Virus record (IMG/VR): IMGVR_UViG_3300047382_000480
Location: 1 to 64,000 of that record
From: a virus
DNA: 64,000 nt
Reading direction: 5' to 3' (one strand)
The translations under genes were made by a program, and so were the position numbers. Positions 1 to 64,000 of the stretch are shown here, one piece after another (position 1 is the stretch's first letter; every line of letters begins with the position of its first letter). A model generated the notes under the pieces. It had not been told where the DNA came from. It saw only the letters and a program-made list of their open reading frames with translations, and did not search any database.

Positions 1-413
1 CGAGCCTCAATCGTTTTATTGAGAAGTTCAGTGTCGTTCTGAGTTTCAGTTGTGAACCCATACATCCTTTCCCAGTTCTCAGGTAACTCTTGCGAGACAA
101 CTCCGTTATGCACGATTGATAAATCAGGGCTAGTTTGTATGGGTTGATTGAATCTGAGGTCACTGGTTGAATAACGACAGTGACCGATAAGGTAGAGGTT
201 GCCATCCTCATTTAACAAATGCTCCATATTTGAGAGAGGAGAGAAGTCAGGAGCAGGGACTGCTTCAATGAGGGTGACAACCTTACCATTCTTTACATAC
301 GACAATCCAGTCGCGTGTAATCCCCGAATACGAGATTCAAGGAAAACATTCCGCACCAAATCTAAATCTTCAGACGTGGGGGAATTTAATTGTGCGCCAA
401 TCACTGCGCACAT
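1..413 (-). CDS. Class II (Ntn) glutamine amidotransferase-like protein, truncated at window edge
   Basis: Not in ORF track. Manual translation from ATG at 413: MCAVIG...ESRIRGLHATG...IGHCRYSTS...NQP...IVHNG...NDTE, matching N-terminal Cys, RG, GHxRYST, HNG and DTE motifs of GATase II. Confidence 0.85.
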   Translation of the reverse strand, partial: MCAVIGAQLNSPTSEDLDLVRNVFLESRIRGLHATGLSYVKNGKVVTLIEAVPAPDFSPLSNMEHLLNEDGNLYLIGHCRYSTSDLRFNQPIQTSPDLSIVHNGVVSQELPENWERMYGFTTETQNDTELLNKTIEA

Positions 414-414
414 A

Positions 415-1719
415 TCAGAACAAATCCTCGAGTGATGCGGATTCAACAGATGCTGTGGGATGATATGTATCAAGCATCTCTTGACCGCCCTGCTCTTTTA
501 GGTAATCATACCATTCAGTGGATTCCCACATCTTAGAAGATACACCATTCCAGAGAGGACGCCACTCGGGATGTTCCTGATTGAGTCGTCTGTAGTCAAC
601 GAACTGACGACGCAAGTTCTCGTATTCAAACGACCCAAGTAGAGCCATTTTCTCACGAGCATAGGCAACAATCGAGATACGATCAGAATTATCGCCAATG
701 ATTTCAGTATTGCCGTGAATACCATCGTGGTTATTCACAAGAAGAAGATCTCCTGGATGAAGTTCAACAGCAATGCGATACTCGGGAAGTACAAACAAAC
801 ACCCTTCCCAACTCTTTTTGCCATCAGGAGAGATACAGCTGATATTAGAGAAGCCATCTGAGAAGTCACCAGCATCTCTGTGTGCAGCAGTACGGAATGT
901 TCGGTTTACTGTAAGAGTTGTGTATGGTGTTCCAGGAACAACAAAAGCTGGATCAATTTTATCAGTGAATGCCTTTTGCTTTCCATACCTTACAGGGAGC
1001 AACTCTTCAAACTTACGAGACAAAGTCTGCAAATATGGGTACGACTTTGAAAATAACTCAGGATTCTTTTCAGTGTATGCTGTAGCACGACCATATGGTA
1101 TGCGAGGATACCGATCAAACCAACCGCAAATACCAGAATTAACTGTATTTGCATACGAGGTATCAGAGATATAAGTATCAACCATATCTTTTGCTGCAAC
1201 TTTTCGTTCAGCAGGAGACATCGGGCGAACACTTTCGAGCCAATGGTCAAAAAACCCAGTGTATTCAACACCAGCCTTTTTAATTTTTTCTCTCAGCCAA
1301 ACACTACCACGACCACCCCCAGATGGTTTGTGGCGAGCAATAGCATCTTCAATTGCATCAAAGTCACCATCAAGGGAAGAATCAGGGGCAGAGAAGATTG
1401 CGTCAAGGATCTCAGTTTGTAATGGCGTAACCCAGTCTCTATTACCTAACTGCTCTTGCCTTGGACCTGCAGCCATACCACGATTCTGTGTTTCTACTGC
1501 GGCAGGAGCCAACCCTTCCATTGCACCCTCTTGTTCTTCTTTGGAGAAAACTCCCTTACGGAACTTGAAGATTACGTTATGTTCACTGTTTTCCTCAAAT
1601 TTATCGAGGGCATACAAGTCAGTGTCTTCAGTAATGATTTGATCGTATGTGGAGTCATCAAGCCAGCCACCTAGTTTATCATCACAGTTTATCTTTTCAA
1701 TCGTTAGTTCTTTTATCAT
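415..1719 (-). CDS. TET/JBP-family 2OG-Fe(II) dioxygenase (nucleobase oxidase)
   Basis: TAAHRDAGD (HxD), GDLLLVNNH..HGNT (distal His), RISIVAYARE (2OG-binding Arg). Confidence 0.8.
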   Translation of the reverse strand: MIKELTIEKINCDDKLGGWLDDSTYDQIITEDTDLYALDKFEENSEHNVIFKFRKGVFSKEEQEGAMEGLAPAAVETQNRGMAAGPRQEQLGNRDWVTPLQTEILDAIFSAPDSSLDGDFDAIEDAIARHKPSGGGRGSVWLREKIKKAGVEYTGFFDHWLESVRPMSPAERKVAAKDMVDTYISDTSYANTVNSGICGWFDRYPRIPYGRATAYTEKNPELFSKSYPYLQTLSRKFEELLPVRYGKQKAFTDKIDPAFVVPGTPYTTLTVNRTFRTAAHRDAGDFSDGFSNISCISPDGKKSWEGCLFVLPEYRIAVELHPGDLLLVNNHDGIHGNTEIIGDNSDRISIVAYAREKMALLGSFEYENLRRQFVDYRRLNQEHPEWRPLWNGVSSKMWESTEWYDYLKEQGGQEMLDTYHPTASVESASLEDLF

Positions 1720-1734
1720 AATATATCATCCCAA

Positions 1735-1917
1735 TCAATTTAGACCGATTAGTCCCCACCCATGTGTGGCGATCGCGTTGAGTATAATAAACCAACAAGT
1801 CGCCATATGAGTAATCCACCAAATAGTGCGAATACCAGCAACAGTATTGGCTTGTTTGTCAGTCTCTCCAACTTTCTCACCAAGACTTTTCGCCCATATT
1901 CTCCACCATTTATACAT
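1735..1917 (-). CDS. Small hypothetical membrane protein
   Basis: 60 aa ORF, W-rich, one hydrophobic segment. Confidence 0.6.
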   Translation of the reverse strand: MYKWWRIWAKSLGEKVGETDKQANTVAGIRTIWWITHMATCWFIILNAIATHGWGLIGLN

Positions 1918-1944
1918 TATACTCTCTCCCTTTTAAGAAGTCAA
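1916..1944 (-). promoter_or_regulatory. Sigma70-type promoter
   Basis: TTGACT-17 nt-TATAAT on minus strand. Confidence 0.7.
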
Positions 1945-1958
1945 GCATTATTTCTAAA

Positions 1959-2228
1959 TTATTCTTCTTCAACAACTGCTTTGATGTATTTCTCTTGGAT
2001 AGAAACACCTTGCACATTATCCGCAACTTCAACTGCAGTCCCCTTACTCCAATCAAGGAATACTTTATCTTTTGGTTTCACCAAAGTAACTTCTGGTCCA
2101 ACTGCGACCACAAATGCAGGAATCGCACCTTTATTATCTAATGGAGCAGTAAGGATGATACCACCTGCTGTTTCTGTTTCCTTAGAACTCATTTCCTGCA
2201 CTAACACATTATCTCTTAACATTCTCAT
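1959..2228 (-). CDS. groES: GroES-like co-chaperonin (gp31 analogue)
   Basis: LRDNVLV...ETAGGIIL...VVAVGP...VKPKDKV cpn10 pattern. Confidence 0.85.
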   Translation of the reverse strand: MRMLRDNVLVQEMSSKETETAGGIILTAPLDNKGAIPAFVVAVGPEVTLVKPKDKVFLDWSKGTAVEVADNVQGVSIQEKYIKAVVEEE

Positions 2229-2243
2229 AAATTAAACCCTTAA

Positions 2244-3005
2244 TTAAATTTCTTTGCTCAAACGTATAACATTATTGTAGTTCGAAGCTATTCTTAAAAT
2301 CGACATATCAACGCCAAGTTGACCTGCAGAATATATCAAGGCATTGGTGTCTTTTGGAAAACAGTGACCACCATAACCTCTTTCTTCTGTTATTTCCATA
2401 TGACTAGTGCCTATTCTTTCGTCTCGGCTTACTAAATCTTTCACTGTATCATAATTTATACCTGCAGATTTACACACATCGTAGATCTGATTGAAGAAGG
2501 CAACCTTTGCTGCAAGGAATGAGTTTACAGTGTATTTCATAATTATGAGTTCTTCAGGGTCTCTAATTATCATTTCACAACCCTGCTTCCAAAACAATGT
2601 CGCCCAAAAAAGGTCGTCACCCCCACCAAAGTACATTGAAGTTCTATTGTTGAAATCTTCGAGTGCGTGTTCAGCTCGAAGGAACTCTGGACTAAATGTG
2701 ATGTTGTGGTCTGGGTAAACTTCTTTGATATATCTCCAGCCTTCCAAAGATATTGTACTTTTGATGAGAACTGGGATATCAGTGGGGCATTCATCAAGGA
2801 CATCAAAGACATTTGTCATATCACAAATACCAACATCAACATCAGACATTGGAGTGGCTACTGCAATGATAACCGCTTCTGGATCTCCAATAGTATTGTC
2901 GTTGAACGCTGGGTCTACGACTGTTATTTCGTTGCCCTTATTGACTGAAAGAGCCATTTCGTGCGCTCTCCCGACAAACCCATACCCGAAAACTGTTATC
3001 TTCAT
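2244..3005 (-). CDS. UDP-glucose/GDP-mannose 6-dehydrogenase family (short form)
   Basis: GYGFVG Rossmann motif, IKSTI, FSPEFLR, GYGGHCFPKD catalytic Cys. Confidence 0.88.
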   Translation of the reverse strand: MKITVFGYGFVGRAHEMALSVNKGNEITVVDPAFNDNTIGDPEAVIIAVATPMSDVDVGICDMTNVFDVLDECPTDIPVLIKSTISLEGWRYIKEVYPDHNITFSPEFLRAEHALEDFNNRTSMYFGGGDDLFWATLFWKQGCEMIIRDPEELIIMKYTVNSFLAAKVAFFNQIYDVCKSAGINYDTVKDLVSRDERIGTSHMEITEERGYGGHCFPKDTNALIYSAGQLGVDMSILRIASNYNNVIRLSKEI

Positions 3006-3475
3006 TCGTATTTCTCCACAACTATCCCATCACATTTATCAAGAAACTTGACACCATCATCATTTCTTAGATGAGGTTTCTCCCAAACAACACGTTTTAT
3101 CCCAGATTGATATATCAATTTAGCACATTCAATACAAGGTGCTGTTGTTGTATAAATCGTAGCACCCTCGCAATTATCAGAAGATTTAGCAACTTTAGCA
3201 ATTGCATTTGATTCAGCGTGAAGCACTTCTGGTTTTGTCTCTAGGAATTGAACGTCGCCATTTGGCCATTTGATTTCATTTTCACACACATTGTCCCAAC
3301 CAGAGGGCATACCATTATAACCAATGGAGATAATGCGGTTATCTTTTACGATAACGGCACCAACCTGTAATCTTTTTGCGGTAGAAAGTTTAGAGTAAAC
3401 TCGGGCAACTTTCATATGCGCCCTGTCCCATTTATTGGGTAGAATACCCCAAGTTCTTGTGTATGTATCAGTCAT
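3002..3475 (-). CDS. cd: dCMP deaminase
   Basis: VGAVIV, GYNG, HAESNAI, PCIEC zinc motifs; start placed at MTDTY. Confidence 0.92.
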   Translation of the reverse strand: MTDTYTRTWGILPNKWDRAHMKVARVYSKLSTAKRLQVGAVIVKDNRIISIGYNGMPSGWDNVCENEIKWPNGDVQFLETKPEVLHAESNAIAKVAKSSDNCEGATIYTTTAPCIECAKLIYQSGIKRVVWEKPHLRNDDGVKFLDKCDGIVVEKYE

Positions 3476-3477
3476 TC

Positions 3478-4260
3478 TTAGACATCCCACTCATATCCAG
3501 CTTTCCTCAATAGGTTCATCGCAATGTATATGTGCCTGTTTGAACCATAATATTTTAAATCTCTAGAGAGATCGTGTTCTTGAAATATAGAAAAATAGTC
3601 GTCGCCACAGCAATCATCTTGGATTAAAGGAGTATCAAATTGATCACATAAATGTTGCATGGCTCGCAAAACCTTTTCTTTGTGTAGTATCCACTCATCT
3701 TCTGTTGTTGCTAATGGATACCCTGCATTGAGGATACCAGAATGTATGTGGTGTTCATAACCCTCGAATGGAGTGCACATAAACACATGAGATGGTTTTA
3801 TCTTGGGCAACCAGTACATTAAAACTCTAAATGCAGAGTCTAGAGAACCATTTGGTATGCCTAGATTATATGATCTCACCTTTAAAGTATGCCCGATACG
3901 AGTAGACCAAAGTTTGCCCTCTGGCATGCCAATCCCAAATGTATTTGAATCACCGAGACAGATAATACTACGTTTCTTTGGTTCTGTGGGCATTTCTTCA
4001 CCCCTGAACCCATGAGAATTAATTCTATAAGAAAGGTTGACCCAATCGCCCTGCTTAGGATCCATGGTATTGTAGTCATATTTGTAACCGACTACATCTT
4101 CTGCTCCCTCAGGTTCTTGAAAAATCCATCCATTTCTGAGTAACTCGTCGTAGTTATGTGACCAATTCAGCGCATACTGTTCTTCGCTGTCGTCCATATA
4201 AAAAGGCAGTTCTTCTGGAGTATGGTCTTTTCCGTTTGCTTTTCCCCAACTTTCTTTCAT
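3478..4260 (-). CDS. SGNH/GDSL-like hypothetical protein
   Basis: YRINSHGFRG and CLGDSNTFG block I, NLGIPNGS block II. Confidence 0.55.
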   Translation of the reverse strand: MKESWGKANGKDHTPEELPFYMDDSEEQYALNWSHNYDELLRNGWIFQEPEGAEDVVGYKYDYNTMDPKQGDWVNLSYRINSHGFRGEEMPTEPKKRSIICLGDSNTFGIGMPEGKLWSTRIGHTLKVRSYNLGIPNGSLDSAFRVLMYWLPKIKPSHVFMCTPFEGYEHHIHSGILNAGYPLATTEDEWILHKEKVLRAMQHLCDQFDTPLIQDDCCGDDYFSIFQEHDLSRDLKYYGSNRHIYIAMNLLRKAGYEWDV

Positions 4261-4263
4261 CGA

Positions 4264-4452
4264 CTACTCTTTCTCTTCTCGGTCTTGTTGAACCCACTCA
4301 TTAAATTGGGTTGTACCTACTTTATCCTCAACCCATTCTAAAACAACTTGGGCACCTATTTGAGAACCCTTTCTCTCACCATAATAATGACCGATAACAT
4401 ATGCAACACCAATGCAAGTCCATGCTATAAACGTATGTGTTAATGAATCCAT
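4264..4452 (-). CDS. Small hypothetical membrane protein
   Basis: 62 aa, GGAG SD, N-terminal hydrophobic helix. Confidence 0.6.
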   Translation of the reverse strand: MDSLTHTFIAWTCIGVAYVIGHYYGERKGSQIGAQVVLEWVEDKVGTTQFNEWVQQDREEKE

Positions 4453-4492
4453 ATACTTCTCTCCAATTAATGTTACATATCTATAACAAAAA

Positions 4493-4714
4493 TTAAGGTT
4501 TACTCCCTACCCTAATAGTTTCGACCCAATTAGCTGAGCTTTCTTTGGCTAATTTTTCGCGATATTTTTCTAACAAGAAAGTCTCATTATTCTGGACATA
4601 ATCATTAAAGGTATAGATGCACTCTCCGAACATATCACGTTCGGTACAATTTTTGTGCCACATACGTTTCGCCCATTCATAAAATTTACGATCTTGTAAC
4701 TTCATTATAAACAT
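4493..4714 (-). CDS. Hypothetical protein
   Basis: 73 aa ORF filling gap in gene string. Confidence 0.55.
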   Translation of the reverse strand: MFIMKLQDRKFYEWAKRMWHKNCTERDMFGECIYTFNDYVQNNETFLLEKYREKLAKESSANWVETIRVGSKP

Positions 4715-5279
4715 CCTCCCAATTCTTCATTGTCTTGAAATCACCTTTGGAATGCATATTATGACCATGCTCAATTAAAAGACTTTCAAAACCAACATCG
4801 GCACCGACATTTGCATTTTCAGGTTTATCTTCAATCCAATAACAACCACGATATTTTTTACTCAATTCAGCAAGAATCTCGTCTTTATCGGCACCAGTAT
4901 CAAGACAAATAACTTTCTCAAAAGTGTTCTCACCGAATAATTTATTCAGGTTTCTTTCTCGAAGTTTTTGGGCATAAGGATCTAGTGACAGACTAGTGAC
5001 AGCAATAAATTTATATTTATGCTTTTCGTGTAGCTTCTTGATGTAGTATTGAGCATCTCTGAGTGGCGGTAGAAAACCAATCGCAGCAGATTCATTAAAC
5101 ACACTGACGATTTTTCTGGCTTCGGATCTCTTCATATCGAATCTTTGGTTTACACTATAAACCTTTTTGTAATCTTCAATAGGAGATTGTCCTCTGTTTT
5201 CCATCCAAACCATGAACGCCTCTTCCCAGTCGAGGCAAACTCCATCACAATCTGTGAGGATATACTTATCTTTCATCAT
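4686..5279 (-). CDS. HAD-superfamily phosphatase/nucleotidase (T4 30.2-like)
   Basis: ILTDCDGV (DxDG), AVTS, WIEDK motifs; start at MMKDKY after GGAGG. Confidence 0.8.
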   Translation of the reverse strand: MMKDKYILTDCDGVCLDWEEAFMVWMENRGQSPIEDYKKVYSVNQRFDMKRSEARKIVSVFNESAAIGFLPPLRDAQYYIKKLHEKHKYKFIAVTSLSLDPYAQKLRERNLNKLFGENTFEKVICLDTGADKDEILAELSKKYRGCYWIEDKPENANVGADVGFESLLIEHGHNMHSKGDFKTMKNWEDVYNEVTRS

Positions 5280-5473
5280 ACCTCCCACACACTGGAGAGA
5301 TCTTGTTGGATAACATCCCACTCAGCCATTGTTGTTTCGAGAGCATAGTCTCGAAGTTCAGGTCTATCAGCGAACTGCTCATAAACCTGATAAGCCAAAA
5401 TATCAGACGGCTCATTCCAGTTATTTGCAGCCAACTCTTGACACTCAAAAACAAACTGACTCATCTTACTCAT
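5276..5473 (-). CDS. Hypothetical early protein
   Basis: 65 aa, GGAG SD, directly downstream of sigma70 promoter. Confidence 0.7.
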   Translation of the reverse strand: MSKMSQFVFECQELAANNWNEPSDILAYQVYEQFADRPELRDYALETTMAEWDVIQQDLSSVWEV

Positions 5474-5507
5474 AATTATCTCTCCAAGTTATCATTTCAA
5501 TACAGCT

Positions 5508-5536
5508 ATTATACAATAAAACAACGCAAAAGTCAA
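5508..5536 (-). promoter_or_regulatory. Sigma70-type promoter
   Basis: TTGACT-17-TATAAT. Confidence 0.8.
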
Positions 5537-5549
5537 CACTTTTCTTCAA

Positions 5550-5557
5550 TATAAATA
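5550..5557 (+). promoter_or_regulatory. T4-type late promoter
   Basis: TATAAATA about 30 nt upstream of the only plus-strand gene. Confidence 0.7.
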
Positions 5558-5587
5558 GATGAAACATATGTATTAAGTGAGGTTATT

Positions 5588-6106
5588 ATGGAAAGAGCAT
5601 CCCGATTTTTTGCGTTTCGTACAAGGGATGAGTTCTGGATTGTAGACGAAAAGACCCTCCAAGACGTTCCAAAACCAAGAGAAATGCTAATCAAAAAAGC
5701 GAATATAGAATCTATTCGCGAGTATGTTCTCACCCAAAATAAAACAGATTTACCAATCGTTGATAGATGTCGCGACAGAACCGAATGGCATACACCAGAA
5801 GGTCGAGAGAGGATACGCCAAGCCAAACTGGGGAATAAGCACCCCCATAAAAATGGTTTGTCGGATACGCATCGAGAAAGGATCAGTAACACTATGTCAG
5901 GAACTCGTGTTGGTGAATTTAATCCAATGTACGGAAGAAAACATTCTCCCGAAACAATCGCAAAGATCCGTCAAAAAGCATATGAGAGACCGAAGCGAAA
6001 ATGGTGCGTTGAACCAAACGGAAATATGCATCTAATAGAAGCAACAGCACAATTACCAGAAGGATGGCAATGGGGAAGATTTTTTGACCCTTATAAACCT
6101 GTCTAG
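5588..6106 (+). CDS. NUMOD3-motif DNA-binding protein (homing-endonuclease-related)
   Basis: GAGG SD; HTPEGRERIRQAKLG, NPMYGRKHSPETIAKIR NUMOD3-like repeats; C-terminal LPEGWQWGR. Confidence 0.7.
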   Translation: MERASRFFAFRTRDEFWIVDEKTLQDVPKPREMLIKKANIESIREYVLTQNKTDLPIVDRCRDRTEWHTPEGRERIRQAKLGNKHPHKNGLSDTHRERISNTMSGTRVGEFNPMYGRKHSPETIAKIRQKAYERPKRKWCVEPNGNMHLIEATAQLPEGWQWGRFFDPYKPV

Positions 6107-6775
6107 TATTTTGTCTTGTTGTTCTGCTCCAGGGTGAAAACCATCTCTAGATGCTCCAATAAATTCACTATTGGTTGGAAACAGATCAGCGAAGTGTAGT
6201 TTAGTGTCTCTACAAATCCATTGAATTGCGTCTAAGTTCTTTTGTCTTTGGACAGTTACCTGTGGTTCTTGCGATACCAGATCAATAAACAATTTTTCTC
6301 TGAAGTGACTTTCGTCAGTAATCTCTCGGTCACCAAACTTTTGAATACTTATTTGATCCCAGTAAGCGGAAGACCACCCTACTCCATCAGCATTCAAAAA
6401 CTCTTGTCGGTTTGGTGCTGTCTCTTGAATGTAAACATTTTCTGGTTTGAGTATCGGAACCCAGTACCCAAGAAGTCTTGTAACAGTATCTAACCCAGAA
6501 CCTGCTTGGGATAAATTCACAAACTGCTCTTTAGTGTTGTGCTTATATGCCCAACCTTCTTCAGGATTAAGACCAAATGCAAGAGTCGTACTGTCTCCAA
6601 TGTAAATGTCACACCCTTCTTCAATCTCCCACATTTCGATGTCCATCCGAAATCCATGAGAATTGAAACGATATTCTATTGGTGCTTCGTATTGAGCACG
6701 TTTAGGATTATCAACTGAAAACCACTTTAGGGTCTTTCCCCTAACTTCGTGGTGGTAATCAATCGCTTTTTGCAT
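6053..6775 (-). CDS. SGNH/GDSL-like protein, paralog of 3478..4260
   Basis: YRFNSHGFR, IGDSTT, NLSQAGSG, RDGFHPG (DxxH). Confidence 0.6.
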   Translation of the reverse strand: MQKAIDYHHEVRGKTLKWFSVDNPKRAQYEAPIEYRFNSHGFRMDIEMWEIEEGCDIYIGDSTTLAFGLNPEEGWAYKHNTKEQFVNLSQAGSGLDTVTRLLGYWVPILKPENVYIQETAPNRQEFLNADGVGWSSAYWDQISIQKFGDREITDESHFREKLFIDLVSQEPQVTVQRQKNLDAIQWICRDTKLHFADLFPTNSEFIGASRDGFHPGAEQQDKILDRFIRVKKSSPLPSFW

Positions 6776-7268
6776 TTTTCTTTTTGCGGGGTTTCTTTTT
6801 CGCTGGCTTATTGTATTCCTCGATGCCGAGTGGCTTCATCAACTTCTCAAGTTTGGGATACATTTCTAATAACTTGCCATCTTTGACGCTTGTGAGAATA
6901 TCTGCCTCTTTAAAATGAAGACCTTCGAGTATTTGAACCCAATTCATTTCTTGTTTCCAAGTCGGAAGATTCTTTAGGTTTCCATTAGGATCGAGGAATG
7001 AGTTAATTCTACGCCACTCCATTTGAATAGTCGTATCACCCATACCAACTGGAATATCTCTATCCAACTTTACATTTTCTGGCATGCCGTCGGGAAGACC
7101 CCACTCAATTTCCTGCGCTCCAACCCCTGCCCTAACTAGAGGGACAATTGTTTGATTTGTTGATGCCCATTTTTTGAGACGATCAACCTGATCTTCAATT
7201 GTTTTTGCTTCGAACACATAGTCGAACCCTTCATCTACTTGCCTAAATTTTATCATTTTTTTCCTCAC
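6759..7268 (-). CDS. Hypothetical protein of a type seen beside RNase H in T4-like phages
   Basis: 169 aa; W.LP.G.P and ILEGLH..EA.IL pattern. Confidence 0.65.
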   Translation of the reverse strand: MRKKMIKFRQVDEGFDYVFEAKTIEDQVDRLKKWASTNQTIVPLVRAGVGAQEIEWGLPDGMPENVKLDRDIPVGMGDTTIQMEWRRINSFLDPNGNLKNLPTWKQEMNWVQILEGLHFKEADILTSVKDGKLLEMYPKLEKLMKPLGIEEYNKPAKKKPRKKKNAKSD

Positions 7269-7497
7269 GAAGATGTGTTATTACATCTGCTTCAGTTTCA
7301 ATAACCACCCTTGCACCACACGCTAAGATGGGGTTTCCATTATCAGAGTATCTGACCACACTTGGTCCGAGAATCTCTACGTCGTGGCAGTATTTATTAG
7401 ACCTGCCTTCCTTCACTGTTATGACAGGTTCGTCAGTTCCGTGTTTTAAATTAGCACGAATCTTATGCTGATTTACATGGATATACTTCTTCGCCAC
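7243..7497 (-). CDS. Hypothetical phage protein
   Basis: 84 aa, IHVNQHKIRAN...CGARVVIET; coupled to rnh stop. Confidence 0.7.
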   Translation of the reverse strand: MAKKYIHVNQHKIRANLKHGTDEPVITVKEGRSNKYCHDVEILGPSVVRYSDNGNPILACGARVVIETEADVITHLREEKNDKI

Positions 7498-8378
7498 TAG
7501 AAGTCCTCCGCAACTTCCATCATATTTCGCAATCTAAACTTCACAAAATAGTTCAATAAGTTTGCACGGCTCTTACCTTTTTGTGCCTCGTACTCGTTGA
7601 TCACATTTTCTTTAATTTCTTGCGGTGTCATTGCAAGATCAACAAGTTGACGATTTCTAATATACCCAGAAGCCATCTCACCCGAAACGAACTCTTCAGG
7701 TTTTTGTTTTTTCCACTCAGCAAGTAGAGTCTTTCGTATCGGCTTTTGACGTTTACCCTCTGTGACAAATGTATCATCGTCGCTTAGAATATTGGGGACA
7801 CCATCACCCTTATCTCCAGTGATGATGTGTTCCATCAATACTTCTTCTGGTGTACCATCCAACTTCACCCACTTTTTCTTGATAGGTGAAAACTGTTGTA
7901 CATTAGAGAACTTTTGTAATTGCTGGAAGTCGTGGTCTCCAGAAAGGATAAGGAAAGGTTCTGATTCTTCAAACAAAGCACCTTCTTTAGATGTTTGGCT
8001 GTACTCAGCAAGTGCACCAATAACGTCATCAGCTTCTGCGCCATCAATGTCAATTACAGGATAAGGTAGATACTCATCTAACTCATTTCTTATCTGATGT
8101 AATGCATCAAAAATAGAAGACCAGTCATGACCGCTAGACTCTCTAGATTTTTTACGAGATGCCTTGTAGTAAGGATAAATATCTCTGCGCCAGTAATGGC
8201 GATTATCACAAGCGATAACCACCTCACCATATTCATTACCAAATCGCTTTCTATAGTTTCTGATTTGATTTAAAATCATATGACGCAAAAGATCAATGTT
8301 CATCTCAACATCTGGATGACCACGTGTTTCCGCCATATAATTAGAGATGAAAGTTTGGTTGTAATCAATAACAATCAT
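7497..8378 (-). CDS. rnh: T4-type RNase H / 5'-3' exonuclease
   Basis: IVIDYNQ, YWRRDIYPYYKASR, EADD, SGDHDF, GDKGDGVPNI. Confidence 0.93.
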   Translation of the reverse strand: MIVIDYNQTFISNYMAETRGHPDVEMNIDLLRHMILNQIRNYRKRFGNEYGEVVIACDNRHYWRRDIYPYYKASRKKSRESSGHDWSSIFDALHQIRNELDEYLPYPVIDIDGAEADDVIGALAEYSQTSKEGALFEESEPFLILSGDHDFQQLQKFSNVQQFSPIKKKWVKLDGTPEEVLMEHIITGDKGDGVPNILSDDDTFVTEGKRQKPIRKTLLAEWKKQKPEEFVSGEMASGYIRNRQLVDLAMTPQEIKENVINEYEAQKGKSRANLLNYFVKFRLRNMMEVAEDF

Positions 8379-8893
8379 TCTTCATCCTCCGTTGGTTCAT
8401 ATCCCCAAGTATATCCGAGGTCTGGGTAAAACACACCATGCGAGCGTTTGGGGTTTCCATCTTTATCAAACGCCATCGCAGTACAAACCCAATTAGTTCG
8501 TTTGTCTGCGTTCTCACCATAGAAGTTGTGAACCCACTCACCATCTCGAAGATATGCATTCATATGTTTAATGTAACCTTCAAGAGACTTCACTTTAGCT
8601 TCAGCACCTTTGACTGAAGATCTAAGTTCAGACCTCGCACACACGAGTTTGTCTTGGTTGGATTTTATCCACTCTTTGACTTTTTTATATGAAAGATAGT
8701 GCTCATCATCTAACTCGAGCACTTTCTTACATACGTTCTTGGGTTGGGTTGGATTTGCTGCTTGACGAGCTGCACGTGCTTTTGCCAACCTCTCACCTGC
8801 AGCCTTTCGTTGTTCCTCCGTCATAGGTTTACGCTTGCGCTTCACCTTTTTGGGAGTTTTACGAAAATCGTCTATTGATATACGCTTTGCCAT
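8375..8893 (-). CDS. Hypothetical basic protein
   Basis: 172 aa, AAGGAG SD, K/R-rich N-terminus. Confidence 0.7.
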   Translation of the reverse strand: MAKRISIDDFRKTPKKVKRKRKPMTEEQRKAAGERLAKARAARQAANPTQPKNVCKKVLELDDEHYLSYKKVKEWIKSNQDKLVCARSELRSSVKGAEAKVKSLEGYIKHMNAYLRDGEWVHNFYGENADKRTNWVCTAMAFDKDGNPKRSHGVFYPDLGYTWGYEPTEDEE

Positions 8894-8919
8894 TTAAGGA
8901 CTCCTTAGTTAATATAGCA

Positions 8920-8948
8920 AGTATATATCATAGAGTCAAAAAAGTCAA
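8920..8948 (-). promoter_or_regulatory. Sigma70-type promoter
   Basis: TTGACT-17-TATACT. Confidence 0.7.
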
Positions 8949-8957
8949 GCACTTTTT

Positions 8958-9188
8958 TTACGCAACCTTTTTGATTCGGTCTACGATGATGGTTCTCCAA
9001 CCGCTTTTATCAACATCATACACAACTAAATGTGTATCTGATTGTTTAGAAGCTGAAGTAGTTTCAGGAACAACACTATCCTGCAACGTGCAATTCATTA
9101 CACGTTCTGTGCCGTCTAGTTTATCAAAGGTGATTTCAACTACTCGATTATTAAGTTCATTTACAATATCAGTCATTTTTATCTCCAT
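8958..9188 (-). CDS. Small WYL-like/SH3-fold phage protein
   Basis: VVEITFDKLDGTERVMNCTL...VYDVDKSGWR pattern. Confidence 0.7.
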   Translation of the reverse strand: MEIKMTDIVNELNNRVVEITFDKLDGTERVMNCTLQDSVVPETTSASKQSDTHLVVYDVDKSGWRTIIVDRIKKVA

Positions 9189-9230
9189 AATATAAAAGGT
9201 TCAAGTTAAAGTTAGATAATTCTAAAACAT

Positions 9231-10529
9231 TTATTCACAAAAGTCAACATCTTTTTTACATAGGTTGTAAAAGTTTTTTAGTTCAGGGAAGGTTTCGTGC
9301 CAATCAGTTCCCCTTCTAGAATCGTGTTGGTCAACAAAATCAGCAAAATCTTTACGATGTTTGTCGATGTCGTCACAACTGCTATTTTTTACCCAGTCTA
9401 CGCAAGACTTAAATTTAGAGAATTCATAATCGCTAAATCCTAGTTCTTTCATATACAGCAAGGAATCTTGAGCCATATATTTCAGTTCGTCGTCAGCAAT
9501 TGCAGCCGATAGGTGCACAGGACTCGTCATATGAGGTGTGTCAATTATAACTTGGTCAGGATACTTTAGTTGTAACTCTCGTATTTTCTCTAAGAGTTCG
9601 TTGAAATTGGGGATTGAGAGCAAACAAAACGTAACCATAAACCCTATCTTTTCGCCTGCATCTAGTAACTTATACAAATTACTTTCAAATAGTTCTAGAT
9701 TCAATCCGTGACGTATCCACTCAGCCTGCTTACCCCAAGAATCTATGCTCACATAAACCTTGGAATCCAGACCCTCGCTCGCCTCGATGTATTTGTTAAT
9801 CCTGCGTTCTGAGACACAGAGATTACTATTGACGTGAAATTCAATTGGTTTTGGATTACAGCGTATGTAGTCTATTAGACGATAGACGTGGTCGGATAAG
9901 AATGGTTCGCCACCTGTGACACGCAAAGTATCTAAGTGTTCATATGCTTCAGGGAACCAATCCCAAAACTTTTTTATGTAAGGATTAGTTTCTTCCTCAT
10001 ATAAAGTCCACCCTGCGTCTAAACTATACTGCTTTTTATTATCTTCAGAAAGGTCATAATCACCATGCTCTTTCATTTCGTTAAACCACGCTGAGCTTTT
10101 TTGCGGTGCGCAATAACTACACTTCAATTGACAGCGATTGCTGAAACTCAACTCAAGGTATTTTGGATAAACATTTTCATTCCAAGGGATTTTTGCAGTA
10201 TCATCTATGATGTCTAACGACATTTTCTTTTTCAAAAACATTGTAGTTAGAACTTGCCGTGGAGATGCAATATCACCAGTATCCTCAAGATCCCAGCAAC
10301 GAGAACACTCTGATGGTTTACCGCCTTCCAACATTGTTTTTCGTTGCTGTTTCTTGAAATCCGTATTATGTAGGTCTTGATCTAAATTTAGATTGTGTGG
10401 CGGGCAGTGGTAACAAGACATGTTGATGCCCTCTGCTAGATGCATCTCAGCATGCCACCATTTCAAAATACAAAACCCAGAACCTTTAGAATCGTTCTTG
10501 GATTTTACTACATCAAAAAGACCATCCAT
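9231..10529 (-). CDS. Radical SAM protein (N-terminal twitch-type Cys cluster)
   Basis: CQLKCSYC (CxxxCxxC), TGGEPF, N-terminal C..CYHC..CSRCW. Confidence 0.85.
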   Translation of the reverse strand: MDGLFDVVKSKNDSKGSGFCILKWWHAEMHLAEGINMSCYHCPPHNLNLDQDLHNTDFKKQQRKTMLEGGKPSECSRCWDLEDTGDIASPRQVLTTMFLKKKMSLDIIDDTAKIPWNENVYPKYLELSFSNRCQLKCSYCAPQKSSAWFNEMKEHGDYDLSEDNKKQYSLDAGWTLYEEETNPYIKKFWDWFPEAYEHLDTLRVTGGEPFLSDHVYRLIDYIRCNPKPIEFHVNSNLCVSERRINKYIEASEGLDSKVYVSIDSWGKQAEWIRHGLNLELFESNLYKLLDAGEKIGFMVTFCLLSIPNFNELLEKIRELQLKYPDQVIIDTPHMTSPVHLSAAIADDELKYMAQDSLLYMKELGFSDYEFSKFKSCVDWVKNSSCDDIDKHRKDFADFVDQHDSRRGTDWHETFPELKNFYNLCKKDVDFCE

Positions 10530-11488
10530 TATTTCTTTTTATCAATCAACCATTCTAAATTAGATCTGAAACTTTTTCTTTCAGATGGGTTTAGTGCATC
10601 ACCAGATTCAATCTTATCAACCACGCTCTCATAATCCGACATTATATCTGCAGCATCGTCTACTGCAGAAGGAGGACTTGGATCGGGTTCAATGATTTCT
10701 TCAGCAGTCTCAGTAGAAGTTTCATCGAGAGACATAAACTCAATTCTTTTACCTGTTGCCGAGTTTAGTTGCATATTTGCTGCTACAACAAGAAGAATTG
10801 CCAGTGGGTCAAATACTAATACAAGTAGTATAATAACTGCTCTAACAGCTTGCTCCAGGTTCTCTCGCCCTTTCTCGTATAATAGATCAGCTATATACTT
10901 AATTGGTCCAACTTCTACCTCGAATGCCCTTACCTCAGAAGATAATACAGATCGTTTGTCAAATAGCTTATCATTTTCAACTTCCGCTTCGTCAATGATA
11001 GCACGCATAGCAATACGTTCCTCTGATTGTTCTTTACGAGCATTGAGACCACGTGTAACATATCCCAATTCAGTATATCTGTCAAGTGCTTCGTCAAACC
11101 CATCTAATGTCTTTTGAGCACGAGAGATAGCTTTATCATTTGAAGCGATACGAATGTCAAGTCTTTCTATCTTGGCAGTTGCATCTCCGCTTTCTATTCC
11201 TTGATCAATGTGTGCCTTTGATAGAAATCCAAAGATACCCATAGATGTGATGATAGAAAGTATTGCCACTGCTGGGACAAAGTACAGTTTCATCAATATG
11301 TTGGCTCGCGACCAGTTTTGATATAGCCACGAAGCTGTAACCAGTTTTGCAATTTCAAGGACAACACCCATTGCTAAAATAGACATTGCTGCTGCAGGAA
11401 ATATCGCCATAAGTCCTACAATTGAGAAATAACCAGCCACTGCTGATACACCCAATGCAGATGCGAATAGTAATGCTACATATCCCAT
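10529..11488 (-). CDS. Membrane protein with coiled-coil
   Basis: Three N-terminal TM segments, GIFGFLSKAH, coiled-coil, EVGPIKYIA, VFDPLA TM. Confidence 0.75.
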   Translation of the reverse strand: MGYVALLFASALGVSAVAGYFSIVGLMAIFPAAAMSILAMGVVLEIAKLVTASWLYQNWSRANILMKLYFVPAVAILSIITSMGIFGFLSKAHIDQGIESGDATAKIERLDIRIASNDKAISRAQKTLDGFDEALDRYTELGYVTRGLNARKEQSEERIAMRAIIDEAEVENDKLFDKRSVLSSEVRAFEVEVGPIKYIADLLYEKGRENLEQAVRAVIILLVLVFDPLAILLVVAANMQLNSATGKRIEFMSLDETSTETAEEIIEPDPSPPSAVDDAADIMSDYESVVDKIESGDALNPSERKSFRSNLEWLIDKKK

Positions 11489-11498
11489 AGTTTCTCCT

Positions 11499-12320
11499 TT
11501 AAGGTTTGATTTCTTCCATCATATCGCTGAAAACGGCTGGATCCATCAAAGGTTTCTCTCTCAAGAATTTTTGATATAATTCGTTTTCCTCATCAAATGA
11601 AATATCACCATAATCTGTAACTCCAATCCAATCAGAAATTGTGATATTCTTTTCCCCTTTTACCCTTTGCATTTGAACCCAGTTACTGGCTAGAAGTTGA
11701 AATTCGTCAACAGAAAGTTTTCCTGGATTCTCCTCGTTCTCTGGTTTTAGTTCAGGCATATCAGGTAGTTCCCCGAAATGTAAAACACCAAAGTCAGTTT
11801 TAAGTAATGCAGATAAAAATTTATATTTTACTCTGTCAGTTTCTTCGTGTATTCCACTGAAAACTCTTACTAGTTCTTTGTTTCTTAATTCTTTCACGCT
11901 TTCATCATTCTGGTCTAATTTTGACTTATCGCTGTCAGAGATAAATCCTTCGTGAGAATCAAAATACAATGGTAAATCTTCAAACCTGATTATATGCGTG
12001 ATGGTATCAAAATCTATATTGGATAAAAACGGATGACCATGATACTCAGGGTGTAAACCTAGTCTCTGTCCAGATGCAGCACGCTCAACTGGATCTCGTA
12101 GCACTAGGATATGGGGAATTGAACCAAGATCTTTTTGGTAGTCTCGGTTGTTGAAATCAGAAAACGATTCAAATAATGCTGCGTGAGAACAAGTCCCGCC
12201 AAGAATATCTGACATAATTGTTCTACTGCCAGTGCGACCCATAAACCCTATAATGAATTTATCAGTTCTTATTGCTGTGATAGCATACTTCGAATATTCT
12301 AAAAGGTTTTCGGTTCCCAT
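11499..12320 (-). CDS. Sulfotransferase-like protein
   Basis: GRTGSRT (5'-PSB-like), VLRDPVERAAS (3'-PB-like), IIRFEDL. Confidence 0.5.
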   Translation of the reverse strand: MGTENLLEYSKYAITAIRTDKFIIGFMGRTGSRTIMSDILGGTCSHAALFESFSDFNNRDYQKDLGSIPHILVLRDPVERAASGQRLGLHPEYHGHPFLSNIDFDTITHIIRFEDLPLYFDSHEGFISDSDKSKLDQNDESVKELRNKELVRVFSGIHEETDRVKYKFLSALLKTDFGVLHFGELPDMPELKPENEENPGKLSVDEFQLLASNWVQMQRVKGEKNITISDWIGVTDYGDISFDEENELYQKFLREKPLMDPAVFSDMMEEIKP

Positions 12321-12637
12321 ACTATTCCCTCAAATTCTGCTAATGGCTCTTTGTTCAAACGTATGTTCAACATAGAGTTTAGGCATTTTGGGTCATGCCT
12401 CTGTTGCCATTGCAGCAAAAACTCCTGCATCTTCGCCCAAGATTTCTTGTCGAATTCAGCAATCGTTTCTTTCACTAATTCACCTTCGTATTGTAGCACA
12501 TACTTTGACGAGCCATAATACTTCTCATACAGTTTCTGCGGTTTTCCCGAATAACCTATGTAATAGTCACCATTCGGGAAATATGTGCAGTAAACTCGAT
12601 GAACCTGTTTTTCTTTAGGTTTTCGTTTTTTAGCCAT
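12299..12637 (-). CDS. Small GIY-YIG-like nuclease
   Basis: VYCTY...YYIGYS, YYGSS, conserved E and terminal N; late promoter directly upstream. Confidence 0.55.
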   Translation of the reverse strand: MAKKRKPKEKQVHRVYCTYFPNGDYYIGYSGKPQKLYEKYYGSSKYVLQYEGELVKETIAEFDKKSWAKMQEFLLQWQQRHDPKCLNSMLNIRLNKEPLAEFEGIVWEPKTF

Positions 12638-12641
12638 GCAC

Positions 12642-12649
12642 TATTTATA
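12642..12649 (-). promoter_or_regulatory. T4-type late promoter
   Basis: TATAAATA. Confidence 0.65.
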
Positions 12650-12663
12650 GCGCATTTAACAAC

Positions 12664-13095
12664 CTATATTTGCATATCCAGACGTTCTATCAGGATTTGG
12701 CGATTCTTCAGATGTTCGGCTTCGATGTCATCTTTAGATTGACCATGATAGGCAACGGCAAGATTATCACGAATCATAATATCGTTTACAGTCATTTCCC
12801 TATCTTCTTTCGAATCGTAGACCAAAAACTCCCCGAGTATACGACCGAACTTACCCTTTCCATCCATTCTAGTGCGAAGGGTGCATTTTTCTCCAAGTTT
12901 TTCTTTGAGGAATTCACCTGCCATCTTTCCGAAAACCTTTTCGATAGGATCCCGTGTACGAGACTCAGGGGTGTCAATACCATATAACCGAACACGCTGA
13001 TTAGCAAACACGACACCGAAGCCAAGATCAATATCGACATCCACAGTGTCACCATCAACCACCCTCTTAATCTTTGCAGTATATTCATACATCAA
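12664..13095 (-). CDS. Thermonuclease (SNase-like)
   Basis: RVVDGDTVD, RVRLYGIDTPE, GKFGRILG. Confidence 0.88.
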   Translation of the reverse strand: MMYEYTAKIKRVVDGDTVDVDIDLGFGVVFANQRVRLYGIDTPESRTRDPIEKVFGKMAGEFLKEKLGEKCTLRTRMDGKGKFGRILGEFLVYDSKEDREMTVNDIMIRDNLAVAYHGQSKDDIEAEHLKNRQILIERLDMQI

Positions 13096-13249
13096 ACTCT
13101 TCTCCGTAATCTAATTTTAATTCTTCTTCAAAATCCAACTCTTCACCGCAAAATACGCAGTTTTTTATTGGGTAAAATTGTGTTTCCATTTCGTGTTCAA
13201 CCCAAAAAATTGCATCGCAAGATGAACACTCACATCTAGTCTTATCCAT
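13085..13249 (-). CDS. Small zinc-ribbon protein (54 aa)
   Basis: Manual translation MDKTRCECSSCDAIFWVEHEM...KNCVFCGEELD; CxxC...CxxC; abuts nrdB stop. Confidence 0.7.
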   Translation of the reverse strand: MDKTRCECSSCDAIFWVEHEMETQFYPIKNCVFCGEELDFEEELKLDYGEEFDV

Positions 13250-14236
13250 CTATGCTGCAGACCCCCAAACATCCCCCCAATCACCAGCAAGTGCTCCACG
13301 TGCATAATCCGTAGCACGATTTTCAAAGAAATTTGTGTGAGTTGGTGCGTTTATCATTTCTTCAACCCATAGAAGTGGGTTCTTCTTGACTTTGAAGATG
13401 CCTTTCATACCAAGACTAATCAATCTTCGATCACAGATATATCTGATATACTTTTTGACTTCTTCTGCTGTTAGTTCTTCCATTTCACCCATAGCAAATG
13501 CGAGGTCAATAAATTTGTCTTCAAGTTCTACCATTTTTTCAGCGATAGTGTAGATCTTACCTTTTAGATCGTCATTCCAGATCTCTAAGTTTTCCTCAAC
13601 ATATTGTCTGAACAATTTGATCATTGATTCAGCGTGCATTGTTTCGTCAACAATAGACCATGTAACAATCTGCCCCATGCCTTTCATCTTTCCGTGGCGA
13701 GGGAAGTTTAACAACATAATAAATGACGAGAATAACTGCATACCCTCAGTGAACGCACTAAATGCTGCAATGTTAGTTGCTACAGTTTTCTTATCTTGCG
13801 AGGCACTAGACATTTCCATAAAGTATTCGTGTTTGTCTTTCATTGCCTCATATTCTAAGAACTCGCTATAAGTCGACTCGGGCATACCCAGAGTTTCGAT
13901 TAAATGAGAATATGCAGCAACGTGTAATGCTTCACGTGCAGCAAACCCAGCAAGCATCATACGAACTTCGGGTTGAGGAAAGTGTGGAAGATAATTTGTG
14001 ACGTAACCACCAGCAACGTCAATATCTCCCTGTGTAAAGAAACGAAAGATATTTGTTAGAAACGACTGCTCAGCTTCGCTTAGTTTGTTTTTCCAATCTT
14101 TTACGTCTTCAGCCATAGGAACTTCTGTGTGAAGCCAATGAGATTGTTCGTGTTTTAACCACGCCTCATATGCCCATGGATAATTGAATGGTTTGAAGTA
14201 ATCTCGTTCGTCTTGAAGGTTTAGTTTTTTAGCCAT
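13250..14236 (-). CDS. nrdB: Ribonucleotide reductase class Ia beta subunit
   Basis: FFTQGD, EALHVAAY, EGMQLFSSF, DETMH, NFFE. Confidence 0.95.
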   Translation of the reverse strand: MAKKLNLQDERDYFKPFNYPWAYEAWLKHEQSHWLHTEVPMAEDVKDWKNKLSEAEQSFLTNIFRFFTQGDIDVAGGYVTNYLPHFPQPEVRMMLAGFAAREALHVAAYSHLIETLGMPESTYSEFLEYEAMKDKHEYFMEMSSASQDKKTVATNIAAFSAFTEGMQLFSSFIMLLNFPRHGKMKGMGQIVTWSIVDETMHAESMIKLFRQYVEENLEIWNDDLKGKIYTIAEKMVELEDKFIDLAFAMGEMEELTAEEVKKYIRYICDRRLISLGMKGIFKVKKNPLLWVEEMINAPTHTNFFENRATDYARGALAGDWGDVWGSAA

Positions 14237-14441
14237 TGAAGGTTTCATCCCATTCAGTTAGTGATTGTGAAAGTTCTAATAATTCTGTGTAGCCACCGAT
14301 ATGCTTTTCTCCCGCATAAATTTGTGGGACACTACCAGTTTCTTGATATTCTTCTTGGAATTCTATTTCCATGCCATTTAAAAATTGTTTTGCGTCGTTA
14401 CAGAAACTGCAGTTGTCTCTAGAATATATTTTAACTAGCAT
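14229..14441 (-). CDS. nrdC: Glutaredoxin
   Basis: CSFC, SVPQIY, IGGYTEL. Confidence 0.88.
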   Translation of the reverse strand: MLVKIYSRDNCSFCNDAKQFLNGMEIEFQEEYQETGSVPQIYAGEKHIGGYTELLELSQSLTEWDETFNG

Positions 14442-15037
14442 TAGTTTGTTCCTTTATCTTGTTTATTAATTTGGGTGAATGCCCATTCTCTTTCTTTACA
14501 CCATGGGCAGTATCCACACCTACCCTCATCGAGTTCAGTGCAGCTGTGGGTTATATCCATAATGTCGTCGGCAATACCTAAATCAAAACCTAGCTGAACG
14601 ACCTTATCTTTAGTCATATCAGCAAATGGTTGTCTTACAATGTGTTCGAAAGGAGTATCTTTGGTTCCACCCCTATCATGGTCAGCGTGCATTTCATCAT
14701 AATACGCAGTCATTGCAACATACACTATGTCTGCATATCCCCTTGACAATATTTCAGCAACACCGCTTTTAACATAGTCCGAGGGATTCTCAGAGTCGAC
14801 TTGTCCCACCACAGTAGGATCTGCGTCATAACCTGAGTTCTTCAGGACTTTTTTTGCGTATTTTAATGCGCCATCAATTTTTGGGACAGTGTATGGTTTA
14901 CAGATTTGACCACGTTTCTTACATTCTTCGTAAATTATATGCCAAAGAACAGCACTATCCCAACCACCTGAAACACAAACTGCTATGCGTTTGCCATCAG
15001 GTATATCATCCCTCACACGCGATACAAGTTTCTTCAT
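14441..15037 (-). CDS. QueC-like PP-loop ATPase
   Basis: SGGWDS PP-loop; THSC...CGYCPWC zinc motif. Confidence 0.7.
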   Translation of the reverse strand: MKKLVSRVRDDIPDGKRIAVCVSGGWDSAVLWHIIYEECKKRGQICKPYTVPKIDGALKYAKKVLKNSGYDADPTVVGQVDSENPSDYVKSGVAEILSRGYADIVYVAMTAYYDEMHADHDRGGTKDTPFEHIVRQPFADMTKDKVVQLGFDLGIADDIMDITHSCTELDEGRCGYCPWCKEREWAFTQINKQDKGTN

Positions 15038-16805
15038 CAATTAATGCCTGCATATCAATTTCTTTGATCACGTTTCGCTCAATGCGCTTTGAGACTCTGT
15101 CGGCTTTACCTAGTTTTTCGGATCTACAATAATAAAGAGTTTTTAACCCTTGTTTCCATGCTAAATAATGAATTGCGTGAAGGTATTTGATATTCACGTC
15201 AGGACGGAAGAATAGATTGAGAGACTGGGCTTGGTCAATAAATGCCTGCCTATCTGCTGCATGCTCAATCAACCATCTCTGATCAATTTCCATTGAGGTC
15301 TTGTATATATATTTTTCATCATCTGTAAGACATTTCAAGTGTTGGACTGATCCATCATTTGCAATTATCGACGACCAAGTTTCGTCATAATCCAACTTTT
15401 TGTTTTGATCACATTTATCTTTAATGAGAGCATCAAGATACTTATTTTTGTTAAGAAAAGCTCCCGATAAAGTATCCTGTCTATAGGCATTCGCTCTAAA
15501 AGGTTCAATAGAAGGCGAAGTGTTTCCCATAATAATAGAGGAGGAAGCATTAGGAGCGATAGCCATAACATGACTAAATCGTTTGCCTGTTCCCACAGCG
15601 TCTGGGGCTTCTCCTCTCTGTTTACCCAACTGAATATTTGCTTCATCTAATTTACTCCTAACAAGTCTAAACATACGCATATTCGCACCTTTGGCGACTG
15701 CACTTTCCCAAGCGATACCCTTTCTTTGAAGATATGCGTGAAAACCTAGTGCACCAATACCAATAGAGCGTTCACGAGTCGCACTAAATTTTGCTCGTGA
15801 TACAGAGTCTGGAGCATTGTCGATAAAATATTGTAGCACATTATCAAGCATTTCTGCGGTATCTTTCAAAAACATAGGATCTTTTGACCAAGCATCATAA
15901 TTTTCTAAGTTCACAGAGGAAAGGCAACAAACAGCAGTTCTTTCTTCGCTTGTTGGTAAAATAATCTCTGAACAAAGATTAGACTGATGAATCTTAAGAC
16001 CGAGTTCTTTTTGGAACTCTGGCATTTGGCGATTACTTTGATCGATGAAATGTATGTATGGCTCACCTGTTTCCATTCGTAATTCTAGGATCTTTTGCCA
16101 AAGGTCTTTTGCCGATACTGTTTCTCGTATAGCACCTGAATGCGGATCTAGTAAGTTCCAACCATCATCTGCATCTGGATCTTGCATACAGCGTTCAACA
16201 ACTTCCATGAATCTATCGCTAATATTGATGCCATGATGAAGATTAAGCGCACGCATATTGGGATCGCCAGTCGGCTTACGCATCTCCAAGAACATCATAA
16301 TGTCTGGATGTGATATATCCAAATATGCAGCATAACTTCCACGTCTAGTCTTACCTTGACGATACGCAAGAGAAGAAGCATCATACGTTTTTAGGTGAGG
16401 CATAACACCAGTAGACTTATCGTCGGATGCACGTATACCAAAACCAATACCAACACCACCGCCAAGCATAGATAACCAAGCTGTTTCGCTGAAATTTTGA
16501 ACAAGACCTTCAGCGGTGTCTTCGATATAATTCAAGAAGCAAGAGATAGGCATACCACGCTTTGAACGACCATAAGAAAGGATCGGTGTAGAATACGATA
16601 GCCAATGTTTACTACTATAATCATATAGTCTTTGTGCGTGTTCTGGATTTGACGAGAACGATTTACTCACATATGCAAACCTCTCTTGAGGTGTAGTTTC
16701 TTCGTCTCGCATATAACTTTCTTGAAGACGTTGAAGACCTAATTTATCAAATAAATCGTCACGAGATTCATCAATCTGAATCCCCATATATTCTCGTTTT
16801 GCCAT
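15006..16805 (-). CDS. nrdA: Ribonucleotide reductase class Ia alpha subunit
   Basis: PISCFL, GGGVG, SNLCSEI, IAPNASSS, KTLYY, C-terminal CIACEG. Confidence 0.96.
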   Translation of the reverse strand: MAKREYMGIQIDESRDDLFDKLGLQRLQESYMRDEETTPQERFAYVSKSFSSNPEHAQRLYDYSSKHWLSYSTPILSYGRSKRGMPISCFLNYIEDTAEGLVQNFSETAWLSMLGGGVGIGFGIRASDDKSTGVMPHLKTYDASSLAYRQGKTRRGSYAAYLDISHPDIMMFLEMRKPTGDPNMRALNLHHGINISDRFMEVVERCMQDPDADDGWNLLDPHSGAIRETVSAKDLWQKILELRMETGEPYIHFIDQSNRQMPEFQKELGLKIHQSNLCSEIILPTSEERTAVCCLSSVNLENYDAWSKDPMFLKDTAEMLDNVLQYFIDNAPDSVSRAKFSATRERSIGIGALGFHAYLQRKGIAWESAVAKGANMRMFRLVRSKLDEANIQLGKQRGEAPDAVGTGKRFSHVMAIAPNASSSIIMGNTSPSIEPFRANAYRQDTLSGAFLNKNKYLDALIKDKCDQNKKLDYDETWSSIIANDGSVQHLKCLTDDEKYIYKTSMEIDQRWLIEHAADRQAFIDQAQSLNLFFRPDVNIKYLHAIHYLAWKQGLKTLYYCRSEKLGKADRVSKRIERNVIKEIDMQALIDEETCIACEG

Positions 16806-16833
16806 TTATTTCTCCTGAGGGTAAATCTGTTTA

Positions 16834-17493
16834 TTATTGTTCATCAAGTGCTTGTACGATGTCGGGGAAGTGTTGCCCTATGACATCCCAGCATTGATCA
16901 GCCACAATCATATGCTCTTTTTGCGTTCCATTGGCACGTCTTAGATCACAGTAATGAATCCACGATCGAAGAGAACCAGCCATGTAAAGAGTTGTTTCGG
17001 TAAGACCTTCGGGTAACAATGCTCTTGCTTGCTCTTTGGCGATACCCATTTTAAGTGCAGCCGTATATTCTTTCTTGGCGAAGTTTCTAACTCTTGCTTG
17101 AGATCTCCACCATTCATCGTTTAGATTTTTATCATCTGACACATTTGAATTTTGTCTGTTTTTCTCGTCTTGAGTTCTAGCTTCTCGGACAACGTCAATA
17201 TTTTCGCTGACTGCATATCGCTGAGAAAACTCTTGGAATGAAAAAGAGCGATGACGTAGAATCTGTCGAGCAATATCTCTTGTTGTCTTTATTTCTAACG
17301 TCATGTGAACCATTTCAAATGGAGACCAGTGATTCTCACGCATTAAATAGCGCAATAATCTTGGTGCAGTTTCTTTGTTTGATTGGTTAGTAGGATTACT
17401 GACTCTTGCTGTATATGCAATTAGTTCTGCAGCAGTACTACAATCGGTTGTTGCTGATGGTTTACTCAAAGCAACTAATTTTACTTCACTCAT
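16834..17493 (-). CDS. thyX: Flavin-dependent thymidylate synthase
   Basis: HWSPFE, RQILRHRSFSFQEFSQRY. Confidence 0.95.
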   Translation of the reverse strand: MSEVKLVALSKPSATTDCSTAAELIAYTARVSNPTNQSNKETAPRLLRYLMRENHWSPFEMVHMTLEIKTTRDIARQILRHRSFSFQEFSQRYAVSENIDVVREARTQDEKNRQNSNVSDDKNLNDEWWRSQARVRNFAKKEYTAALKMGIAKEQARALLPEGLTETTLYMAGSLRSWIHYCDLRRANGTQKEHMIVADQCWDVIGQHFPDIVQALDEQ

Positions 17494-18506
17494 ATTTTTC
17501 TCCATAACGAGTATTTTGCCTTTGCGGAAAGACCAGAAAAAGTGTTTTCCATTATTAATTTATACGAGTCAATTCCTTCGTTTTCCATTTCGTTTATATC
17601 TTTACCGCTGATACTATTTGGCCAGATGACTACATTATAACCCAGATTAATGTATTTGTCAAGCAGTTTACAAACTTCTTTGTTACGAGGCTGATTGTCA
17701 AATACAATTGTTGTTTGATCCTTATTCAACCCCAACTCATCAATCTTGTTGAAAGAAGTGCCAGCACAAGCAATAGAGTTGGGGATGAATAAACTGTCAA
17801 GTGGTGCTTCAACGACGATAACTGGCTTGTTCTTATCGACTTTGTCCATACCAAAGACAGTAGGAGCATCCTCGTCTACCTTTACGAGTATGTACCTTAG
17901 AGCCTCTCCTCGCATGCCTCGCAGCGAAACAGCAGTCAACCTACCATACTCATCAATAAATGGTATGGCAAGTCTTGGCTCAGTAGTTTTAATTGATTCT
18001 TTATACTTCGGGTTTAGATTTGCTACGTTCTGGACATTATCCACGAAATATAGTTGATCTAAGGATTCTTTTGGTATACCTCGACCAAGGGCATATTCAA
18101 CTGCCTCGTGATCTCTCGGAAGAATGGATAACTTATCCATCAACTGATCAACGAGAGTCTTTTTCTCAAATTTTGGTTTGAAGTCTATGACCTTCTCAGG
18201 TTTAGAATGCCCCTTACCCTTTCCAGTCTCACCATCAGCAAATCTTTCTAAAACATACTGTTTATACAGGACTGAATCTATTTCTTTAAGAAGTTTGCCG
18301 AAAGAACCAGACCATTGACAGTTATGACATTTATAAAGAAGGTCGTTGTTTCTCTTGAATAGGTATCCACGCATTTTGCGCTTGTTCTTTTGAGAGTCAC
18401 CGCAGATAGGGCAACGGACATTAAAAAGATACTCCCCCTTTCGCTTGAATAACTCGAAGCGAGAGGAAGCCATGTTAAGGTATTTTACATCGACATATAA
18501 AGACAT
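17490..18506 (-). CDS. 61: DNA primase (gp61)
   Basis: RCPICGDS...YKCHNC zinc finger, VEAPLDS, FDNQPRN, KDIN. Confidence 0.95.
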   Translation of the reverse strand: MSLYVDVKYLNMASSRFELFKRKGEYLFNVRCPICGDSQKNKRKMRGYLFKRNNDLLYKCHNCQWSGSFGKLLKEIDSVLYKQYVLERFADGETGKGKGHSKPEKVIDFKPKFEKKTLVDQLMDKLSILPRDHEAVEYALGRGIPKESLDQLYFVDNVQNVANLNPKYKESIKTTEPRLAIPFIDEYGRLTAVSLRGMRGEALRYILVKVDEDAPTVFGMDKVDKNKPVIVVEAPLDSLFIPNSIACAGTSFNKIDELGLNKDQTTIVFDNQPRNKEVCKLLDKYINLGYNVVIWPNSISGKDINEMENEGIDSYKLIMENTFSGLSAKAKYSLWRKI

Positions 18507-18513
18507 AATGCAT

Positions 18514-18542
18514 ATTATGCACTATTTTTGTTGAAAAGGCAA
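18514..18542 (-). promoter_or_regulatory. Sigma70-type promoter, (near-)leaderless for primase
   Basis: TTGCCT-17-CATAAT, 7 nt before ATG. Confidence 0.6.
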
Positions 18543-18550
18543 GGGATATT

Positions 18551-19039
18551 TTAGGAAAAGATTTCAGCGATCCAGTCAAAAGCACCTACGACAAAACCAC
18601 CCACGGCAGCAACACCCATCATAAAGTAACCTCTTTTTTCTAACTCATTTATTCGTTTCTCGAGTTCTTCTTGTTCTTGACGAATATTCTCGTCTCTAAT
18701 CTCAATAGATTGCTTTAAATCGTCAAGAGCATCCATAACTCTGGATGCAAAATCTTGCATATCCTTGGCCATCTCTTTATTTCCTGTGGTGATTCGAGAA
18801 TGAAGTTCTTTTAAATTTTCATCTCTTTCTAATCGCCTTTGCTCAACGAGATGTACTAGATTTTCGTAATCTTTTGCTTGGTCTTCTAGTTGTGAATCGT
18901 GTACTGCTAGCATTTGTTGAATGGCACCTGCTGCATCAGCCATTTTTTCTATCGACTCGTCCAACTTGCCGAACAAATCTTTCATCTGCTCGACTTCGGT
19001 TGATAGAACTGCTATTTTAGTTTCTGGGCTTTGCGTCAC
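18551..19039 (-). CDS. Coiled-coil protein with C-terminal TM
   Basis: 162 aa, heptad pattern, hydrophobic C-terminus. Confidence 0.7.
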   Translation of the reverse strand: MTQSPETKIAVLSTEVEQMKDLFGKLDESIEKMADAAGAIQQMLAVHDSQLEDQAKDYENLVHLVEQRRLERDENLKELHSRITTGNKEMAKDMQDFASRVMDALDDLKQSIEIRDENIRQEQEELEKRINELEKRGYFMMGVAAVGGFVVGAFDWIAEIFS

Positions 19040-19550
19040 GTTTCTTTTTCCTTCTTCTTACGAGAGGCATGACACGTGGATCTCTTCCAGGCTCGCCCTT
19101 TGGTCCAACTCCGATACCATGAACAGCACCGCCACCCGCATTATTTGCAGCGAGGTCTTCTGATACGAAGTTGTTAAATGAAATTAGATTAGAACTCTCT
19201 AATAGTTCCGCTTGTTTTATTACATCATCGTCTTGCATAAAGACTTCAAGTAACGCATCAATATTATCTTCATCATCCTCTCTATACTCTTTTAGTATAG
19301 CCATCGCAGCAGCAAAAGTCAACAATCTTTTTGCGTTGCGATCGGGCGATTTCATAAGAGACTTTTGAACCTTGAACACAAACCGCTGAAGGAGAGAATA
19401 AGAATCAGCTTCTTGTGATGAGACAGGATCTTTTAACTTATTTCCGTCTTTGTCGATTATACCAAGTTTAAACGCATCACTGCGTTCAATTGGAGTTGCC
19501 AACATTCGCAGGAGTCTATATGCTACAACTGTATCTACAAACCTTGACAT
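19017..19550 (-). CDS. Hypothetical T4-like phage protein
   Basis: 177 aa, AFKLGIIDKDG motif, basic C-terminus. Confidence 0.7.
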   Translation of the reverse strand: MSRFVDTVVAYRLLRMLATPIERSDAFKLGIIDKDGNKLKDPVSSQEADSYSLLQRFVFKVQKSLMKSPDRNAKRLLTFAAAMAILKEYREDDEDNIDALLEVFMQDDDVIKQAELLESSNLISFNNFVSEDLAANNAGGGAVHGIGVGPKGEPGRDPRVMPLVRRRKKKRDAKPRN

Positions 19551-19918
19551 TATAGTTTCCTTAATTCGTCTAATATGTTGGCATCTAGCGGAATATCTGA
19601 ATATTCATTTGAGCCTATTGTTTCCAGTGGTACTCTATTTAAGTAAACTAGAAACGATTTTAAAATAGCAAAATGTTCTGGGTCTGTTTTATAAAACAAC
19701 AGTTCAGTTGCATTAGTCCCAAAAACATTGTACAAAACTATTAGGTGGTTAATGATCAATCTTTCACTTAAAACACCATTCTTCTCATAGCGACGAAAAA
19801 GACGTTTGAGATACTTGAATCTATTCAAGTCTTCTTCTAAGTCTTCCATTCCCTCGCATTGAGGGTTATTGTATTTTTTTATAGCATAGATCAAAAAATT
19901 TGATTCAGTCAATTCCAT
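19550..19918 (-). CDS. Hypothetical T4-like phage protein
   Basis: ELTESNF..YA.K.YNNPQC...RFKYLKRL...RLIINH. Confidence 0.75.
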   Translation of the reverse strand: MELTESNFLIYAIKKYNNPQCEGMEDLEEDLNRFKYLKRLFRRYEKNGVLSERLIINHLIVLYNVFGTNATELLFYKTDPEHFAILKSFLVYLNRVPLETIGSNEYSDIPLDANILDELRKL

Positions 19919-19934
19919 ATTATATTTTTTTCTT

Positions 19935-20390
19935 TTAGTTGGTAACTGCAGCAGTGCCTCCAACGACCCACCACTTCTGATTTAAGTACATCAAAGTAGC
20001 AGTATCACCTTGCCCATCGAATACAACTGTGTCGTGCCCAAGATCAGTATCGTCTAAGGTCAACGTGTTATTAGTTGTATTCGCTACCATCACAATAAAT
20101 TTAATTTGCCCTTCAATTCCAGGAGCAATAGTCAATGTTCCCGATGCTGCTGGGCTGACTAGAACTGTAACAGTCTTAGTAACAGAAACAGCACCAGCAC
20201 CACTAATAACTTCACGATTTGCAGTTTCATCAAAAGTGAGTGTTGAGCCTAGTTTGACTGGAGTGTCAACGTCAGCAAACAGATTTGCTATTGATAACTT
20301 TTGACTCGCGCCACCCTTGACCAGATATAAGTTATCGGCAGGGGCAGCACTAGTCGCAGCAGTTAATTCACTTAGTTTTTGATCAGCCAT
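19935..20390 (-). CDS. Putative virion structural/fiber-like protein
   Basis: MADQKLSEL start typical of phage fiber proteins; T/A/G-rich beta composition. Confidence 0.6.
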   Translation of the reverse strand: MADQKLSELTAATSAAPADNLYLVKGGASQKLSIANLFADVDTPVKLGSTLTFDETANREVISGAGAVSVTKTVTVLVSPAASGTLTIAPGIEGQIKFIVMVANTTNNTLTLDDTDLGHDTVVFDGQGDTATLMYLNQKWWVVGGTAAVTN

Positions 20391-20412
20391 TATTCAGAGT
20401 CCTCAGTTACGA

Positions 20413-21204
20413 TTAAGAATCTGGGAATTCAGTATCTTCAGCATCACCCATTGTTGAAGCAGAACCATCTGCTAGAGCAACAAGTGTTTCGTATTGCTTG
20501 CGTTCAGTAACGCCATCAACAGCGAATGTCAAAGCAGCAGCACCACCGCCACCAAGTTGCGCATCAGCAACTGTAACAACTTCATTGTTGGCAAAACCTG
20601 TTCCTGGATTCAATACAGTTACAGTTGCAGCACCAGTTGATGGAGCAACAACAATTTGGAACCTAGCACCAACGCCATTTGAAGCAGTTGAGTACATGCT
20701 TGGGTCTAGGATGTAAGTTCCTGCAGCACGATCAGTATCAGCTGCACCGATTGTATCAACAGCAGCAATACGACCTGATGCTACAGTTTTAACATTAACC
20801 CATCCTGTTTGAGCAATACCTTTACCATCGGCAGTTGCAGCAGCAACCTCCGCTTGATCAACACCAAAAATAGTTTCAGAAGAAACTCCTGATGTACTAT
20901 TGGCTTTGATCATACCGCTTGGCTTTTCACTTAGAGTGAAGTTTTCACCATCACTAATTGCTGACAATGATGGTGTATTGGATGTATCTGCATCTACTAC
21001 AGTACATGCTGTATTGGAAGCAATAGCTGTGATTCTAAAGTCAATAGAATTGGCAGTGAGAATATCACCGACTGCAGCTTCCGTTGTGAAGGCAGTTCCT
21101 GTCCCTGTCACAGCTCCAGGTGTTTGTAAATTGGTAATGGATGACCTATACCAAGCAATTGTGCCTGTTGACGTTTTATCGTCTTTTATTCCCCAACCTG
21201 ACAT
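20413..21204 (-). CDS. Putative virion structural protein
   Basis: VTGTGTAFT, T/A/G-rich; late promoter upstream. Confidence 0.65.
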   Translation of the reverse strand: MSGWGIKDDKTSTGTIAWYRSSITNLQTPGAVTGTGTAFTTEAAVGDILTANSIDFRITAIASNTACTVVDADTSNTPSLSAISDGENFTLSEKPSGMIKANSTSGVSSETIFGVDQAEVAAATADGKGIAQTGWVNVKTVASGRIAAVDTIGAADTDRAAGTYILDPSMYSTASNGVGARFQIVVAPSTGAATVTVLNPGTGFANNEVVTVADAQLGGGGAAALTFAVDGVTERKQYETLVALADGSASTMGDAEDTEFPDS

Positions 21205-21245
21205 TTTTTTCTCTCCTAAAATTGAGTGTTTTGTTTAATTCTTTC

Positions 21246-21253
21246 TATTTATA
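21246..21253 (-). promoter_or_regulatory. T4-type late promoter
   Basis: TATAAATA. Confidence 0.7.
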
Positions 21254-21256
21254 CAT

Positions 21257-22813
21257 TTATTTAAGATGACTTTGAAATGAATCGTGTGAGTCATGCGCAC
21301 TATGCATCTTCTCTTTATCAGCAGGTTTCGCTTTCATATATTTAGACATATATTTATGAGCGTCTGCCTTACTTACATTGTGAGAAGATCCATCTTTAAA
21401 TTTAACTGGCTTGTCTATTGTTACAGCTTTGCGTAGTTGCATAACTATATGACCGCCATGATCGTCTTTCTTTACGGCAGGTTTTGCAGGCGTTGAGTCC
21501 TTTTTAGTTGGAGCCAAACCCCTAGAATCAGCACGAGCATCCCTTTTTGCGTCTGCTGCTGCACTTTCTTTCTGTGCTGCTTGATAACCCTTATCAGTTT
21601 CCTTTTCTTGACGAGCCTTCATATTTGAAAGACGTTGCAGTTTTCGTTGCGTCTTTGCTCGCATTTCTTCAGAATCACTCGCCATATCTTCGTTAACACC
21701 ATGGACTGTGTACTTACCACCAACTTTATCTACCTTTTGCGCCTTCATGGCATGTGCTTTAGCTTTGTCAGATGTCATTGGTTTTGAGGAATTTACATGT
21801 TTACCCTTGCTGTCAGTATATTTTACAACATGGGTTGCGTCTTCGTTTGCAGTCTTCAATGCCTTTTGGGCTCCAGGATGGTTAGATAATCCTTTTTTGA
21901 TTTTCTCCATCTTTTTCACAGCACCAGTCATATCACCACCCTTGTGGCGTTTATCAAAGGCGATACCTTTAGCCATTTTGACTTGCTTGCCTGTGATATA
22001 TTCTTTGATGTCTGCTTCTTCTTTTGCCTTTTTCTTTTTTCCGTAACCTTCTTCAATTGATTCGTCTTTTGCTTTATGAGACGCATCAACTTTATTGAAA
22101 AATTCTTTCTTTTCGTCGTCCGACATATCTTTGAGAGACTTACCTGCTTTCTTCAGCATTGCGTCGAATTTGGCTTTGTATCCATCTTTGGCAGATGCTT
22201 TCATCATACCATACTCATCTAGTGAGTCTTCAACAACACTAGCATTTTTGCCGTGCTTCACAACATATTTTCCAGAAACGTCTTTGTGTGCAACACCTTT
22301 GGTTTTCTTAGCATGAATATCTGCAGTTTTCTTATCAAAGGTTCCAGCATTATGGTAATCTTGACCTTTCTCGCCTTTAGCACCAACATAGTTTTGTTCT
22401 TCAACTTCTTCTCGGCTATCCTTACCAATCATAGACCAACCTTGTTTTTTCATTCGGTCAGCAGTGGCGCCATCAACCTTACGTTGGAAAGAACCCTTCT
22501 TCATAACATAGATTTCTTCGCCTTCGACGATAGTTTCTTCAGTTTGATAGCGAGTTTTTTGAGTATGTTGTTTTGCCTTTTGGAAGACTTGACTGTCACC
22601 AGTAACGATGTAAAGCATAGATTGCATTACTTTGTTTACTGCTTCTCTTTCTTGTGGGTTCAATGCTTTACCAGATTGCATTTTATCCAACCCTCTATGT
22701 AACATAGGGAGTTGTGAAGAAGGAAGCATTCCTTGACGCACGAGCTGATCTAACTTTTTGTAATCTGCAGCTTCAGCAAGTAACTTTTCTCGGATTTCTT
22801 TCTCAAGTGACAT
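21257..22813 (-). CDS. Lys/Glu-rich modular late protein, putative internal head protein
   Basis: 518 aa; late promoter; many (I/L/V)xE sites separating basic modules. Confidence 0.6.
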   Translation of the reverse strand: MSLEKEIREKLLAEAADYKKLDQLVRQGMLPSSQLPMLHRGLDKMQSGKALNPQEREAVNKVMQSMLYIVTGDSQVFQKAKQHTQKTRYQTEETIVEGEEIYVMKKGSFQRKVDGATADRMKKQGWSMIGKDSREEVEEQNYVGAKGEKGQDYHNAGTFDKKTADIHAKKTKGVAHKDVSGKYVVKHGKNASVVEDSLDEYGMMKASAKDGYKAKFDAMLKKAGKSLKDMSDDEKKEFFNKVDASHKAKDESIEEGYGKKKKAKEEADIKEYITGKQVKMAKGIAFDKRHKGGDMTGAVKKMEKIKKGLSNHPGAQKALKTANEDATHVVKYTDSKGKHVNSSKPMTSDKAKAHAMKAQKVDKVGGKYTVHGVNEDMASDSEEMRAKTQRKLQRLSNMKARQEKETDKGYQAAQKESAAADAKRDARADSRGLAPTKKDSTPAKPAVKKDDHGGHIVMQLRKAVTIDKPVKFKDGSSHNVSKADAHKYMSKYMKAKPADKEKMHSAHDSHDSFQSHLK

Positions 22814-22850
22814 TATAGTAATCTCCTAGGATAATTCTTTTTATAATTAT

Positions 22851-22858
22851 TATTTATA
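22851..22858 (-). promoter_or_regulatory. T4-type late promoter
   Basis: TATAAATA. Confidence 0.7.
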
Positions 22859-22893
22859 AACTCAACTTCTTCCACTTATACTTATACGCATAA

Positions 22894-22922
22894 AGAAAAA
22901 GCCCCATAAGGGGCTTCTTTTT
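22894..22922. terminator. Intrinsic terminator, possibly bidirectional
   Basis: AAGCCCC-ATAA-GGGGCTT stem flanked by A and T tracts. Confidence 0.75.
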
Positions 22923-22946
22923 GGTTCAATCAAACATTTAAATGTA

Positions 22947-23540
22947 CTAATCTGCGACCTTTGAGGTAGACCATTGACGACAAGACCAATAACCTGCTGT
23001 AGTCTTATCCTTCTTATTAGCACAATCGTGTCTTGCTCTAAAGTTTGCTCGTCTTCCTGGATCGTCTCGTTTGATTTCCATATTAGGATCACCGAAACGA
23101 ACTACTTTAATTTTCTTGGTTGATGGATCGCGAACATACACTTTGAATTTTTTATTTGGGTTTTCAGAAGTTCGGATAATTTTATTTAATTTAACACCTT
23201 TCTTTTCTCCGTCTTCCATAATGATCGCATCTTCTATATCCAACACTTCATCAAGATGTGAGCAATCATCGCAGCAAGAATCTTCCAAAACCATATTATC
23301 ATCATACTCAGTGTGGGCAAGATCAGTATCGTGATTCAAACCACCTTTTTTCTTTTTGGTGATGAATGCGTTTACACGAGCATGTCCCCATTGTTGTGGA
23401 GTAGTTCCTGGTCGGTGACCAGTCTTCCATGCAGCCATACCTCGATTGTAAACTTTACGCAATGTAGAAACTGAGATACCTGATTTCTTTGCTTTATCAG
23501 CTAACGCACCTTCAATTAAATGATCTTTAAAATTGTTCAT
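22947..23540 (-). CDS. Two-module basic protein, putative internal head protein
   Basis: MNNFKDHLIE start; modules KAKKSGIS...QQWGHARVN and KKFKVYV...FRARHDC...AGYWSC. Confidence 0.65.
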   Translation of the reverse strand: MNNFKDHLIEGALADKAKKSGISVSTLRKVYNRGMAAWKTGHRPGTTPQQWGHARVNAFITKKKKGGLNHDTDLAHTEYDDNMVLEDSCCDDCSHLDEVLDIEDAIIMEDGEKKGVKLNKIIRTSENPNKKFKVYVRDPSTKKIKVVRFGDPNMEIKRDDPGRRANFRARHDCANKKDKTTAGYWSCRQWSTSKVAD

Positions 23541-26044
23541 TTCTTTGCCTTTTTGATCTTAAATTTCTTTGCTTTATATTTAGAAACACTACCGCCCTTC
23601 TTAACAGAAAACTTCTTCGCTTTCTGAGAGGTCATTGTTCCACGTTTGTTTTTAAGACGATTCAATTCAACCTTGCGCACCTGAGGTATAAGCCTCACAG
23701 CGATACGAGAAATAAGGGGTTGGAACCTTTTAATCATAGTTTCTAGTCTTGCCTTTTCTGCTGGTGGAAGACCTGCCTTATCTCTTCCGCGAAGAAGACG
23801 CTTATACATCATATTTCTAGCACCACGAGTAGCACGCATTTTAATACGAGTGTTACCGCCTGCACGTTTCGATGCACGAATGCGTGCGAGTTTTAATTTC
23901 GTTTTGTTTCTTCTTGCAGCCTGACGACGTTTAATTCTTCCCAGAGGTGTTAATGCTTCTGTGACTTGAATGTCATCTTCGTAATTACCTTCTTCGTCAT
24001 CTACCTCTACTTCTACCACTTCATCGGGTTCTAATATTCCAAGGTCTACCATATCATCAATCGTGACGTTGTCTGCCTGAAGCATCATATCTCGTATATC
24101 TTTTTCAGTCAATGCAGTGTCCATTGGCTCAGCGACAATTGGTTTTCCATTATCCTCTAGATTCTCAAGAATACCTGCGTACAAATTATTCACGTGTTCT
24201 ATTGCATCAGCAACACTTTCTCTGACAATGTATCCATCTCCGCGATCTTTATACCCCTCGGGAATGTCGACACACGCTTTACGTTGTCTACAGTAATACT
24301 TACCTTCGCCACACATTATACCATCTTCTTCGCAGATACTTTTCTCGTCTACTCTATAATGTCTTTTTGAGGATGTTTTATTTTTCTTAGTAGTTTTTCC
24401 TGGCTCTCCTGGAGTCATCGCTTTCATATATGCAGTAGCTTCAGGAGTTCCTCGTTCGTACTTGGCTTCTTCACCTAATAGGTCGACTGCCTGTTTACCA
24501 AGAATCTTTGTATTGAATTTGTTTGTCAAATTAAACTTGCGAAGTAGTTTTCCTGCATAAAAATACACATCATGCCTTGCTCTACCGCCTCGACTTTTTT
24601 TATCTTTCTTATAGTCGTCAAGAACTGATTTAGCCATTTGAGCATATTTGTCTTTATAGATCGTCTTGGATTTAACGATATCTGACATTGAAACTTCATC
24701 TAAGGAAGTTGATCTAGGAAGTTCGTTCTCGTCAATTTTAATCTTATCGAATACTTTGGTATCTTTCACACGTTGTTTCGAGACACGTTTCTGTACGTTG
24801 CGAAGTTTACCTATTTTGGGTAGAGCCATTGGGTCTTTCTTAGTCTTTGGATCAACCAAGACATCTTCTACCTTTTCTTTAACATCTTTCTTGTCGTGGA
24901 CGTAACCGAGTTTGTCGAGTCTAACGTGGTCTGCATACCTTTTCGCCATGATACCCTTTCCAGTCTTTGGGTGGTACATCATGTGTGGCTCAAACCCTTC
25001 TTCGTCCATCATACGTTGAACAAACTTTGTATACTTTGAAGGTTTAGTCTTCGCAGTTGCATCTCCAGGTGCTGGTTTATATGCCTTTGGATTACTATCA
25101 GACATTTTCGATTGGCGTTTGAATTGTGCATCCCGCTTTTGTTTGGTAGATTTACTCAAACCTGCGTGGTACTTGGCAGGTTGACTGCCTTTCCTCTTAG
25201 CGATATCGTTATCCTGTCTTACTTCTGTTTTCTCATCCATAGCATCCAACTTTGCTGCGACTGCCATTTGGCGTCGTTTCTTTTTATTCTTACCCTTGAA
25301 TTGTGGTGCATCAGACTTCTGGAAATCATCAATCCACTTACCCATTGAATCAGATGCGTCTAATTTTTCATTCATTCTGTTTCTAGAAGACTTTTGATCA
25401 GATATCCACTTCTTAGCAATATGTGATTGTATAGGTGAGTCAACAAACCTCTTAACATTTCTATATGCTTGTAACATATTAGCTTCTGTGTTTACGTTAT
25501 CACTGTTATCAACGATAAACATATTTTCTTTGAAGATCTGTTGAAATGCGCCCATATTATTCTGAACACCTTTCCACATCATTGTTACTTTTTCATCTGG
25601 GAGTTGTCTTGGTCTTTTTCTATTTCGTTCAATTGCAGTTTCTTTATCAGTATTTACAAATACTATCGCAGTATCATAGCCAAGACTCTTTAGTTTTTCG
25701 TTTTGGGTTTTAATCTTTGCGAGATTTTTACCAGTTCCGTCAATGACAAGACCCAAACGACCTTTTACAGCAATCTTTTGTTGAAGAGCAGTCAGTGCTT
25801 TAGCTGTATTTCTTATTTGCTGACCTCTAGGAGAATATATATTTTCTGGAGTTGGCGTCATCGCCTCTCTAGCAAGCAAGGTTTCAAAAAAGTTGTCTGA
25901 ATTTATCAGCTTCAAACCTTGTGCTTGTAATGCAGTATTACCAACAACAAAAGACTTACCGCTTCCAGGACCACCTGCAAGGAATACTGCCTTGAAAATG
26001 GCTGGGTCGTTTACGCCTTCTGAAATGAAGTCCTTAAACTCCAT
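23537..26044 (-). CDS. Large modular protein with N-terminal P-loop kinase domain (zeta-toxin/AAA_33-like)
   Basis: Start MEFKDFISE after GGAG SD; KAVFLAGGPGSGKS Walker A, INSD, LVIDGT, RNRKRPR lid; then basic modules. Confidence 0.7.
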   Translation of the reverse strand: MEFKDFISEGVNDPAIFKAVFLAGGPGSGKSFVVGNTALQAQGLKLINSDNFFETLLAREAMTPTPENIYSPRGQQIRNTAKALTALQQKIAVKGRLGLVIDGTGKNLAKIKTQNEKLKSLGYDTAIVFVNTDKETAIERNRKRPRQLPDEKVTMMWKGVQNNMGAFQQIFKENMFIVDNSDNVNTEANMLQAYRNVKRFVDSPIQSHIAKKWISDQKSSRNRMNEKLDASDSMGKWIDDFQKSDAPQFKGKNKKKRRQMAVAAKLDAMDEKTEVRQDNDIAKRKGSQPAKYHAGLSKSTKQKRDAQFKRQSKMSDSNPKAYKPAPGDATAKTKPSKYTKFVQRMMDEEGFEPHMMYHPKTGKGIMAKRYADHVRLDKLGYVHDKKDVKEKVEDVLVDPKTKKDPMALPKIGKLRNVQKRVSKQRVKDTKVFDKIKIDENELPRSTSLDEVSMSDIVKSKTIYKDKYAQMAKSVLDDYKKDKKSRGGRARHDVYFYAGKLLRKFNLTNKFNTKILGKQAVDLLGEEAKYERGTPEATAYMKAMTPGEPGKTTKKNKTSSKRHYRVDEKSICEEDGIMCGEGKYYCRQRKACVDIPEGYKDRGDGYIVRESVADAIEHVNNLYAGILENLEDNGKPIVAEPMDTALTEKDIRDMMLQADNVTIDDMVDLGILEPDEVVEVEVDDEEGNYEDDIQVTEALTPLGRIKRRQAARRNKTKLKLARIRASKRAGGNTRIKMRATRGARNMMYKRLLRGRDKAGLPPAEKARLETMIKRFQPLISRIAVRLIPQVRKVELNRLKNKRGTMTSQKAKKFSVKKGGSVSKYKAKKFKIKKAKK

Positions 26045-26333
26045 GACTATCTCTCCACCTTTGAACATCTTTCTTAGCATCATTGACAGTTTTGTATGCT
26101 GTAACAGGATGTCTGGGTCTAAATGATGGAGGATGATTATCAAAAATTGTAGGCATCACTTTCTGACTACCATCTCTGTTCTTACGAGTACTATCCATAC
26201 CAGACATACGAATCTCAAACTTACCATCTGACGTCACGTGCTTGTAAATCATCCTACGTGCACTGTCGTATCCATCTGGTTTTTTGATCCAAGTGATTCT
26301 GGATTCTTCTAAGTAAGTTTTAAATGGCTTCAT
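26034..26333 (-). CDS. Small basic late protein, putative internal protein
   Basis: MKPFKTYLEE start; TATAAATA at 26339-26346. Confidence 0.65.
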   Translation of the reverse strand: MKPFKTYLEESRITWIKKPDGYDSARRMIYKHVTSDGKFEIRMSGMDSTRKNRDGSQKVMPTIFDNHPPSFRPRHPVTAYKTVNDAKKDVQRWRDSHGV

Positions 26334-26338
26334 AGTCT

Positions 26339-26346
26339 TATTTATA
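26339..26346 (-). promoter_or_regulatory. T4-type late promoter
   Basis: TATAAATA. Confidence 0.7.
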
Positions 26347-26347
26347 A

Positions 26348-26812
26348 TTATTCGGGAAGTCCAACACTGTATTGAGTCTTTCCGTCAACACGCTGAGCAG
26401 TTAGGCATTGTTTACGATTATCTTCTGGGCTTACATAAGAAACGTGAACCCACCCTGAAGAAGGATCGCCCTCAGTATAAAATTCGGAAATGAGTTGATC
26501 AAACTCTAGATTGTCTCGGATCCATTGAGCAACAACTAAATTATCTGCTTTGTCGCATTCAATATCAACCGCTTGACCTTTACTATGTTGAGAACGAGGA
26601 GAACCACCGATAGCTTCATTTAGTGCAGGAGAACGATACCCTGAGTTGATACGAGTTATGCCAAACTCATCTCTGACGTGTTGTACTACCTGTGTGAACA
26701 ACTCCTGTGCAGCACGCATATGCTCGCCTTCTGGAGTATTATCGATACCCAAACGAGTTGCAGTCTGTGACTTTGTAAACTCTTTAAGTGAGAAATTTTT
26801 ACTTAGTTTCAT
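26348..26812 (-). CDS. Peptidase M15A-family endolysin candidate
   Basis: LSKNFSLKEF, INSGYRS, SQHSKGQAVD, WVHVS Zn ligands. Confidence 0.85.
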   Translation of the reverse strand: MKLSKNFSLKEFTKSQTATRLGIDNTPEGEHMRAAQELFTQVVQHVRDEFGITRINSGYRSPALNEAIGGSPRSQHSKGQAVDIECDKADNLVVAQWIRDNLEFDQLISEFYTEGDPSSGWVHVSYVSPEDNRKQCLTAQRVDGKTQYSVGLPE

Positions 26813-26814
26813 TA

Positions 26815-27402
26815 TTATTCCTTGATATATTGTGAAAATGATACATACGTTTCTTTCAATTGCATCCCATCTCGGACATCATTGAACAATTCTTTCGCTC
26901 CACGATATCCAGCAGGTAATCCACGCTTAAATCCGTTGAAGTCATTATTCTTTGCTAGGAGTCTCATCTTACTTGCACTCATACCAGTAACGCCATCAGC
27001 ATCAGGATCTCTCTCACCCGCAGATACAACTTTTACAGTCTTGAATGTGAAATCTTTTCCGTTGTATTTATCGAGCAATCGTTGGAAATCAGGTACGCGA
27101 TCAGAACCAGCAATCATTATTACATTATCATACTTGCCAGTCAACAATTTAAGTTGAGAGATGAAATTAGGATTCATTTTATCTGATAATTTAAAATTAG
27201 TATTTGGGAACATACCCTTTAGATGTTTCAACTTTAGTTTCGGATCTAGTGGGTTTTTATTTTTGTCAAAAGAGTGGCTGGCGATAATAAGGTGGTCTGC
27301 GCGATTAGTCGTTGCAACACGCTTTACCTTTGATACAAGTTTACCATGCCCAACTGTGGGAGGATTCATCCTACCAAATGCAAATACTAATGTTTTACTC
27401 AT
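26815..27402 (-). CDS. Cytidylyltransferase-like (HxGH-superfamily) nucleotidyltransferase
   Basis: FGRMNPPTVGH, KNPL, AGSDR, GMSASKMR. Confidence 0.85.
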   Translation of the reverse strand: MSKTLVFAFGRMNPPTVGHGKLVSKVKRVATTNRADHLIIASHSFDKNKNPLDPKLKLKHLKGMFPNTNFKLSDKMNPNFISQLKLLTGKYDNVIMIAGSDRVPDFQRLLDKYNGKDFTFKTVKVVSAGERDPDADGVTGMSASKMRLLAKNNDFNGFKRGLPAGYRGAKELFNDVRDGMQLKETYVSFSQYIKE

Positions 27403-28643
27403 CTGTCCCATGCCTTTATAGCTGTGAAGTTGTTGAAGCTGAATTCCATTCTGTCTACAAGTTTGACCGCATTACCGCCCACACGATCAATAGCAACATA
27501 CCCCTCTGGATTTGTGACCTTGAAACCATTTGAAGTTCTAATAAATGTTCCCATACCCTTTACGCTGTCTAATTTTGTAACAATCATATTTTTGGCTTGA
27601 ACAATACCAGACATGAATTCAAATATATTTCCAAGTAATTCTTGATATTCATTAGCAAGTTTAATTGCAGCTTCTTTCTTATCAGAAAGTGCCTTTTGCG
27701 ATTTCTCGGTTTTTAATTTGGCGATTTCTTTATCATACTTGTCGGCAACAAACGCTGAGTACCCTGAAGCGTGAGATCTTTTCAAATCTTTTTGTTGTCT
27801 GACTTTAGAGTTTATATATGTCTTCACGCTCGCTCCAAGCATCTTACCAGTAAACCCTGCTTGATAGCGTAGAAATGAATTTAGTTTCGCGGAGTCTATT
27901 TTTCTGAATGTAGTGCCAACACCAGAAAGAACTGCAGTAATTGAAGCAGTTTCTGTTTGAGTGAAGGTTGCTTTACCAGATACATCTTTGTATGTTGCAT
28001 CGTCCATCCAGATAGAAGGAGATTTACGAAGATTGTTTATATTAGCACCAAACGATGCTTGCATTTCTGGTAGAGAGCGTCCAGAATATGACGTGTGCCA
28101 AACTACACCAATCTTTGCTTTTTTAATCTTGACGTCAAGTGGCGTTCCCTGAGGAACTGCATAGACGATTGTGTTAGGTTGGAAAGTTGTGTGACGTTGC
28201 CCATCAATCATATCGGACTCTAGATCACTTGATGTAAACATCAAATCACCTTGGAGAACATTAGTAATGCCCAACTTCGAGAACTCTCGAAGGGCAATAC
28301 TGAATTTGGGTTTCAGAGACGCAGGTAGTTTTGGGTCAGAAGAAATATCTGATTGCGTCTTATAAAGGAGTGGAGTTTTATTGAAAACTGATTTTTTAGC
28401 GACAAAAAATTTGCCGTCAGAAGGATCTATCCCTGCAAAAATGGCTGGTGCGCCATCCCACTTAACTGTCATGTTAATAGAGGATCGCGAATGACCAGCC
28501 AACATATCTCTGAGGGATCTGATGAAATTGATAGAACCTCTCGCCCCACCAATGCCATGATTGAGGATTTCGTCCTCAATATGCTCTAGATGCAGATTCT
28601 TTCCTTGTGCATCTTCATTCAGAAATGTCCTCAGACTTCGCAT
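27399..28643 (-). CDS. Phage protein with ligase/nucleotidyltransferase-like motifs (DUF6267-like)
   Basis: NLHLEHIED, TVKWDGAPA, QGDLMF, PEGYVA, KLVDRMEFS; MRSLRTFLNE start. Confidence 0.7.
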   Translation of the reverse strand: MRSLRTFLNEDAQGKNLHLEHIEDEILNHGIGGARGSINFIRSLRDMLAGHSRSSINMTVKWDGAPAIFAGIDPSDGKFFVAKKSVFNKTPLLYKTQSDISSDPKLPASLKPKFSIALREFSKLGITNVLQGDLMFTSSDLESDMIDGQRHTTFQPNTIVYAVPQGTPLDVKIKKAKIGVVWHTSYSGRSLPEMQASFGANINNLRKSPSIWMDDATYKDVSGKATFTQTETASITAVLSGVGTTFRKIDSAKLNSFLRYQAGFTGKMLGASVKTYINSKVRQQKDLKRSHASGYSAFVADKYDKEIAKLKTEKSQKALSDKKEAAIKLANEYQELLGNIFEFMSGIVQAKNMIVTKLDSVKGMGTFIRTSNGFKVTNPEGYVAIDRVGGNAVKLVDRMEFSFNNFTAIKAWDR

Positions 28644-28893
28644 TATTTTTTACACTCTTTTTTAATTTGTTAATTTCTTTATTCTTATGACTCAATTCTT
28701 CTTGAGCATTAATTAACGCTTCGTTTAACTCTTGGTTCGCTTTAAGAAGTTCGTTGTATTTATTTGCAATAACTTTACCTTGAGCCAACGCACCAAGTCT
28801 TTCCTTTGTCAAAGATGTGATGAGTGATGAAAGCATCTCTTCATATTCTACGTTTATCTCACCTTCAAGAGGATTTGTTTTTTCTTCAGCCAT
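28615..28893 (-). CDS. Small coiled-coil protein
   Basis: 92 aa; late promoter at 28906-28913. Confidence 0.6.
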   Translation of the reverse strand: MAEEKTNPLEGEINVEYEEMLSSLITSLTKERLGALAQGKVIANKYNELLKANQELNEALINAQEELSHKNKEINKLKKSVKNNAKSEDISE

Positions 28894-28905
28894 TATCTTA
28901 TCCTA

Positions 28906-28913
28906 TATTTATA
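28906..28913 (-). promoter_or_regulatory. T4-type late promoter
   Basis: TATAAATA. Confidence 0.65.
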
Positions 28914-29249
28914 TCAGTTGTCTTTTGCATTTTTGGTTGAAATATCGCCCATTCTTTTCTGGACGTTTTGAACAGCTTCTCTCACGGCAACAGACTTTTT
29001 GTCTTTTTTACCATAAGTGTTAGCAAGTTTTGAGTTCGGGTTGGCATCAGAAATTTTAGAAAGGACTTCTTTGAAACCGCCATCATTCTTAACTCTGTCA
29101 CCCAAACCCCCCTGATTCAACGCAGGAGCATTAATGTGCACTTGCTTCAAATGAGGGTTATCTTTAAGAAACTGGTCAAACCCTGAGATACTTACAATCC
29201 TTTCTTCGACCTCACCAGTCTCTTCATTCATAAAATCATACAAGGGCAT
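28914..29249 (-). CDS. FmdB-like phage protein (Cys-less)
   Basis: MPLYDF...TGEVEE...FLKDNPHL...GFKEVLSKI. Confidence 0.65.
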   Translation of the reverse strand: MPLYDFMNEETGEVEERIVSISGFDQFLKDNPHLKQVHINAPALNQGGLGDRVKNDGGFKEVLSKISDANPNSKLANTYGKKDKKSVAVREAVQNVQKRMGDISTKNAKDN

Positions 29250-29407
29250 CAGTTTTTATCCTTTTCTGCATCTAATATTTGTTGAGATGCCTTTACCCAA
29301 ACATCGACAGCACGAGTAGCAGTCTTATCTGAAAAATTATCTACTACCCACTGCGCCACATTTTTACTTTTACCATGTGGACATAATGTCCAAGTTAAAT
29401 CTTCCAT
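29249..29407 (-). CDS. Hypothetical protein (52 aa)
   Basis: Manual translation MEDLTWTLCPHGKSKNVAQW...; start/stop overlaps with both neighbours. Confidence 0.6.
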   Translation of the reverse strand: MEDLTWTLCPHGKSKNVAQWVVDNFSDKTATRAVDVWVKASQQILDAEKDKN

Positions 29408-29706
29408 TAGTGTTTATCCTCTTCAGCCATTTCAAACACTGCATTAGTAATAATTGTAGGGACAACTAATGCTATGTGAACACCGATCGCTACTGGGATG
29501 CTATAACCCAACCAGCCAATATAATAGATCGCAATCAAACCAAAGAATCCTGACCACATAACAAACAGAGCCATCAGTAGATAACCTTGCATTACTGGGT
29601 CAGGAATAAATCTAAGAGGATTGAACCTCAAGTCCATTATCATACGATACATTTCAGAAACTTTTTTAAACATATTATAATTCCTCGTCAAATAATCGTT
29701 GCTCAT
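29407..29706 (-). CDS. Small membrane protein
   Basis: Two hydrophobic helices; MDLRFNPLRFIPD motif. Confidence 0.65.
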   Translation of the reverse strand: MSNDYLTRNYNMFKKVSEMYRMIMDLRFNPLRFIPDPVMQGYLLMALFVMWSGFFGLIAIYYIGWLGYSIPVAIGVHIALVVPTIITNAVFEMAEEDKH

Positions 29707-29938
29707 TTAATTCATCAGTCATACTAATCAATTCAGAATCAGTGAAGTGATCAATAGAACCATTGTGCCGTACACCATAACACCCTATCCAAGCATCAGT
29801 AAATGCCACCTCTATAGCGTGACGAGCAAATTGCTCAATCGTTTCGACACCTTTATGGCGCCAATAGGTGGCAGTGTTCTGAAGTTTAAAAACTCTGTTT
29901 GCATTCAATTCATCAATATAATCAAGTAGTGCATCCAT
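29675..29938 (-). CDS. Hypothetical early protein
   Basis: 87 aa, GAGG SD, follows sigma70 promoter. Confidence 0.65.
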   Translation of the reverse strand: MDALLDYIDELNANRVFKLQNTATYWRHKGVETIEQFARHAIEVAFTDAWIGCYGVRHNGSIDHFTDSELISMTDELNEQRLFDEEL

Positions 29939-29963
29939 AATAAAATCCTCATCACAAAGGACT

Positions 29964-29992
29964 ATTATACTACATTATAATGAAAAAGTCAA
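29964..29992 (-). promoter_or_regulatory. Sigma70-type promoter
   Basis: TTGACT-17-TATAAT. Confidence 0.8.
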
Positions 29993-30000
29993 CACTTTTA

Positions 30001-30114
30001 TTACTTGAATTTGCTATCTATCCAACATTTACCAGTGTAAAGTATACCCAACCAAATAGTGAACAAGACACCATCAAAGTAAGATAATGAGTTCCACGCT
30101 TCTACTGGATCCAT
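30001..30114 (-). CDS. Small single-TM protein (37 aa)
   Basis: Manual translation MDPVEAWNSLSYFDGVLFTIWLGILYTGKCWIDSKFK; TAATG coupling. Confidence 0.55.
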   Translation of the reverse strand: MDPVEAWNSLSYFDGVLFTIWLGILYTGKCWIDSKFK

Positions 30115-30434
30115 TACTTCTTACCTTTCATAGCTTGAGTACCAAAGAATGCAGCAACGATACCAGCAACAGCAACAAAATATGTTGGAGCCATATCACC
30201 TAGCGTTTCTTGTGCTTGATCTAATCCAGTGAGAGAAGCAATAACTACAGCGAATGGATAGAGTAACATTCCTCCAAGTGAGAACCATGCCATATTGCGT
30301 TGCGCATCACGCATTGCATCAGCATCTTCGAGTTCCTTACGTTTAAACTCAAGGTACATTTTTTCTTCTTCTTTTGATACCTTTCCATCACCATTTGAAT
30401 CTGCTGGGTGGAAAACCTTTTCTTCTTCAGACAT
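30114..30434 (-). CDS. EF-hand-loop plus two-TM protein, holin candidate
   Basis: DSNGDGKVSKEE EF-hand loop, two TM helices, basic C-terminus. Confidence 0.55.
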   Translation of the reverse strand: MSEEEKVFHPADSNGDGKVSKEEEKMYLEFKRKELEDADAMRDAQRNMAWFSLGGMLLYPFAVVIASLTGLDQAQETLGDMAPTYFVAVAGIVAAFFGTQAMKGKK

Positions 30435-31024
30435 TACTTAACCTCAACTTTGCAATTTGCTTTACGATGACCATTCCAAGCCACAAACCCACCAATAACT
30501 AGTGCCCAATAAGCAAGTTTATTCAAAACGTGGAATCCATTTTGTTCAATGTTTATATCTCTGAACAGTTGATCAGCTTCGTTTTGAGTCATAGGCTCAG
30601 AAGTAGATTTTTTGCCTTTCTTGAGAAGAACAGTGTACTTGTAGGCATAATCGTGGACAAGACCACCAATAAGTAATACGCCAGTTGGTGACAACCAAGA
30701 AGCTAGGAACTTAGGAACAGATGCACCATCAAACACGAAACCTTTTGGGATCACATATTTCTCACCACAAACTTCGAAGTTCCAGTCTTTAGCGATTTCC
30801 CACGTTCGGACACCAAGCAACCACATTTTAATTGCACTCCAAAAACCCTTACCAGCAGTTGGTATTGTGATTGGTTTCATATGTGGCATTTCTTTAAATG
30901 AAAGGTTTACAATAGGATCTTCTTGGTCAACACCGAAATAATTTACAACGAAGCCAACTATGATTAAAATACCTACAACAGTGAATTGCCAAAAGTTTAC
31001 TAACTGATCTAAAATGAATTCCAT
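30434..31024 (-). CDS. DUF1353-like protein with N-terminal TM
   Basis: IPKGFVFDGASVP...LVHDYAY...EADQLF. Confidence 0.75.
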   Translation of the reverse strand: MEFILDQLVNFWQFTVVGILIIVGFVVNYFGVDQEDPIVNLSFKEMPHMKPITIPTAGKGFWSAIKMWLLGVRTWEIAKDWNFEVCGEKYVIPKGFVFDGASVPKFLASWLSPTGVLLIGGLVHDYAYKYTVLLKKGKKSTSEPMTQNEADQLFRDINIEQNGFHVLNKLAYWALVIGGFVAWNGHRKANCKVEVK

Positions 31025-31602
31025 TACTTTTCCTCTTTATCTATCTTAATTTCAACCGCCTGTGCTTCTTCATCACCTATCGTCACATTTCTGTAATAAA
31101 TGATAACCTCACCTAGTTGGCTGATATATCGTTTAATTTCCTGAGTGTTATAAGCCATTAACTCATAATCCTCAACTGTCATTGCCACAAATACTACATC
31201 GCCAGAATACTTCTTTTTGATGTCGTCAATAAATCTATCCATGTATGTATAATCATCTGGCCAATCTGGGTTTTCTCTTCCCAGCTTACACACTCTTATG
31301 ACTCGACCTTTTTCATTAAGTAAACCATCAGGATGATCTACTTTAGGTCTTTTGTACCTTTCTTCACCATTATCATAAAACTGCGGTGGATCAAATGATT
31401 CTTTGTTACAAGGATTACTTGCCTTTGCATCAGAAACAACATACCACTTTGGTTCTTTCAAATCCAAAGGTCTGGGCATAACAGGTTGCGCGATGTCTAT
31501 CTTGATCGGCTTAGTTATGACTTCAACGTCTTTTGTCCCCAGCAGAGAACAGGCACTAGTCGTTGATAGTAGAAAGATCAGTGCTAATTTTTTCAATTGC
31601 AT
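31024..31602 (-). CDS. Outer-membrane lipoprotein, o-spanin (Rz1-like) candidate
   Basis: GGAGG SD; signal peptide with lipobox TSAC; Pro-rich linker; overlaps end of upstream TM/coiled-coil gene. Confidence 0.65.
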   Translation of the reverse strand: MQLKKLALIFLLSTTSACSLLGTKDVEVITKPIKIDIAQPVMPRPLDLKEPKWYVVSDAKASNPCNKESFDPPQFYDNGEERYKRPKVDHPDGLLNEKGRVIRVCKLGRENPDWPDDYTYMDRFIDDIKKKYSGDVVFVAMTVEDYELMAYNTQEIKRYISQLGEVIIYYRNVTIGDEEAQAVEIKIDKEEK

Positions 31603-31924
31603 CAAAGACCTCCTTAGTTCTGTCATTCGCTCTCACCTCAATCATTCCAGGTTTTGCGCTTGCGAGTTGAGCGAGATTATGCCGTCTAAAGATATCAAGA
31701 TAATTAGCCATCTCTGCCTCATATTGTTGATTTTGAGATTGTAGATTTGCTAATGCTTTCTGAGATACAACCATTCTTTCTTGTATGGCTTGGATTGCTT
31801 CTCTTTGTTCGGCATCTCTTACCTCATAGGCAGTGTTCAACTGTATGAGTTCTTGATTCTTGTTATAGAGAAAATAACCCCCGAGACCCATAACAAAAAT
31901 TATTCCAATGAGTACCTTAGACAT
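31556..31924 (-). CDS. i-spanin (Rz-like) candidate
   Basis: N-terminal TM followed by coiled-coil; overlaps lipoprotein gene. Confidence 0.65.
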   Translation of the reverse strand: MSKVLIGIIFVMGLGGYFLYNKNQELIQLNTAYEVRDAEQREAIQAIQERMVVSQKALANLQSQNQQYEAEMANYLDIFRRHNLAQLASAKPGMIEVRANDRTKEVFDAIEKISTDLSTIND

Positions 31925-32124
31925 TACTCGTCCATACAGATTGTCCATGCTCCATAACCAATGGCTGCAACAGCGACAATGTTAGCGATAGGTTTCAACA
32001 GTAAAAATGTAATTCCTGCTGCAATTAACACGATTCCATCGTGTCCCTTTCTGTTTCCGAGTTTACTTTTAATAAGATCAAGCATAGTTTTTTCCTGTTT
32101 ATCCATTTTATTTTTAAGGATCAT
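31924..32124 (-). CDS. Small two-TM membrane protein
   Basis: Hydrophobic helices; follows late promoter; start uncertain. Confidence 0.55.
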   Translation of the reverse strand: MILKNKMDKQEKTMLDLIKSKLGNRKGHDGIVLIAAGITFLLLKPIANIVAVAAIGYGAWTICMDE

Positions 32125-32149
32125 AATTTCAAATATCCCATAGGTTTTT

Positions 32150-32157
32150 TATTTATA
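32150..32157 (-). promoter_or_regulatory. T4-type late promoter heading the putative lysis operon
   Basis: TATAAATA overlapping helicase stop. Confidence 0.7.
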
Positions 32158-33541
32158 ACTTAAAATTGTCATAATTAGAATTCATTTGAGTATTGAACGA
32201 ATAGTCAAGAGAAGCATTACTTTTGTTTTGACCGCTATCAACTATTTGATTCTGTACTTCTTCTGTTAAATCAAACAAACGCATCTTAGATCTATCAACC
32301 CCGATCATAAATCTTTTGTTAGAAGTGGGGTCGGCATATCGGTTTTTCAACTGTTTCACCATAATCTGCTGTTGTTCTTCAAGTTCTTCGGTGCTTATAA
32401 GGGCAAACATAAGATCTGCCGTGGCAGGAAGACCGAATGATTCCGAAGTATCAGTCAATTCAACATCGCTGTTACCATAACCAGAACGAGTAGTCTGTGT
32501 TGCAGAAACAATAGGAAGGTCGTGTTCAACGGCAAGACCTCTTAGTTCCTCAGCAATACTTTTGATAATAGTGTACGAGTTTGCATTAGAGCCTGATTTG
32601 AAACGACTGCTATTACAGATGTTCAAGTAATCAATGAATATAATATCGGGAGAGAATGAACGCTTGAGTTTGAGTTCTTGTATCAATGCTTTAAAGTGAC
32701 CAGCATGAGCAGATGCAGTTGGGTATTCTTTAATGATTAACTTACCATCAATCTTGTTTCTAATTTTATTTACCCGATCATCAAACATTTTCTTCGGAAG
32801 ATCTTTTAAATCACCGATGGGCACGTTCATCATATTAGCATCAATACGTTCAGCAATTCTTTCTTCAGCCATTTCTAGAGTGATGTAGAGAACATTTTTA
32901 CCTTGTGAGATACAAGCTGCAGCCATATGACACATGAACAAAGACTTACCAACACCAGTACCAGCCAAAGCAATATTCAGTGTTTTATTTGGAAGACCGC
33001 CATCAGTAATTTTGTTGAAGTAATCAAGATCAAATGGAATCTTTTCTTCAACACGATTATAGAACTCAAACCGATCATTTGCATTTTCAATATAATCGTG
33101 ACCAATATTATTATCAAACCCGACTGACAAAGCATCTGATAACAGAGAAGGTAGAGCATCTTTAGACCTTTCCTTGTCTGATCCGTCAATAATCTGAATA
33201 CTATCCATGATAGCATTATAGACTGCTTTATCTTTACAAAACTTCTCGGTTTCATCTATAAGCCATTGTTCATCGGCTTCAAGAGTATTCAACCCATTTA
33301 TAAGGGTCTCGCACTGAACATACAAATCTTCGCTAATTTTTCTATCGTCTTGAAGAGCAATCAACAATACACCTTTAGTTGGTGGATTATTATACTTCGC
33401 AACATAGTCAAAGATTTTCTCGAATACAATCCTGTCATCTGATTCGGTAAAATAACTTGACTTTAGGAAAGGAGTGACCTTACGGACATACTCTTCATTA
33501 GTCACTAGATTCGATAAAATTTGTGTCTCTATTCTCATCAA
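32153..33541 (-). CDS. 41: Replicative DNA helicase (gp41)
   Basis: LAGTGVGKS, YITLEMAEE, IKEYPT, IDYLNI, SESFGLP, KQLKNRY. Confidence 0.96.
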   Translation of the reverse strand: MMRIETQILSNLVTNEEYVRKVTPFLKSSYFTESDDRIVFEKIFDYVAKYNNPPTKGVLLIALQDDRKISEDLYVQCETLINGLNTLEADEQWLIDETEKFCKDKAVYNAIMDSIQIIDGSDKERSKDALPSLLSDALSVGFDNNIGHDYIENANDRFEFYNRVEEKIPFDLDYFNKITDGGLPNKTLNIALAGTGVGKSLFMCHMAAACISQGKNVLYITLEMAEERIAERIDANMMNVPIGDLKDLPKKMFDDRVNKIRNKIDGKLIIKEYPTASAHAGHFKALIQELKLKRSFSPDIIFIDYLNICNSSRFKSGSNANSYTIIKSIAEELRGLAVEHDLPIVSATQTTRSGYGNSDVELTDTSESFGLPATADLMFALISTEELEEQQQIMVKQLKNRYADPTSNKRFMIGVDRSKMRLFDLTEEVQNQIVDSGQNKSNASLDYSFNTQMNSNYDNFKL

Positions 33542-33677
33542 TAAATTCTCTTCTCACTCGTTCAACACAGTCTTCGCAAAGACCAATATCACCATCAGGT
33601 GTTTGAAACACAATAGCAGGTGTTTGTGTCTCTATTGTACACGAACAACTGTCACAAGTCAAGCATTCTTTACTCAT
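33498..33677 (-). CDS. Small zinc-finger protein (59 aa)
   Basis: Manual translation MSKECLTCDSCSCTIE...GLCEDCVERV...; lies between uvsX and 41. Confidence 0.6.
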   Translation of the reverse strand: MSKECLTCDSCSCTIETQTPAIVFQTPDGDIGLCEDCVERVRREFIDENRDTNFIESSD

Positions 33678-34725
33678 ATGCTTCTGCTATATCTTCGTCA
33701 GATACTTCATCCTGCATAATAGAACCAGAGGAAATCAAATACCTTGACTCAATCCAAGAGGTGAAGGAATGATCAGACAAAATAGGCAACCAGAAATCTT
33801 TGTTATGAGTTTCTTTTGCTCGATAATTCTTACTGTCTGGACCATTTGCAGCAACTTGATACCACCCGACTTTTGGTTTGACCACGTGACCAGATTCCAT
33901 AGCCATATCTAATAATCCAGACCACTTACTGATACCACCTTCAAATGATACCTCTACTGGAATCTTTGATTTCTCTCGAACATAACGTGACTTCTCAACA
34001 TTAATGATAAAATTATATCCTGTTATATCAGTACCAGTTTTTTCTTGCTGTCTACCAATGATATAGATGTTATCAGCAGAGTAGTAAATTCCTGTACCAC
34101 CCGATACAATTGCTTTCGGGAACATACCAATTTCCATATAAGTGTGATTCACAACTACAGCAGGGATATCTTTAATAGACAAATGGGGTGTGATCATACG
34201 GAATAAAGACTTCATCTGTTTAGCACGAGTCATATCAGCGACTGACTTACCATCTAGCGCATCATCTACTTCTTTCTTTGAAGCCAAATTACCGACTGAA
34301 TCAACAACTATAATGACGTGATCGCCACGCTCAATGTTATTAAGTTGAGACATCATATCGTGCTTTAGTTGCTCAATATCTGTAATCGGTGTATGCATGA
34401 TACGATCTGTATCAATACCGAAACTGTCGAAGTAACCCTGTGGCGCACCAAACTCTGAATCATAGAACAAAACAACAGCATCATCATATTTGTCTAGATA
34501 TGCTTTGATCATCAACATAGCGAATGCTGTTTTGAAGTGCTTACTTGGTCCAGCAAAAACTGTAAGACCAGGAGTTAAACCGCCATCAAGGCGACCACTC
34601 AATGCTACGTTCAACGCTGGAACTGATGTTTGAATCAAGTCCTTAGTGTTGAAGAACTTTGAATTTGATAGAACATTTGACTCTTTGATAGTCGAGTTCT
34701 TTTGTAGTTTATCTATAAGGCTCAT
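33670..34725 (-). CDS. uvsX: RecA-like recombinase UvsX
   Basis: AGPSKHFKT, FYDSEFG, DSVGNLAS, SGGTG. Confidence 0.95.
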   Translation of the reverse strand: MSLIDKLQKNSTIKESNVLSNSKFFNTKDLIQTSVPALNVALSGRLDGGLTPGLTVFAGPSKHFKTAFAMLMIKAYLDKYDDAVVLFYDSEFGAPQGYFDSFGIDTDRIMHTPITDIEQLKHDMMSQLNNIERGDHVIIVVDSVGNLASKKEVDDALDGKSVADMTRAKQMKSLFRMITPHLSIKDIPAVVVNHTYMEIGMFPKAIVSGGTGIYYSADNIYIIGRQQEKTGTDITGYNFIINVEKSRYVREKSKIPVEVSFEGGISKWSGLLDMAMESGHVVKPKVGWYQVAANGPDSKNYRAKETHNKDFWLPILSDHSFTSWIESRYLISSGSIMQDEVSDEDIAEAYE

Positions 34726-34726
34726 T

Positions 34727-35191
34727 TTAATCTCCAATAATATAGGGAATTCTATTTACAAGGTCTTCATAACTTTCATCAAAAATACTTATTTTGAGGA
34801 GGATCCTTTCCTGATCTTCAGCATCAACCCCATGTAATCTAGTCGTATTGAGGATAGCTTGTTCATAAGTATATTCACTGTCCTCAACCTTAACAGGCGC
34901 AGGGTTATCTGTTAAAACAAAATTAATCGAACATGTGGTGTTGTTATCTACGTGCATTGGCAACGCAAAATTAGGTTGTTTCCAATAAAACCTCGGACTT
35001 CCATTCACTCCAAGGTCTTTCATAATCTCATCAATATAGTCATCAGTATACTCTAAAATCAACCAAGAGTCAAGTTCTAATCCTGGATATCTTGAATCAG
35101 TATATGGATCTGCAAGATGCTTAACGCTTTCTGCCAAAGCAAGCAACCTATCCTTGTCGATCGGGTAGTTTAGATGAGTGACTGGGGTCAT
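34727..35191 (-). CDS. Cupin/2OG-Fe(II) oxygenase-like protein
   Basis: LPMHVD (HxD), NTTRLHGV (His), ERILLKIS (Arg). Confidence 0.55.
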   Translation of the reverse strand: MTPVTHLNYPIDKDRLLALAESVKHLADPYTDSRYPGLELDSWLILEYTDDYIDEIMKDLGVNGSPRFYWKQPNFALPMHVDNNTTCSINFVLTDNPAPVKVEDSEYTYEQAILNTTRLHGVDAEDQERILLKISIFDESYEDLVNRIPYIIGD

Positions 35192-35541
35192 AAAACTTTT
35201 GCGATATCTGGTTTGAAATATGTATCTGGTTTCATTACCTTACCATTCTTATCTTTTATAACTTTACCATCAACACACTTGCTCATATTTGATTCTCTGA
35301 CTTCACGCCAGACATCATCAAAAGGAATACCTAGTGTATTAGCCATCCCCAAGATTACCCAGACCATGTCTGCTAACCCATCAGCAACCTCAACCTTGTC
35401 TCCCTTTTCAAACCCATCAACAGTTTCTTGCCATTCTTCTTTGATGAGTTCCATATACAAATATGCTTGCGCTGATTTCATACCAACATCGCTTGGTTGA
35501 TCACACGCATCCATAAATTTTTTAACGTCTATTTGATACAT
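35188..35541 (-). CDS. MazG-like NTP pyrophosphohydrolase
   Basis: LIKEEWQE, EVADGLAD, EVRESNMSK, GKVMKP. Confidence 0.85.
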   Translation of the reverse strand: MYQIDVKKFMDACDQPSDVGMKSAQAYLYMELIKEEWQETVDGFEKGDKVEVADGLADMVWVILGMANTLGIPFDDVWREVRESNMSKCVDGKVIKDKNGKVMKPDTYFKPDIAKVL

Positions 35542-38060
35542 TATCCGAATAAATCCTCTAGTGTGGCTACTGGTTTAGATTTCCAACCAATGCTCTCTGC
35601 GACAGTATTTAGCGGTTCGATAAATGCTTTTTCAAACATCAATTCATAATCGATATACTTATGCAAGTCGAACTCAGGTGGAACCTTTGAAGCGAATGCA
35701 ATAATATTCTCACCGAGAGTGTTTGGTTCTTTTAAATATACAAACTTGATTTTATCGCCCTCGTTTATTAGAGGATATTTCATATCAAGTTTGCGCTTTT
35801 TCAACTCGTGGTTATACAACAATGCTCCACGAACCTGAATTGGTGTTCCCTTTTGATAGATGTCAGAGGTAGAACTATACTTAATTAAATTATTACAACC
35901 TCGAGGGAATGAAATCTGCTCAACAGGTCTTTGTTTAAAGTCATTCCAATTAGTTTCAACAAAGTTCTGCAAGGCAGTTTGGTCTTTAGTCAAACAAATA
36001 TTTACTGCTTCTTTCAAACTTTCTCGCACAGGCGCAGGCGTAGAGGAACGAACAATCTCCAGACCCATAGCTTTCAATTTGGGTTGTTCATAACGAACAC
36101 CCTCGTTGTCCCAGACGTTCAGAGCATATCGTTTCTTGGCAACCCAAATACCTTTATCGGCAATCGCCTCACGTTTGAAGAAGATCTTCTCCTCGTATGC
36201 ATTTGTGTACTCAGCTAACTTAGTCATTGCCTTTGCGATTGCTGGTTCAATCTTTTCCTCGCCAATCTTATCCAAGACATCAACGACCTTTTCTGTGGGC
36301 ATATCCTTGAAGAACTTCTTAACAAGTTTGTCCATTGTAATATAACAAGAATCTGTGTCAGAATAGAAAGAGTAGACTTCACCTTCTGTACCACAAACCT
36401 CGTTTAAATATTCATCAAGTGCCTTTGCAGTTTCTCGGATAATAAACTGCCCTGATAATGTGATACCCTCGGCAATCCTGTCATCATAATATCTAAAATA
36501 CTGGTTAGCCATCGCACCATAAAGGCTGTTCAATTGAATTTTACGAGCCATTTGGAAGTTGTTGTATTTTGCGATCTTGGCTTTGAGTGAGGGATCTTTT
36601 GTTTTCTCAAACTCCCGCTCAGTTTCTTTCATCAACTTCTTATACTTTTGGCGATCATCAAAGAATGTTTGAGTAATCTCAGCAAAGACACCCTGTTTAT
36701 GCCGAGAAAACTTAGCACCATTTGCAGCAACAGCATGCTGAGTTTCAATAGTTGTATCTCGGCTTAACAATTTATCAACACTAGTATCGATAGATGCCTC
36801 ATCAGATACTAGAGTTTCGGGTGACATATTGTATTGCATAATGATAGAAGGATAAAGAGAGGTGGCGTCAAAACTCAGCACCCAATCATACCCACCCACT
36901 TTGGGTTGCTGAACATACGCACCCTCAATAGTTCTCCCTTGATTATCTTTCTTCTGAGGAATCATAATATTTTTCTTCAGAAGGTGATTATATAAGAGGC
37001 AATCCCAAGTACGAACTGACGAATAAATGTCGTTTAGATTACACTTTGCATCATATGCCATCGTAGCAATCAACTCTATGAGTTTCATCTTGTCTTCAAG
37101 CTCATCAACAAGTTTACTATCGATTATGTTATAGTCTACAAATCTATTCCAATCTTTCTCATAAAACTCTTTGAACGTATCATAATTGTTTTCAAGTTTT
37201 TTGTGACCAAGTTCTACCTCAGCAATATAGTCCAGCTTGTAAGACTCTCGGACTTGGTATGTAAACTTCTTATACAAATCAAGATAGTCAAGTTGAGCAA
37301 CACCCTTTATATCATACAAGGTGTGTTCACGACCCATCATTTTAATGCTTTTCTTGCGAGTCATATTGAATGGACTAAAACCATTCTTGACTTTATTTTG
37401 CTTTTGTTCGTCTTGACCACCGAGTACTCTAGCACATCGGCTCATAAGATACGGAATATCAAAAAACTCAATATTCCAACCTGTGATAATATCTGGAGTA
37501 TTTTGAAACCACCACGTACCAAATTTGGTCAACAACTCATATTCGTCAACACAAGACTCATACTTGATGTTTAGATCCTTAACTTCTTCAGATTGAGGAT
37601 CCCAGTCGCCTTCACCCCATGTAAGTATCTCTTTGGTGTTGTTATCAACCACAGTTATGAGGGTTATGCGCTCCTTTGGATTGTCAACATCGGGGAATCC
37701 ATGCTCGGTTGTGGTCTCAATATCCAAAGACTGGATATTCATAACCGACATATCAAAGGGAACTTCGTCAGGATATCGATCGGAAAGATATTGATAGGTC
37801 AGATCAGTCTGACCATATATCGGATAATTACCAATCCCTTCATAGCTTTGAACAAACTCCCGACAATCAGAAGCATTAGTAAACTCCACTGGTTTTAAGT
37901 TTTCGCCATAGAGTCCCTTGATGCCTGATTCTTCGGGAGATCGAACATATAACTTTGGTTTGAAAGAAGGGTCGCTTTCAGTGAACGCAACCCCATCGCG
38001 GTATCCTCTGGTCAATACGTTTTTTCCGTATTGCCAACAATATGTATAAAATTCAGTCAT
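35541..38060 (-). CDS. 43: Family B DNA polymerase (gp43)
   Basis: DIET exo I, FDATSLYPS, KIQLNSLYG, YSDTDS, KKRY. Confidence 0.97.
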   Translation of the reverse strand: MTEFYTYCWQYGKNVLTRGYRDGVAFTESDPSFKPKLYVRSPEESGIKGLYGENLKPVEFTNASDCREFVQSYEGIGNYPIYGQTDLTYQYLSDRYPDEVPFDMSVMNIQSLDIETTTEHGFPDVDNPKERITLITVVDNNTKEILTWGEGDWDPQSEEVKDLNIKYESCVDEYELLTKFGTWWFQNTPDIITGWNIEFFDIPYLMSRCARVLGGQDEQKQNKVKNGFSPFNMTRKKSIKMMGREHTLYDIKGVAQLDYLDLYKKFTYQVRESYKLDYIAEVELGHKKLENNYDTFKEFYEKDWNRFVDYNIIDSKLVDELEDKMKLIELIATMAYDAKCNLNDIYSSVRTWDCLLYNHLLKKNIMIPQKKDNQGRTIEGAYVQQPKVGGYDWVLSFDATSLYPSIIMQYNMSPETLVSDEASIDTSVDKLLSRDTTIETQHAVAANGAKFSRHKQGVFAEITQTFFDDRQKYKKLMKETEREFEKTKDPSLKAKIAKYNNFQMARKIQLNSLYGAMANQYFRYYDDRIAEGITLSGQFIIRETAKALDEYLNEVCGTEGEVYSFYSDTDSCYITMDKLVKKFFKDMPTEKVVDVLDKIGEEKIEPAIAKAMTKLAEYTNAYEEKIFFKREAIADKGIWVAKKRYALNVWDNEGVRYEQPKLKAMGLEIVRSSTPAPVRESLKEAVNICLTKDQTALQNFVETNWNDFKQRPVEQISFPRGCNNLIKYSSTSDIYQKGTPIQVRGALLYNHELKKRKLDMKYPLINEGDKIKFVYLKEPNTLGENIIAFASKVPPEFDLHKYIDYELMFEKAFIEPLNTVAESIGWKSKPVATLEDLFG

Positions 38061-38066
38061 GAGTAG

Positions 38067-38095
38067 ATTATACCCTCATCAGGCATAAAAGTCAA
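38067..38095 (-). promoter_or_regulatory. Sigma70-type promoter, leaderless for gp43
   Basis: TTGACT-17-TATAAT then 6 nt to ATG, no SD. Confidence 0.75.
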
Positions 38096-38103
38096 GCACT
38101 AAA

Positions 38104-38490
38104 TTAAGTAATTATACTTTGTTGTTTTGGAGCAATGATTTCTTTCTTTGGAGTGATAAGACTGCTACCATAGTGATTCTTATACTCACTCTTCATTTGA
38201 TCGCTTGGTTGCATAACACCAATAACGTGCTGAGGCATAATGTGAATTGTATTCTCGTGAGCATATGGAGCGTATGGCGCAAGACCGATACTAAACTTGC
38301 TTCCATCTTTGTCGTTGTCAGCAGGTTGAAGAATGATTACAGCTGGCTTTGATAATACGATGATTTGACGATCTTGAACAACAACGTCTTGTACTTCACC
38401 GATTACTTCTTCACCAGAAGCTAATTTAAGAATTTGAATATGGGGTTCAGCTTTAGCTTCGGGTGTTTCTTTTTCTTTATCTTTACTCAT
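38104..38490 (-). CDS. Sm-like-fold hypothetical protein
   Basis: ILKLASGEEVIG...LAPYAPY pattern; lies between hsp20 and gp43. Confidence 0.65.
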   Translation of the reverse strand: MSKDKEKETPEAKAEPHIQILKLASGEEVIGEVQDVVVQDRQIIVLSKPAVIILQPADNDKDGSKFSIGLAPYAPYAHENTIHIMPQHVIGVMQPSDQMKSEYKNHYGSSLITPKKEIIAPKQQSIIT

Positions 38491-38507
38491 AATATAGTTC
38501 CTATGTT

Positions 38508-38529
38508 GGGGGAGCAGTATCGCTCCCCC
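38508..38529. terminator. GC-rich hairpin after hsp20 (terminator or stability element)
   Basis: GGGGAGC-agtatc-GCTCCCC; weak U tract on minus strand. Confidence 0.45.
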
Positions 38530-38536
38530 TTATTTA

Positions 38537-38992
38537 TTATTCCTGGAGGAATTGTTTTTTGATTGAGATGTTTTTTGGCTTACGCTCCTCTGGGACAATA
38601 TGTTCTAGAGAAATAGTAAGAATGCCATCAGAAAAACCTGCACCTACGACTTCAACATCCTGATTCAATGCAAATGTCTTGGTAAAATTTCTAGAACCAA
38701 TACCTTTGTGAACGAAAGTTCGATCATCATCTTCTGATTGAATCCCCTGAACGACAAGTTTGTTCCCTTCTGGGACTTGCGTTATTGTCAACTCTTCATC
38801 GGTGAACCCAGCTGCAGCAAATTCAATTGTGTATTTGCTATCGCCTTCGTCGACAATATTATAGGGTGGATAATTATTGGAAAGTTCTGCCACATTATTT
38901 AGATTGTCAAACAAATGATCAAACCCAATAGTGAATGGGGCAATATTATTTGCGATATCGTGAAGATCGCGTGCTCTGAATTTAGTAACCAT
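38537..38992 (-). CDS. hsp20: Small heat-shock protein Hsp20 (IbpA-like)
   Basis: IGFD, NYPPYNI, AAAGF, HKGIGSRNF, DGILTI, PEERKP. Confidence 0.93.
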   Translation of the reverse strand: MVTKFRARDLHDIANNIAPFTIGFDHLFDNLNNVAELSNNYPPYNIVDEGDSKYTIEFAAAGFTDEELTITQVPEGNKLVVQGIQSEDDDRTFVHKGIGSRNFTKTFALNQDVEVVGAGFSDGILTISLEHIVPEERKPKNISIKKQFLQE

Positions 38993-39047
38993 TTCGGTCT
39001 CCTTATATTAAGCGAGTTATGTTTATGCGACCCAAATGGCGTCGCAT
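38990..39047 (-). promoter_or_regulatory. ROSE-like RNA thermometer in hsp20 5'UTR
   Basis: 5' hairpin (AU)GCGAC..GUCGC(AU), then CUCGCUUA-AUA-UAAGGAG pairing UCGCU with the SD, leaving a bulged G. Confidence 0.65.
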
Positions 39048-39051
39048 GTTT

Positions 39052-39081
39052 ATTATATAATATTTAAAACTAAAAAGTCAA
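39052..39081 (-). promoter_or_regulatory. Sigma70-type promoter for hsp20
   Basis: TTGACT-18-TATAAT. Confidence 0.65.
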
Positions 39082-39495
39082 TTACTTTTTGCCAATATTA
39101 TATTTGGTTATCAGTTCCCAATCGTTCTTTTCTTTGAACGAGAGAACCTTAATCTGAGATAGCGGTGCTTGTTCAGCATGCTTCTCTTCAGATACTATTG
39201 TCATCAAACCCCAATCTGAAAGTAACTTAGCAATCGTGTTTCGTCTTTCTAAGTCACCTTCACCAAAATCTGCTGCCTTACCATCAAGCGCAAACAGTTC
39301 TTTAAAGTGTGTGATGAAATATCTACCTTTCTTGTGTAATATGTGACAAGACTGGTATAAAATTTGTTCTTTTCTGGAGGCAACGCCAATGCGGGATAAT
39401 GTTTCTCTTATTTTTAGAAAGTCATCTGCATCTTTTAAAGTGATTTCTAGCGGTGCATATCCAGGATATTCAATCTGGAAGAAATCTTCACTCAT
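39082..39495 (-). CDS. regA: Translational repressor RegA
   Basis: DDFLKIRETLSRIG, LYQSCHILHKKGRYFITHFKELF. Confidence 0.96.
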   Translation of the reverse strand: MSEDFFQIEYPGYAPLEITLKDADDFLKIRETLSRIGVASRKEQILYQSCHILHKKGRYFITHFKELFALDGKAADFGEGDLERRNTIAKLLSDWGLMTIVSEEKHAEQAPLSQIKVLSFKEKNDWELITKYNIGKK

Positions 39496-39532
39496 TATAA
39501 ATCCTTGTTATTCTTTTAAGAGTGTTCGGATT

Positions 39533-39540
39533 TATTTATA
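39533..39540 (-). promoter_or_regulatory. T4-type late promoter upstream of regA
   Basis: TATAAATA. Confidence 0.6.
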
Positions 39541-39558
39541 AAATTGAGTATATTGGGA

Positions 39559-40002
39559 TTACTTCCCACCCTTGTTCAGTTTCTTCTTAATAGCATCTAG
39601 TTGAGACTCTGTCAAGATTCTTAATGCGCCTTGAGCATGAGTATCATTGTATCCATAATATTCTTTGACTGTGGCTAAATCTTCTTCTTTGATTGGCTTC
39701 AGCCATTTATTAAATCTTTTTTTCGGACGAACAATACCACGAAGAAAATCAAACTGCGCTTTCTTATCAATATGTGGTCGGCTGTTCATTTCATTACAAG
39801 CAATGACAGTATCCGCACCATAACTCAGTGCCTTATTGATTATGAATGCATTGTATTGTTTTTCAGACCAGTCGTCTACGATTAAATTTTGTTTGGTGTG
39901 ATGGATAGCATTGACGAATTCAAAGGGACTGATTGCCTTTTTCTTTACTTTGAATTGTTCCTCGTCTAGCGATACAACTGGATCGCCCATACCCTCAAGC
40001 AT
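39559..40002 (-). CDS. 62: Clamp loader small subunit (gp62)
   Basis: YNAFIINKALS, NEMN, KKRFNKW, KEYYGY; synteny. Confidence 0.92.
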   Translation of the reverse strand: MLEGMGDPVVSLDEEQFKVKKKAISPFEFVNAIHHTKQNLIVDDWSEKQYNAFIINKALSYGADTVIACNEMNSRPHIDKKAQFDFLRGIVRPKKRFNKWLKPIKEEDLATVKEYYGYNDTHAQGALRILTESQLDAIKKKLNKGGK

Positions 40003-40008
40003 TATACA

Positions 40009-40950
40009 TTACCCCTTGAGTTCAACATTCGCCATAATCTCTGTGAGGCAAGCTGTCAGATTAATTTCTTGATCGGCAACAAATGCTGCCTTGTATTGGT
40101 AATCTGCAATTAGAAGAACAAGCTGGGGAACCTGACTGACTTTATCTATCAAAGTGTCGTAAATTTTACGATATACACCTTGCGGATCTGAATCCACATT
40201 ATTAGCAACCCACTGTCGCATTTTCTTCCAGTCTTTGTCTCGAAGGCTGTCAACTAGTGCCTTCGTATTCACTTCAGCAAGGTTTGACAAAATACCTTCA
40301 TCAATCTTACCAGAAACACTATAGCGTTGCAATTCATTGAGGACACGTCGATAGTCTGGAAAATGTTTCATTAAAAGTTCAGCAAGGACTTTTTCAGAAT
40401 ATTCAACATTTTCTTGGTCGAGGATACCAGTCATTCGCTTCATAAAGCGAGAAGCCATTTGTTGGCGATTGGTTTTATCGAGTTTAAAATCCACGACAGT
40501 TGTTCGACTGTGTAGCGGTTCAATGATCCTGTTTCTATAGTTACAGGTAAAAATGAACCGACAGTTTTTAGAAAACTCCTCAATGAATGCACGCAAGGCA
40601 GGTTGTGTTGAATTGGGGTTCAGATAATCTGCTTCATCAAGTATGACCACCTTTGGCTTGCCCTCAAAGGACACAGTGCTGGCAAAGTCTTTTATCTTTG
40701 TCCGAAGAACATCGATACCAGACTCTTCAGAGCCATTGATAATAATATAGTCACACCCCAATTCGTTACACAAAGCACGAGCAACTGTCGTTTTTCCCGT
40801 GCCAGCAGTACCACATAATAACAAGTTTGAAATCTCTCCAGCGTCCACAAACTGTTGAAATGTATTCAAGAGAGAGGAGGGAAGGATACATTCCTCCAGT
40901 TTTTGTGGGCGATATTTCTCAACCCAAAGAAATTCATCTTGTTTTTTCAT
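40009..40950 (-). CDS. 44: Clamp loader large subunit (gp44)
   Basis: LWVEKYRP, GTAGTGKTT, ILDEAD, PLHSR. Confidence 0.96.
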   Translation of the reverse strand: MKKQDEFLWVEKYRPQKLEECILPSSLLNTFQQFVDAGEISNLLLCGTAGTGKTTVARALCNELGCDYIIINGSEESGIDVLRTKIKDFASTVSFEGKPKVVILDEADYLNPNSTQPALRAFIEEFSKNCRFIFTCNYRNRIIEPLHSRTTVVDFKLDKTNRQQMASRFMKRMTGILDQENVEYSEKVLAELLMKHFPDYRRVLNELQRYSVSGKIDEGILSNLAEVNTKALVDSLRDKDWKKMRQWVANNVDSDPQGVYRKIYDTLIDKVSQVPQLVLLIADYQYKAAFVADQEINLTACLTEIMANVELKG

Positions 40951-40967
40951 ATAGTACTCCTAACCAC

Positions 40968-41573
40968 CTAACCAAGTTTATCTTCAGAACCTATGCCATC
41001 TGATAGGTTCAATGTTAATGCTTCACCACCTGCATCATACTCCCTTCCTTCCAAAAAGGCAAGGATATTTTGCGGAGAAGACACACCATATGGATCGTCC
41101 ATAGCATTTTGAGTGAACCCTCTTTCGACAAATCCTTGTTCAATTTCAAAGTTCTTGACAATTACTGCATAACGCCAAGAACGAACACCGAATCCAAGAT
41201 TGTCTTTTTGAACGTCCATTCCCATCGAGGCTGTAAACTTAGCAGACCCATCTGGAATAACTTTGACATTTTTAAGACCTTGATCCTCTGCCCACTTATT
41301 CATCACAAACGTATCATTAACCGATACGCAATAGATGTTTTCAATACCTGCCTTCTTGAACCGAGGATATAATTCCTCAAAGTCAGGAAGTTGGTATGTT
41401 GAACAAGTCGGTGTAAATGCTCCAGGAAGCGAGAAAATAATACACTTTTCACGACCCACTATTTCATGGCTCAACTGCATTTCCCATTTGTAAGGATTAT
41501 CACCACCCAGCGATTCATCTCGTACACGGACATGATGAATCACATTAGGTATGCGGTAAGGGAACGAACTCAT
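40968..41573 (-). CDS. Peroxiredoxin (Prx5 type)
   Basis: SLPGAFTPTCS, SVNDTFVM, RSWRYA. Confidence 0.9.
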   Translation of the reverse strand: MSSFPYRIPNVIHHVRVRDESLGGDNPYKWEMQLSHEIVGREKCIIFSLPGAFTPTCSTYQLPDFEELYPRFKKAGIENIYCVSVNDTFVMNKWAEDQGLKNVKVIPDGSAKFTASMGMDVQKDNLGFGVRSWRYAVIVKNFEIEQGFVERGFTQNAMDDPYGVSSPQNILAFLEGREYDAGGEALTLNLSDGIGSEDKLG

Positions 41574-41582
41574 ATCTACTCC

Positions 41583-42239
41583 TTAGATTACTGAGTTTGG
41601 TTCTAGAGCCAACCAGTATTTAAGAGTTCCTGCTTCGTTCTCAAGGAACATAAACTTCTTTTGCGACAAGACGATCTTGTATGAATCCGCAATAACTTTG
41701 AAGTTCTCAACAGCAAGGCGACAATCAAACTCTTTATCAGTTTCTCCAATAACCTGACGGAAGGTATTGCTACGAGGTGTTGAGGGATCGCCAACAGACA
41801 ATGTAACCTTACCATCACGACCAACAACACTCATTACAGGTGCGCTGATAACAGATGCTGCACGGCTGATGTTTGTTACCTCATCTTTACTCAGAGAAAA
41901 CTCATAGAAGTTATCTACTTCAATAGTCTTGTCGGGAGCAGCAACAATAATTGAAGGGTCTGCATAATAATACTCAAACTCTGCACCACTGCTGTTGATT
42001 TTAAGACTCTCATCGCCAAGATCCAGATCTGGATTTTCAGTGAATGTAAGCAAACCTAACAGACTATTCAAGTCATAGATAGCAAACTCTTTGTCAAAAG
42101 ACTCGGACACTGTAGCACGAGAGAATATATTCTTGCCATTAGAAATCGTGGCAAGGGTGTTACCTTCACGAACTAGGATGTTCGTGTTAATCGTTGCGAA
42201 GTTTTTTAGGACTTCAAGGGTTGGTTTAGAAATGTTCAT
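41583..42239 (-). CDS. 45: Sliding clamp (gp45)
   Basis: LKNFATIN, FAIYDLN, YWLALE; synteny. Confidence 0.93.
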   Translation of the reverse strand: MNISKPTLEVLKNFATINTNILVREGNTLATISNGKNIFSRATVSESFDKEFAIYDLNSLLGLLTFTENPDLDLGDESLKINSSGAEFEYYYADPSIIVAAPDKTIEVDNFYEFSLSKDEVTNISRAASVISAPVMSVVGRDGKVTLSVGDPSTPRSNTFRQVIGETDKEFDCRLAVENFKVIADSYKIVLSQKKFMFLENEAGTLKYWLALEPNSVI

Positions 42240-42275
42240 AATATAAGTTTCCTCTTTCTTTCACTTAGTTTCATA

Positions 42276-42304
42276 ATAATAAATCAATCATACATAAAAG
42301 TCAA
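42276..42304 (-). promoter_or_regulatory. Sigma70-type promoter for gp45 operon
   Basis: TTGACT-17-TATTAT. Confidence 0.65.
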
Positions 42305-42612
42305 GCACTTTCTTCAAAATACTCAATATTAATTTCAAATCCATCTTTAGCCTTGTCGGTGAAATCGATATCCATTGATTTCAACTCGTCAAACAGATTT
42401 TGATCTTCAGACCTTCCAATAACAGTTAGCGTTAATCCATCAACACTAAATTGATATTCTAATTTTACTTTACCGCTGTCAACATGACGACGAAAAATAC
42501 TCCTTGCGAGTTCGGCTTGCGGTCCACCCCAAGTATCAGCCCCAGAAAGAAAAATTTGTGAGAGATCTTTTCGTGTAACAGATATTTTCACACAGTAATT
42601 TGTTGAAGACAT
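42301..42612 (-). CDS. Hypothetical protein
   Basis: 103 aa, overlaps upstream gene; last gene of the lipid cassette. Confidence 0.6.
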   Translation of the reverse strand: MSSTNYCVKISVTRKDLSQIFLSGADTWGGPQAELARSIFRRHVDSGKVKLEYQFSVDGLTLTVIGRSEDQNLFDELKSMDIDFTDKAKDGFEINIEYFEESA

Positions 42613-43181
42613 TGCTTTACCTCATTTTCATAATCGCTAAAATCGATATACATCGCAGTTTGTTCTGTAAATTTATAATTAACCTTTGTATCAAAGGTCT
42701 TAATTTTAGGAACAAAAGACAAATATTTATTTTTTCTGACATTCATATATGCAATTGTAGCTTTTGCTCTCCAAAGATTATGATCGTTTAAGAAGAACAC
42801 TGCAGCCCGATAATTATCTTTTATTGCACGGATAAATGTGTGCTGAATTAATTTTCTCATCAACTGGATTCTTTCTTTCATTCCGAGATCGGTTGAAATA
42901 TATAACCGAACTGGGAAAACTGCTATTGAGTCATCTTGCTCAAAAGGATAACACCCAACACCGCAAACATATTTACCATCTTTTTCATAAACAAAATACC
43001 CACCATTTTCACAATCATATATCTTCTGAATAAAGATTTGATTGAGAACAGTTTCTGGGCGATTTTTCCAATCTAACACCTGCACATTTTCTGCAGTTAG
43101 ATCATCGCTAAACTCAGCAATTTTACACATATCAAACAATTTCTTGTCTTTTTCACAACTGCTATCTATTCTTACGAACAT
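42588..43181 (-). CDS. Possible GNAT-fold acyltransferase
   Basis: YFVYEKDGKYVCGVG strands, VRLYI, helix, AVFFLNDHN; lacks canonical R/QxxGxG. Confidence 0.4.
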   Translation of the reverse strand: MFVRIDSSCEKDKKLFDMCKIAEFSDDLTAENVQVLDWKNRPETVLNQIFIQKIYDCENGGYFVYEKDGKYVCGVGCYPFEQDDSIAVFPVRLYISTDLGMKERIQLMRKLIQHTFIRAIKDNYRAAVFFLNDHNLWRAKATIAYMNVRKNKYLSFVPKIKTFDTKVNYKFTEQTAMYIDFSDYENEVKQCLQQITV

Positions 43182-43935
43182 CCAAAAACCTTATGAAAAA
43201 CTGATATGGCGAATCAAAAAACCCAAACTGTGCCTTTCCTGGATTATCGTGATGATTCTTATGGTACAACTCACCAACATAAAATATACTTAACCATGGA
43301 ACATTAATCGGTTCTTTTTTTAGATGACCAAAGATGTTTAATGTAACTTGGAAGATGTATGCGACCGCAATAAACGAAGCCCAGAACCCTCCTAATCCAA
43401 CTGCAAACATAAATGCAGCAGAGAGTATACCAAACTCCCAATACCACCTTGCTTGTAGTAGATACAGTTTGTCTCTTATCATCCACCTTGGAACCATATT
43501 AACAGGTGGAACATTATTAAAGACCATAAAATTATCAAAGATACTATGAACATTTCCATGAGGATCTTTTTCTGTATCAGTATGCTTGTGGTGTTGCCTG
43601 TGTATTCCTGCCCATCCCATACAGGGAGTGAGTAAGAAAAATGTTATCAATACCACAGTCAAAACCTCAACAAATCTATTTGGTTGCCAAGACTTATGTG
43701 AGCAGTAACGATGTTGAAACCCAGAGACAAAATATCCCACAAGAAGATTACTTAGTACTGCCCAAACAAAAACTTCTAAGAGTGATAATTTTGTTATCCA
43801 AAATACTGATGCGACAAGACAAGCTATGTACACAGCAGTGTGAACATATCCTGTTTTATTTCCTATAAACTTAGTCAAAGGAGCATTCAAACTTGCTTTC
43901 AAAAAAGCAAGGATAGTTATAATTGTAAGCATCAT
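43162..43935 (-). CDS. Membrane fatty acid desaturase (delta-9-like)
   Basis: Three His boxes HRYCSH, HRQHH(..D...DPH), HKNHH; TM helices. Confidence 0.9.
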   Translation of the reverse strand: MMLTIITILAFLKASLNAPLTKFIGNKTGYVHTAVYIACLVASVFWITKLSLLEVFVWAVLSNLLVGYFVSGFQHRYCSHKSWQPNRFVEVLTVVLITFFLLTPCMGWAGIHRQHHKHTDTEKDPHGNVHSIFDNFMVFNNVPPVNMVPRWMIRDKLYLLQARWYWEFGILSAAFMFAVGLGGFWASFIAVAYIFQVTLNIFGHLKKEPINVPWLSIFYVGELYHKNHHDNPGKAQFGFFDSPYQFFIRFLDVRKNR

Positions 43936-45092
43936 ACTCGTAAAACTATTGAAGAAGACCTTCCACCAAATGCAAACGAATTCTTCAATGCCAGTTTCCC
44001 ATTAACATTCTTTTTATATTTATAGACATATTCTAGATCGCAGTCTTGAATATTGAAATTTGCAGGTATAACAGAATCACGAAGGCACATCAAAGTATAA
44101 ATTGTTTCATTAATTCCACTAGAAGCAAGGGAATGACCAACCTTTGATTTAAAGCTGACAATAGGTTTGTTTGGAACTACCTTTTGAATTGCATCATATT
44201 CAAGGTCATCACCAATCGGTGTTGATGTTCCGTGCGCATTAATGAATGCGATATCGCCTTGGAGGTCTTTGGTAACATCTTTCATAGAAGCAATTGCGCC
44301 AGTCATATTTAGATCTGGAGATGTAGCACTACCTAATGCGCCATCTGTATGGTGCGCGATTGATTCAATGTACCCAAGTATATTAGCACCTCTCGCCAAA
44401 GCAGTAGACTCTTTTTCTAGCAACAGACAACCAGCACCCTCTCCCATGATGAACCCATCTCGGTTTTTATCAAAGGGGCAGGACTTTGTTCCCAGTGCAC
44501 CTAACTGAGAAAACAGATACATCTCATCTTCTACAGCAGGAGTATCTGTACCACCAACAACTACAAAGTCGTGTGTTTTAAGTAAGTGTGTCGCGTAGTC
44601 TAGAGAATATAGACCAGTTGCGCATGCGCCATCCATACTAACACAAGCACCACGAAAGTCAAATGCCTTTCCGATCAACCCAGCTGTAAAATCTTTTAAG
44701 TATTGAACGGAAGTTCTTGGGGATAGTCTTCTACCTTTATGCAATCTAGTAGAAAATGTTGTAGCCTGAGTTTCGGGTTTAGTCGCAAGGGAACTGAAAA
44801 CAACAGCGACATTAGTGCTGTCAATATCTTTAGTAGCTTCCTTGACTACGTGCAAGGCATTTTTAGATGCAACTGAAATTGAAGTATGTACTGGTTTTCG
44901 CACACCTTCAGGAATAGCATAATCAACTTCCATTGCCTTGAAACACTTTAAACCTTTGATAACATCAATATCTGTTTCAAACTCAATAGGCTCAATGTAT
45001 TCATCGCTCATCAGTCTAGCGTAACATTCTCCTGGAGAAGTCCCAAGAGTATCAACCATACCTAATCCTGTTATCACAATTTTATCGGTCAT
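43932..45092 (-). CDS. Beta-ketoacyl-ACP synthase (FabF/FabB-like)
   Basis: IVITGLG, ACATG (Cys), PFDKNRDGFIMGEGAG, INAHGTST (His), KSKVGHS (His), NSFAFGG. Confidence 0.92.
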   Translation of the reverse strand: MTDKIVITGLGMVDTLGTSPGECYARLMSDEYIEPIEFETDIDVIKGLKCFKAMEVDYAIPEGVRKPVHTSISVASKNALHVVKEATKDIDSTNVAVVFSSLATKPETQATTFSTRLHKGRRLSPRTSVQYLKDFTAGLIGKAFDFRGACVSMDGACATGLYSLDYATHLLKTHDFVVVGGTDTPAVEDEMYLFSQLGALGTKSCPFDKNRDGFIMGEGAGCLLLEKESTALARGANILGYIESIAHHTDGALGSATSPDLNMTGAIASMKDVTKDLQGDIAFINAHGTSTPIGDDLEYDAIQKVVPNKPIVSFKSKVGHSLASSGINETIYTLMCLRDSVIPANFNIQDCDLEYVYKYKKNVNGKLALKNSFAFGGRSSSIVLRV

Positions 45093-45104
45093 AATAAAAC
45101 TCGT

Positions 45105-45533
45105 CTATAGATGTTCAAAAAACTCATACATATTTAGGAAGTCTCCGTCAAGCGAAGGAATATTTTCTATATCAATGTTTGGTCTGTTTTTAAATTCAGC
45201 CTCAACATCATCTTTTTTGTAAAACGATGCTATACTATTATGTGAATTGTAATCGTCAGCATTCACATAAAAAAGATAATCTGCAGTAGTGGCGTGGAAA
45301 TAACGAAGAACAGACATTTTTCCTTTCACGGGATCATCGTCGCACTTCCCCTTCGCTACCGCATATCCATTATCAAAAGAAATTTGGGTCGCCAGAGAAG
45401 AAGACTCAGTGTCTGTTATATTAATAACGACAATCCGCTCATGAGGAGAGGAGTTTGAGTTCACGGATTTCAAACACCGATCTAACTTCTCTGGCTTCCC
45501 ATTGGTCAAAACCGCAACCAAAACTTTAGACAT
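45105..45533 (-). CDS. Short GT2 glycosyltransferase-like protein
   Basis: VLVAVLT...KLDRCLKSV...IVVIN...YLFYVNADD resembles the GT-A N-terminal half; only about 140 aa. Confidence 0.45.
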   Translation of the reverse strand: MSKVLVAVLTNGKPEKLDRCLKSVNSNSSPHERIVVINITDTESSSLATQISFDNGYAVAKGKCDDDPVKGKMSVLRYFHATTADYLFYVNADDYNSHNSIASFYKKDDVEAEFKNRPNIDIENIPSLDGDFLNMYEFFEHL

Positions 45534-45807
45534 CTTCGTGTTCTCTATCGTGAACGTGAAGAGCAATCAAACCATAATGCAAAACTTTCAACAAGTCTTT
45601 GCGATTATATCCATCTTTGTTACCATAGCGTTGAGCATATTTCATAATATTACCGATACAAAACCCTTCGCCATGACCACCATCAATAATAAACTCGGTG
45701 GCTTGAAATTTATTTCTTGAGTAATGTTCGCCATATGTAGCATCAACATACTTTTGAAGGTCAGCCATCAACTGACCTTCGTTATATTTGTAATCAACCG
45801 CCATCAT
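45526..45807 (-). CDS. DUF3310-like protein
   Basis: TYGEHY, GFCIGNIMKYAQRYGNKDG...DLLKVLHY. Confidence 0.75.
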   Translation of the reverse strand: MMAVDYKYNEGQLMADLQKYVDATYGEHYSRNKFQATEFIIDGGHGEGFCIGNIMKYAQRYGNKDGYNRKDLLKVLHYGLIALHVHDREHEDV

Positions 45808-46961
45808 TATTCCCCGAACAATTCGTCAAGTTCTGTTTCTGAAGCCAAAGGTATTTCTTCGTCACCTAACGCATCAGCATCAACCTTAGTATACAGATCA
45901 ATGAACGCAGCACGAGTATCTTCGTCAAAACGATTTACGCACATCTCTATCGCTTTCAATCGATCATCAAACATAGCATAAGCATTCACGATATGTTCAA
46001 TACGACGAGTTGATACGAGGTCATCAATAGCACCCTCAGCAAAAGTTTTTCGGATAACATCAGCCCAGCGAACTAGTTTCTCAGCAAAGTCTTCATCTAC
46101 TTTACCCACACGATGCATTTTACCCATAACAATTCTCTTTTCTTGAGACTCAGAAGGGAACTTTTGTTCGATAGTGATAGCAAAACGCTCAAGGAATGCT
46201 TCATCTAGAATCTGTGCCGAGATAAACTTACCATCATCCGAGCCACGACCTTTCGTATTAGCAGTAGCGACAACATTGAAGCCAGCTGAAGGATGAACCA
46301 TCTCACCAGTTTTCTTATTGAAGTATGGTTTACCCTCAAGGATGGCTTGCAAACACATCAACTTGTTAGAACCACGATCCAGCTCATCAAGAATCAAAAC
46401 AGCACCACGCTTCATCGCAGTCAAAACTGGACCCTCGCGATAAACAACATTTCCGTCAACTAGCGTATTACCACCGATCAAATCGTCTTCATCGGTCTCA
46501 ACAGAAATGTTAACACGGATCGCTTCACGTTTCAGTTTAGCACAGATTTGCTCAACCATGGTTGTTTTACCATTACCTGACAAACCAGAAATAAACGTGG
46601 GATAGAACAGACCAGATTTTACGATTTTGGCTAGATCTCGGTGGAAACCAAACGCCACATATGTGGGATCAACCACTGGGATAAGGTTATCAACCTTCAC
46701 TGCAAGTTTAGCTTGAGTCACTAATTTTTCATCCTGTACAGGGGCAGGGGTCGGAACAGGGGCATTATTGCTTTGAACAATTTTCAACCCTGCTGCATCA
46801 ACAGCATATTTGTTGTAACCCACTTTGTTCTCACGAAAAAACCAATGCGGGTATGGAATATCAAGACCTTGTTGTATCTCAACGATTTCAGGTCGGCTAA
46901 ATGTCTCTTTGTTTTGAAGCTTCAGTGCTTCAAGTAACTTCTCACGATTCAACTTACTCAT
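45807..46961 (-). CDS. cobS: MoxR/CobS-like AAA+ ATPase
   Basis: GLSGNGKT, LILDELD, ATANTKGRG, AFLERF, VSTRR. Confidence 0.88.
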   Translation of the reverse strand: MSKLNREKLLEALKLQNKETFSRPEIVEIQQGLDIPYPHWFFRENKVGYNKYAVDAAGLKIVQSNNAPVPTPAPVQDEKLVTQAKLAVKVDNLIPVVDPTYVAFGFHRDLAKIVKSGLFYPTFISGLSGNGKTTMVEQICAKLKREAIRVNISVETDEDDLIGGNTLVDGNVVYREGPVLTAMKRGAVLILDELDRGSNKLMCLQAILEGKPYFNKKTGEMVHPSAGFNVVATANTKGRGSDDGKFISAQILDEAFLERFAITIEQKFPSESQEKRIVMGKMHRVGKVDEDFAEKLVRWADVIRKTFAEGAIDDLVSTRRIEHIVNAYAMFDDRLKAIEMCVNRFDEDTRAAFIDLYTKVDADALGDEEIPLASETELDELFGE

Positions 46962-46992
46962 AACATAATCCTCTCTCATCAAGTTATAATAT

Positions 46993-47021
46993 ATTATCGC
47001 TCATTTCAATCCAAAAGTCAA
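46993..47021 (-). promoter_or_regulatory. Sigma70-type promoter
   Basis: TTGACT-17-GATAAT. Confidence 0.65.
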
Positions 47022-49270
47022 GCGATTTTTTCAATAAATTTACCTAAAAATTTGCGCGATGTTGACTTAGTTTTTTGGAACTTTCTGAAACCACGAACAA
47101 GATCTCCCTTCTTATCGCTATTTACTTCCAACTCACTTTCTTCACCAAGATCTCTAGAACGCAAAACAAACGCAGTCGGGAAACCATCAAGACCATCGAC
47201 TTGAATATACCCATCAGGCAACCATTCAGATTTCCACTTCTTATCGAACTCACCTTCACTCTGCCAACCATAAATGTTTTTATATTTTTCTTTGATTTGG
47301 CTTCGTGTGGCATCAGAAAGGAAGTAGTTTACAGTCCGAGACCCAGTTGTTCTATCGTAGTGCTTGATTAAAGTTCTACAAACAACGTCATTGAATCTAG
47401 GGTAGTAAATACGATCTGCACCCTTATCGCTGATAGTCGTTATACCATTCTCTCTGATAGCGACACGATCTTTACCATAACCATAAGACCTTGTAACCGC
47501 ATGCTGATTACCCAAACCAATATGACCAGTGTTACCGCCATCAGTTAGGAACAAAGTATTCAGAACATCAACACGATTGTTATTTCTAAAGTCGATAGCG
47601 ATATCTCTCAATAACAATACCATAGAATCCAGCGGTGTACTGCCCAGACATAGGTGTTTCGGTATAGCATATTGGTCACAGTAAGGCAAACCACTCATAC
47701 GTGTCTTGTAATTACTGTACGAAGAACCAATCATAAGCATTGTCTTATGAGCATTTTTGTGTGCCGACGAGGACATACCCGAATGCAGTAGTCGGTTTAT
47801 CAACAGATCCGATTCAACTAACTGGACATCTCCATCCTTTTGATTATCTAGCTTACTGCCAATGTCTGGGTCTTTGTTGTGACCAGTAGTGAACGAATAG
47901 ACTTCGTATGGGATATTCACTTTACGACAAAAGGCAACCTGAAGAAGCATTTGTTCAATAGTGGCTTGAACCTTTTCATACATTGACCCAGAGAAGTCAA
48001 CAACCATAAGCATACCATGATTCTTTCCATCAGGAGTAACTGTGCTAGATAAGAAAACATCTTCAGTGAGTTTAGTCGCCCACAACTTATTCATATTCAA
48101 GTCGCCAGTTTTATGCTCACGGGACTTTGCCAATTGATTTGCTTTACGTTTTGCTTCAAACTGAGAGACCATTAAATTAAGGAATGGTCTGTTTTTCTTG
48201 TTGAAATTATTTACCAACATGGAACCAGCTTCATCAAAACTGATTGTATCGCCATCATCATACCAACGGCTAGAATGTCTACCGCTAACATAAAACTCAT
48301 TATCATTTCTAATAGCTTCGTCAACACCATCCAAAGCATTCATATTGACGAACTTAGTATAATCTAAATTCTTAGGAAAGTCTACCCAGTGAATATCGCC
48401 TTCATTTTTGTGATCAATCAGCTTTTCTTCGTTATCACGAAAGTTTTGATCTGTTACAGAGACAGGCTCATCAGAATACTCATTATCTAAGATAGAAGTC
48501 GAGTCTTTTTCTTCGCCTTCTTCATCATCAGAAGTTTCAAGTTTTTCACCCGAATCCTGCTGTTGCTCAGATTCAGCGGAGTCATCAGAATCGTGTTCTT
48601 CGTTTTGATCTTCTTCGCTCGGTTGACTGTCAGGACTTTCTGATTCTACTGGCTCATCATAGTCTCCCTGCTCAGGATCACCATGGAACGCATCAGGTAA
48701 CTCTTGATCAACATCCTCAGTCTCAGCATAAGCATAAAGTTTTTCAGCAACCTTAACAACATCGTCCCAACTTTCAGTAGAAGAAACGAGGTCAACAAAC
48801 TTTTGCTCCTCGTCAGTAAACTCTATGTTAGCAAACATACCGACTTTGAAGAAAAGATTTATGCGGTCAATCAGGGGATAATCGTTGATGTCGTTCTCAC
48901 CAAGACCAAAAAAGTCCATCTCATACAACTCACGATATCCTTTGAAGAAACTCTTTGTGAGTCCTGGAAAACGATTTTTGATGTCTCGCTCAATACGAGC
49001 ATCTTCAACGACATTAAGGAAAGACTTGAAGCCACGACCCTTTGTTTCTATCGAGTCGTGCCATCCTTCAAGTGGGGTGTTCAGCGCATGACTAACTTCG
49101 TGACCAATGAATAGGTCATACATCTCTGGGCTGATGTCAGATTTTAAAATAGGAAGAACAACCTTTCGGTCTTTAAGGTCAAAATATGCAGTTGGCACAT
49201 TCTTATGCTCAAGGCTGACATTCTCAGTAGCGAGCAATTTTGCTAGTGTACTTTTACGTTCAATATCCAT
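47018..49270 (-). CDS. Metallopeptidase-like plus vWA protein (CobT-like AAA+ partner)
   Basis: HEVSH, NVVEDARIE, acidic linker, DFSGSM MIDAS, TPL, FLTDG. Confidence 0.85.
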   Translation of the reverse strand: MDIERKSTLAKLLATENVSLEHKNVPTAYFDLKDRKVVLPILKSDISPEMYDLFIGHEVSHALNTPLEGWHDSIETKGRGFKSFLNVVEDARIERDIKNRFPGLTKSFFKGYRELYEMDFFGLGENDINDYPLIDRINLFFKVGMFANIEFTDEEQKFVDLVSSTESWDDVVKVAEKLYAYAETEDVDQELPDAFHGDPEQGDYDEPVESESPDSQPSEEDQNEEHDSDDSAESEQQQDSGEKLETSDDEEGEEKDSTSILDNEYSDEPVSVTDQNFRDNEEKLIDHKNEGDIHWVDFPKNLDYTKFVNMNALDGVDEAIRNDNEFYVSGRHSSRWYDDGDTISFDEAGSMLVNNFNKKNRPFLNLMVSQFEAKRKANQLAKSREHKTGDLNMNKLWATKLTEDVFLSSTVTPDGKNHGMLMVVDFSGSMYEKVQATIEQMLLQVAFCRKVNIPYEVYSFTTGHNKDPDIGSKLDNQKDGDVQLVESDLLINRLLHSGMSSSAHKNAHKTMLMIGSSYSNYKTRMSGLPYCDQYAIPKHLCLGSTPLDSMVLLLRDIAIDFRNNNRVDVLNTLFLTDGGNTGHIGLGNQHAVTRSYGYGKDRVAIRENGITTISDKGADRIYYPRFNDVVCRTLIKHYDRTTGSRTVNYFLSDATRSQIKEKYKNIYGWQSEGEFDKKWKSEWLPDGYIQVDGLDGFPTAFVLRSRDLGEESELEVNSDKKGDLVRGFRKFQKTKSTSRKFLGKFIEKIA

Positions 49271-49294
49271 AACTTCTCCTCAACTCTTATACAT

Positions 49295-49323
49295 ATTATC
49301 GCGCATATTGAGGTAAAAGTCAA
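49295..49323 (-). promoter_or_regulatory. Sigma70-type promoter
   Basis: TTGACT-17-GATAAT. Confidence 0.7.
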
Positions 49324-49372
49324 CACTTTTCTTGTCTTTTTTTAAAAAAAGTTTTATTGCAAAATCAACAAC

Positions 49373-49747
49373 TTAGCTAATTTGTTCAAAATATCTTGTA
49401 ATCGCCTTGATTTTTTCGATCTGTTTATCGATAATGACAGTTCGGTTTGGCCATTTGATAATATCTTTTTCAGGGTTCTTCTTTAGATTGAGTAATAACG
49501 GAAGGATCAGATCTTCGACATCTCTCAGTTTTCCCGCAACATCTTGTTCAACGAGATTGCGATGCTCATTAATCATACCTGAATTATCGGACGATAGGAT
49601 TCTTGCCTCGAGTTGCTCGAGTTTATCCATTATAGAGTCCATCTGGTCTGATGATACTTCTGCTGTTACAGTTTGAGGTGCTGACGTAGATCCTTCGATC
49701 TCGTCTTCGTCCACCATAGTGAACCCAAAATCATAGTCTTCTGACAT
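49373..49747 (-). CDS. Hypothetical phage protein
   Basis: DFGFT..D, ILPLL.NLKKNPEKD.I.WPNR; late promoter upstream. Confidence 0.7.
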   Translation of the reverse strand: MSEDYDFGFTMVDEDEIEGSTSAPQTVTAEVSSDQMDSIMDKLEQLEARILSSDNSGMINEHRNLVEQDVAGKLRDVEDLILPLLLNLKKNPEKDIIKWPNRTVIIDKQIEKIKAITRYFEQIS

Positions 49748-49771
49748 ATTGCTTACTCCTTGATATTAGTA

Positions 49772-49779
49772 TATTTATA
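49772..49779 (-). promoter_or_regulatory. T4-type late promoter
   Basis: TATAAATA. Confidence 0.65.
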
Positions 49780-49974
49780 TCAAGTGTTATCGCTGTCGCA
49801 ATATTTTACCTTGCTTTTATCGTACAACTTTACTTCTTTTCGGAATCTTTTGTTATACCCACGTTTGATTTTCTTTGCCACGCCTGACTTTGTAAGATAA
49901 CAGTAATATTTTCTTGCACTGGTTAGCGCATCAAACTCAGCAACACCTTTTAGTTTTATTCTCAGCTTTTTCAT
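49780..49974 (-). CDS. Small basic hypothetical protein
   Basis: 64 aa, GGAG SD. Confidence 0.6.
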   Translation of the reverse strand: MKKLRIKLKGVAEFDALTSARKYYCYLTKSGVAKKIKRGYNKRFRKEVKLYDKSKVKYCDSDNT

Positions 49975-49984
49975 ATCAGCACTC

Positions 49985-50497
49985 CTACTGTATTTTGCTT
50001 CGAATTTTCCTCACGACCTTTTTCTTCATTGCTTTTATTGCTCGGTCTAGTTTCAACTTCGAAACACGTTGTGTGAAATTCTGACCCACCATGTGGTCAT
50101 ACTCATGCAGTACAACTCTTGCTGCCATACCCGCAAATTCCTCAACAACATCTGCACCTTCTGTATCTTGATATTTCACAGTTACTTTAGTTGGTCTCCG
50201 AATCATAAGAAAGACTCCAGGGAGAGAAAGACACCCTTCCTTCATCGCCTCAGTTTCTTCGCCCAATGCTATGATGACAGGGTTGATAATGTATCTAGTA
50301 ATATCTTTACCATCACCGAATGTAAATACTTTTGCATCTAAGCCGACTTGATTTGCAGAAAGACCTATACCACCAAGTTCTAGCTGTTTGGCAAATAACT
50401 TGTCACAAAACTCTTTTGCGTCATGTTCTTCAAAATCAAACTCTTTTGGCTCGCGCTTTAGTAATTCATTTCCAAATTCTATTAATTCAAGTTCCAT
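49985..50497 (-). CDS. def: Peptide deformylase
   Basis: GIGLSANQVG, EGCLSLP, HEYDH. Confidence 0.95.
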   Translation of the reverse strand: MELELIEFGNELLKREPKEFDFEEHDAKEFCDKLFAKQLELGGIGLSANQVGLDAKVFTFGDGKDITRYIINPVIIALGEETEAMKEGCLSLPGVFLMIRRPTKVTVKYQDTEGADVVEEFAGMAARVVLHEYDHMVGQNFTQRVSKLKLDRAIKAMKKKVVRKIRSKIQ

Positions 50498-52167
50498 TAT
50501 ATCATTACCGAATAGTTTTGTCTTTTTTCAAATTTAATTACTGATCTAAACTTATCAAACAACTGGTCTCCCTTGTGGCTTATGACAAATACATTTGTAT
50601 CATCGCCTATGGTGTTCAATAAGGTCATAACATAATCTGTTCCGTTGTTATCCAGGGAACTGTCAAACACCTCATCAAGTATAAGAAGATTAGTGCTTGC
50701 ACTGTTTTTCATCTTAGCGATAGTTCTCCAAGTAAACAATAACGCCAAGTCAATACGCTGTTTCTCACCCTCACTGAACGAGGCATATGAGAATTTATCC
50801 CTGCCTCGAGACTTTATTGTTTCATTAAACTTTTCGTCAAGATTAAAGTTTACAAAGAAGTCCATTGCTGCAAGATACTTATTCGCCAAAGTATTGATGG
50901 CTGGTAGATATTGTTTGATAATCCTAGTCTTGATACCAGTATCTTTAAGTAATGCAGCAACTGCCTGCATATAATGCATTTGCTCGTTCTTCTCAGAACG
51001 ATTTTTGTTTTCTACTGTAACCTCTTTAGCGAGTTCTTTTAATTTAGTCTGTTCAGATTCAATGTCTGCAACACGACCTCTTGCGTCTCCGAGTTCTGCG
51101 TGCAAGCGTTGAAGGTATCTTTGCTGACTTGTGATTTCATTATTCGTTTCAATTATTTGATTCTGTAACTCTTGGTATTCTGTTATAAGAGAATCTACAC
51201 GATCAAACTCGTCTTTCATTTCAGTAGAAGCAGTTTCAAGTTCTTGTATCTTACCCTCACGCTCCGTTTGTATTTCTTTTTTATGCTCGTGAGGAATACC
51301 CTGCTTACAAGTCGGGCAATCATCATGCTTCTCATAAAATTCTAACTCTTTATTGAGCTTCTTGACCTGCGAAATAAATTTCTCATTAATCGCCTCGAGT
51401 TTTCTTTTTTTCGTAGTCGGATCGCCCATGCTCTGCGCCTTTTCTGACTTAGTGCCTGATTCCTTCTTAAGAACTTCGATCTTCTCATCTAACTCAGTTA
51501 TCTCCGATTCAATCTCGCTAATCTTATCAGCTTTATTGTTTTCTAGAGTTTCAATATACCTTTTTTGTATAGTGGCTTTTTGTTTTGCTACTTCCACCTT
51601 ACCCTCGATATCTCGAATCTCTCCCTGAATACCTGTAAGCTGTTGTTTGAGCAATCCATTCATAGTTGTGAAGATCTGAATATCTAAAATATCTTCAATG
51701 ACTTCTCGTCTAATATATGCAGGAAGTTGCATAAAGGGTGTGAATGATGCACTACCCAAGATAACAATCTGGGTAAACGATTTAAAGTTTAGGTTCAGTA
51801 CAGACTCTTCAAGGTATTTTTGCGTATCTCTGAGTGCAGCATCCTGATCGATCATCTGACCATCTCGATGAATCTCAAAAATGTTTGGTCTGATACCACG
51901 AACAACTTTGTATTCAGTTTTACCGATTCGGAACTCAACTTCAACCATCAACTCTTTTTGATTCACAGAGTTTACTAGCTGAGGTTTATTAATATTCCTG
52001 AATGGTTTATTGAATAGTCCAAAACACAGAGCATCTAGGAAAGTAGATTTACCAGCACCATTATCACCAACTATGAGAGTAGAAGGCGAGCGTGTAAAAT
52101 CAACTTCAGAGAATGCATTACCAGTAGAAAGAAAGTTTTTCCACCGCAGTTTTTCAAAGTAAATCAT
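50497..52167 (-). CDS. 46: Recombination endonuclease subunit gp46 (Rad50/SbcC-like)
   Basis: KNFLSTGN, GDNGAGKST, CPTC hook, FSEGEK, LILDE, ISH. Confidence 0.96.
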   Translation of the reverse strand: MIYFEKLRWKNFLSTGNAFSEVDFTRSPSTLIVGDNGAGKSTFLDALCFGLFNKPFRNINKPQLVNSVNQKELMVEVEFRIGKTEYKVVRGIRPNIFEIHRDGQMIDQDAALRDTQKYLEESVLNLNFKSFTQIVILGSASFTPFMQLPAYIRREVIEDILDIQIFTTMNGLLKQQLTGIQGEIRDIEGKVEVAKQKATIQKRYIETLENNKADKISEIESEITELDEKIEVLKKESGTKSEKAQSMGDPTTKKRKLEAINEKFISQVKKLNKELEFYEKHDDCPTCKQGIPHEHKKEIQTEREGKIQELETASTEMKDEFDRVDSLITEYQELQNQIIETNNEITSQQRYLQRLHAELGDARGRVADIESEQTKLKELAKEVTVENKNRSEKNEQMHYMQAVAALLKDTGIKTRIIKQYLPAINTLANKYLAAMDFFVNFNLDEKFNETIKSRGRDKFSYASFSEGEKQRIDLALLFTWRTIAKMKNSASTNLLILDEVFDSSLDNNGTDYVMTLLNTIGDDTNVFVISHKGDQLFDKFRSVIKFEKRQNYSVMI

Positions 52168-53228
52168 TATATATTCTTTGCTTCTACATAAAGACCTTTG
52201 ACTACATCCTTGAGTCTATTTCGGTCTAGGTCAGTGTGAATGTTGTCGATGTATTCATCAAGCAACGTGATCGTATCTTCAAGATTGAGGTTATCTGCGT
52301 CAATAGCTTCATCCTCGAACTCAGAGAAGTCTTCTATTATTTTTATCTCAATCAAATTACAAGATTCGAGCCTATCTATAAAGGAATCAAACTTAGAAAA
52401 ATCGCTTTTGTTTACTACAACTACTTTAACTGAACCCCCGACAATCCTATCATAATCGATAGCATCAATATCTGTTCCCATAGAATCGTCTGCGTCGTTA
52501 TAGTAGAATTTATGAAAGATGTTAAACGGATTTTCAATAAACTCAAGCTCATTTGTTTTCGTATCGTAGATATGAAACCCTCTAGGATCATCATAATCGC
52601 TCCATGTAATTTCGTAAGGATTGCCAAGATAGGTGATGTTTCCGTTACTGCTTCGGTGATGAAAATGACCAGAACACACTAACTCAAACTTGTTAAAAAT
52701 CGAAGGATCCATCCCATGATCGTTTGAATGACCTTTATACATCTGGAAACCAGATAACTCGTAATGCCCAAAACAAACTTCAGCATCTGTTTCGTCAATA
52801 GCTTCCATGGTTTGTTTGTAGTTATCGGAACATATCCAAGGAGTAAAAAGAATATCTCTATTGTCAAAAGATATCGTAGTTACCTCTGGGTAGATTGTGA
52901 TGTTATCGTAATCCTTTAACAACAACTCTGGTGAATTAACTTCATTGGTATTCTTAAAATATGTATCGTGATTTCCAGGAATCATATGCATATCAATTTG
53001 CATTTCTTTTGCTTTATCAAAGAAATACTCTCTACACTTTTTGTATGTGTTGAAGTTAATAAACTTTCTGCGATCGAAAATATCACCCAAGTGGATGACT
53101 GTTTTAATCTGACGTTTTTCTAGTTCGGGAAAAAACTTTTCAGTGTAAAATTTCTCAAAGAAATTATCGAAAGGTATGGAGTCAGATCTAGCACCAAAGT
53201 GCGTGTCGGTAATTAATGCTATTTTCAT
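52167..53228 (-). CDS. 47: Recombination endonuclease subunit gp47 (Mre11/SbcD-like)
   Basis: TDTHFG, HLGDIFD, GNHD, GHFH. Confidence 0.95.
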   Translation of the reverse strand: MKIALITDTHFGARSDSIPFDNFFEKFYTEKFFPELEKRQIKTVIHLGDIFDRRKFINFNTYKKCREYFFDKAKEMQIDMHMIPGNHDTYFKNTNEVNSPELLLKDYDNITIYPEVTTISFDNRDILFTPWICSDNYKQTMEAIDETDAEVCFGHYELSGFQMYKGHSNDHGMDPSIFNKFELVCSGHFHHRSSNGNITYLGNPYEITWSDYDDPRGFHIYDTKTNELEFIENPFNIFHKFYYNDADDSMGTDIDAIDYDRIVGGSVKVVVVNKSDFSKFDSFIDRLESCNLIEIKIIEDFSEFEDEAIDADNLNLEDTITLLDEYIDNIHTDLDRNRLKDVVKGLYVEAKNI

Positions 53229-53644
53229 TTCATATATTCCTTGATTCGCGATCTCAAAATTACCAACCTTTGTTCAGTAAGGTTCCAATCAGAAACACGA
53301 TAATCAAACTTCTCAGGTTCTTGAAATACTTTATTTGTATCTTCAAATCTACTTTGTTTGATGGTATCCATCCATATCATAAAGTCAGGATGGAAAGTTT
53401 TTCTTGCTTCCTCTGTAGGACAAACAAAATCTACGATTGCAACTTTACCTGACCTCACAACACCATCCGCTAAATAACACATTCTTTGCGCTTGCCTCAA
53501 ACGACCCTCGTCGCTAAAATCCCAATCATCATATTCTTCTCTGACTTGATCAGCGTTTATATGAACACTCTCAAAGATTCCACAAAGAGCTTCGGCAAGA
53601 GTTGTCTTACCAGATCCAGGAAGACCCATTATCAGGATCTTCAT
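53225..53644 (-). CDS. Adenylylsulfate kinase-like P-loop kinase
   Basis: GLPGSGKTT, INADQVR, DFSDEGR, DFVCP, FQEP. Confidence 0.65.
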   Translation of the reverse strand: MKILIMGLPGSGKTTLAEALCGIFESVHINADQVREEYDDWDFSDEGRLRQAQRMCYLADGVVRSGKVAIVDFVCPTEEARKTFHPDFMIWMDTIKQSRFEDTNKVFQEPEKFDYRVSDWNLTEQRLVILRSRIKEYMK

Positions 53645-54183
53645 GCAGCATAATACCAATCTGGAGTGTCACGCTTAGTCCAAACAGCCATCTTGGCTTT
53701 AGCGATGCGATAGTATTGACGATATGCTTCTATAGAATCTGATTGCTTGAATTCATCTGGCATAGCTTGAGGCATTTTCGTCATTGGACCAGATTTAATC
53801 CCTTCTGGTGGTTTATTTAGGATATGCTGCAACTTTTGTTGCGTTAGGTGCACTTTTCCATATCGGTATGTATACTCTTTACACAACTCTTGCCACAAAG
53901 AATGAAGCCACATATAGTTACTGTGAGATTCTCGAGCCCAAATACCAGATGGGTGATTGACGTGTGACGCTTTGTATAAAATTTGATCTTGCTCTGGGTT
54001 TGGGTGTTCCCATCTAGCAATTTTACGACCAGAAGAAGTTTTGTCGTACCATTGAGTTCCGTCAATAACACGATGTGCTGTTGACATAAGTTGAGCATAT
54101 TCGATAATCATCTTGACGACATGCTTGTCAAGGTGCTGTTTAGCAGCAGTTTCATAGTTCTCATGCAAGTAAAATATATTCAT
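53641..54183 (-). CDS. Pyrimidine dimer DNA glycosylase-like protein
   Basis: MNIFYL...DKHVVKMIIEYAQL, HVNHPS, EYTYRYGKVH, QAMP, AYRQYY. Confidence 0.75.
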   Translation of the reverse strand: MNIFYLHENYETAAKQHLDKHVVKMIIEYAQLMSTAHRVIDGTQWYDKTSSGRKIARWEHPNPEQDQILYKASHVNHPSGIWARESHSNYMWLHSLWQELCKEYTYRYGKVHLTQQKLQHILNKPPEGIKSGPMTKMPQAMPDEFKQSDSIEAYRQYYRIAKAKMAVWTKRDTPDWYYAA

Positions 54184-54206
54184 CTCATCCTCCCAATAAA
54201 GTAATG

Positions 54207-54235
54207 ATTATACAACAATTTTCTTGCTAAGTCAA
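54207..54235 (-). promoter_or_regulatory. Sigma70-type promoter
   Basis: TTGACT-17-TATAAT. Confidence 0.75.
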
Positions 54236-54248
54236 GGTCTTTTTGATT

Positions 54249-54458
54249 TTAACTATATGACGTGCGACCTTCAAGGGCATCTGAAATTCTTTTACGAGCA
54301 TCTCTATCACCCAATTCATACGCTTGCAACACAATAGTATATATTTCTTTTGCTGAAAAGTCAAGCATATTTTTTAGTTGAGTAGTTCCCTCTTTGCTTC
54401 TTTCCTCGATCTGTAGCGTATCGGAGTCTAGCAACCTAATGTCCGAAATATCTTGCAT
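54249..54458 (-). CDS. Hypothetical protein
   Basis: 69 aa ORF in gene string with AAGGA SD. Confidence 0.55.
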   Translation of the reverse strand: MQDISDIRLLDSDTLQIEERSKEGTTQLKNMLDFSAKEIYTIVLQAYELGDRDARKRISDALEGRTSYS

Positions 54459-54459
54459 T

Positions 54460-55020
54460 CTATGTCCTTAGAATTGTAACTAGAGTGTTTGTTTGGCTAA
54501 TAGCGTCATCAAGAGCATTGTGGTGTGTGTCGTCTTCGTTTGCTCTGATTTTTGCGTTACTCACACCAACTAAATTGGTTGCAGTTTTAAAGCAATGAAT
54601 GTGCCAATATTTCCATGGTGGCTTCTCATATCCAAGAGCATACATAGCAGATTCTAATATCTGAACATCAAACCCAGCACTATTTCCCCAAATGGGGATA
54701 GACTTTGAACCATACCACTCTCGAAACTCAGGTATCGCTTTGTCGAATGGAATTGTATCAGTAGTCAATTGCTTCAACGCATGTTTATTCTGTTTGCTCC
54801 ACCAATTGATAGTTCCCTTATCTACATGGCGATTATATTTCTTACAGGTTGATGCATCTATGTTTTGATAATATGTATCAATTACACCGCTCTCAATATT
54901 AAATTTTGTGGCTCCAATAGATAAAATTGCAGCATCACCCCTTGTACTGAGAGTTTCTATATCAACCATAACTTGATACTGTTTCGGATCAGTAAAAAGT
55001 TGCGCACCATCTTTCATCAA
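54460..55020 (-). CDS. DEDDh 3'-5' exonuclease (DexA-like)
   Basis: MVDIETL, WGNSAGFD, HHNALDDA. Confidence 0.85.
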   Translation of the reverse strand: MMKDGAQLFTDPKQYQVMVDIETLSTRGDAAILSIGATKFNIESGVIDTYYQNIDASTCKKYNRHVDKGTINWWSKQNKHALKQLTTDTIPFDKAIPEFREWYGSKSIPIWGNSAGFDVQILESAMYALGYEKPPWKYWHIHCFKTATNLVGVSNAKIRANEDDTHHNALDDAISQTNTLVTILRT

Positions 55021-55631
55021 GATTTATCTCCATCCATATCTTTCATAACTTCAAGTTTTTCTTTAGCGAGTTTTAATGCTTCTTTATCGTCTAAATATTT
55101 TGGTCTTCGTTTTTTGAGTTTTGCCTTTTGATCAGCATGCTTTTCTTCAAGTTGTGCTGCATCATCCACTGCTTTACGAATATACTCTAGATACTCACTG
55201 CTTCCATCGTTTCCATCAGAATCTGCAGTCATTAGTTCTTGAATATCTAAACTACCGATATATTTTTTCTTTGTATCCATTTGCCGTTTCTCTTTTTGGA
55301 TACGACGAATAAATGCATAATATGTGATTTGCGTAAAATATGCAAAGGGATTTTTTGATTTTGCTGGATCAAAATTATCAATATATGTAATGCAATTTTC
55401 TATACCATCAAGAATCATCTCGTCTCGAAAAGTATAGTTTACAAAGTTTGATTTATATGCGAGATGATTAGCGATTTTAACCATGCATTCACCAAGATAT
55501 TCTGGCACACGAGGTTTTTCCTCGCCAGATTCTTTTGCAGCAAGGACTTTCTCGCGATACTCAGTAATCGCTTCTAGGAATTCTTTGTTGTCAACGTAAT
55601 GTCGACTGTTGGGATCTCTTCTTTTAGCCAT
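55017..55631 (-). CDS. 55: Late transcription sigma factor gp55
   Basis: HYVDNKEF, NFVNYTFRDEMILDGIENC, NPFAYFTQI. Confidence 0.95.
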   Translation of the reverse strand: MAKRRDPNSRHYVDNKEFLEAITEYREKVLAAKESGEEKPRVPEYLGECMVKIANHLAYKSNFVNYTFRDEMILDGIENCITYIDNFDPAKSKNPFAYFTQITYYAFIRRIQKEKRQMDTKKKYIGSLDIQELMTADSDGNDGSSEYLEYIRKAVDDAAQLEEKHADQKAKLKKRRPKYLDDKEALKLAKEKLEVMKDMDGDKS

Positions 55632-55640
55632 AATATCACC

Positions 55641-55669
55641 ATTATACATCAATGTTTGAAAATAGTCAA
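55641..55669 (-). promoter_or_regulatory. Sigma70-type promoter for gp55
   Basis: TTGACT-17-TATAAT, 9 nt before ATG. Confidence 0.75.
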
Positions 55670-55714
55670 GCAGTTTTTATAAAAAAGTTTTTTTAAAAAA
55701 GATCAAAATAATGC

Positions 55715-55743
55715 TTGACTATTACATTGACCTTGGGTATAAT
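55715..55743 (+). promoter_or_regulatory. Divergent plus-strand sigma70 promoter with no credible downstream gene
   Basis: TTGACT-17-TATAAT, preceded by A/T tracts. Confidence 0.65.
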
Positions 55744-55771
55744 CAGCGTGTCGCTGTTTGAAAGGACAGTT

Positions 55772-56185
55772 TCAATTTAATTTGTTTTTGTTTCTTGCTT
55801 CCATATATTTAAGAAGATCATCTGGACTAAGAGTTTCAGAAAGAAGTTCATCAGTAGCAGCATGCTTACGTTGTAACCTTTCTTCAAAGAAGATCTTTTT
55901 AACACACTGTTCATACCCTTCCTTGTGCGATTCAATCAGTTTAGATACAACCATAATAGAAGAAGTCGATACTGTGAACGCAACATCATCAGAAAGACCC
56001 ATCCAAGATTTCAGCATATAAGACTCACTAAGACTTTCGTCATATTCGTCAATTCCACCAGAATAAACTTCAATAGGATACATTATATTGATAAAGTCTT
56101 CAGATAAATCATAATCGTTTTGCACACAGGCGACGATCGTTATCCCGTCATTGAATCGAATAACTCTTATCTTATCGAAAGTCAT
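55772..56185 (-). CDS. Hypothetical protein between uvsW and gp55
   Basis: 137 aa, coupled to uvsW; Sm-like pattern. Confidence 0.65.
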   Translation of the reverse strand: MTFDKIRVIRFNDGITIVACVQNDYDLSEDFINIMYPIEVYSGGIDEYDESLSESYMLKSWMGLSDDVAFTVSTSSIMVVSKLIESHKEGYEQCVKKIFFEERLQRKHAATDELLSETLSPDDLLKYMEARNKNKLN

Positions 56186-57663
56186 TTATCAACCTTAACA
56201 AGTTTGTATTTAAACCCTTCTTCATTATATAATTTTACTCTCTCAACTAGATGTTCTAGTGTATAATTTTTCTTGGTCTTCCATGATAGATCATCGCCAA
56301 TATCAAACAGTTTACACGAAACCTTATTTTCTCCTAACCTCAACCCTCTACCGATAGATTGTAAGTTTCTTACTCTGCTCTTTGAAGGTGAAGAAAATAT
56401 AACATTATGTAAGTTTCTAATATTTATACCTGTAGAGAAAGTGCCATATGAGGCAACAATTATAGCGTTATCAGACTTTTCCGTCAACGATCGTATTTCT
56501 TCTCTTTGTTCGGTATCAGTTCCTCCGTATACAAAATAGACTGGTCTAGATTCTTCTACCTTTTTCTTTATCATATCAAACAGAACACTTCCGTGTTTCT
56601 CGACGAACTGAAAAAGAACCAAACTGTTACCTTTTTGATCAACGACAAGATTACTTATTAAGTTATTTCTCCAATGATCTCGAACTAACCAATCTACCTC
56701 CTCTTGGTATTTCATGGTCTTCATTGCTTTACATTCTTCATCTTTATGTTTTAAAACTAAACAAGTTATGTCTAGGTTTGCAACCTTACCATCTTCCATT
56801 AACTCTTTAGTGGTTATCACCTTAGTAACATTTCCAAAACACCCTTCTAAGACAAGGCGGTGAGTTTTTGTCCCATCAAGAGTACCAGTAGTTCCAAACC
56901 TCCAGTGTGCGTTTTCGCATTTGTTTAGAATAGAAGTTAAAGACTTTGCCTTAAATAAGTGAGCTTCGTCTCCATATACAACATCAAACTTTTCAAACCA
57001 TTTCTTTGGAAATTTATAGATAGATTGCCAAGTTGAGATTGTCACAGGAAACTCGTTTGACTTTTCTTTACCGCCATATATTCTATGGCAGTTCTCACTT
57101 ACTTTCCAATCAACTGCGCTTGCATAGTCTTGAAAATCACCATACATTTGTTCCACAAGAGATGTCGTGGGCACAATTATTAATTGCTTTTTATTTCTTT
57201 CTTGATAATAACGCATTAGAGTATAGATTATAAGAGACTTTCCTGATGCAGTAGGAGACAATAATAAAGACCTTGCACCCTGAATACCTTTTCTGACTGC
57301 TTGAACCTGATAATCTCGTATTTCAATGGGTTTGTCACCACTGTGAAGGTCTAATCCCTTTGCAAACTTATCAATAAATTCAGTTGATATAATATCGCCC
57401 TTTGACACCATTCGGTTGTCTACAGTGTACTCCAGCTGTCTCGCGAAGTCTAAAAGGTACTTTATTAACCCAACAGGCAATTCTTTATTGAACATATTGA
57501 ACAGCCTTGCCTTGCCATCCCACATACGGGATTTATAAGCAGGCATGAATCTTGCTCCAGGAACATCAAATGTGAAGAAGTCATTTAGTTCTTGGAGGAT
57601 TCCTGTGTCACACTCAACGTGCATATTCACAGCGTTTTTATATGTGACAATTATGTCAGCCAT
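56182..57663 (-). CDS. uvsW: UvsW helicase
   Basis: RDYQ, SPTASGKS, GDEAH, GTTGT, LQSIGRGLR. Confidence 0.95.
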   Translation of the reverse strand: MADIIVTYKNAVNMHVECDTGILQELNDFFTFDVPGARFMPAYKSRMWDGKARLFNMFNKELPVGLIKYLLDFARQLEYTVDNRMVSKGDIISTEFIDKFAKGLDLHSGDKPIEIRDYQVQAVRKGIQGARSLLLSPTASGKSLIIYTLMRYYQERNKKQLIIVPTTSLVEQMYGDFQDYASAVDWKVSENCHRIYGGKEKSNEFPVTISTWQSIYKFPKKWFEKFDVVYGDEAHLFKAKSLTSILNKCENAHWRFGTTGTLDGTKTHRLVLEGCFGNVTKVITTKELMEDGKVANLDITCLVLKHKDEECKAMKTMKYQEEVDWLVRDHWRNNLISNLVVDQKGNSLVLFQFVEKHGSVLFDMIKKKVEESRPVYFVYGGTDTEQREEIRSLTEKSDNAIIVASYGTFSTGINIRNLHNVIFSSPSKSRVRNLQSIGRGLRLGENKVSCKLFDIGDDLSWKTKKNYTLEHLVERVKLYNEEGFKYKLVKVDK

Positions 57664-58106
57664 TACATAAGTCCATTTGTGAATTTAGTCCACTCAATAC
57701 CATTCTTAATGTCCCACGTTCTACTATGTAAAGATCTCATAACACGATCAAGGAAATCAACAACAGTCCTTATGTACTCAACCTTATTCATTTGTTCTTG
57801 AAGGTCGGCATCTGATTCTATCATTTCTGCCATGTCATTTTTCAAAGGTTTGTTTCCAAGCCACTGATCCCACCCAAGTGCATCGAGTTCTTGTTTGGAT
57901 AACTCTCCACGCCAGTATTGTTGCTTTATTCTTCTGAGTTTAAAGAATGCAGCCTCAGACTTTCTGAGTTGTAGTTTGAAATTTGAGAGGTGATTGAGGT
58001 ATTTTGAATGGAGTTCGGCAGTCTTTATTGTTGCTTTGCCGAGTTCTAACTCATCGATCTTACAATCGATAGCCCACGATTCTTGAAGTTCTTTTAATGT
58101 AATCAT
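57663..58106 (-). CDS. uvsY: Recombination mediator UvsY
   Basis: LHSKYL, YWRG, RTWDIKNGIEW; synteny. Confidence 0.9.
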   Translation of the reverse strand: MITLKELQESWAIDCKIDELELGKATIKTAELHSKYLNHLSNFKLQLRKSEAAFFKLRRIKQQYWRGELSKQELDALGWDQWLGNKPLKNDMAEMIESDADLQEQMNKVEYIRTVVDFLDRVMRSLHSRTWDIKNGIEWTKFTNGLM

Positions 58107-58121
58107 AATATAATAATAATT

Positions 58122-58709
58122 CTATGTCAAATTTTCTATCTTATAAGTCCTATATCTAAAACCTGCGATACCAGTGAAGTAATCACCAGCACCTTGTGTT
58201 ATGTCAAAATCAAGACCTTCTAGACTAGTCGGGAATGCATCATAGAAAGTAATCTTGATAGTTGGGTTGTTGTTCGAATCAAGAACAAACAATGTAGCAT
58301 CACTTACTTGAGCGATGGCTTCTTTCTTGCTCTTTTGTGACGTAGCAGTTCTATACTCTTGAGAGTTTATGAAGTCAGTGAATTGACCAGTATTCTCTGG
58401 AAACCCTAATCCATACAACCAGTTATAAAGTTCTTGGTAGTTTGCCATATCTTCTTGAACAAGAAACCTTACCATTAGTTCACCGAATTGTATTTTGTCT
58501 CCAGGGAATGGTAATGTGGAAAGAGGTGTTTCCATCTGCGGTGCTCCCAAAGATATTTGTGGGATATTTGCAGCTTGACAGAAAAAAGAAACCTGAGGTA
58601 TATTAGCAATTTGAAATCTAAACCCATTCGGGCGCAAGAAATCTAATTCAGCAGGATTGTTCTGAGTGAATTCTGATTCGGTGATATTTGTTGTCGGGTT
58701 ATATGCCAT
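58122..58709 (-). CDS. 3: Tail tube terminator/completion protein gp3
   Basis: FFCQAANIP, PGD, FLVQEDM.NY.E...W, SDATL, FPTSL. Confidence 0.88.
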   Translation of the reverse strand: MAYNPTTNITESEFTQNNPAELDFLRPNGFRFQIANIPQVSFFCQAANIPQISLGAPQMETPLSTLPFPGDKIQFGELMVRFLVQEDMANYQELYNWLYGLGFPENTGQFTDFINSQEYRTATSQKSKKEAIAQVSDATLFVLDSNNNPTIKITFYDAFPTSLEGLDFDITQGAGDYFTGIAGFRYRTYKIENLT

Positions 58710-58713
58710 ACTT

Positions 58714-58721
58714 TATTTATA
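58714..58721 (-). promoter_or_regulatory. T4-type late promoter
   Basis: TATAAATA. Confidence 0.7.
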
Positions 58722-58724
58722 CGC

Positions 58725-58752
58725 AAAAAAAAGGGGATCCGAAGACCCCCTT
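58725..58752 (-). terminator. Intrinsic terminator after major capsid gene
   Basis: GGGGGTC-TTCG-GATCCCC followed by a T8 tract; cUUCGg tetraloop. Confidence 0.88.
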
Positions 58753-58783
58753 AAAATGGTTGATTGACTCAACTCTTTTTATT

Positions 58784-60037
58784 TTACATAAGGTTTGTAA
58801 CCTTAACAGAACGATAGTACTGGTTACGATCAGCAGTGAACGTATCAGCATCAGTTGTGCCGTTAGCCTGTGTAACAAATGGGTTAGCAACCATGCCGTA
58901 ACGAGTCTTAAAGCCGATTTTTGGCTGGAAGTCTGTTGGGTCAATAGCGCGAACTTGTTGTAAAGGTACATATGGGCAGTAGAAAATACCAGCATCATAT
59001 GCGCTAGTTCCTTTATAACCAACTGTGTAGAACTGAGAAGAAGCACCAGTGTTAGCTGAGTATGGATCGATGTATACTTTATAACGACCATTCAATACAC
59101 CAGCAAAAGTGTTACCAGTATCATCAACGTTCAAGTCAGTGTTTAGTGCTGGAGCGTAATCAAGTACACCAGCCATTGCTAGAGCAGAAGCAACATCAGA
59201 AGAACAGATGATGAAGTTACCTTTACCGCGACGAGTGTCTTGAGCAATCACGTTAGCATCACGTTCGATGTTGAACAATAAGCCTTTGAAACGCTCAACT
59301 GACCAACGACCATTTGAATCAACGTCAAGGTCGAAAGTACCAGCAGTAGCAGTAGAAGCAGAACCAGTCTTAGCAACTTTGTAGATGGTTCGTACAACTT
59401 CGCGGTTGATTTCAGCCAAGATTTCTTGTGAAAGAATGTTTGACAATTCGCTCTCAGCATCAAGACCATGGATTGCTTTAAGATCTTGAGCAAGTTCGAT
59501 TGTGTACTCAGCTTTCAATGCGCGAGTCTTAGCAGTAACAGTAGTTTTCTCGATTGAGAACGCCATTTCTGCAGGGTTCTTACTTTCACCAGTAGCTGTA
59601 GACATACCAGCACCAGTTGTGTAAGTACCATCAACAGGGTTAGAACCAGCGTGAGTAGGTGAAGAGTTACCAGAGAAGTCTGTGTCAGCTTCGTTGAATA
59701 GAGCCTCATCACCAGTTTGGCTAGTGTAGTGTGACTTCATAGCAAAGATTAGCCCAGTAGGACCAGTCATTGGCTGAACACCACATACATCGTATGCCAT
59801 TAAGTTAGGAAGCGCACGACGAACAAGGCTGATCAATACTGGATCGTAGTTATCGACTGATGCGCCAGTTGCGTTAGCTGATTCAGACAACTGAGCTTTC
59901 TCTTCTTTAAGAGCTTTCTCTTGGTTTTCAAGAACAACAGCAGTCACATTTCTGCGGTGTGCGTCCTTAATTTGAGGAAGTTCTGGGTGATCCAATACGG
60001 GACCCCATTTTTCCATTTGTGATTCTGAAAGATACAT
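58784..60037 (-). CDS. 23: Major capsid protein gp23
   Basis: LISLVRR, GVQPMTGPTGLIFA, ELAQDLKAIHGLDAE, YCPYVPL, GFKTRYG. Confidence 0.98.
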   Translation of the reverse strand: MYLSESQMEKWGPVLDHPELPQIKDAHRRNVTAVVLENQEKALKEEKAQLSESANATGASVDNYDPVLISLVRRALPNLMAYDVCGVQPMTGPTGLIFAMKSHYTSQTGDEALFNEADTDFSGNSSPTHAGSNPVDGTYTTGAGMSTATGESKNPAEMAFSIEKTTVTAKTRALKAEYTIELAQDLKAIHGLDAESELSNILSQEILAEINREVVRTIYKVAKTGSASTATAGTFDLDVDSNGRWSVERFKGLLFNIERDANVIAQDTRRGKGNFIICSSDVASALAMAGVLDYAPALNTDLNVDDTGNTFAGVLNGRYKVYIDPYSANTGASSQFYTVGYKGTSAYDAGIFYCPYVPLQQVRAIDPTDFQPKIGFKTRYGMVANPFVTQANGTTDADTFTADRNQYYRSVKVTNLM

Positions 60038-60082
60038 CTTTCGTCTCCTTGCTTTTTAGTTATTAGTTGTGTTAACTGTTAT

Positions 60083-60090
60083 TATTTATA
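60083..60090 (-). promoter_or_regulatory. T4-type late promoter
   Basis: TATAAATA. Confidence 0.8.
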
Positions 60091-60095
60091 AAAAA

Positions 60096-61277
60096 TTATC
60101 TTTTTACCGATTTAGAAATCGCTTGAGCATAAATGCTGATTGGCGAAGTTGAATCTTCACTGATAACGACTGAATCATCATCAATCAGTTTATCTTCTTC
60201 AATTACAGCTTTTTGTGTTGGGAAATAATTTTCCTTAATCACAGCCAGCTTGTCAGAGTAATCGTTATCAAACTCAACGTCTTCAACGAGTTTCGCAAAC
60301 TTTTCAGCTTCAGTTACAGTCAAGTCAGCAGTCGCTTCTTTGAGTGCAGCATCTTTTGATAGGTCTACATTGGCAGCAGACAAGGCAACTTTTTCGTCAG
60401 TTGATTCGTCCAGCTTGGTTTTAAGTGAATTAATTTCACTCTGCATTTCGCCCAGAACATCATACTTTTCTTCAGGAATGTCGATGTAATGCTCGGCAAA
60501 AACTTCTTTCAAGGAGCCGATGAAGGATTCAGAGATCTCGTTGCGCAGTCCACGCTCAATAGCGAGTTCGTTTTCTTTCATCCAGTTCTCAGCTACATAG
60601 TTCAGATAACCATCAATTTTCTGTACCATACCTTCCACGAATGTTTCTTGTGCAAGTGCAGCTTCTTCGGCTAGTTCAGTTTTAATTTCTTCGATTTCAG
60701 AAGCGACGCGAGCCGTAACAACTGCTTCAAATAAACCTGCAGCCTTAACTTTAAACTCTTCGGATAGATGCTCTTCGTCAGCGAATAAATTGGTCATGTC
60801 GTCTTGGAATAATGTATCTTCTTCGATAACTTCTTCAACTTCTTCAGCAGACTCTTCTAATTCAGCTTCAACATCTTCGTCTGTGATTTCTTCTTCAAGA
60901 ACTTCGTCTTCTGATTCAGCGTCTTCAGCTTTAACATCAGCTTTAGTTCCAGGCATATTAACCTGACCTTCAGTCGATGCAGTTTCAGAAGAACCCTGTG
61001 TTGGTGAGGTTTGATCTCCAGCTTCGGAAGATGCAGCAGATTTACTGCCGTCTTTCTTTGCTTTTGAAGAGGCAGATTTACCTGCATCAGCTTTTAGACC
61101 ATCGGATTCAAGCGAGTCACTTGAAGCAGTTTCTGATGAGCCTTGTGCTGGTGCAGAAGCATCGCCTTGTGATTTGTCTGCAGGTCGTGCAGCAGACTCG
61201 TCTAGTTCATTAACTTCTTCGGTTACCATTTCTGGCTTACCCTTGAGAAGTTCTCTGATTTTGCTTTCTACAGCCAT
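60096..61277 (-). CDS. 22: Prohead core scaffold gp22
   Basis: Acidic; LSEEFK.KA..LFEA, YLNYVAENW, IKENYF; synteny. Confidence 0.92.
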   Translation of the reverse strand: MAVESKIRELLKGKPEMVTEEVNELDESAARPADKSQGDASAPAQGSSETASSDSLESDGLKADAGKSASSKAKKDGSKSAASSEAGDQTSPTQGSSETASTEGQVNMPGTKADVKAEDAESEDEVLEEEITDEDVEAELEESAEEVEEVIEEDTLFQDDMTNLFADEEHLSEEFKVKAAGLFEAVVTARVASEIEEIKTELAEEAALAQETFVEGMVQKIDGYLNYVAENWMKENELAIERGLRNEISESFIGSLKEVFAEHYIDIPEEKYDVLGEMQSEINSLKTKLDESTDEKVALSAANVDLSKDAALKEATADLTVTEAEKFAKLVEDVEFDNDYSDKLAVIKENYFPTQKAVIEEDKLIDDDSVVISEDSTSPISIYAQAISKSVKR

Positions 61278-61310
61278 TTTATTCTCCTTGTAGAGTTCGT
61301 TTGCTAGTTT

Positions 61311-61318
61311 TATTTATA
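61311..61318 (-). promoter_or_regulatory. T4-type late promoter
   Basis: TATAAATA. Confidence 0.8.
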
Positions 61319-61323
61319 ATAAA

Positions 61324-61977
61324 TTAAATCTTTGAAACCTTATTTAGGAATGAGCTAAACACCGCCATCTTGGTGGCTTCTAGTTCATGGGAAGAGGCTT
61401 CCTTAATTATTTTCTGAGCCTGTTCCATTTCCCTTGCTTGCCAAATACCATCAACCATAACCCACTCACGGCTTTCCATAATCCCTTGAACAAAGGCATC
61501 TGGAGCGGATGGATCTGATACAATATCGGCAGCAGTTGCAAGCATGAAATCATCTTGGACTTCACTTATACCCGACTTCTCTCGGATAGAACCCAAACCA
61601 CGAGAACTAACACCGAGTTGTGCGCCTGCTTCAATTAAATTTGCAGCAATCTTACCCATTGGAGTATCAAGAACTTTCGCCTTACCGATCCAATTATCTC
61701 CATCTTCTTTCAGAGAGACAATCATATGAGAGACACGATCCAGATTTACTGTTGGACCATCTGGGTGACCAAGTTCTCCCAATGCTCTGTTCTTGTCGAT
61801 TTGTTCTGCTGTATAACGTGCAACTTCTTTTTGCATAACCTCTTTAGGATATACACGACCATTGCGGTTTTTTAAATTGGATTGTAAGAAAACTCCTTCA
61901 ATGAAGAGTTCTCTTTTTCCATCTTTTTCTTCTGAGATGTATTGAACATTCTCGTTAATTTCTTTTATAAGTCTCAT
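61324..61977 (-). CDS. 21: Prohead protease gp21
   Basis: NRNGRVY, ALGELGHP, GVSSRGLGS, DIVSDPSAPDA. Confidence 0.96.
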   Translation of the reverse strand: MRLIKEINENVQYISEEKDGKRELFIEGVFLQSNLKNRNGRVYPKEVMQKEVARYTAEQIDKNRALGELGHPDGPTVNLDRVSHMIVSLKEDGDNWIGKAKVLDTPMGKIAANLIEAGAQLGVSSRGLGSIREKSGISEVQDDFMLATAADIVSDPSAPDAFVQGIMESREWVMVDGIWQAREMEQAQKIIKEASSHELEATKMAVFSSFLNKVSKI

Positions 61978-62369
61978 TAGCCTAGATCTCCTTGGTTCTG
62001 ATGCTGTTGCGAACCATAACCAGAAACCTTAGAAGTTTGCACTATAACTGTCCCTGCACCACCTGTAACCGAGACAACAATATCTGACGCTTGTTCTCTG
62101 ATGTCGGCAAACCCATAAAATTCTAATTTGCCTGACATGTGCATAGTATGTAACAACACGCTATTTCTTGTTACAGTTGCTGTGGCGCCACTCCCTAGTG
62201 TCCAATAAAGTGCACTGATGTTGACCAATGGAGTAGAAACAGTTTCTGATGATTTCTTTAGGTCAGCTGATATATCGATAGTTTGGGCTGCAGGTGTGCT
62301 TCCGTTTTCAGAAACAACAGTGACACCTTGAACCTGTGTTAACTTTAAATTTGCTTTGGTGGACGCCAT
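61977..62369 (-). CDS. Hypothetical protein in head module
   Basis: 130 aa, coupled to gp21. Confidence 0.65.
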   Translation of the reverse strand: MASTKANLKLTQVQGVTVVSENGSTPAAQTIDISADLKKSSETVSTPLVNISALYWTLGSGATATVTRNSVLLHTMHMSGKLEFYGFADIREQASDIVVSVTGGAGTVIVQTSKVSGYGSQQHQNQGDLG

Positions 62370-62375
62370 TTTTTA

Positions 62376-62744
62376 TTATTCTCCTACAGGTTCAAGTTCC
62401 CAAACAGGAACACGTTTTAAAGATTCTTTAAACATAACCTCAGCAACCGCATCAACCCCTTCCCCATAAGTAGCAAGAACTGTTCCTTCGCCTTCTTTAT
62501 GGTGCATTATTGTAGCGTTTGGAGCCATATAAAACTTTTCTGTATTTGAGCTTCCTTGAGTTGGAGGAGTTTTATCCCCTTCTTCCCCTTTATCTGCTGC
62601 ACCATGATTAGCTGTAGGTTCTTCAGCTTCTGGTTTGTTGACACATTCTTCTTCCTCGGTAATCATTTCTTCCGAAACGATTTCTTCCCCTGTGAGGATT
62701 TTAAAGACTGTGTCTACTAGGTCTTGTGGTATACTTGGTTTCAT
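62376..62744 (-). CDS. Acidic head-module protein (possible prohead core component)
   Basis: Multiple xxEE sites; shares GDxxxPxQGSS motif with gp22. Confidence 0.6.
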   Translation of the reverse strand: MKPSIPQDLVDTVFKILTGEEIVSEEMITEEEECVNKPEAEEPTANHGAADKGEEGDKTPPTQGSSNTEKFYMAPNATIMHHKEGEGTVLATYGEGVDAVAEVMFKESLKRVPVWELEPVGE

Positions 62745-62748
62745 TTTC

Positions 62749-63027
62749 TTATTCCGTTTCTGGTTCTGCCTCGGCAGTAGTTTCTGGAACTGCGACTTCT
62801 CCCGCAGTCGGTTCTGGTAAATCTATTTCTTCGACCGATTGATTAAACATACCAGAAGCAACTTCAGCCTTTCTATCAGCTACCATTGAATCGGCACGAT
62901 CATTCATCATGCTATTAAAAGTATCCTGAGCATCTGTCAGTTTACCATCTTTCCACTGATCCATCATTTTACGGACAGCATCAGCACGTTCATTTTCTAC
63001 ATTGCGTTCTGCAGTTTCTTCACTCAT
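62749..63027 (-). CDS. Small acidic prohead core protein (gp67-like position)
   Basis: 92 aa, acidic, directly after portal. Confidence 0.55.
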   Translation of the reverse strand: MSEETAERNVENERADAVRKMMDQWKDGKLTDAQDTFNSMMNDRADSMVADRKAEVASGMFNQSVEEIDLPEPTAGEVAVPETTAEAEPETE

Positions 63028-63029
63028 AA

Positions 63030-64000
63030 TTACTCACCTTCTTGGTCTTGATATTGTTGCGGTTCGGCTTGAAGTGCCTCCCCCTCTATTTGTTTATTGA
63101 TGACATTTATTTCATCATCTCGCATCTTAAGAATTTCTTTTTGCACATATTCTTTAGAGAAGTATTCGCCTACATAATTTGAAAGACCATTTAAAACTTC
63201 TACTCGGCTTCGTAGGATTTCTTGTTCTTTTGACTCAGTATAATATGCGTCAGAAGAATAAACATACCTTATGCCGTCTCTTAGTTCTGGCCATTCGGCT
63301 TCGGTTATAACACCCTTTAGAATAAGTTGCGTTTTCAGCAAATCGTCAAATAATGCTGAAAAACGTCTACGAAGTTTAGCGATAAACTTGGTAAACTTTA
63401 ATTCGTCTCGGCTGATTTCGGCACTACGACCAAAATTTAACCCTTGTTGGGCACCTTCTAATCTAGAGATCGGGACATTCAACGCTTGATATAATTTGCG
63501 TTGGAAATAGTCTACGTCACCAGTTTCTCCAAGGTTTTGACCTCCAGGAAGTGTTTGAATCTCTGTACCTCGACCGCCTTCGCGTCTTGGCATCCAGAAG
63601 TCTTCAAGCATAGACATAAACTTCTTGTCGTCTCTAATCTCTCCCGATTCGCCATCATAAACCAATTTGTTTCGATAGCGGTTCATTATATCTTTTAGAT
63701 ACTGTTCTGCCTTCATTGTTGGGAGATTACCAGTATCAACATAAAACACTCTGCGTTCTGGAGCACGAGTAATACGATATACAACAACAGCATTCTCCAT
63801 CATTCTCAGCTGATTCGCTGGTCTGATTGCTTTGTGTAAATATGACAAAGGTATATTTTTATCTTGATCTAACAAACCTGAAGGAATATATGTAATTGCA
63901 TCCTTCGATATTTTTAGGGATTTATCGTTAGCGTTCCCTGCTTTATACATTCCAGGTTTGTTCGCTATTCCCTTGTCATCGTAAATGAAATACTCATTTA
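63030..64000 (-). CDS. 20: Portal protein gp20, 5' part outside window
   Basis: SYLHKAI, YRITRAPERR, MLEDFWMPRREGGRGTEI, RDELKF. Confidence 0.96.
   Translation of the reverse strand, partial: NEYFIYDDKGIANKPGMYKAGNANDKSLKISKDAITYIPSGLLDQDKNIPLSYLHKAIRPANQLRMMENAVVVYRITRAPERRVFYVDTGNLPTMKAEQYLKDIMNRYRNKLVYDGESGEIRDDKKFMSMLEDFWMPRREGGRGTEIQTLPGGQNLGETGDVDYFQRKLYQALNVPISRLEGAQQGLNFGRSAEISRDELKFTKFIAKLRRRFSALFDDLLKTQLILKGVITEAEWPELRDGIRYVYSSDAYYTESKEQEILRSRVEVLNGLSNYVGEYFSKEYVQKEILKMRDDEINVINKQIEGEALQAEPQQYQDQEGE

Follow-up and report, generated by a model that had tools for sequence, protein, structure and literature searches.

Candidate capsid cargo polyproteins with T4-type targeting leaders in a marine T4-like phage

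The internal head proteins of phage T4 are described, in the available part of PMC3012670, as a diverse set with only the capsid targeting sequence (CTS) in common. IPII and IPIII begin MKTYQEFIAE/A and IPI begins MKTFKEF...ITE/A (slashes mark known or predicted cleavage points). CTS residues 4 and 7 serve in targeting and residues 8 and 10 in processing, as given in the portion of PMC9026906 available to us. Among giant phages, multi-site processing of head or ejection proteins is described for phiKZ (gp175), 201phi2-1 and SPN3US (gp245) in the accessible sections of PMC9026906 and PMC10052503. A further parallel is offered by the polyvalent proteins of phages and conjugative elements, which are scarce in cyanobacteria and archaea according to the accessible text of Iyer et al. 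2017 (PMC5512222).

The 64,000-nt stretch of DNA analysed here (the window) belongs to a marine T4-like phage, kin of Pelagibacter phage HTVC008M and Methylophilales phage Melnitz. A first-pass annotation had proposed that three of its genes encode polyproteins of small basic modules joined by prohead protease-like sites. These ORFs, designated p835, p197 and p518 and all on the minus strand, are real as given there (Table 1), and every tripeptide listed as a site was found in their sequences. The head genes it named were likewise located in the window: gp21 (protease), gp22 (scaffold) and gp23 (capsid), within a head-gene block (portal to gp23) at 58784-63950, ~35 kb from the cargo-candidate genes. 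The LSE/S site it had read in gp23 aligns with LTE/A of T4 gp23, and the hydrophobic-x-Glu (hxE) sites it had noted in gp22 number 28 (7.1 per 100 aa). The gp21-type S77 protease, which is 43% identical to T4 gp21 over 149 aa, is the presumed cutter of the cluster proteins. The genes p99, p835 and p197 form one run, p835 and p197 coming after p99 by overlapping stop and start codons, headed by the late-promoter motif upstream of p99; no TATAAATA motif of their own was found before p835 or p197. Copies of this motif also precede gp22 (by 33 nt) and gp23 (by 45 nt), which would place p518 and the p99-p835-p197 run with the late genes, like gp22 and gp23.

Table 1. Features of the cargo-candidate cluster and its presumed protease in the window.
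Feature	Position	Strand	Remarks
p518	21257-22813	-	Lys-rich, 14-residue leader
TATAAATA late-promoter motif	22851..22858	-	37 nt upstream of p518 start
p197	22947-23540	-	DUF5824 module and DUF5754-like module behind leader
p835	23537-26044	-	ATG at 26044 with strong Shine-Dalgarno sequence
p835 residues 697-835, very basic helical C-terminal module	23540..23956	-	net +45, pI 12
p835 residues 610-696, acidic segment (net -24)	23957..24217	-	ends VTE/A
p835 residues 573-609, Cys-rich CGEGKYYC unit	24218..24328	-	ends VRE/S
p835 residues 391-572, more basic units and linkers	24329..24874	-	five internal sites
p835 residues 349-390, module D (GFEPHMMYHPKTGKG unit)	24875..25000	-	ends VKE/K
p835 residues 272-348, module C, basic (net +12)	25001..25231	-	ends MDE/E
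p835 residues 227-271, module B	25232..25366	-	DUF6321 per Sf-CH8 record annotation; ends MDE/K
p835 residues 10-226, P-loop kinase, polynucleotide-kinase-like fold	25367..26017	-	ends MNE/K
p835 residues 1-9, leader MEFKDFISE/G	26018..26044	-	capsid-targeting type, ends at hxE site
p99, small basic protein	26034..26333	-	leader MKPFKTYLEE/S; mature part pI 10.3
TATAAATA late-promoter motif	26339..26346	-	5 nt upstream of p99 ATG
Cytidylyltransferase-like protein (HxGH type)	26815..27411	-	leader and appended modules absent in present phage
DUF6267 protein, ligase-type KWDG motif	27399..28643	-	Pfam DUF6267 2.3e-102; leader MRSLRTFLNE/D
gp21-type prohead protease	61324..61977	-	Pfam Peptidase_S77 4.5e-40; phrog_207 4.9e-83

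The N termini of the cluster proteins match the T4 CTS, a point absent from the reasoning of the first-pass annotation, as were the clustering of such leaders, the late-promoter motifs and the virion data from a cyanophage. All four CTS positions are conserved in kind in p99, p197 and the ligase-like DUF6267 protein, and in p835 they are conserved in kind with a shift of one residue earlier. A regular expression built on CTS positions 4, 7, 8 and 10 picked out 5 of the 178 gene calls and, once its true start was used, p835 as well (0.45 expected), and the six matching leaders in the genome all fall inside 22947-29938, within 7 kb. In 80 related loci, with the cluster side taken as the ligase-like gene to +9 kb and distinct genes counted, a T4-CTS score of at least 14 was reached by 43 of 293 distinct cluster genes versus 4 of 314 upstream (Fisher 8e-11, a P value overstated because the compared sequences are related). 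The p835 leader scores 20 against residues 2-11 of IPII/IPIII and is the top-scoring 10-mer within p835; by the same scoring, internal linkers are unlike a whole CTS.

With a T4-CTS score of 17, the highest of the 178 gene calls, p99 is the nearest counterpart here to a T4 internal protein, and 38 of 43 relatives have (I/L/M)-x-E with the Glu at residue 10. The DUF6267 protein also fits the leader expression; leaders of its orthologues in related loci score up to 19, and its KxDG motif is one that we take to be the mark of a ligase. The cytidylyltransferase-like protein is 36% identical (E 3e-40) to T4-GC190 of cyanophage P-RSM4, which has a 78-residue N-terminal extension starting MKKFNAFLIE/A. 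T4-GC190, the leader-bearing orthologue, was detected in purified virions of cyanophage S-SM1 (PMC3037559), and the leaderless GC71 is without a proteomic flag in the supplementary spreadsheet of that study. Because the cytidyltransferase of the present phage is itself leaderless, the S-SM1 virion result touches the cluster by analogy only.

The description of p835 (791 relatives in its family) as small basic modules fits most of its units, the exception being the first, a 217-aa P-loop kinase (Pfam Zeta_toxin 8.9e-11, AAA_33 1.2e-10). Its top Foldseek matches are two polynucleotide kinases, 4gp7 from C. thermocellum (TMt 0.72) and 1ly1, the Pnk of T4 (TMt 0.75). In HTVC008M and Melnitz this kinase is a stand-alone gene that ends a few residues short of p835 residue 226. 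Module B is found at other positions and in other proteins among related loci, and hxE precedes its landmark in 51 of 59 distinct sequence windows (14 expected). Module C is fused instead to the cytidyltransferase in HTVC008M, Melnitz and many loci; hxE marks its start in 42 of 49 windows and its end in 43 of 47. Module D also occurs within Melnitz gene 20, between IKE/D and MDE/A, and its terminal site at residue 390 is kept in 16 of 17 family members. The five sites that follow, IDE/N 439, LDE/V 450, LGE/E 525, VDE/K 567 and ICE/E 572, are conserved in 11/16, 18/27, 14/18, 7/11 and 19/21, respectively. Of seven aligned homologues, only p835 and locus L004 possess the CGEGKYYC unit, an insertion flanked by sites; it forms the N terminus of cyanophage PSSM4_160 and lies near the N terminus of PRSM4_194, with a VKE end in both. 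The C-terminal module is rich in invariant positions (46 sequences), and homologous blocks occur in Sinorhizobium phiM12-type phages, there after LGE/A. The phiM12 protein with this basic module, gp159, is annotated "hypothetical" and its neighbour gp157 "virion structural protein".

The leader of p197, MNNFKDHLIE/G, is followed by a DUF5824 module (residues 11-86; Pfam 67.7 bits, over its cut-off of 25), an acidic Cys-rich linker with VLE/D, LDE/V and IME/D (residues 87-109) and a DUF5754-like module (residues 110-197; 21.8 bits, under its cut-off of 27.4). Both modules are separate genes in L004, where the first begins MKTFNDFIVE/G, and they reside in other proteins of HTVC008M and Melnitz with hxE before each. 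Gene ends match joints, as with the separate kinase of HTVC008M and Melnitz and with DUF5824, which is led or embedded depending on the genome: it has its own leader in the present phage and L004, and elsewhere follows IDE/T or KIE/G within larger proteins. The DUF5754-like module is also present in podoviruses, siphoviruses and a Nitrosopumilaceae spindle-shaped virus, presumably without a T4-type protease, and so would work outside any gp21-processed polyprotein. The 14-residue leader of p518 (757 relatives), MSLEKEIREKLLAE/A, is conserved in its family, and internal sites lie at residues 97, 139, 195, 200, 255, 271 and 375. Its module 272-325 also serves other proteins as their N-terminal unit, after the leader MTRYxKTMxEALxEIRE/G. 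Family-profile searches gave no family match for p518 and, for any module except the kinase, none to a family of known function; the effector, anti-defence or host-takeover roles suggested earlier for the modules found no backing.

By count alone, the excess of sites is weak. Together p835, p197 and p518 hold 31 (I/L/V/M)-x-E sites versus 18.2 by shuffling, with 18 versus 10.3 in p835 (P 0.006), 4 versus 1.6 in p197 (P 0.058) and 9 versus 6.1 in p518 (P 0.13). A frequency above that set by composition is seen as a slight excess in shuffles, but not in density, which is 2.0 per 100 aa versus 2.09 in the window's other 75 proteins. By position, the excess is strong. Each of the 12 boundaries proposed for p835 coincides with a conserved hxE column in an alignment of 27 non-redundant relatives. 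Across nine module borders hxE was found in 282 of 315 distinct windows versus 84 expected (3.4x), the landmarks having been picked after viewing the alignments and the windows drawn from related sequences; the controls gave 1.3x for hxD, 0.9x for hxK, 1.0x for hxQ, 1.0x for hxS, 0.5x for hxN and 1.4x for polar-x-E. Modules are shuffled across phages, as had been predicted, and their borders are specific for hydrophobic-x-Glu, not x-Asp, x-Lys or x-Gln. Indels among seven p835 homologues are flanked by sites, and in the p835 family a site lies within 5 residues of 32 of 47 indel junctions versus 9.1 expected. The junction test was negative in the cytidyltransferase-fusion family (8 of 23 versus 6.0 expected, which did not improve on the controls).

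The proposed location of the sites in linkers agrees with the AlphaFold models of p835 and p518, the two proteins tallied. In p835, 11 of 12 sites lie in or beside segments of pLDDT <50 (27% of the protein, including residues 1-10, 388-449, 526-532, 548-576 and 678-698), the site outside being 348 at the end of module C, and in p518 7 of 8 sites lie inside such segments (39% of the protein); the low pLDDT may come partly from thin alignment.

Leaders of the head-tag type, on proteins whose basic modules are joined at the head-protease motif, suggest that these products are probably loaded into capsids and there cleaved into pieces. The products of p99, p835, p197, p518 and the ligase-like DUF6267 gene look like cargo of the T4 internal-protein kind, and we give slightly more than an even chance to the reading that the cluster encodes capsid-loaded cargo polyproteins cut by gp21. 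Each ~10-residue CTS-like leader would dock its protein into the prohead scaffolding core and would be trimmed after its Glu by the gp21-type protease, which in the multi-module proteins would also cleave the hxE joints within disordered linkers. The predicted products are one polynucleotide-kinase-like enzyme plus a series of mainly basic proteins of 37-143 residues, which would be retained with the packaged DNA and would probably pass into the cell alongside it; the joints would permit insertion, loss and transfer of modules among carrier proteins. The original proposal of gp21-matured mix-and-match polyproteins accordingly draws support from the shuffling, the hxE borders, the linkers and the S77 protease, and fails to do so from the junction test in the second family. 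Also weighing against it are site counts close to composition, the mixed P1' residues of the p835 sites, the lack of CTS likeness in the linkers, the DUF5754-like module in viruses of other kinds and the "hypothetical" label of phiM12 gp159. Its claim to an undescribed system was too strong for what would be T4 internal-protein logic in polyprotein form.

It is unlikely, though worth serious weight, that the leaders load these proteins into the head and are alone removed, as in T4 IPIII and Alt, with the joints left uncut and whole proteins packaged. The P1' residues at the p835 sites, which are mixed (G, K, K, E, K, N, V, E, K, E, S, A), would fit such limited cutting: at most internal sites the residue is K, E, N or V, and a small P1' is found only at sites 9, 609 and 696, the T4 sites compared having Ala. 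These three are also the best-kept sites of this kind (24/24 family members having that column for the leader site 9, 17/19 for 609 and 27/27 for 696), and the linkers without CTS likeness and the negative junction test in the cytidyltransferase-fusion family point the same way. However, uncut joints leave unexplained a border motif that is Glu-specific (0.9-1.3x for Asp, Lys and Gln) and conserved across nine unrelated module borders, where the linkers are predicted to be accessible, and T4-type proteases do cleave scaffolds at many such sites, of which this phage's own gp22 has 28.

Quite improbable, in our estimate, is that these are ordinary cytoplasmic late proteins, never packaged (a kinase whose tails bind nucleic acid, and Lys-rich proteins that bind DNA or RNA), and that their leaders and joints reflect helix-capping or linker habits. 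The leaders reproduce the T4 CTS at all four positions mapped to a function, are restricted to the cluster and sit on unrelated proteins; S-SM1 virions contain a neighbouring product's orthologue that bears a leader (PMC3037559), and control motifs are unenriched at the borders. A cytoplasmic role would nevertheless suit the average site density, the presence of modules in viruses of other kinds and the phiM12 homologue without virion-protein annotation. We assign a small chance to a role as gp21-cut accessories of the prohead core or scaffold, like T4 gp22, gp67 and gp68, with the pieces expelled or only condensing DNA and no delivery to the host. The many sites, acidic spacers and very basic pieces do recall scaffolds and internal peptides, and the +45 C-terminal module resembles a DNA-condensing protein, but ~35 kb separates the genes from the head-gene block, a folded kinase is among the pieces, the neighbours are enzymes, and the site density is far under that of gp22.

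Read as gp21-cut cargo polyproteins, the cluster proteins share with T4 gp22, gp67 and gp68 the same protease and many hxE sites, and differ from them in a far lower site density, a basic rather than acidic character and a location outside the head-gene block. Giant-phage prohead proteases favour a small P3 residue (A/S/G-x-E), whereas P3 here is hydrophobic, as in T4. The giant phages are otherwise alike, in the available parts of PMC9026906 and PMC10052503, in having a gp21-related prohead protease that cleaves after the Glu of a short motif, several cuts in long regions and many internal head proteins; in SPN3US, by the same partial sources, 13 of 14 mapped cuts take off N-terminal propeptides and do not set functional modules apart. 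Polyvalent proteins, as far as the accessible text of PMC5512222 describes them, similarly combine many shuffled, unrelated domains per polypeptide, with capsid packaging, delivery with the DNA and an analogy to viral polyproteins proposed, but are released by embedded peptidase domains. A Pfam search found no peptidase domain in p835, p197 or p518, the cutter of which would act in trans, and most of their modules are not recognisable enzymes but tiny basic units of unknown fold. With respect to the T4 internal proteins, the cluster differs in having several cargo units per polypeptide (197-835 residues) with cut-type joints between them, in a cargo that includes a polynucleotide-kinase-like enzyme, with a ligase-like protein adjoining, and in lacking sequence similarity past the leader, its packaging and processing being predicted from sequence. 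It resembles IPI, IPII, IPIII and Alt in its ~10-residue leader with an aromatic or hydrophobic residue at positions 4 and 7, Ile/Leu at 8 and Glu at 10, in the use of one leader type on otherwise unrelated proteins with small basic mature parts, and in its late-promoter motifs and genome-encoded S77 protease.

This stretch belongs to a 138,660-bp T4-like phage genome in which the minus strand carries nearly all genes, and its PHROG matches include the portal, gp21 protease, gp22 scaffold, gp23 capsid and tail tube proteins together with replication and nucleotide-metabolism genes. Among named phages, Pelagibacter phage HTVC008M and Methylophilales phage Melnitz come closest in this region; at the nucleotide level it matched no record in the phage collection. 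Residues 18-222 of p835 form a P-loop kinase (Pfam Zeta_toxin, 42 bits, cut-off 22.3; AAA_33, 42.2 bits, cut-off 27), and the best Foldseek matches to the kinase fold were polynucleotide kinases (4gp7, TMt 0.72; T4 Pnk 1ly1, TMt 0.75). By profile and predicted fold, this N-terminal domain is assigned to the Zeta_toxin / AAA_33 kinases and is polynucleotide-kinase-like. In p197, DUF5824 scored 67.7 bits (cut-off 25) and DUF5754 21.8 bits (cut-off 27.4); with the p835 kinase these are the only Pfam assignments in the three proteins, p518 having none. Of 8000 candidates scored, 791 belong to the p835 family at E<=1e-5; the p518 family counts 757 relatives. No sequence relatives of p835 residues 440-835, p197 or the p518 family profile turned up in the PDB, and no NCBIfam profile matched above its cut-off. 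With the p518 model, a wide VIA-align search had no hit at Z>=5 and matched long helices only, and Foldseek searches of BFVD and PDB with the p835 model were dominated by the kinase domain and named no other module. The DUF5754-like module is also found as a separate small gene in pelagiphage and roseophage podoviruses and siphoviruses, and in Nitrosopumilaceae spindle-shaped viruses; one record calls it 'HVA1 family protein'.

Coordinates and N-termini of the features discussed (↓, presumed cut point)
Feature	Position	Strand	N-terminus	Remarks
p835	23537-26044	-	MEFKDFISE↓G	ATG at 26044 preceded by Shine-Dalgarno; kinase, then 600-residue Lys/Arg-rich tail; leader pattern shifted one residue earlier
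p197	22947-23540	-	MNNFKDHLIE↓G	DUF5824 above Pfam cut-off, DUF5754 below; His at position 7
p518	21257-22813	-	ends LAE↓A	no match in family profile searches; leader longer, 14 residues
p99	26034-26333	-	MKPFKTYLEE↓S
DUF6267 ligase-like protein	27399-28643	-	MRSLRTFLNE↓D
Regex-matching protein	28914-29249	-	MPLYDFMNE↓E
Regex-matching protein	29675-29938	-	MDALLDYIDE↓L
Peptidase_M15_3 protein	26348-26812	-		annotated endolysin; no leader
263-aa protein	20413-21204			downstream
DUF5754-like module	22950-23213	-		p197 residues 110-197
Cys-rich CGEGKYYC...C unit	24218-24328	-		p835 residues 573-609
Acidic stretch and basic module	23540-24217	-		p835 residues 610-835
Nucleotidyltransferase and ligase-like parts	26815-28643	-		HxGH; DUF6267 with ligase-type KWDG
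Polynucleotide-kinase-like domain	25367-26017	-		in p835
Close promoter motif	58714-58721	-		tail tube gene, ATG 58709
Close promoter motif	26339-26346	-		p99, ATG 26333
Close promoter motif	12642-12649	-		ORF, ATG 12637

In T4 (NC_000866), the internal proteins IPII and IPIII share the N-terminus MKTYQEFIAE↓A, and that of IPI reads MKTFKEF...ITE↓A. According to PMC9026906, the first 10 residues of this T4 capsid targeting sequence (CTS) are enough for loading, with residues 4 and 7 used in targeting and residues 8 and 10 in processing, and Asp at position 10 stops processing. The N-termini had been overlooked in the first-pass annotation and add a line of evidence to it: judged from their sequences, the leaders of p99, p197 and the DUF6267 ligase-like protein fit the T4 rule, with the 4/7 targeting positions and Ile/Leu at position 8 and Glu at position 10 for processing; that of p835 fits it one residue earlier, and that of p518 is longer, at 14 residues. 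A regular expression for the four T4 positions picked out 5 of the 178 crude gene calls and, when read from its true start, p835 as well; shuffled N-termini would give 0.45 matches. All six matches fall within 22947-29938. When scored against the T4 leader, p99 ranked top among the gene calls (17), and the true start of p835 scored 20. Across 80 related loci, scores of at least 14 were reached by 43 of 293 distinct genes of the cluster (the ligase-like gene to +9 kb) versus 4 of 314 upstream, with leaders such as MKTFNDFIVE↓G, MKTFTQFIIE↓S and MKTFSEFINE↓R, and 38 of 43 relatives of p99 carry [ILM]-x-Glu with the Glu at residue 10. Two of the regex matches, 28914-29249 and 29675-29938, may have arisen by chance, since the relatives of the former protein lack the pattern. 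Synechococcus phage Sf-CH8 gene 73 (locus L086, 3916-4227) encodes a protein of 103 residues that begins with a near-copy of the T4 leader, MKSYKQFMSE↓S; it lies between the terminase subunit genes and adjoins a modular DUF6321 protein. The possibility that the internal linkers are relics of whole CTSs was not supported: the only high-scoring 10-mers ending in hydrophobic-x-Glu (hxE, [ILVM]xE) were N-terminal leaders; other internal 10-mers score 14-15 against the T4 leader but do not end in hxE.

The first-pass annotation had described these proteins as polyproteins of small modules joined by hxE sites, and every tripeptide it listed is present, with I, L, V or M at P3 throughout and mixed P1' residues at internal sites. 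The number of [ILVM]xE sites, compared with the expectation from 5000 shuffles, is 18 versus 10.3 in p835 (P 0.006), 4 versus 1.6 in p197 (P 0.058) and 9 versus 6.1 in p518 (P 0.13). Pooled, the three proteins hold 31 against 18.2 in shuffles (1.7x), compared to 378 against 322.9 (1.17x) in the other 75 window proteins, while the raw densities are 2.0 and 2.09 per 100 residues, respectively. The gp22 scaffold, used as a positive control, has 28 sites, or 7.1 per 100 residues (z 5.0). Judged by the first refuting condition of the first-pass annotation, a site frequency no greater than composition predicts, the proposal barely survives, the sites being weakly above composition and level with the window mean, and positional tests were used instead.

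When the three proteins were compared by blastp with all ORFs from the 80 related IMG/VR loci, separable blocks of homology were found at approximately residues 224-271, 272-348 and 349-390 of p835, at 6-75 and 104-190 of p197, and at 264-325 of p518. The order of the blocks and the protein that carries them vary among these loci, the carrier most often being a cytidyltransferase, which bears out the proposed shuffling of modules between phages. HTVC008M and Melnitz encode the kinase in a gene of its own (220-222 residues) that stops a few residues short of the first internal site of p835, and in both the DUF5824 block lies within the cytidyltransferase protein behind IDE↓T or KIE↓G; the counterpart of this site in p197 is the N-terminal LIE↓G. 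LEE↓A, MME↓S or IME↓D precedes the DUF5754 block in the same comparison. In an alignment of p835 with full-length homologues (seven sequences), 7/7 retain the sites preceding the kinase and the basic C-terminal module and 6/6 the site ahead of the 'KHEWGTPEGT' unit, sites flank insertions such as the Cys-rich unit, and hxE motifs within the kinase domain are sporadic. The Cys-rich unit recurs in cyanophage proteins, always ending in VKE, at the N terminus of PSSM4_160 (T4-GC119) and near that of PRSM4_194 (T4-GC656); the places concerned are L087 1619-3004 and L088 7038-7361.

A larger sample of the p835 family, comprising 27 non-redundant sequences from 120 relatives among the matches listed, places conserved hxE columns at p835 residues 9 (24/24), 226 (14/20), 271 (7/13), 348 (7/11), 390 (16/17), 439 (11/16), 450 (18/27), 525 (14/18), 567 (7/11), 572 (19/21), 596 (10/17), 609 (17/19), 627 (7/13) and 696 (27/27), and all 12 boundaries first proposed in p835 fall on such columns. 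The number of columns is not discriminating by itself, as control motifs yield 13 (x-Asp) and 23 (x-Lys). Position is more telling: 32 of 47 indel junctions in the family have a site within 5 residues, versus 9.1 expected (3.5x; controls 0-2.4x). For nine modules anchored on landmarks, 282 of the 315 distinct windows at their borders contain hxE, 3.4x the 84 expected, these windows being drawn from related sequences (ORFs of the loci and 240 proteins of the family) with landmarks picked after the alignments had been seen; at the same windows x-Asp gave 1.3x, x-Lys 0.9x, x-Gln 1.0x, x-Ser 1.0x, x-Asn 0.5x and polar-x-Glu 1.4x. An automated definition of module cores found hxE in 50, hxK in 42 and hxQ in 38 of 109 windows, and these counts are uninformative because the conserved motif had been absorbed into the 'core'. 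The junction test did not replicate in 24 cytidyltransferase-fusion proteins, which showed no enrichment (8/23 against 6.0 expected). Taken together, the alignments argue that the presumed cutting motif sits at module borders, is conserved where its flanks vary and is specific for Glu, with the junction test unreplicated in the cytidyltransferase fusions.

The sites had also been expected to lie in linkers, and the AlphaFold2 models of p835 and p518 agree with this. The p835 model (46-sequence alignment) has a mean pLDDT of 67, with 229 of 835 residues below 50 in 11 segments, and 11 of the 12 proposed sites (the exception being 348) are in or within one residue of such segments, as are 14 of all 18 [ILVM]xE. 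In the p518 model (41 sequences; mean pLDDT 59, 200 of 518 residues below 50) the same is true of 7 of 8 proposed sites, IKE 271 being the exception. The low pLDDT at the joints may be due in part to the thin alignments.

A gp21-type protease is encoded by the same phage (Pfam Peptidase_S77, 4.5e-40; 43% identical to T4 gp21), and LSE↓S of its gp23 aligns with LTE↓A of T4 gp23, which we take to be the T4 cut position. The T4 gp23 record states that gp23 is cleaved by gp21, and no more. The window contains 14 copies of the motif TATAAATA where 3.9 would be expected, and 13 of the copies are on the coding strand. It is located upstream of the starts of gp22 (33 nt), gp23 (45 nt), p518 (37 nt) and p99 (5 nt), 41 nt before the next gene downstream of p518, and 12 nt before a small ORF ahead of the ligase-like gene; the stops and starts of p99, p835 and p197 overlap in that order. 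As putative late-promoter motifs, they may point to late expression of the cluster. Three copies are only 4-5 nt upstream of an ATG, where T4 late-promoter spacing would put the transcription start at or beside the ATG. If that spacing holds, a motif so close to the ATG means that the late mRNAs of these three genes may be leaderless, or their starts mis-called.

The 198-residue cytidyltransferase encoded next to the ligase-like gene shares 36% identity (E 3e-40) with cyanophage T4-GC190, which has an N-terminal extension reading MKKFNAFLIE↓A in P-RSM4 and MKKFSAFLSE↓A in Syn9. Sullivan et al. 2010 (PMC3037559) detected this leader-bearing protein in purified S-SM1 virions, and their spreadsheet has no flag under 'Existence of Proteomic Data?' for GC71, the cyanophage orthologue of the DUF6267 protein. 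GC71 is without a leader in cyanophages; in this phage the reverse is found, the leader being on the ligase-like and kinase proteins and the cytidyltransferase having neither leader nor appended modules. These few cases fit a scheme in which modules ride on whichever protein has the leader. The clustered DUF6267 protein, HxGH nucleotidyltransferase and polynucleotide-kinase-like domain have counterparts joined in single proteins elsewhere (PHROG profiles 455 and 3041), and as a set they resemble a putative nucleic-acid end-healing and sealing kit. The Peptidase_M15_3 protein lies within this group of leader-bearing genes, between the cytidyltransferase and p99. The 263-aa protein downstream was considered as a homologue of the virion-detected cyanophage S-layer-domain protein T4-GC425, which BLASTP did not support (E 2.3).

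These sequences are most economically read as a T4-type system for capsid cargo, in the form of polyproteins whose packaging and cutting we infer. The leader would dock each protein in the prohead core, and gp21 would take off the leader and probably also cut the joints. Cleavage would yield a kinase of 217 residues, basic pieces 37-143 residues long (pI 9-12), short acidic spacers and the C-terminal module. This module has a net charge of +45 and follows an acidic stretch of net -24 (residues 610-696), the two being split by an invariant VTE↓A (27/27 among the matches listed); the acidic stretch could be an internal neutraliser freed by cleavage. The cargo reading is weakened by the mixed P1' residues at internal sites, by internal linkers unlike the full leader, by the junction test that went unreplicated in the cytidyltransferase fusions, by the occurrence of the modules in other kinds of virus, and by phiM12 gp159, which has the basic module after LGE↓A and is not annotated as a virion protein. 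In the literature searched, neither CTS-type leaders nor protease-jointed cargo were described for marine T4-like phages; papers on the DUF names concerned eukaryotic viruses only, and a term search of the pelagimyophage and Melnitz papers found no mention of the cluster.

A broader scheme, a 'cargo bus' of marine T4-like phages, is offered tentatively and is, taken whole, rather doubtful. Any protein with a T4-type leader would enter the head, and small basic modules would plug in and out at the joints, in abundant marine T4-like phages related to pelagiphages, methylophages and cyanophages. Along with its DNA, each virion would bring a phage-specific cocktail made up of one enzyme resembling polynucleotide kinase, another resembling ligases and a dozen mini-proteins that bind DNA or RNA, with the acidic stretch of p835 neutralising the basic module until gp21 cuts VTE↓A in the head. 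If this were true, the T4 internal-protein system would be no peculiarity of coliphages but would serve some of the most abundant phages of the ocean as a general platform for loading and cutting. It would also explain the conserved block of 'hypothetical' late genes by the primase/helicase region of pelagiphage-, methylophage- and cyanophage-type genomes, and would predict the first proteins to enter the host. Leader and joints together would give a sequence rule for spotting injected proteins in metagenomes, and delivery of end-repair-like enzymes with the DNA would become directly testable.

Cutting in phages of the phiKZ/SPN3US type follows a motif with a small P3 residue (A/S/G-x-E), and this trait is absent here, every listed site having I, L, V or M at P3. 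The embedded peptidase and characteristic effector domains of polyvalent proteins were likewise absent from p835, p197 and p518 in the Pfam search. The proteins studied here have in common with polyvalent proteins the stringing together of domains (PMC5512222), differing in having no embedded peptidase, and with giant phages the cutting at multiple sites (PMC9026906, PMC10052503), differing in their hydrophobic P3. With the T4 internal proteins the putative cargo would share its working principle (PMC3012670), here in the form of polyproteins.

Follow-up and report, generated by a model that had tools for sequence, protein, structure and literature searches.

The window, a stretch of 64,000 nucleotides forming positions 1 to 64,000 of the IMG/VR virus record IMGVR_UViG_3300047382_000480 (138,660 bases, or 138.7 kb, in total), carries five closely packed minus-strand genes between the DUF3310 and cobS genes on one side and gp45 on the other. 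In the direction of transcription these encode a GT2 glycosyltransferase remnant of 153 aa that begins with TTG (45105..45566), a FabF-like beta-ketoacyl synthase (KS) of 386 aa (43932..45092), a short SCD/DesC-type membrane fatty-acid desaturase of 257 aa (43162..43935), a divergent GNAT-fold protein of 197 aa (42588..43181) and a small, fast-evolving protein of 103 aa (42301..42612). Adjacent ORFs are joined by overlaps of 4, 20 and 25 nt, apart from one gap of 12 nt. An earlier note on this DNA had placed the cassette at 42301..45533, between a cobS-like gene and gp45. The five ORFs and the position were confirmed, except that 45533 is an internal ATG of the GT2 ORF, which extends from the TTG to 45566, and that the DUF3310 gene (45526..45807, minus strand; PF11753 at 1.6e-10) intervenes after cobS. 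This gene is a constant neighbour upstream of KS or GT2 in island types A, B and C.

The small protein has its stop codon inside the -35 box of a sigma-70-like promoter of gp45 (42276..42304, minus strand; TTGACT, 17 nt, TATTAT; 10 of 12 consensus positions), and this box bounds the cassette on its 3' side. In all ten contigs inspected, the stretch before gp45 shows the TTGAC box, a TATAAT-like box and the ribosome-binding site in identical register. A second sigma-70-like promoter upstream of cobS (46993..47021, minus strand; TTGACT, 17 nt, GATAAT; again 10 of 12) may start a unit comprising cobS, DUF3310, GT2, KS, desaturase, GNAT and the small protein; we treat it as a lead only, because promoter-like sites in the region were no more frequent (16) than in shuffled sequences (17.5).

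By its capsid and gene content the source phage is an uncultured marine T4-like virus resembling the pelagimyophages. The major capsid protein shares 69.9% identity with its HTVC008M counterpart and 69% with that of Methylophilales phage Melnitz. CsgF and CsgG, curli genes of the kind described for pelagimyophage genomes, PhoH, peptide deformylase and the T4 core genes are all encoded on the record, as is a radical-SAM protein, and genes for a 2OGFeDO protein and the peptide deformylase sit among the replication genes. A search for tRNA genes in the phage found none and so gave no clue to the host. Marine runs from 18 studies contain the whole stretch or part of it, and two metatranscriptome libraries hold contigs that are 100% identical to the cassette at 43051-43311, 43837-43987 and 44722-44885. 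Cassette contigs in RNA libraries may represent carried-over DNA.

The KS matches PF00109 (1.1e-24, 87.9 bits) and PF02801 (3.8e-20, 72.5 bits), well above the cut-off of 20.8 bits that applies to each, and the solved structures closest to it are those of FabF (2.4e-40). The Cys-His-His triad (Cys157, His287 and His320) is intact, as the earlier note had said, and is accompanied by Lys315; these four residues, together with Thr289, Thr291 and Phe375, are kept in all 55 short KS sequences and in all 19 cellular rows that we aligned. We take the roles of these residues (triad, lysine, HGTST threonines and gating phenylalanine) to be those of their counterparts in E. coli FabF. Like FabF/KAS II (B. 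subtilis 4LS5, E. coli 1KAS/2GFW), the KS has two thiolase-fold domains, the Cys-His-His and Lys set, the Thr pair, the Phe gate and the NSFxFGG loop. However, it is ~31-34% identical to these enzymes, is shorter (386 aa versus ~412), its loops having lost 4, 6, 4 and 4 residues, lies outside any fab operon with no ACP nearby, and belongs to a separate clade. It also fails to reach the TIGR03150 equivalog (214.9 bits against a cut-off of 493.75), although fabF is still its best family match, and none of the NCBIfam KS models reaches its own cut-off with this protein. Because the KS falls so far under the equivalog cut-off and has several loop deletions, its substrate may differ from that of FabF.

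In a tree whose cellular sample consisted of 18 FabF-like rows and E. coli FabB (i.e. without NodE, PKS or mitochondrial KS), the 55 short KS sequences, drawn from metagenomes and viral contigs, formed one clade apart from cellular FabF (SH-aLRT 100; stem of 0.7 changes per column). Type-A KS were split over two clades, and that of the window nested with the type-C KS (SH-aLRT 100). Across 185,579 species genomes the nearest cellular KS was at most 34% identical over its full length, i.e. no close cellular relative was found, and the clade appears to be virus-specific. The absence of an ACP, previously remarked on for the window, extends to the whole 138,660-base record, in which a six-frame search with PF00550 gave no match; nor were further fatty-acid-synthesis families found among the 149 scanned of the record's 173 ORFs. 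As the phage encodes no ACP, host ACP is the likely partner of the KS.

The desaturase scores 36.7 bits against PF00487 (gathering cut-off 29.7) and contains the boxes HRYCSH (HX4H), HRQHH (HX2HH), NIFGH (NX3H) and HKNHH (HX2HH). All three His boxes had been recognised before, and every one of their ligands is kept: H75, H80, H112, H115, H116, N200, H204, H225, H228 and H229 are the same in all 14 sequences aligned, and we take these His and Asn positions to be metal ligands. The His boxes align with those of mouse and human SCD1 (against 4YMK, boxes 1 and 2 align and box 3 does so weakly), and Kyte-Doolittle hydropathy windows rise above 1.6 at ~29-75 and 168-203, with a further stretch at 87-112. 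Members of the family are 238-257 aa long, the window protein having 257 aa and its relatives ~239 aa. When the desaturase was searched by tblastn against 50,697 phage records at E<=0.001, it matched Pelagibacter phage Mosig only, and no cyanophage. The FA_desaturase-domain protein of Mosig EXVC030M (Mosig_00080), the sole cultured-phage relative found, is 33% identical and has the same His boxes; unlike the window protein, it is 216 aa long and has no adjoining KS, its context being hydroxylase, aminotransferase and reductase genes close to tail fibre genes.

SCD/DesC-type His-box membrane desaturases act on acyl-CoA or acyl-lipids and are not known to use acyl-ACP. The two enzymes would therefore work at different stages. 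It had been proposed that the phage elongates and desaturates host acyl-ACP; this is partly supported, in that both enzymes look catalytically whole and host ACP is the likely KS partner, but the desaturation of acyl-ACP is not supported.

A survey of gene order in viral contigs showed that the KS and the desaturase are closely linked. Among loci with a desaturase at least 52% identical, all 13 had the KS gene directly upstream of the desaturase gene; the 39 other desaturase loci have no KS. The same adjacency was found in seven more contigs, where the KS is only 39-42% identical, and the arrangement is present on 21 distinct IMG/VR contigs in all. The complete order GT2-KS-desaturase-GNAT-small protein occurs on 11 of these 21. 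Ten contigs have KS and desaturase without the GT2, GNAT and small-protein genes, and two (L110 and L111) have GT2, GNAT and small protein without KS and desaturase. The five-gene order is retained despite very deep divergence: cassette proteins are 28-71% identical (the KS down to 39%, the desaturase to 28%) compared with 73-97% for the flanking genes. Pairwise dN/dS was 0.08-0.14 (KS) and 0.08-0.11 (desaturase), compared with 0.04-0.09 in cobS, gp44 and gp45; KS and desaturase are under purifying selection.

Pfam gave no match to the window GT2 ORF, which does not contain a whole GT2 domain. Over residues 1-118 the ORF shares 63% identity with the same residues of the 267-aa GT2 at locus L043, and residues 131-149 weakly match L043 residues 220-238. 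The ORF retains the N-terminal nucleotide-sugar half with its DDY motif and lacks ~100 middle and ~29 C-terminal residues (~130 in total) relative to the 267-aa relatives. GT2 ORFs from nine cassette contigs and two type-B contigs have 261-299 aa, and relatives pass PF00535 (40.4 bits), which the L001 homologue matches at 3.8e-10. On this comparison the short GT2-like ORF, as it had been called, is a deletion derivative of the 267-299-aa GT2 of relatives.

The 197-aa protein likewise has no Pfam match, its L001 homologue reaching 21.6 bits against PF00583 (cut-off 20.7) and 11 of 70 distant relatives having a GNAT Pfam match at E<=0.01. Its AF2 model (pLDDT 82.6) had 329 Foldseek matches at E<=0.001, 186 VIA chains at Z>=8 (best 13.4, to GNAT structures) and an Atlas TM of 0.64-0.66. 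The model thus assigns the protein a GNAT fold, in line with its earlier description as GNAT-like. All of the matches were to generic acetyltransferases, with no long-chain N-acyltransferase standing out. In alignments read by eye, the canonical Q/RxxGxG/A loop after strand 4 seems to be absent; R92 is invariant, but a longer loop comes next and the Gly at position 100 is not strictly kept. The 103-aa protein comes after the GNAT at every locus checked, and M1, Y6, R14, F21, D58 and G59 are invariant in an alignment of nine sequences. A low-confidence AF2 model (pLDDT 70.3) predicts a beta-alpha-beta-beta-alpha-beta, ferredoxin-like arrangement; Foldseek returned nothing for this model at E<=0.001, its Atlas TM to ABM-like models was ~0.6, and its weak fold matches include the ABM/DABB proteins SnoaB and olivetolic acid cyclase.

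We favour, with a probability of about 0.6, a reading in which KS and desaturase are linked viral auxiliary lipid genes that act on host carrier protein and membrane lipids and so retune the membrane fats of the infected cell. Starting from the observed integrity, conservation, linkage and selection of these genes, we infer their substrates, regiospecificity and benefit to the phage as follows. The KS would be a decarboxylating condensing enzyme that extends acyl chains using host acyl-ACP and malonyl-ACP. The desaturase would be an SCD/DesC-type di-iron membrane enzyme with four helices that draws electrons from host donors and places a cis double bond, probably delta-9, into the acyl chains of membrane lipids or into acyl-CoA. 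Together they would maintain or shift the host's fatty acids in supply, chain length and degree of unsaturation while the cell is infected. A second, separable module, located in the same island and probably on the same early transcript as the lipid pair, would consist of the GNAT, the small protein and the GT2, which is truncated here.

It is unlikely, though the overlapping ORFs and the order kept on 11 contigs through the divergence described above speak for it, that all five genes form one pathway in which an acyl chain tailored by KS and desaturase is transferred by the GNAT onto an amino acceptor that the GT2 builds or glycosylates, giving an N-acyl-lipid, a glycolipid or a signal. NodC, NodE, NodF and NodA follow a comparable logic in Nod-factor synthesis, and the GNAT's apparent lack of the canonical loop also counts in favour. 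However, a joint acyl-transfer pathway is not supported, because the modules occur separately (on the 10 and 2 contigs above). Moreover, the GNAT model resembles generic acetyltransferases only, the GT2 is truncated here, KS, desaturase and GNAT all have a dN/dS near 0.1 in two related genomes (comparisons with the window's GNAT being saturated), and membrane His-box desaturases are not known to use acyl-ACP. The earlier suggestion that the GNAT may pass the acyl chain to an acceptor is likewise not supported.

Somewhat less probable again is that the five genes are a fast-diversifying biosynthetic unit which equips the infected cell with an acylated glycoconjugate or aminolipid, with KS and desaturase providing the chain, the GNAT and its small partner attaching it and the GT2 adding or building the sugar. 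In that case the very deep divergence between constant flanks would stem from a cell-surface arms race, e.g. superinfection exclusion or receptor masking. No comparable phage lipid-building module was found in the searchable literature.

The KS might also serve a specialised short product, or prime a cofactor or secondary-metabolite route, rather than bulk membrane lipid, with the small protein as a cyclase- or oxygenase-like helper. Such a role would fit the distance of the KS clade from cellular FabF, the ABM/DABB matches of the small protein and the 34 loci (L007-L040; KS 34-43% identical) that have no desaturase in the locus DNA examined. We consider it improbable: fabF remains the best family match, the FabF-type catalytic and gating residues are all kept, the record shows no ACP in six frames and, among the 149 ORFs scanned, no acyltransferase, reductase or thioesterase of a dedicated pathway, and the small-protein model is of low confidence and without a Foldseek match.

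To much the same degree we doubt that the island is decaying cargo in this genome, with a broken GT2, the other genes drifting and little effect on infection. Constraint on the island may indeed be relaxed here: ~130 residues have been lost from the GT2, the KS terminal branch is 0.3 as against ~0.1 for its nearest kin, the GNAT dN is 0.36-0.38 versus 0.175 for L001-L043, and in lineages with core genes 85-94% identical the cassette proteins reach 29-71% identity. Nevertheless, the KS, desaturase, GNAT and small-protein ORFs are open, the catalytic residues of the KS and the ligands of the desaturase are kept, the window's KS and desaturase give pairwise dN/dS values of 0.08-0.14, and two independent marine runs each match parts of the stretch without any difference. 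Nothing was found in favour of an assembly chimera, which the earlier note had raised, or of host contamination that put bacterial fab genes into a phage contig. Both can be dismissed as far as the contigs show, given that 11 other IMG/VR contigs have matching flanks and order, that 42216-44278 and 44704-45649 are matched with 0 differences by contigs from independent marine runs, which bridge both the KS-GT2-DUF3310 junctions and the stretch from the small protein to the KS, that the GC of the cassette (0.34-0.40) is similar to that of the remaining window, and that no close relative exists in any of the cellular genomes searched.

A phage condensing enzyme has more precedent than had been supposed: the pelagimyophage lipid AMGs already listed include fabF and a stearoyl-CoA (delta-9) desaturase, i.e. 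the same two kinds of gene in HTVC008M-group T4-like phages (Zaragoza-Solas 2020, PMC7029224). The passages of that paper considered here place them in freshwater PMP-D, which according to the paper lacks the curli and radical-SAM genes, whereas by gene listing our record, which is marine, has CsgF/CsgG and radical-SAM genes. In those passages the coverage amounts to one sentence and two table rows, with no island, gene order, KS clade or variability. The core observation has already been published as an annotation, and no new mechanism is presented here. Cyanophage vFADs, described by Roitman et al. 2017 (PMC5776448) as delta-9 lipid desaturases acting on C16, share with the window's enzyme the phage-borne membrane desaturase and the proposed change in host membrane fluidity; the window's family differs in being shorter and coupled to a KS.

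Some of the most abundant viruses in the sea are the phages that infect SAR11-like and other streamlined marine bacteria. If KS and desaturase work as auxiliary lipid enzymes, fatty-acid length and unsaturation would be reprogrammed in a large fraction of the ocean's infected bacteria, in parallel with the presumed effect of the cyanophage desaturases. The contrast between cassette and flank identities marks a recombination-prone island that can serve as a model for accessory-gene turnover, and the KS clade offers a simple test case for a phage enzyme acting on host ACP.

All genes in the region from the cobT-like gene (47018-49270) to gp44 lie on the minus strand. Reading along that strand, a CobS-type AAA ATPase gene (45807-46982) is followed by a DUF3310 gene (45526-45807) and then by the five genes of the cassette, i.e. 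a 153-aa ORF (45105-45566), a 386-aa ketoacyl synthase (KS; 43932-45092), a 257-aa desaturase (43162-43935), a 197-aa protein with a GNAT fold by model (42588-43181) and a small 103-aa protein (42301-42612), after which come gp45 (41583-42239), a peroxiredoxin gene and gp44. Neighbouring cassette genes overlap by 4, 20 or 25 nt or are separated by a 12-nt gap, and their GC content (0.34-0.40) is like that of the remainder of the window. The earlier note had placed KS, desaturase, GNAT-like, unknown and GT2-like genes between the cobS-like gene and gp45; this arrangement was confirmed, with the DUF3310 gene added. The assembly, which the same note had wished to see checked, agrees with contigs of independent marine sequencing runs at 0 differences over 42216-44278 (run X3) and 44704-45649 (run X4), the X4 contig bridging the KS, the GT2 remnant and DUF3310. 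Two metatranscriptome libraries also held 100%-identical contigs (43051-43311, 43837-43987, 45442-45645 and 44722-44885), possibly through DNA carry-over; uncovered parts of the stretch in these libraries carry no information.

Scans of IMG/VR contigs gave 40 loci with the KS, 52 with the desaturase and 13 with an alignment of the GNAT family (the single GNAT protein as query found no relative), some loci being one contig taken twice. The KS gene was directly upstream of the desaturase gene in all 13 loci whose desaturase is at least 52% identical, and in none of the 39 other loci. The adjacency recurs in L004 and L103-L109, so that the survey of synteny proposed in the earlier note finds it on 21 distinct contigs. 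Eleven of these (type A) have the complete order DUF3310-GT2-KS-desaturase-GNAT-small-gp45, L106 beginning within the KS and L043 being identical to L044. On the 10 type-C contigs the KS-desaturase pair occurs without GT2 or GNAT, and on the two type-B contigs (L110 and L111) GT2, GNAT and the small protein occur without KS or desaturase. A further 34 loci (L007-L040), with KS only 34-43% identical, have no desaturase within the DNA examined. In a tree of 36 KS from these loci the type-A KS split into two clades, and the clade of the window KS nests with type-C KS (SH-aLRT 100). By this split, and by the existence of types B and C, the KS-desaturase pair and the GT2-GNAT-small trio behave as two shuffled modules.

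One type-A contig, L001, has an extra kinase/adenylyltransferase-like gene between GT2 and KS (5201-6001), encoding a 266-aa protein in which an APS-kinase-like P-loop domain is fused to a cytidylyl/adenylyltransferase-like domain. Among the cassette contigs with ORFs listed, this fusion is found in L001 only; in the window an APS-kinase-like ORF stands by itself at 53225-53659.

Both KS domains pass Pfam, and the closest solved structures are FabF enzymes (2.4e-40). The top NCBIfam model is likewise fabF (TIGR03150, 214.9 bits versus a cut-off of 493.75), and no NCBIfam KS model reaches its cut-off with the window KS. Cys157, His287, Thr289, Thr291, Lys315, His320 and Phe375, whose catalytic and gating roles we take to be those of the E. 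coli FabF residues, are invariant in 55/55 short KS (the clade-mates from metagenomes and viral contigs) and in 19/19 cellular rows; loop deletions of 4, 6, 4 and 4 residues are common to the short KS. A word-based search of 5.8 billion proteins returned about 60 metagenome clusters (339-412 aa, 33-79% identity), followed by named cellular FabF at 31-34% identity over the full length. In a tree of 74 rows (55 short KS, 18 cellular-type matches and E. coli FabB, with rows below 340 aa left out and cellular matches thinned), the 55 short KS group together in a single clade (SH-aLRT 100) whose stem measures 0.7 changes per column. When one genome from each of 185,579 species was scanned with a pattern, the matches listed were all ordinary FabF, with identities of at most 34% over the full length and 37% over part. 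By tblastn, 28 of 50,697 phage records matched the KS, all below 35% identity, and their names and identities suggest ordinary bacterial fabF/fabB filed under a phage label. ACP was sought in the ORFs of 78-91 aa located 3' of the KS in L005, L006, L008, L025 and L039, with no match at E<=0.01. Where the KS is 34-36% identical (L008, L014, L019, L025 and L039), its neighbours are a DUF7695 protein, an AAA ATPase and a GDSL-lipase-like ORF, with no desaturase within the DNA examined.

The desaturase passes PF00487 (36.7 versus 29.7 bits), and its His boxes are flanked by hydrophobic segments. Among solved structures its sole relatives are SCD1 of mouse and of human, whose alignment with it runs through HRYCSH and HRQHHKHTDTEKDPH and, weakly, through HKNHH. 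The putative ligand positions H75, H80, H112, H115, H116, N200, H204, H225, H228 and H229 are invariant in 14/14 aligned sequences. SCD-type membrane desaturases use acyl-CoA or acyl-lipids as substrates and not acyl-ACP, so the desaturase would act at a stage other than that of the KS. The family comprises 25 metagenome clusters at 42-70% identity, with full-length members of 238-253 aa, and the next match has 29% identity. Among the 50,697 phage records the sole relative at E<=0.001 was an FA_desaturase-domain protein of Pelagibacter phage Mosig, and no cyanophage desaturase matched. The Mosig protein differs from that of the window in being 216 aa long, 33% identical and without an adjoining KS. 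Its gene lies inside a large block adjoining tail fibre genes (Mosig 53732-66340), with Asp/Arg hydroxylases, aminotransferases, FMN reductase, peroxiredoxin, taurine dioxygenase, radical-SAM-like genes and carbamoyltransferase. The more distant KS-desaturase pair of L004 (737-6336) is situated between two 2OG-Fe(II) oxygenases, a PhyH-like dioxygenase, an FkbM methyltransferase and a sulfotransferase-like gene.

The 197-aa protein has no match in Pfam, PHROG or NCBIfam. Its AF2 model (8 sequences, pLDDT 82.6) has a GNAT fold, for which Foldseek gives 329 matches at E<=0.001, VIA 186 chains at Z>=8 (top Z 13.4) and Atlas a TM of 0.64-0.66, the structure matches being generic acetyltransferases throughout. 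A profile search of 1.84 billion representatives gave 93 relatives at E<=0.001, 11 of the 70 scanned matching PF00583 at E<=0.01. A GNAT profile run against PDB sequences matched none. In alignments inspected by eye the usual pyrophosphate loop is not obvious in this protein, and the 40-sequence family alignment is without a conserved stretch. Kinship to the N-acetyltransferase-domain protein of Mosig was rejected, the hhalign probability of 0.5% indicating that the two are unrelated by this method. Homologues of the 103-aa protein, sharing six invariant residues, lie 3' of GNAT in L001, L041, L043, L104, L105, L107, L108, L110 and L111. It is modelled (pLDDT 70.3) as a ferredoxin-like beta-alpha-beta-beta-alpha-beta unit, which has an Atlas feature score of only 0.77 and no Foldseek match at E<=0.001, and the protein has no match in Pfam, PHROG or NCBIfam. 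A complex prediction with the GNAT protein scored 0.13 against a mark of 0.32, which speaks neither for nor against partnership. A 116-aa ORF 3' of the desaturase in type-C contigs was rejected as a relative (hhalign probability 0.2%). Judged by alignment, the 153-aa ORF is a deletion derivative of GT2: its first 118 residues share 63% identity with the first 118 of the 267-aa L043 protein and its residues 131-149 weakly match 220-238, leaving about 100 middle and 29 C-terminal residues missing. The L001 homologue passes PF00535.

We compared the window cassette with contigs 85-94% identical in cobS, gp44 and gp45. Identity to the window was 70-71% for the KS, 67-68% for the desaturase, 52-55% for GNAT and 29-39% for the small protein; in the L103-L109 group it was 39-42% for the KS, 28-38% for the desaturase and 73-97% for the flanks. 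Pairwise dN/dS was 0.08-0.14 for the KS, 0.08-0.11 for the desaturase, 0.04-0.09 for core genes, 0.077 for GNAT (L001 versus L043) and 0.17-0.69 for the small protein, values that are rough because dS is near saturation (0.7-2.8, and undefined in the window's GNAT comparisons). The end branch of the window KS is 0.3, versus about 0.1 in its closest kin.

A TTGACT-17-TATTAT site (42304-42276) lies 5' of gp45, its -35 box overlapping and holding the stop codon of the preceding small-protein gene. The gp45 upstream region (42240-42304, minus strand) has a TTGAC box, a TATAAT-like box and a GAAAGAAAGAGGA ribosome-binding site in 10/10 contigs inspected (the window and the nine with homologues of the 103-aa protein). 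Over a 70-nt piece (42216-42286) the depth rises to 2485 in X3 and 661 in X4, much higher than on either side, suggesting that many related phages in these samples share it. A second good promoter-like site is upstream of cobS (47021-46993). Promoter-like sites were not in excess (16 versus 17.5 in shuffles), and these two best-placed sites therefore serve as leads only; cobS and the cassette may form one early transcription unit.

The window spans the first 64 kb of an IMG/VR virus record of 138,660 bases (CheckV completeness 86%, GC 38.5%). No tRNA genes were found in the record, so tRNAs give no host clue. A Pfam scan of 149 of its 173 ORFs of at least 55 aa identified T4-type myovirus genes (gp23, gp43, gp41, UvsW/X/Y, gp46/47, ribonucleotide reductase, ThyX, terminase, sheath and baseplate), together with Tet/JBP, radical SAM, QueC, peptide deformylase, Hsp20, MazG-like protein, PhoH, CsgF/CsgG, CHASE2 cyclase, carbamoyltransferase and sugar epimerases. 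The major capsid protein of the record shares 69.9% identity with its counterpart in Pelagibacter phage HTVC008M and 69% with the one in Methylophilales phage Melnitz; between its gp45 and cyanophage gp45 the identity is only 43%. The stretch was found, whole or in part, in 20 rows of seawater/marine metagenomes from 18 studies, at least half of its words being present in 7 of the 20, and a DNA search of the cassette against the 50,697 phage records gave no match. Elsewhere in the window, the neighbours of a Tet/JBP 2OGFeDO oxygenase (1e-19; 415-1719, minus strand) include a dCMP deaminase, a UDP-glucose dehydrogenase-like fragment and a 5'-nucleotidase-like gene, a possible sign of DNA base hypermodification. 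Minus-strand genes at 9231-10529 and 14441-15040 encode a radical SAM protein and one resembling QueC, the latter suggesting 7-deazaguanine chemistry. On the plus strand of the whole record, 126775-132969 (2775-8969 of L097, a piece of it) encodes CsgF, CsgG, a FecR-domain protein and a CHASE2-adenylate/guanylate cyclase, i.e. curli-secretion parts and a signalling enzyme together on a phage.

Literature searches turned up neither the five-gene island nor the viral KS clade, and nothing on a viral ketoacyl-ACP synthase as an auxiliary metabolic gene. For marine phage fabF with a desaturase, the only paper that by title concerns free marine phages was PMC7029224. PMC7029224 names fabF and a stearoyl-CoA/delta-9 desaturase among the lipid genes that pelagimyophages have and cyanomyophages lack; its text associates the two with a freshwater group devoid of curli and radical-SAM genes, both of which the present record carries. 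In two other papers, cyanophage desaturases were shown to be delta-9 lipid desaturases (PMC5776448), and fabG, fabF and fabZ are counted among viral genes at 1,000 m (PMC10653327). The earlier note had proposed that the phage elongates and desaturates acyl chains and may transfer them to an acceptor. The lipid role of the KS and desaturase is the best supported part of this proposal, and the joint acyl transfer with the GNAT protein is not supported, as the modules occur apart. On the lipid reading of the KS and desaturase, the cassette belongs to an already known kind of viral auxiliary gene set.
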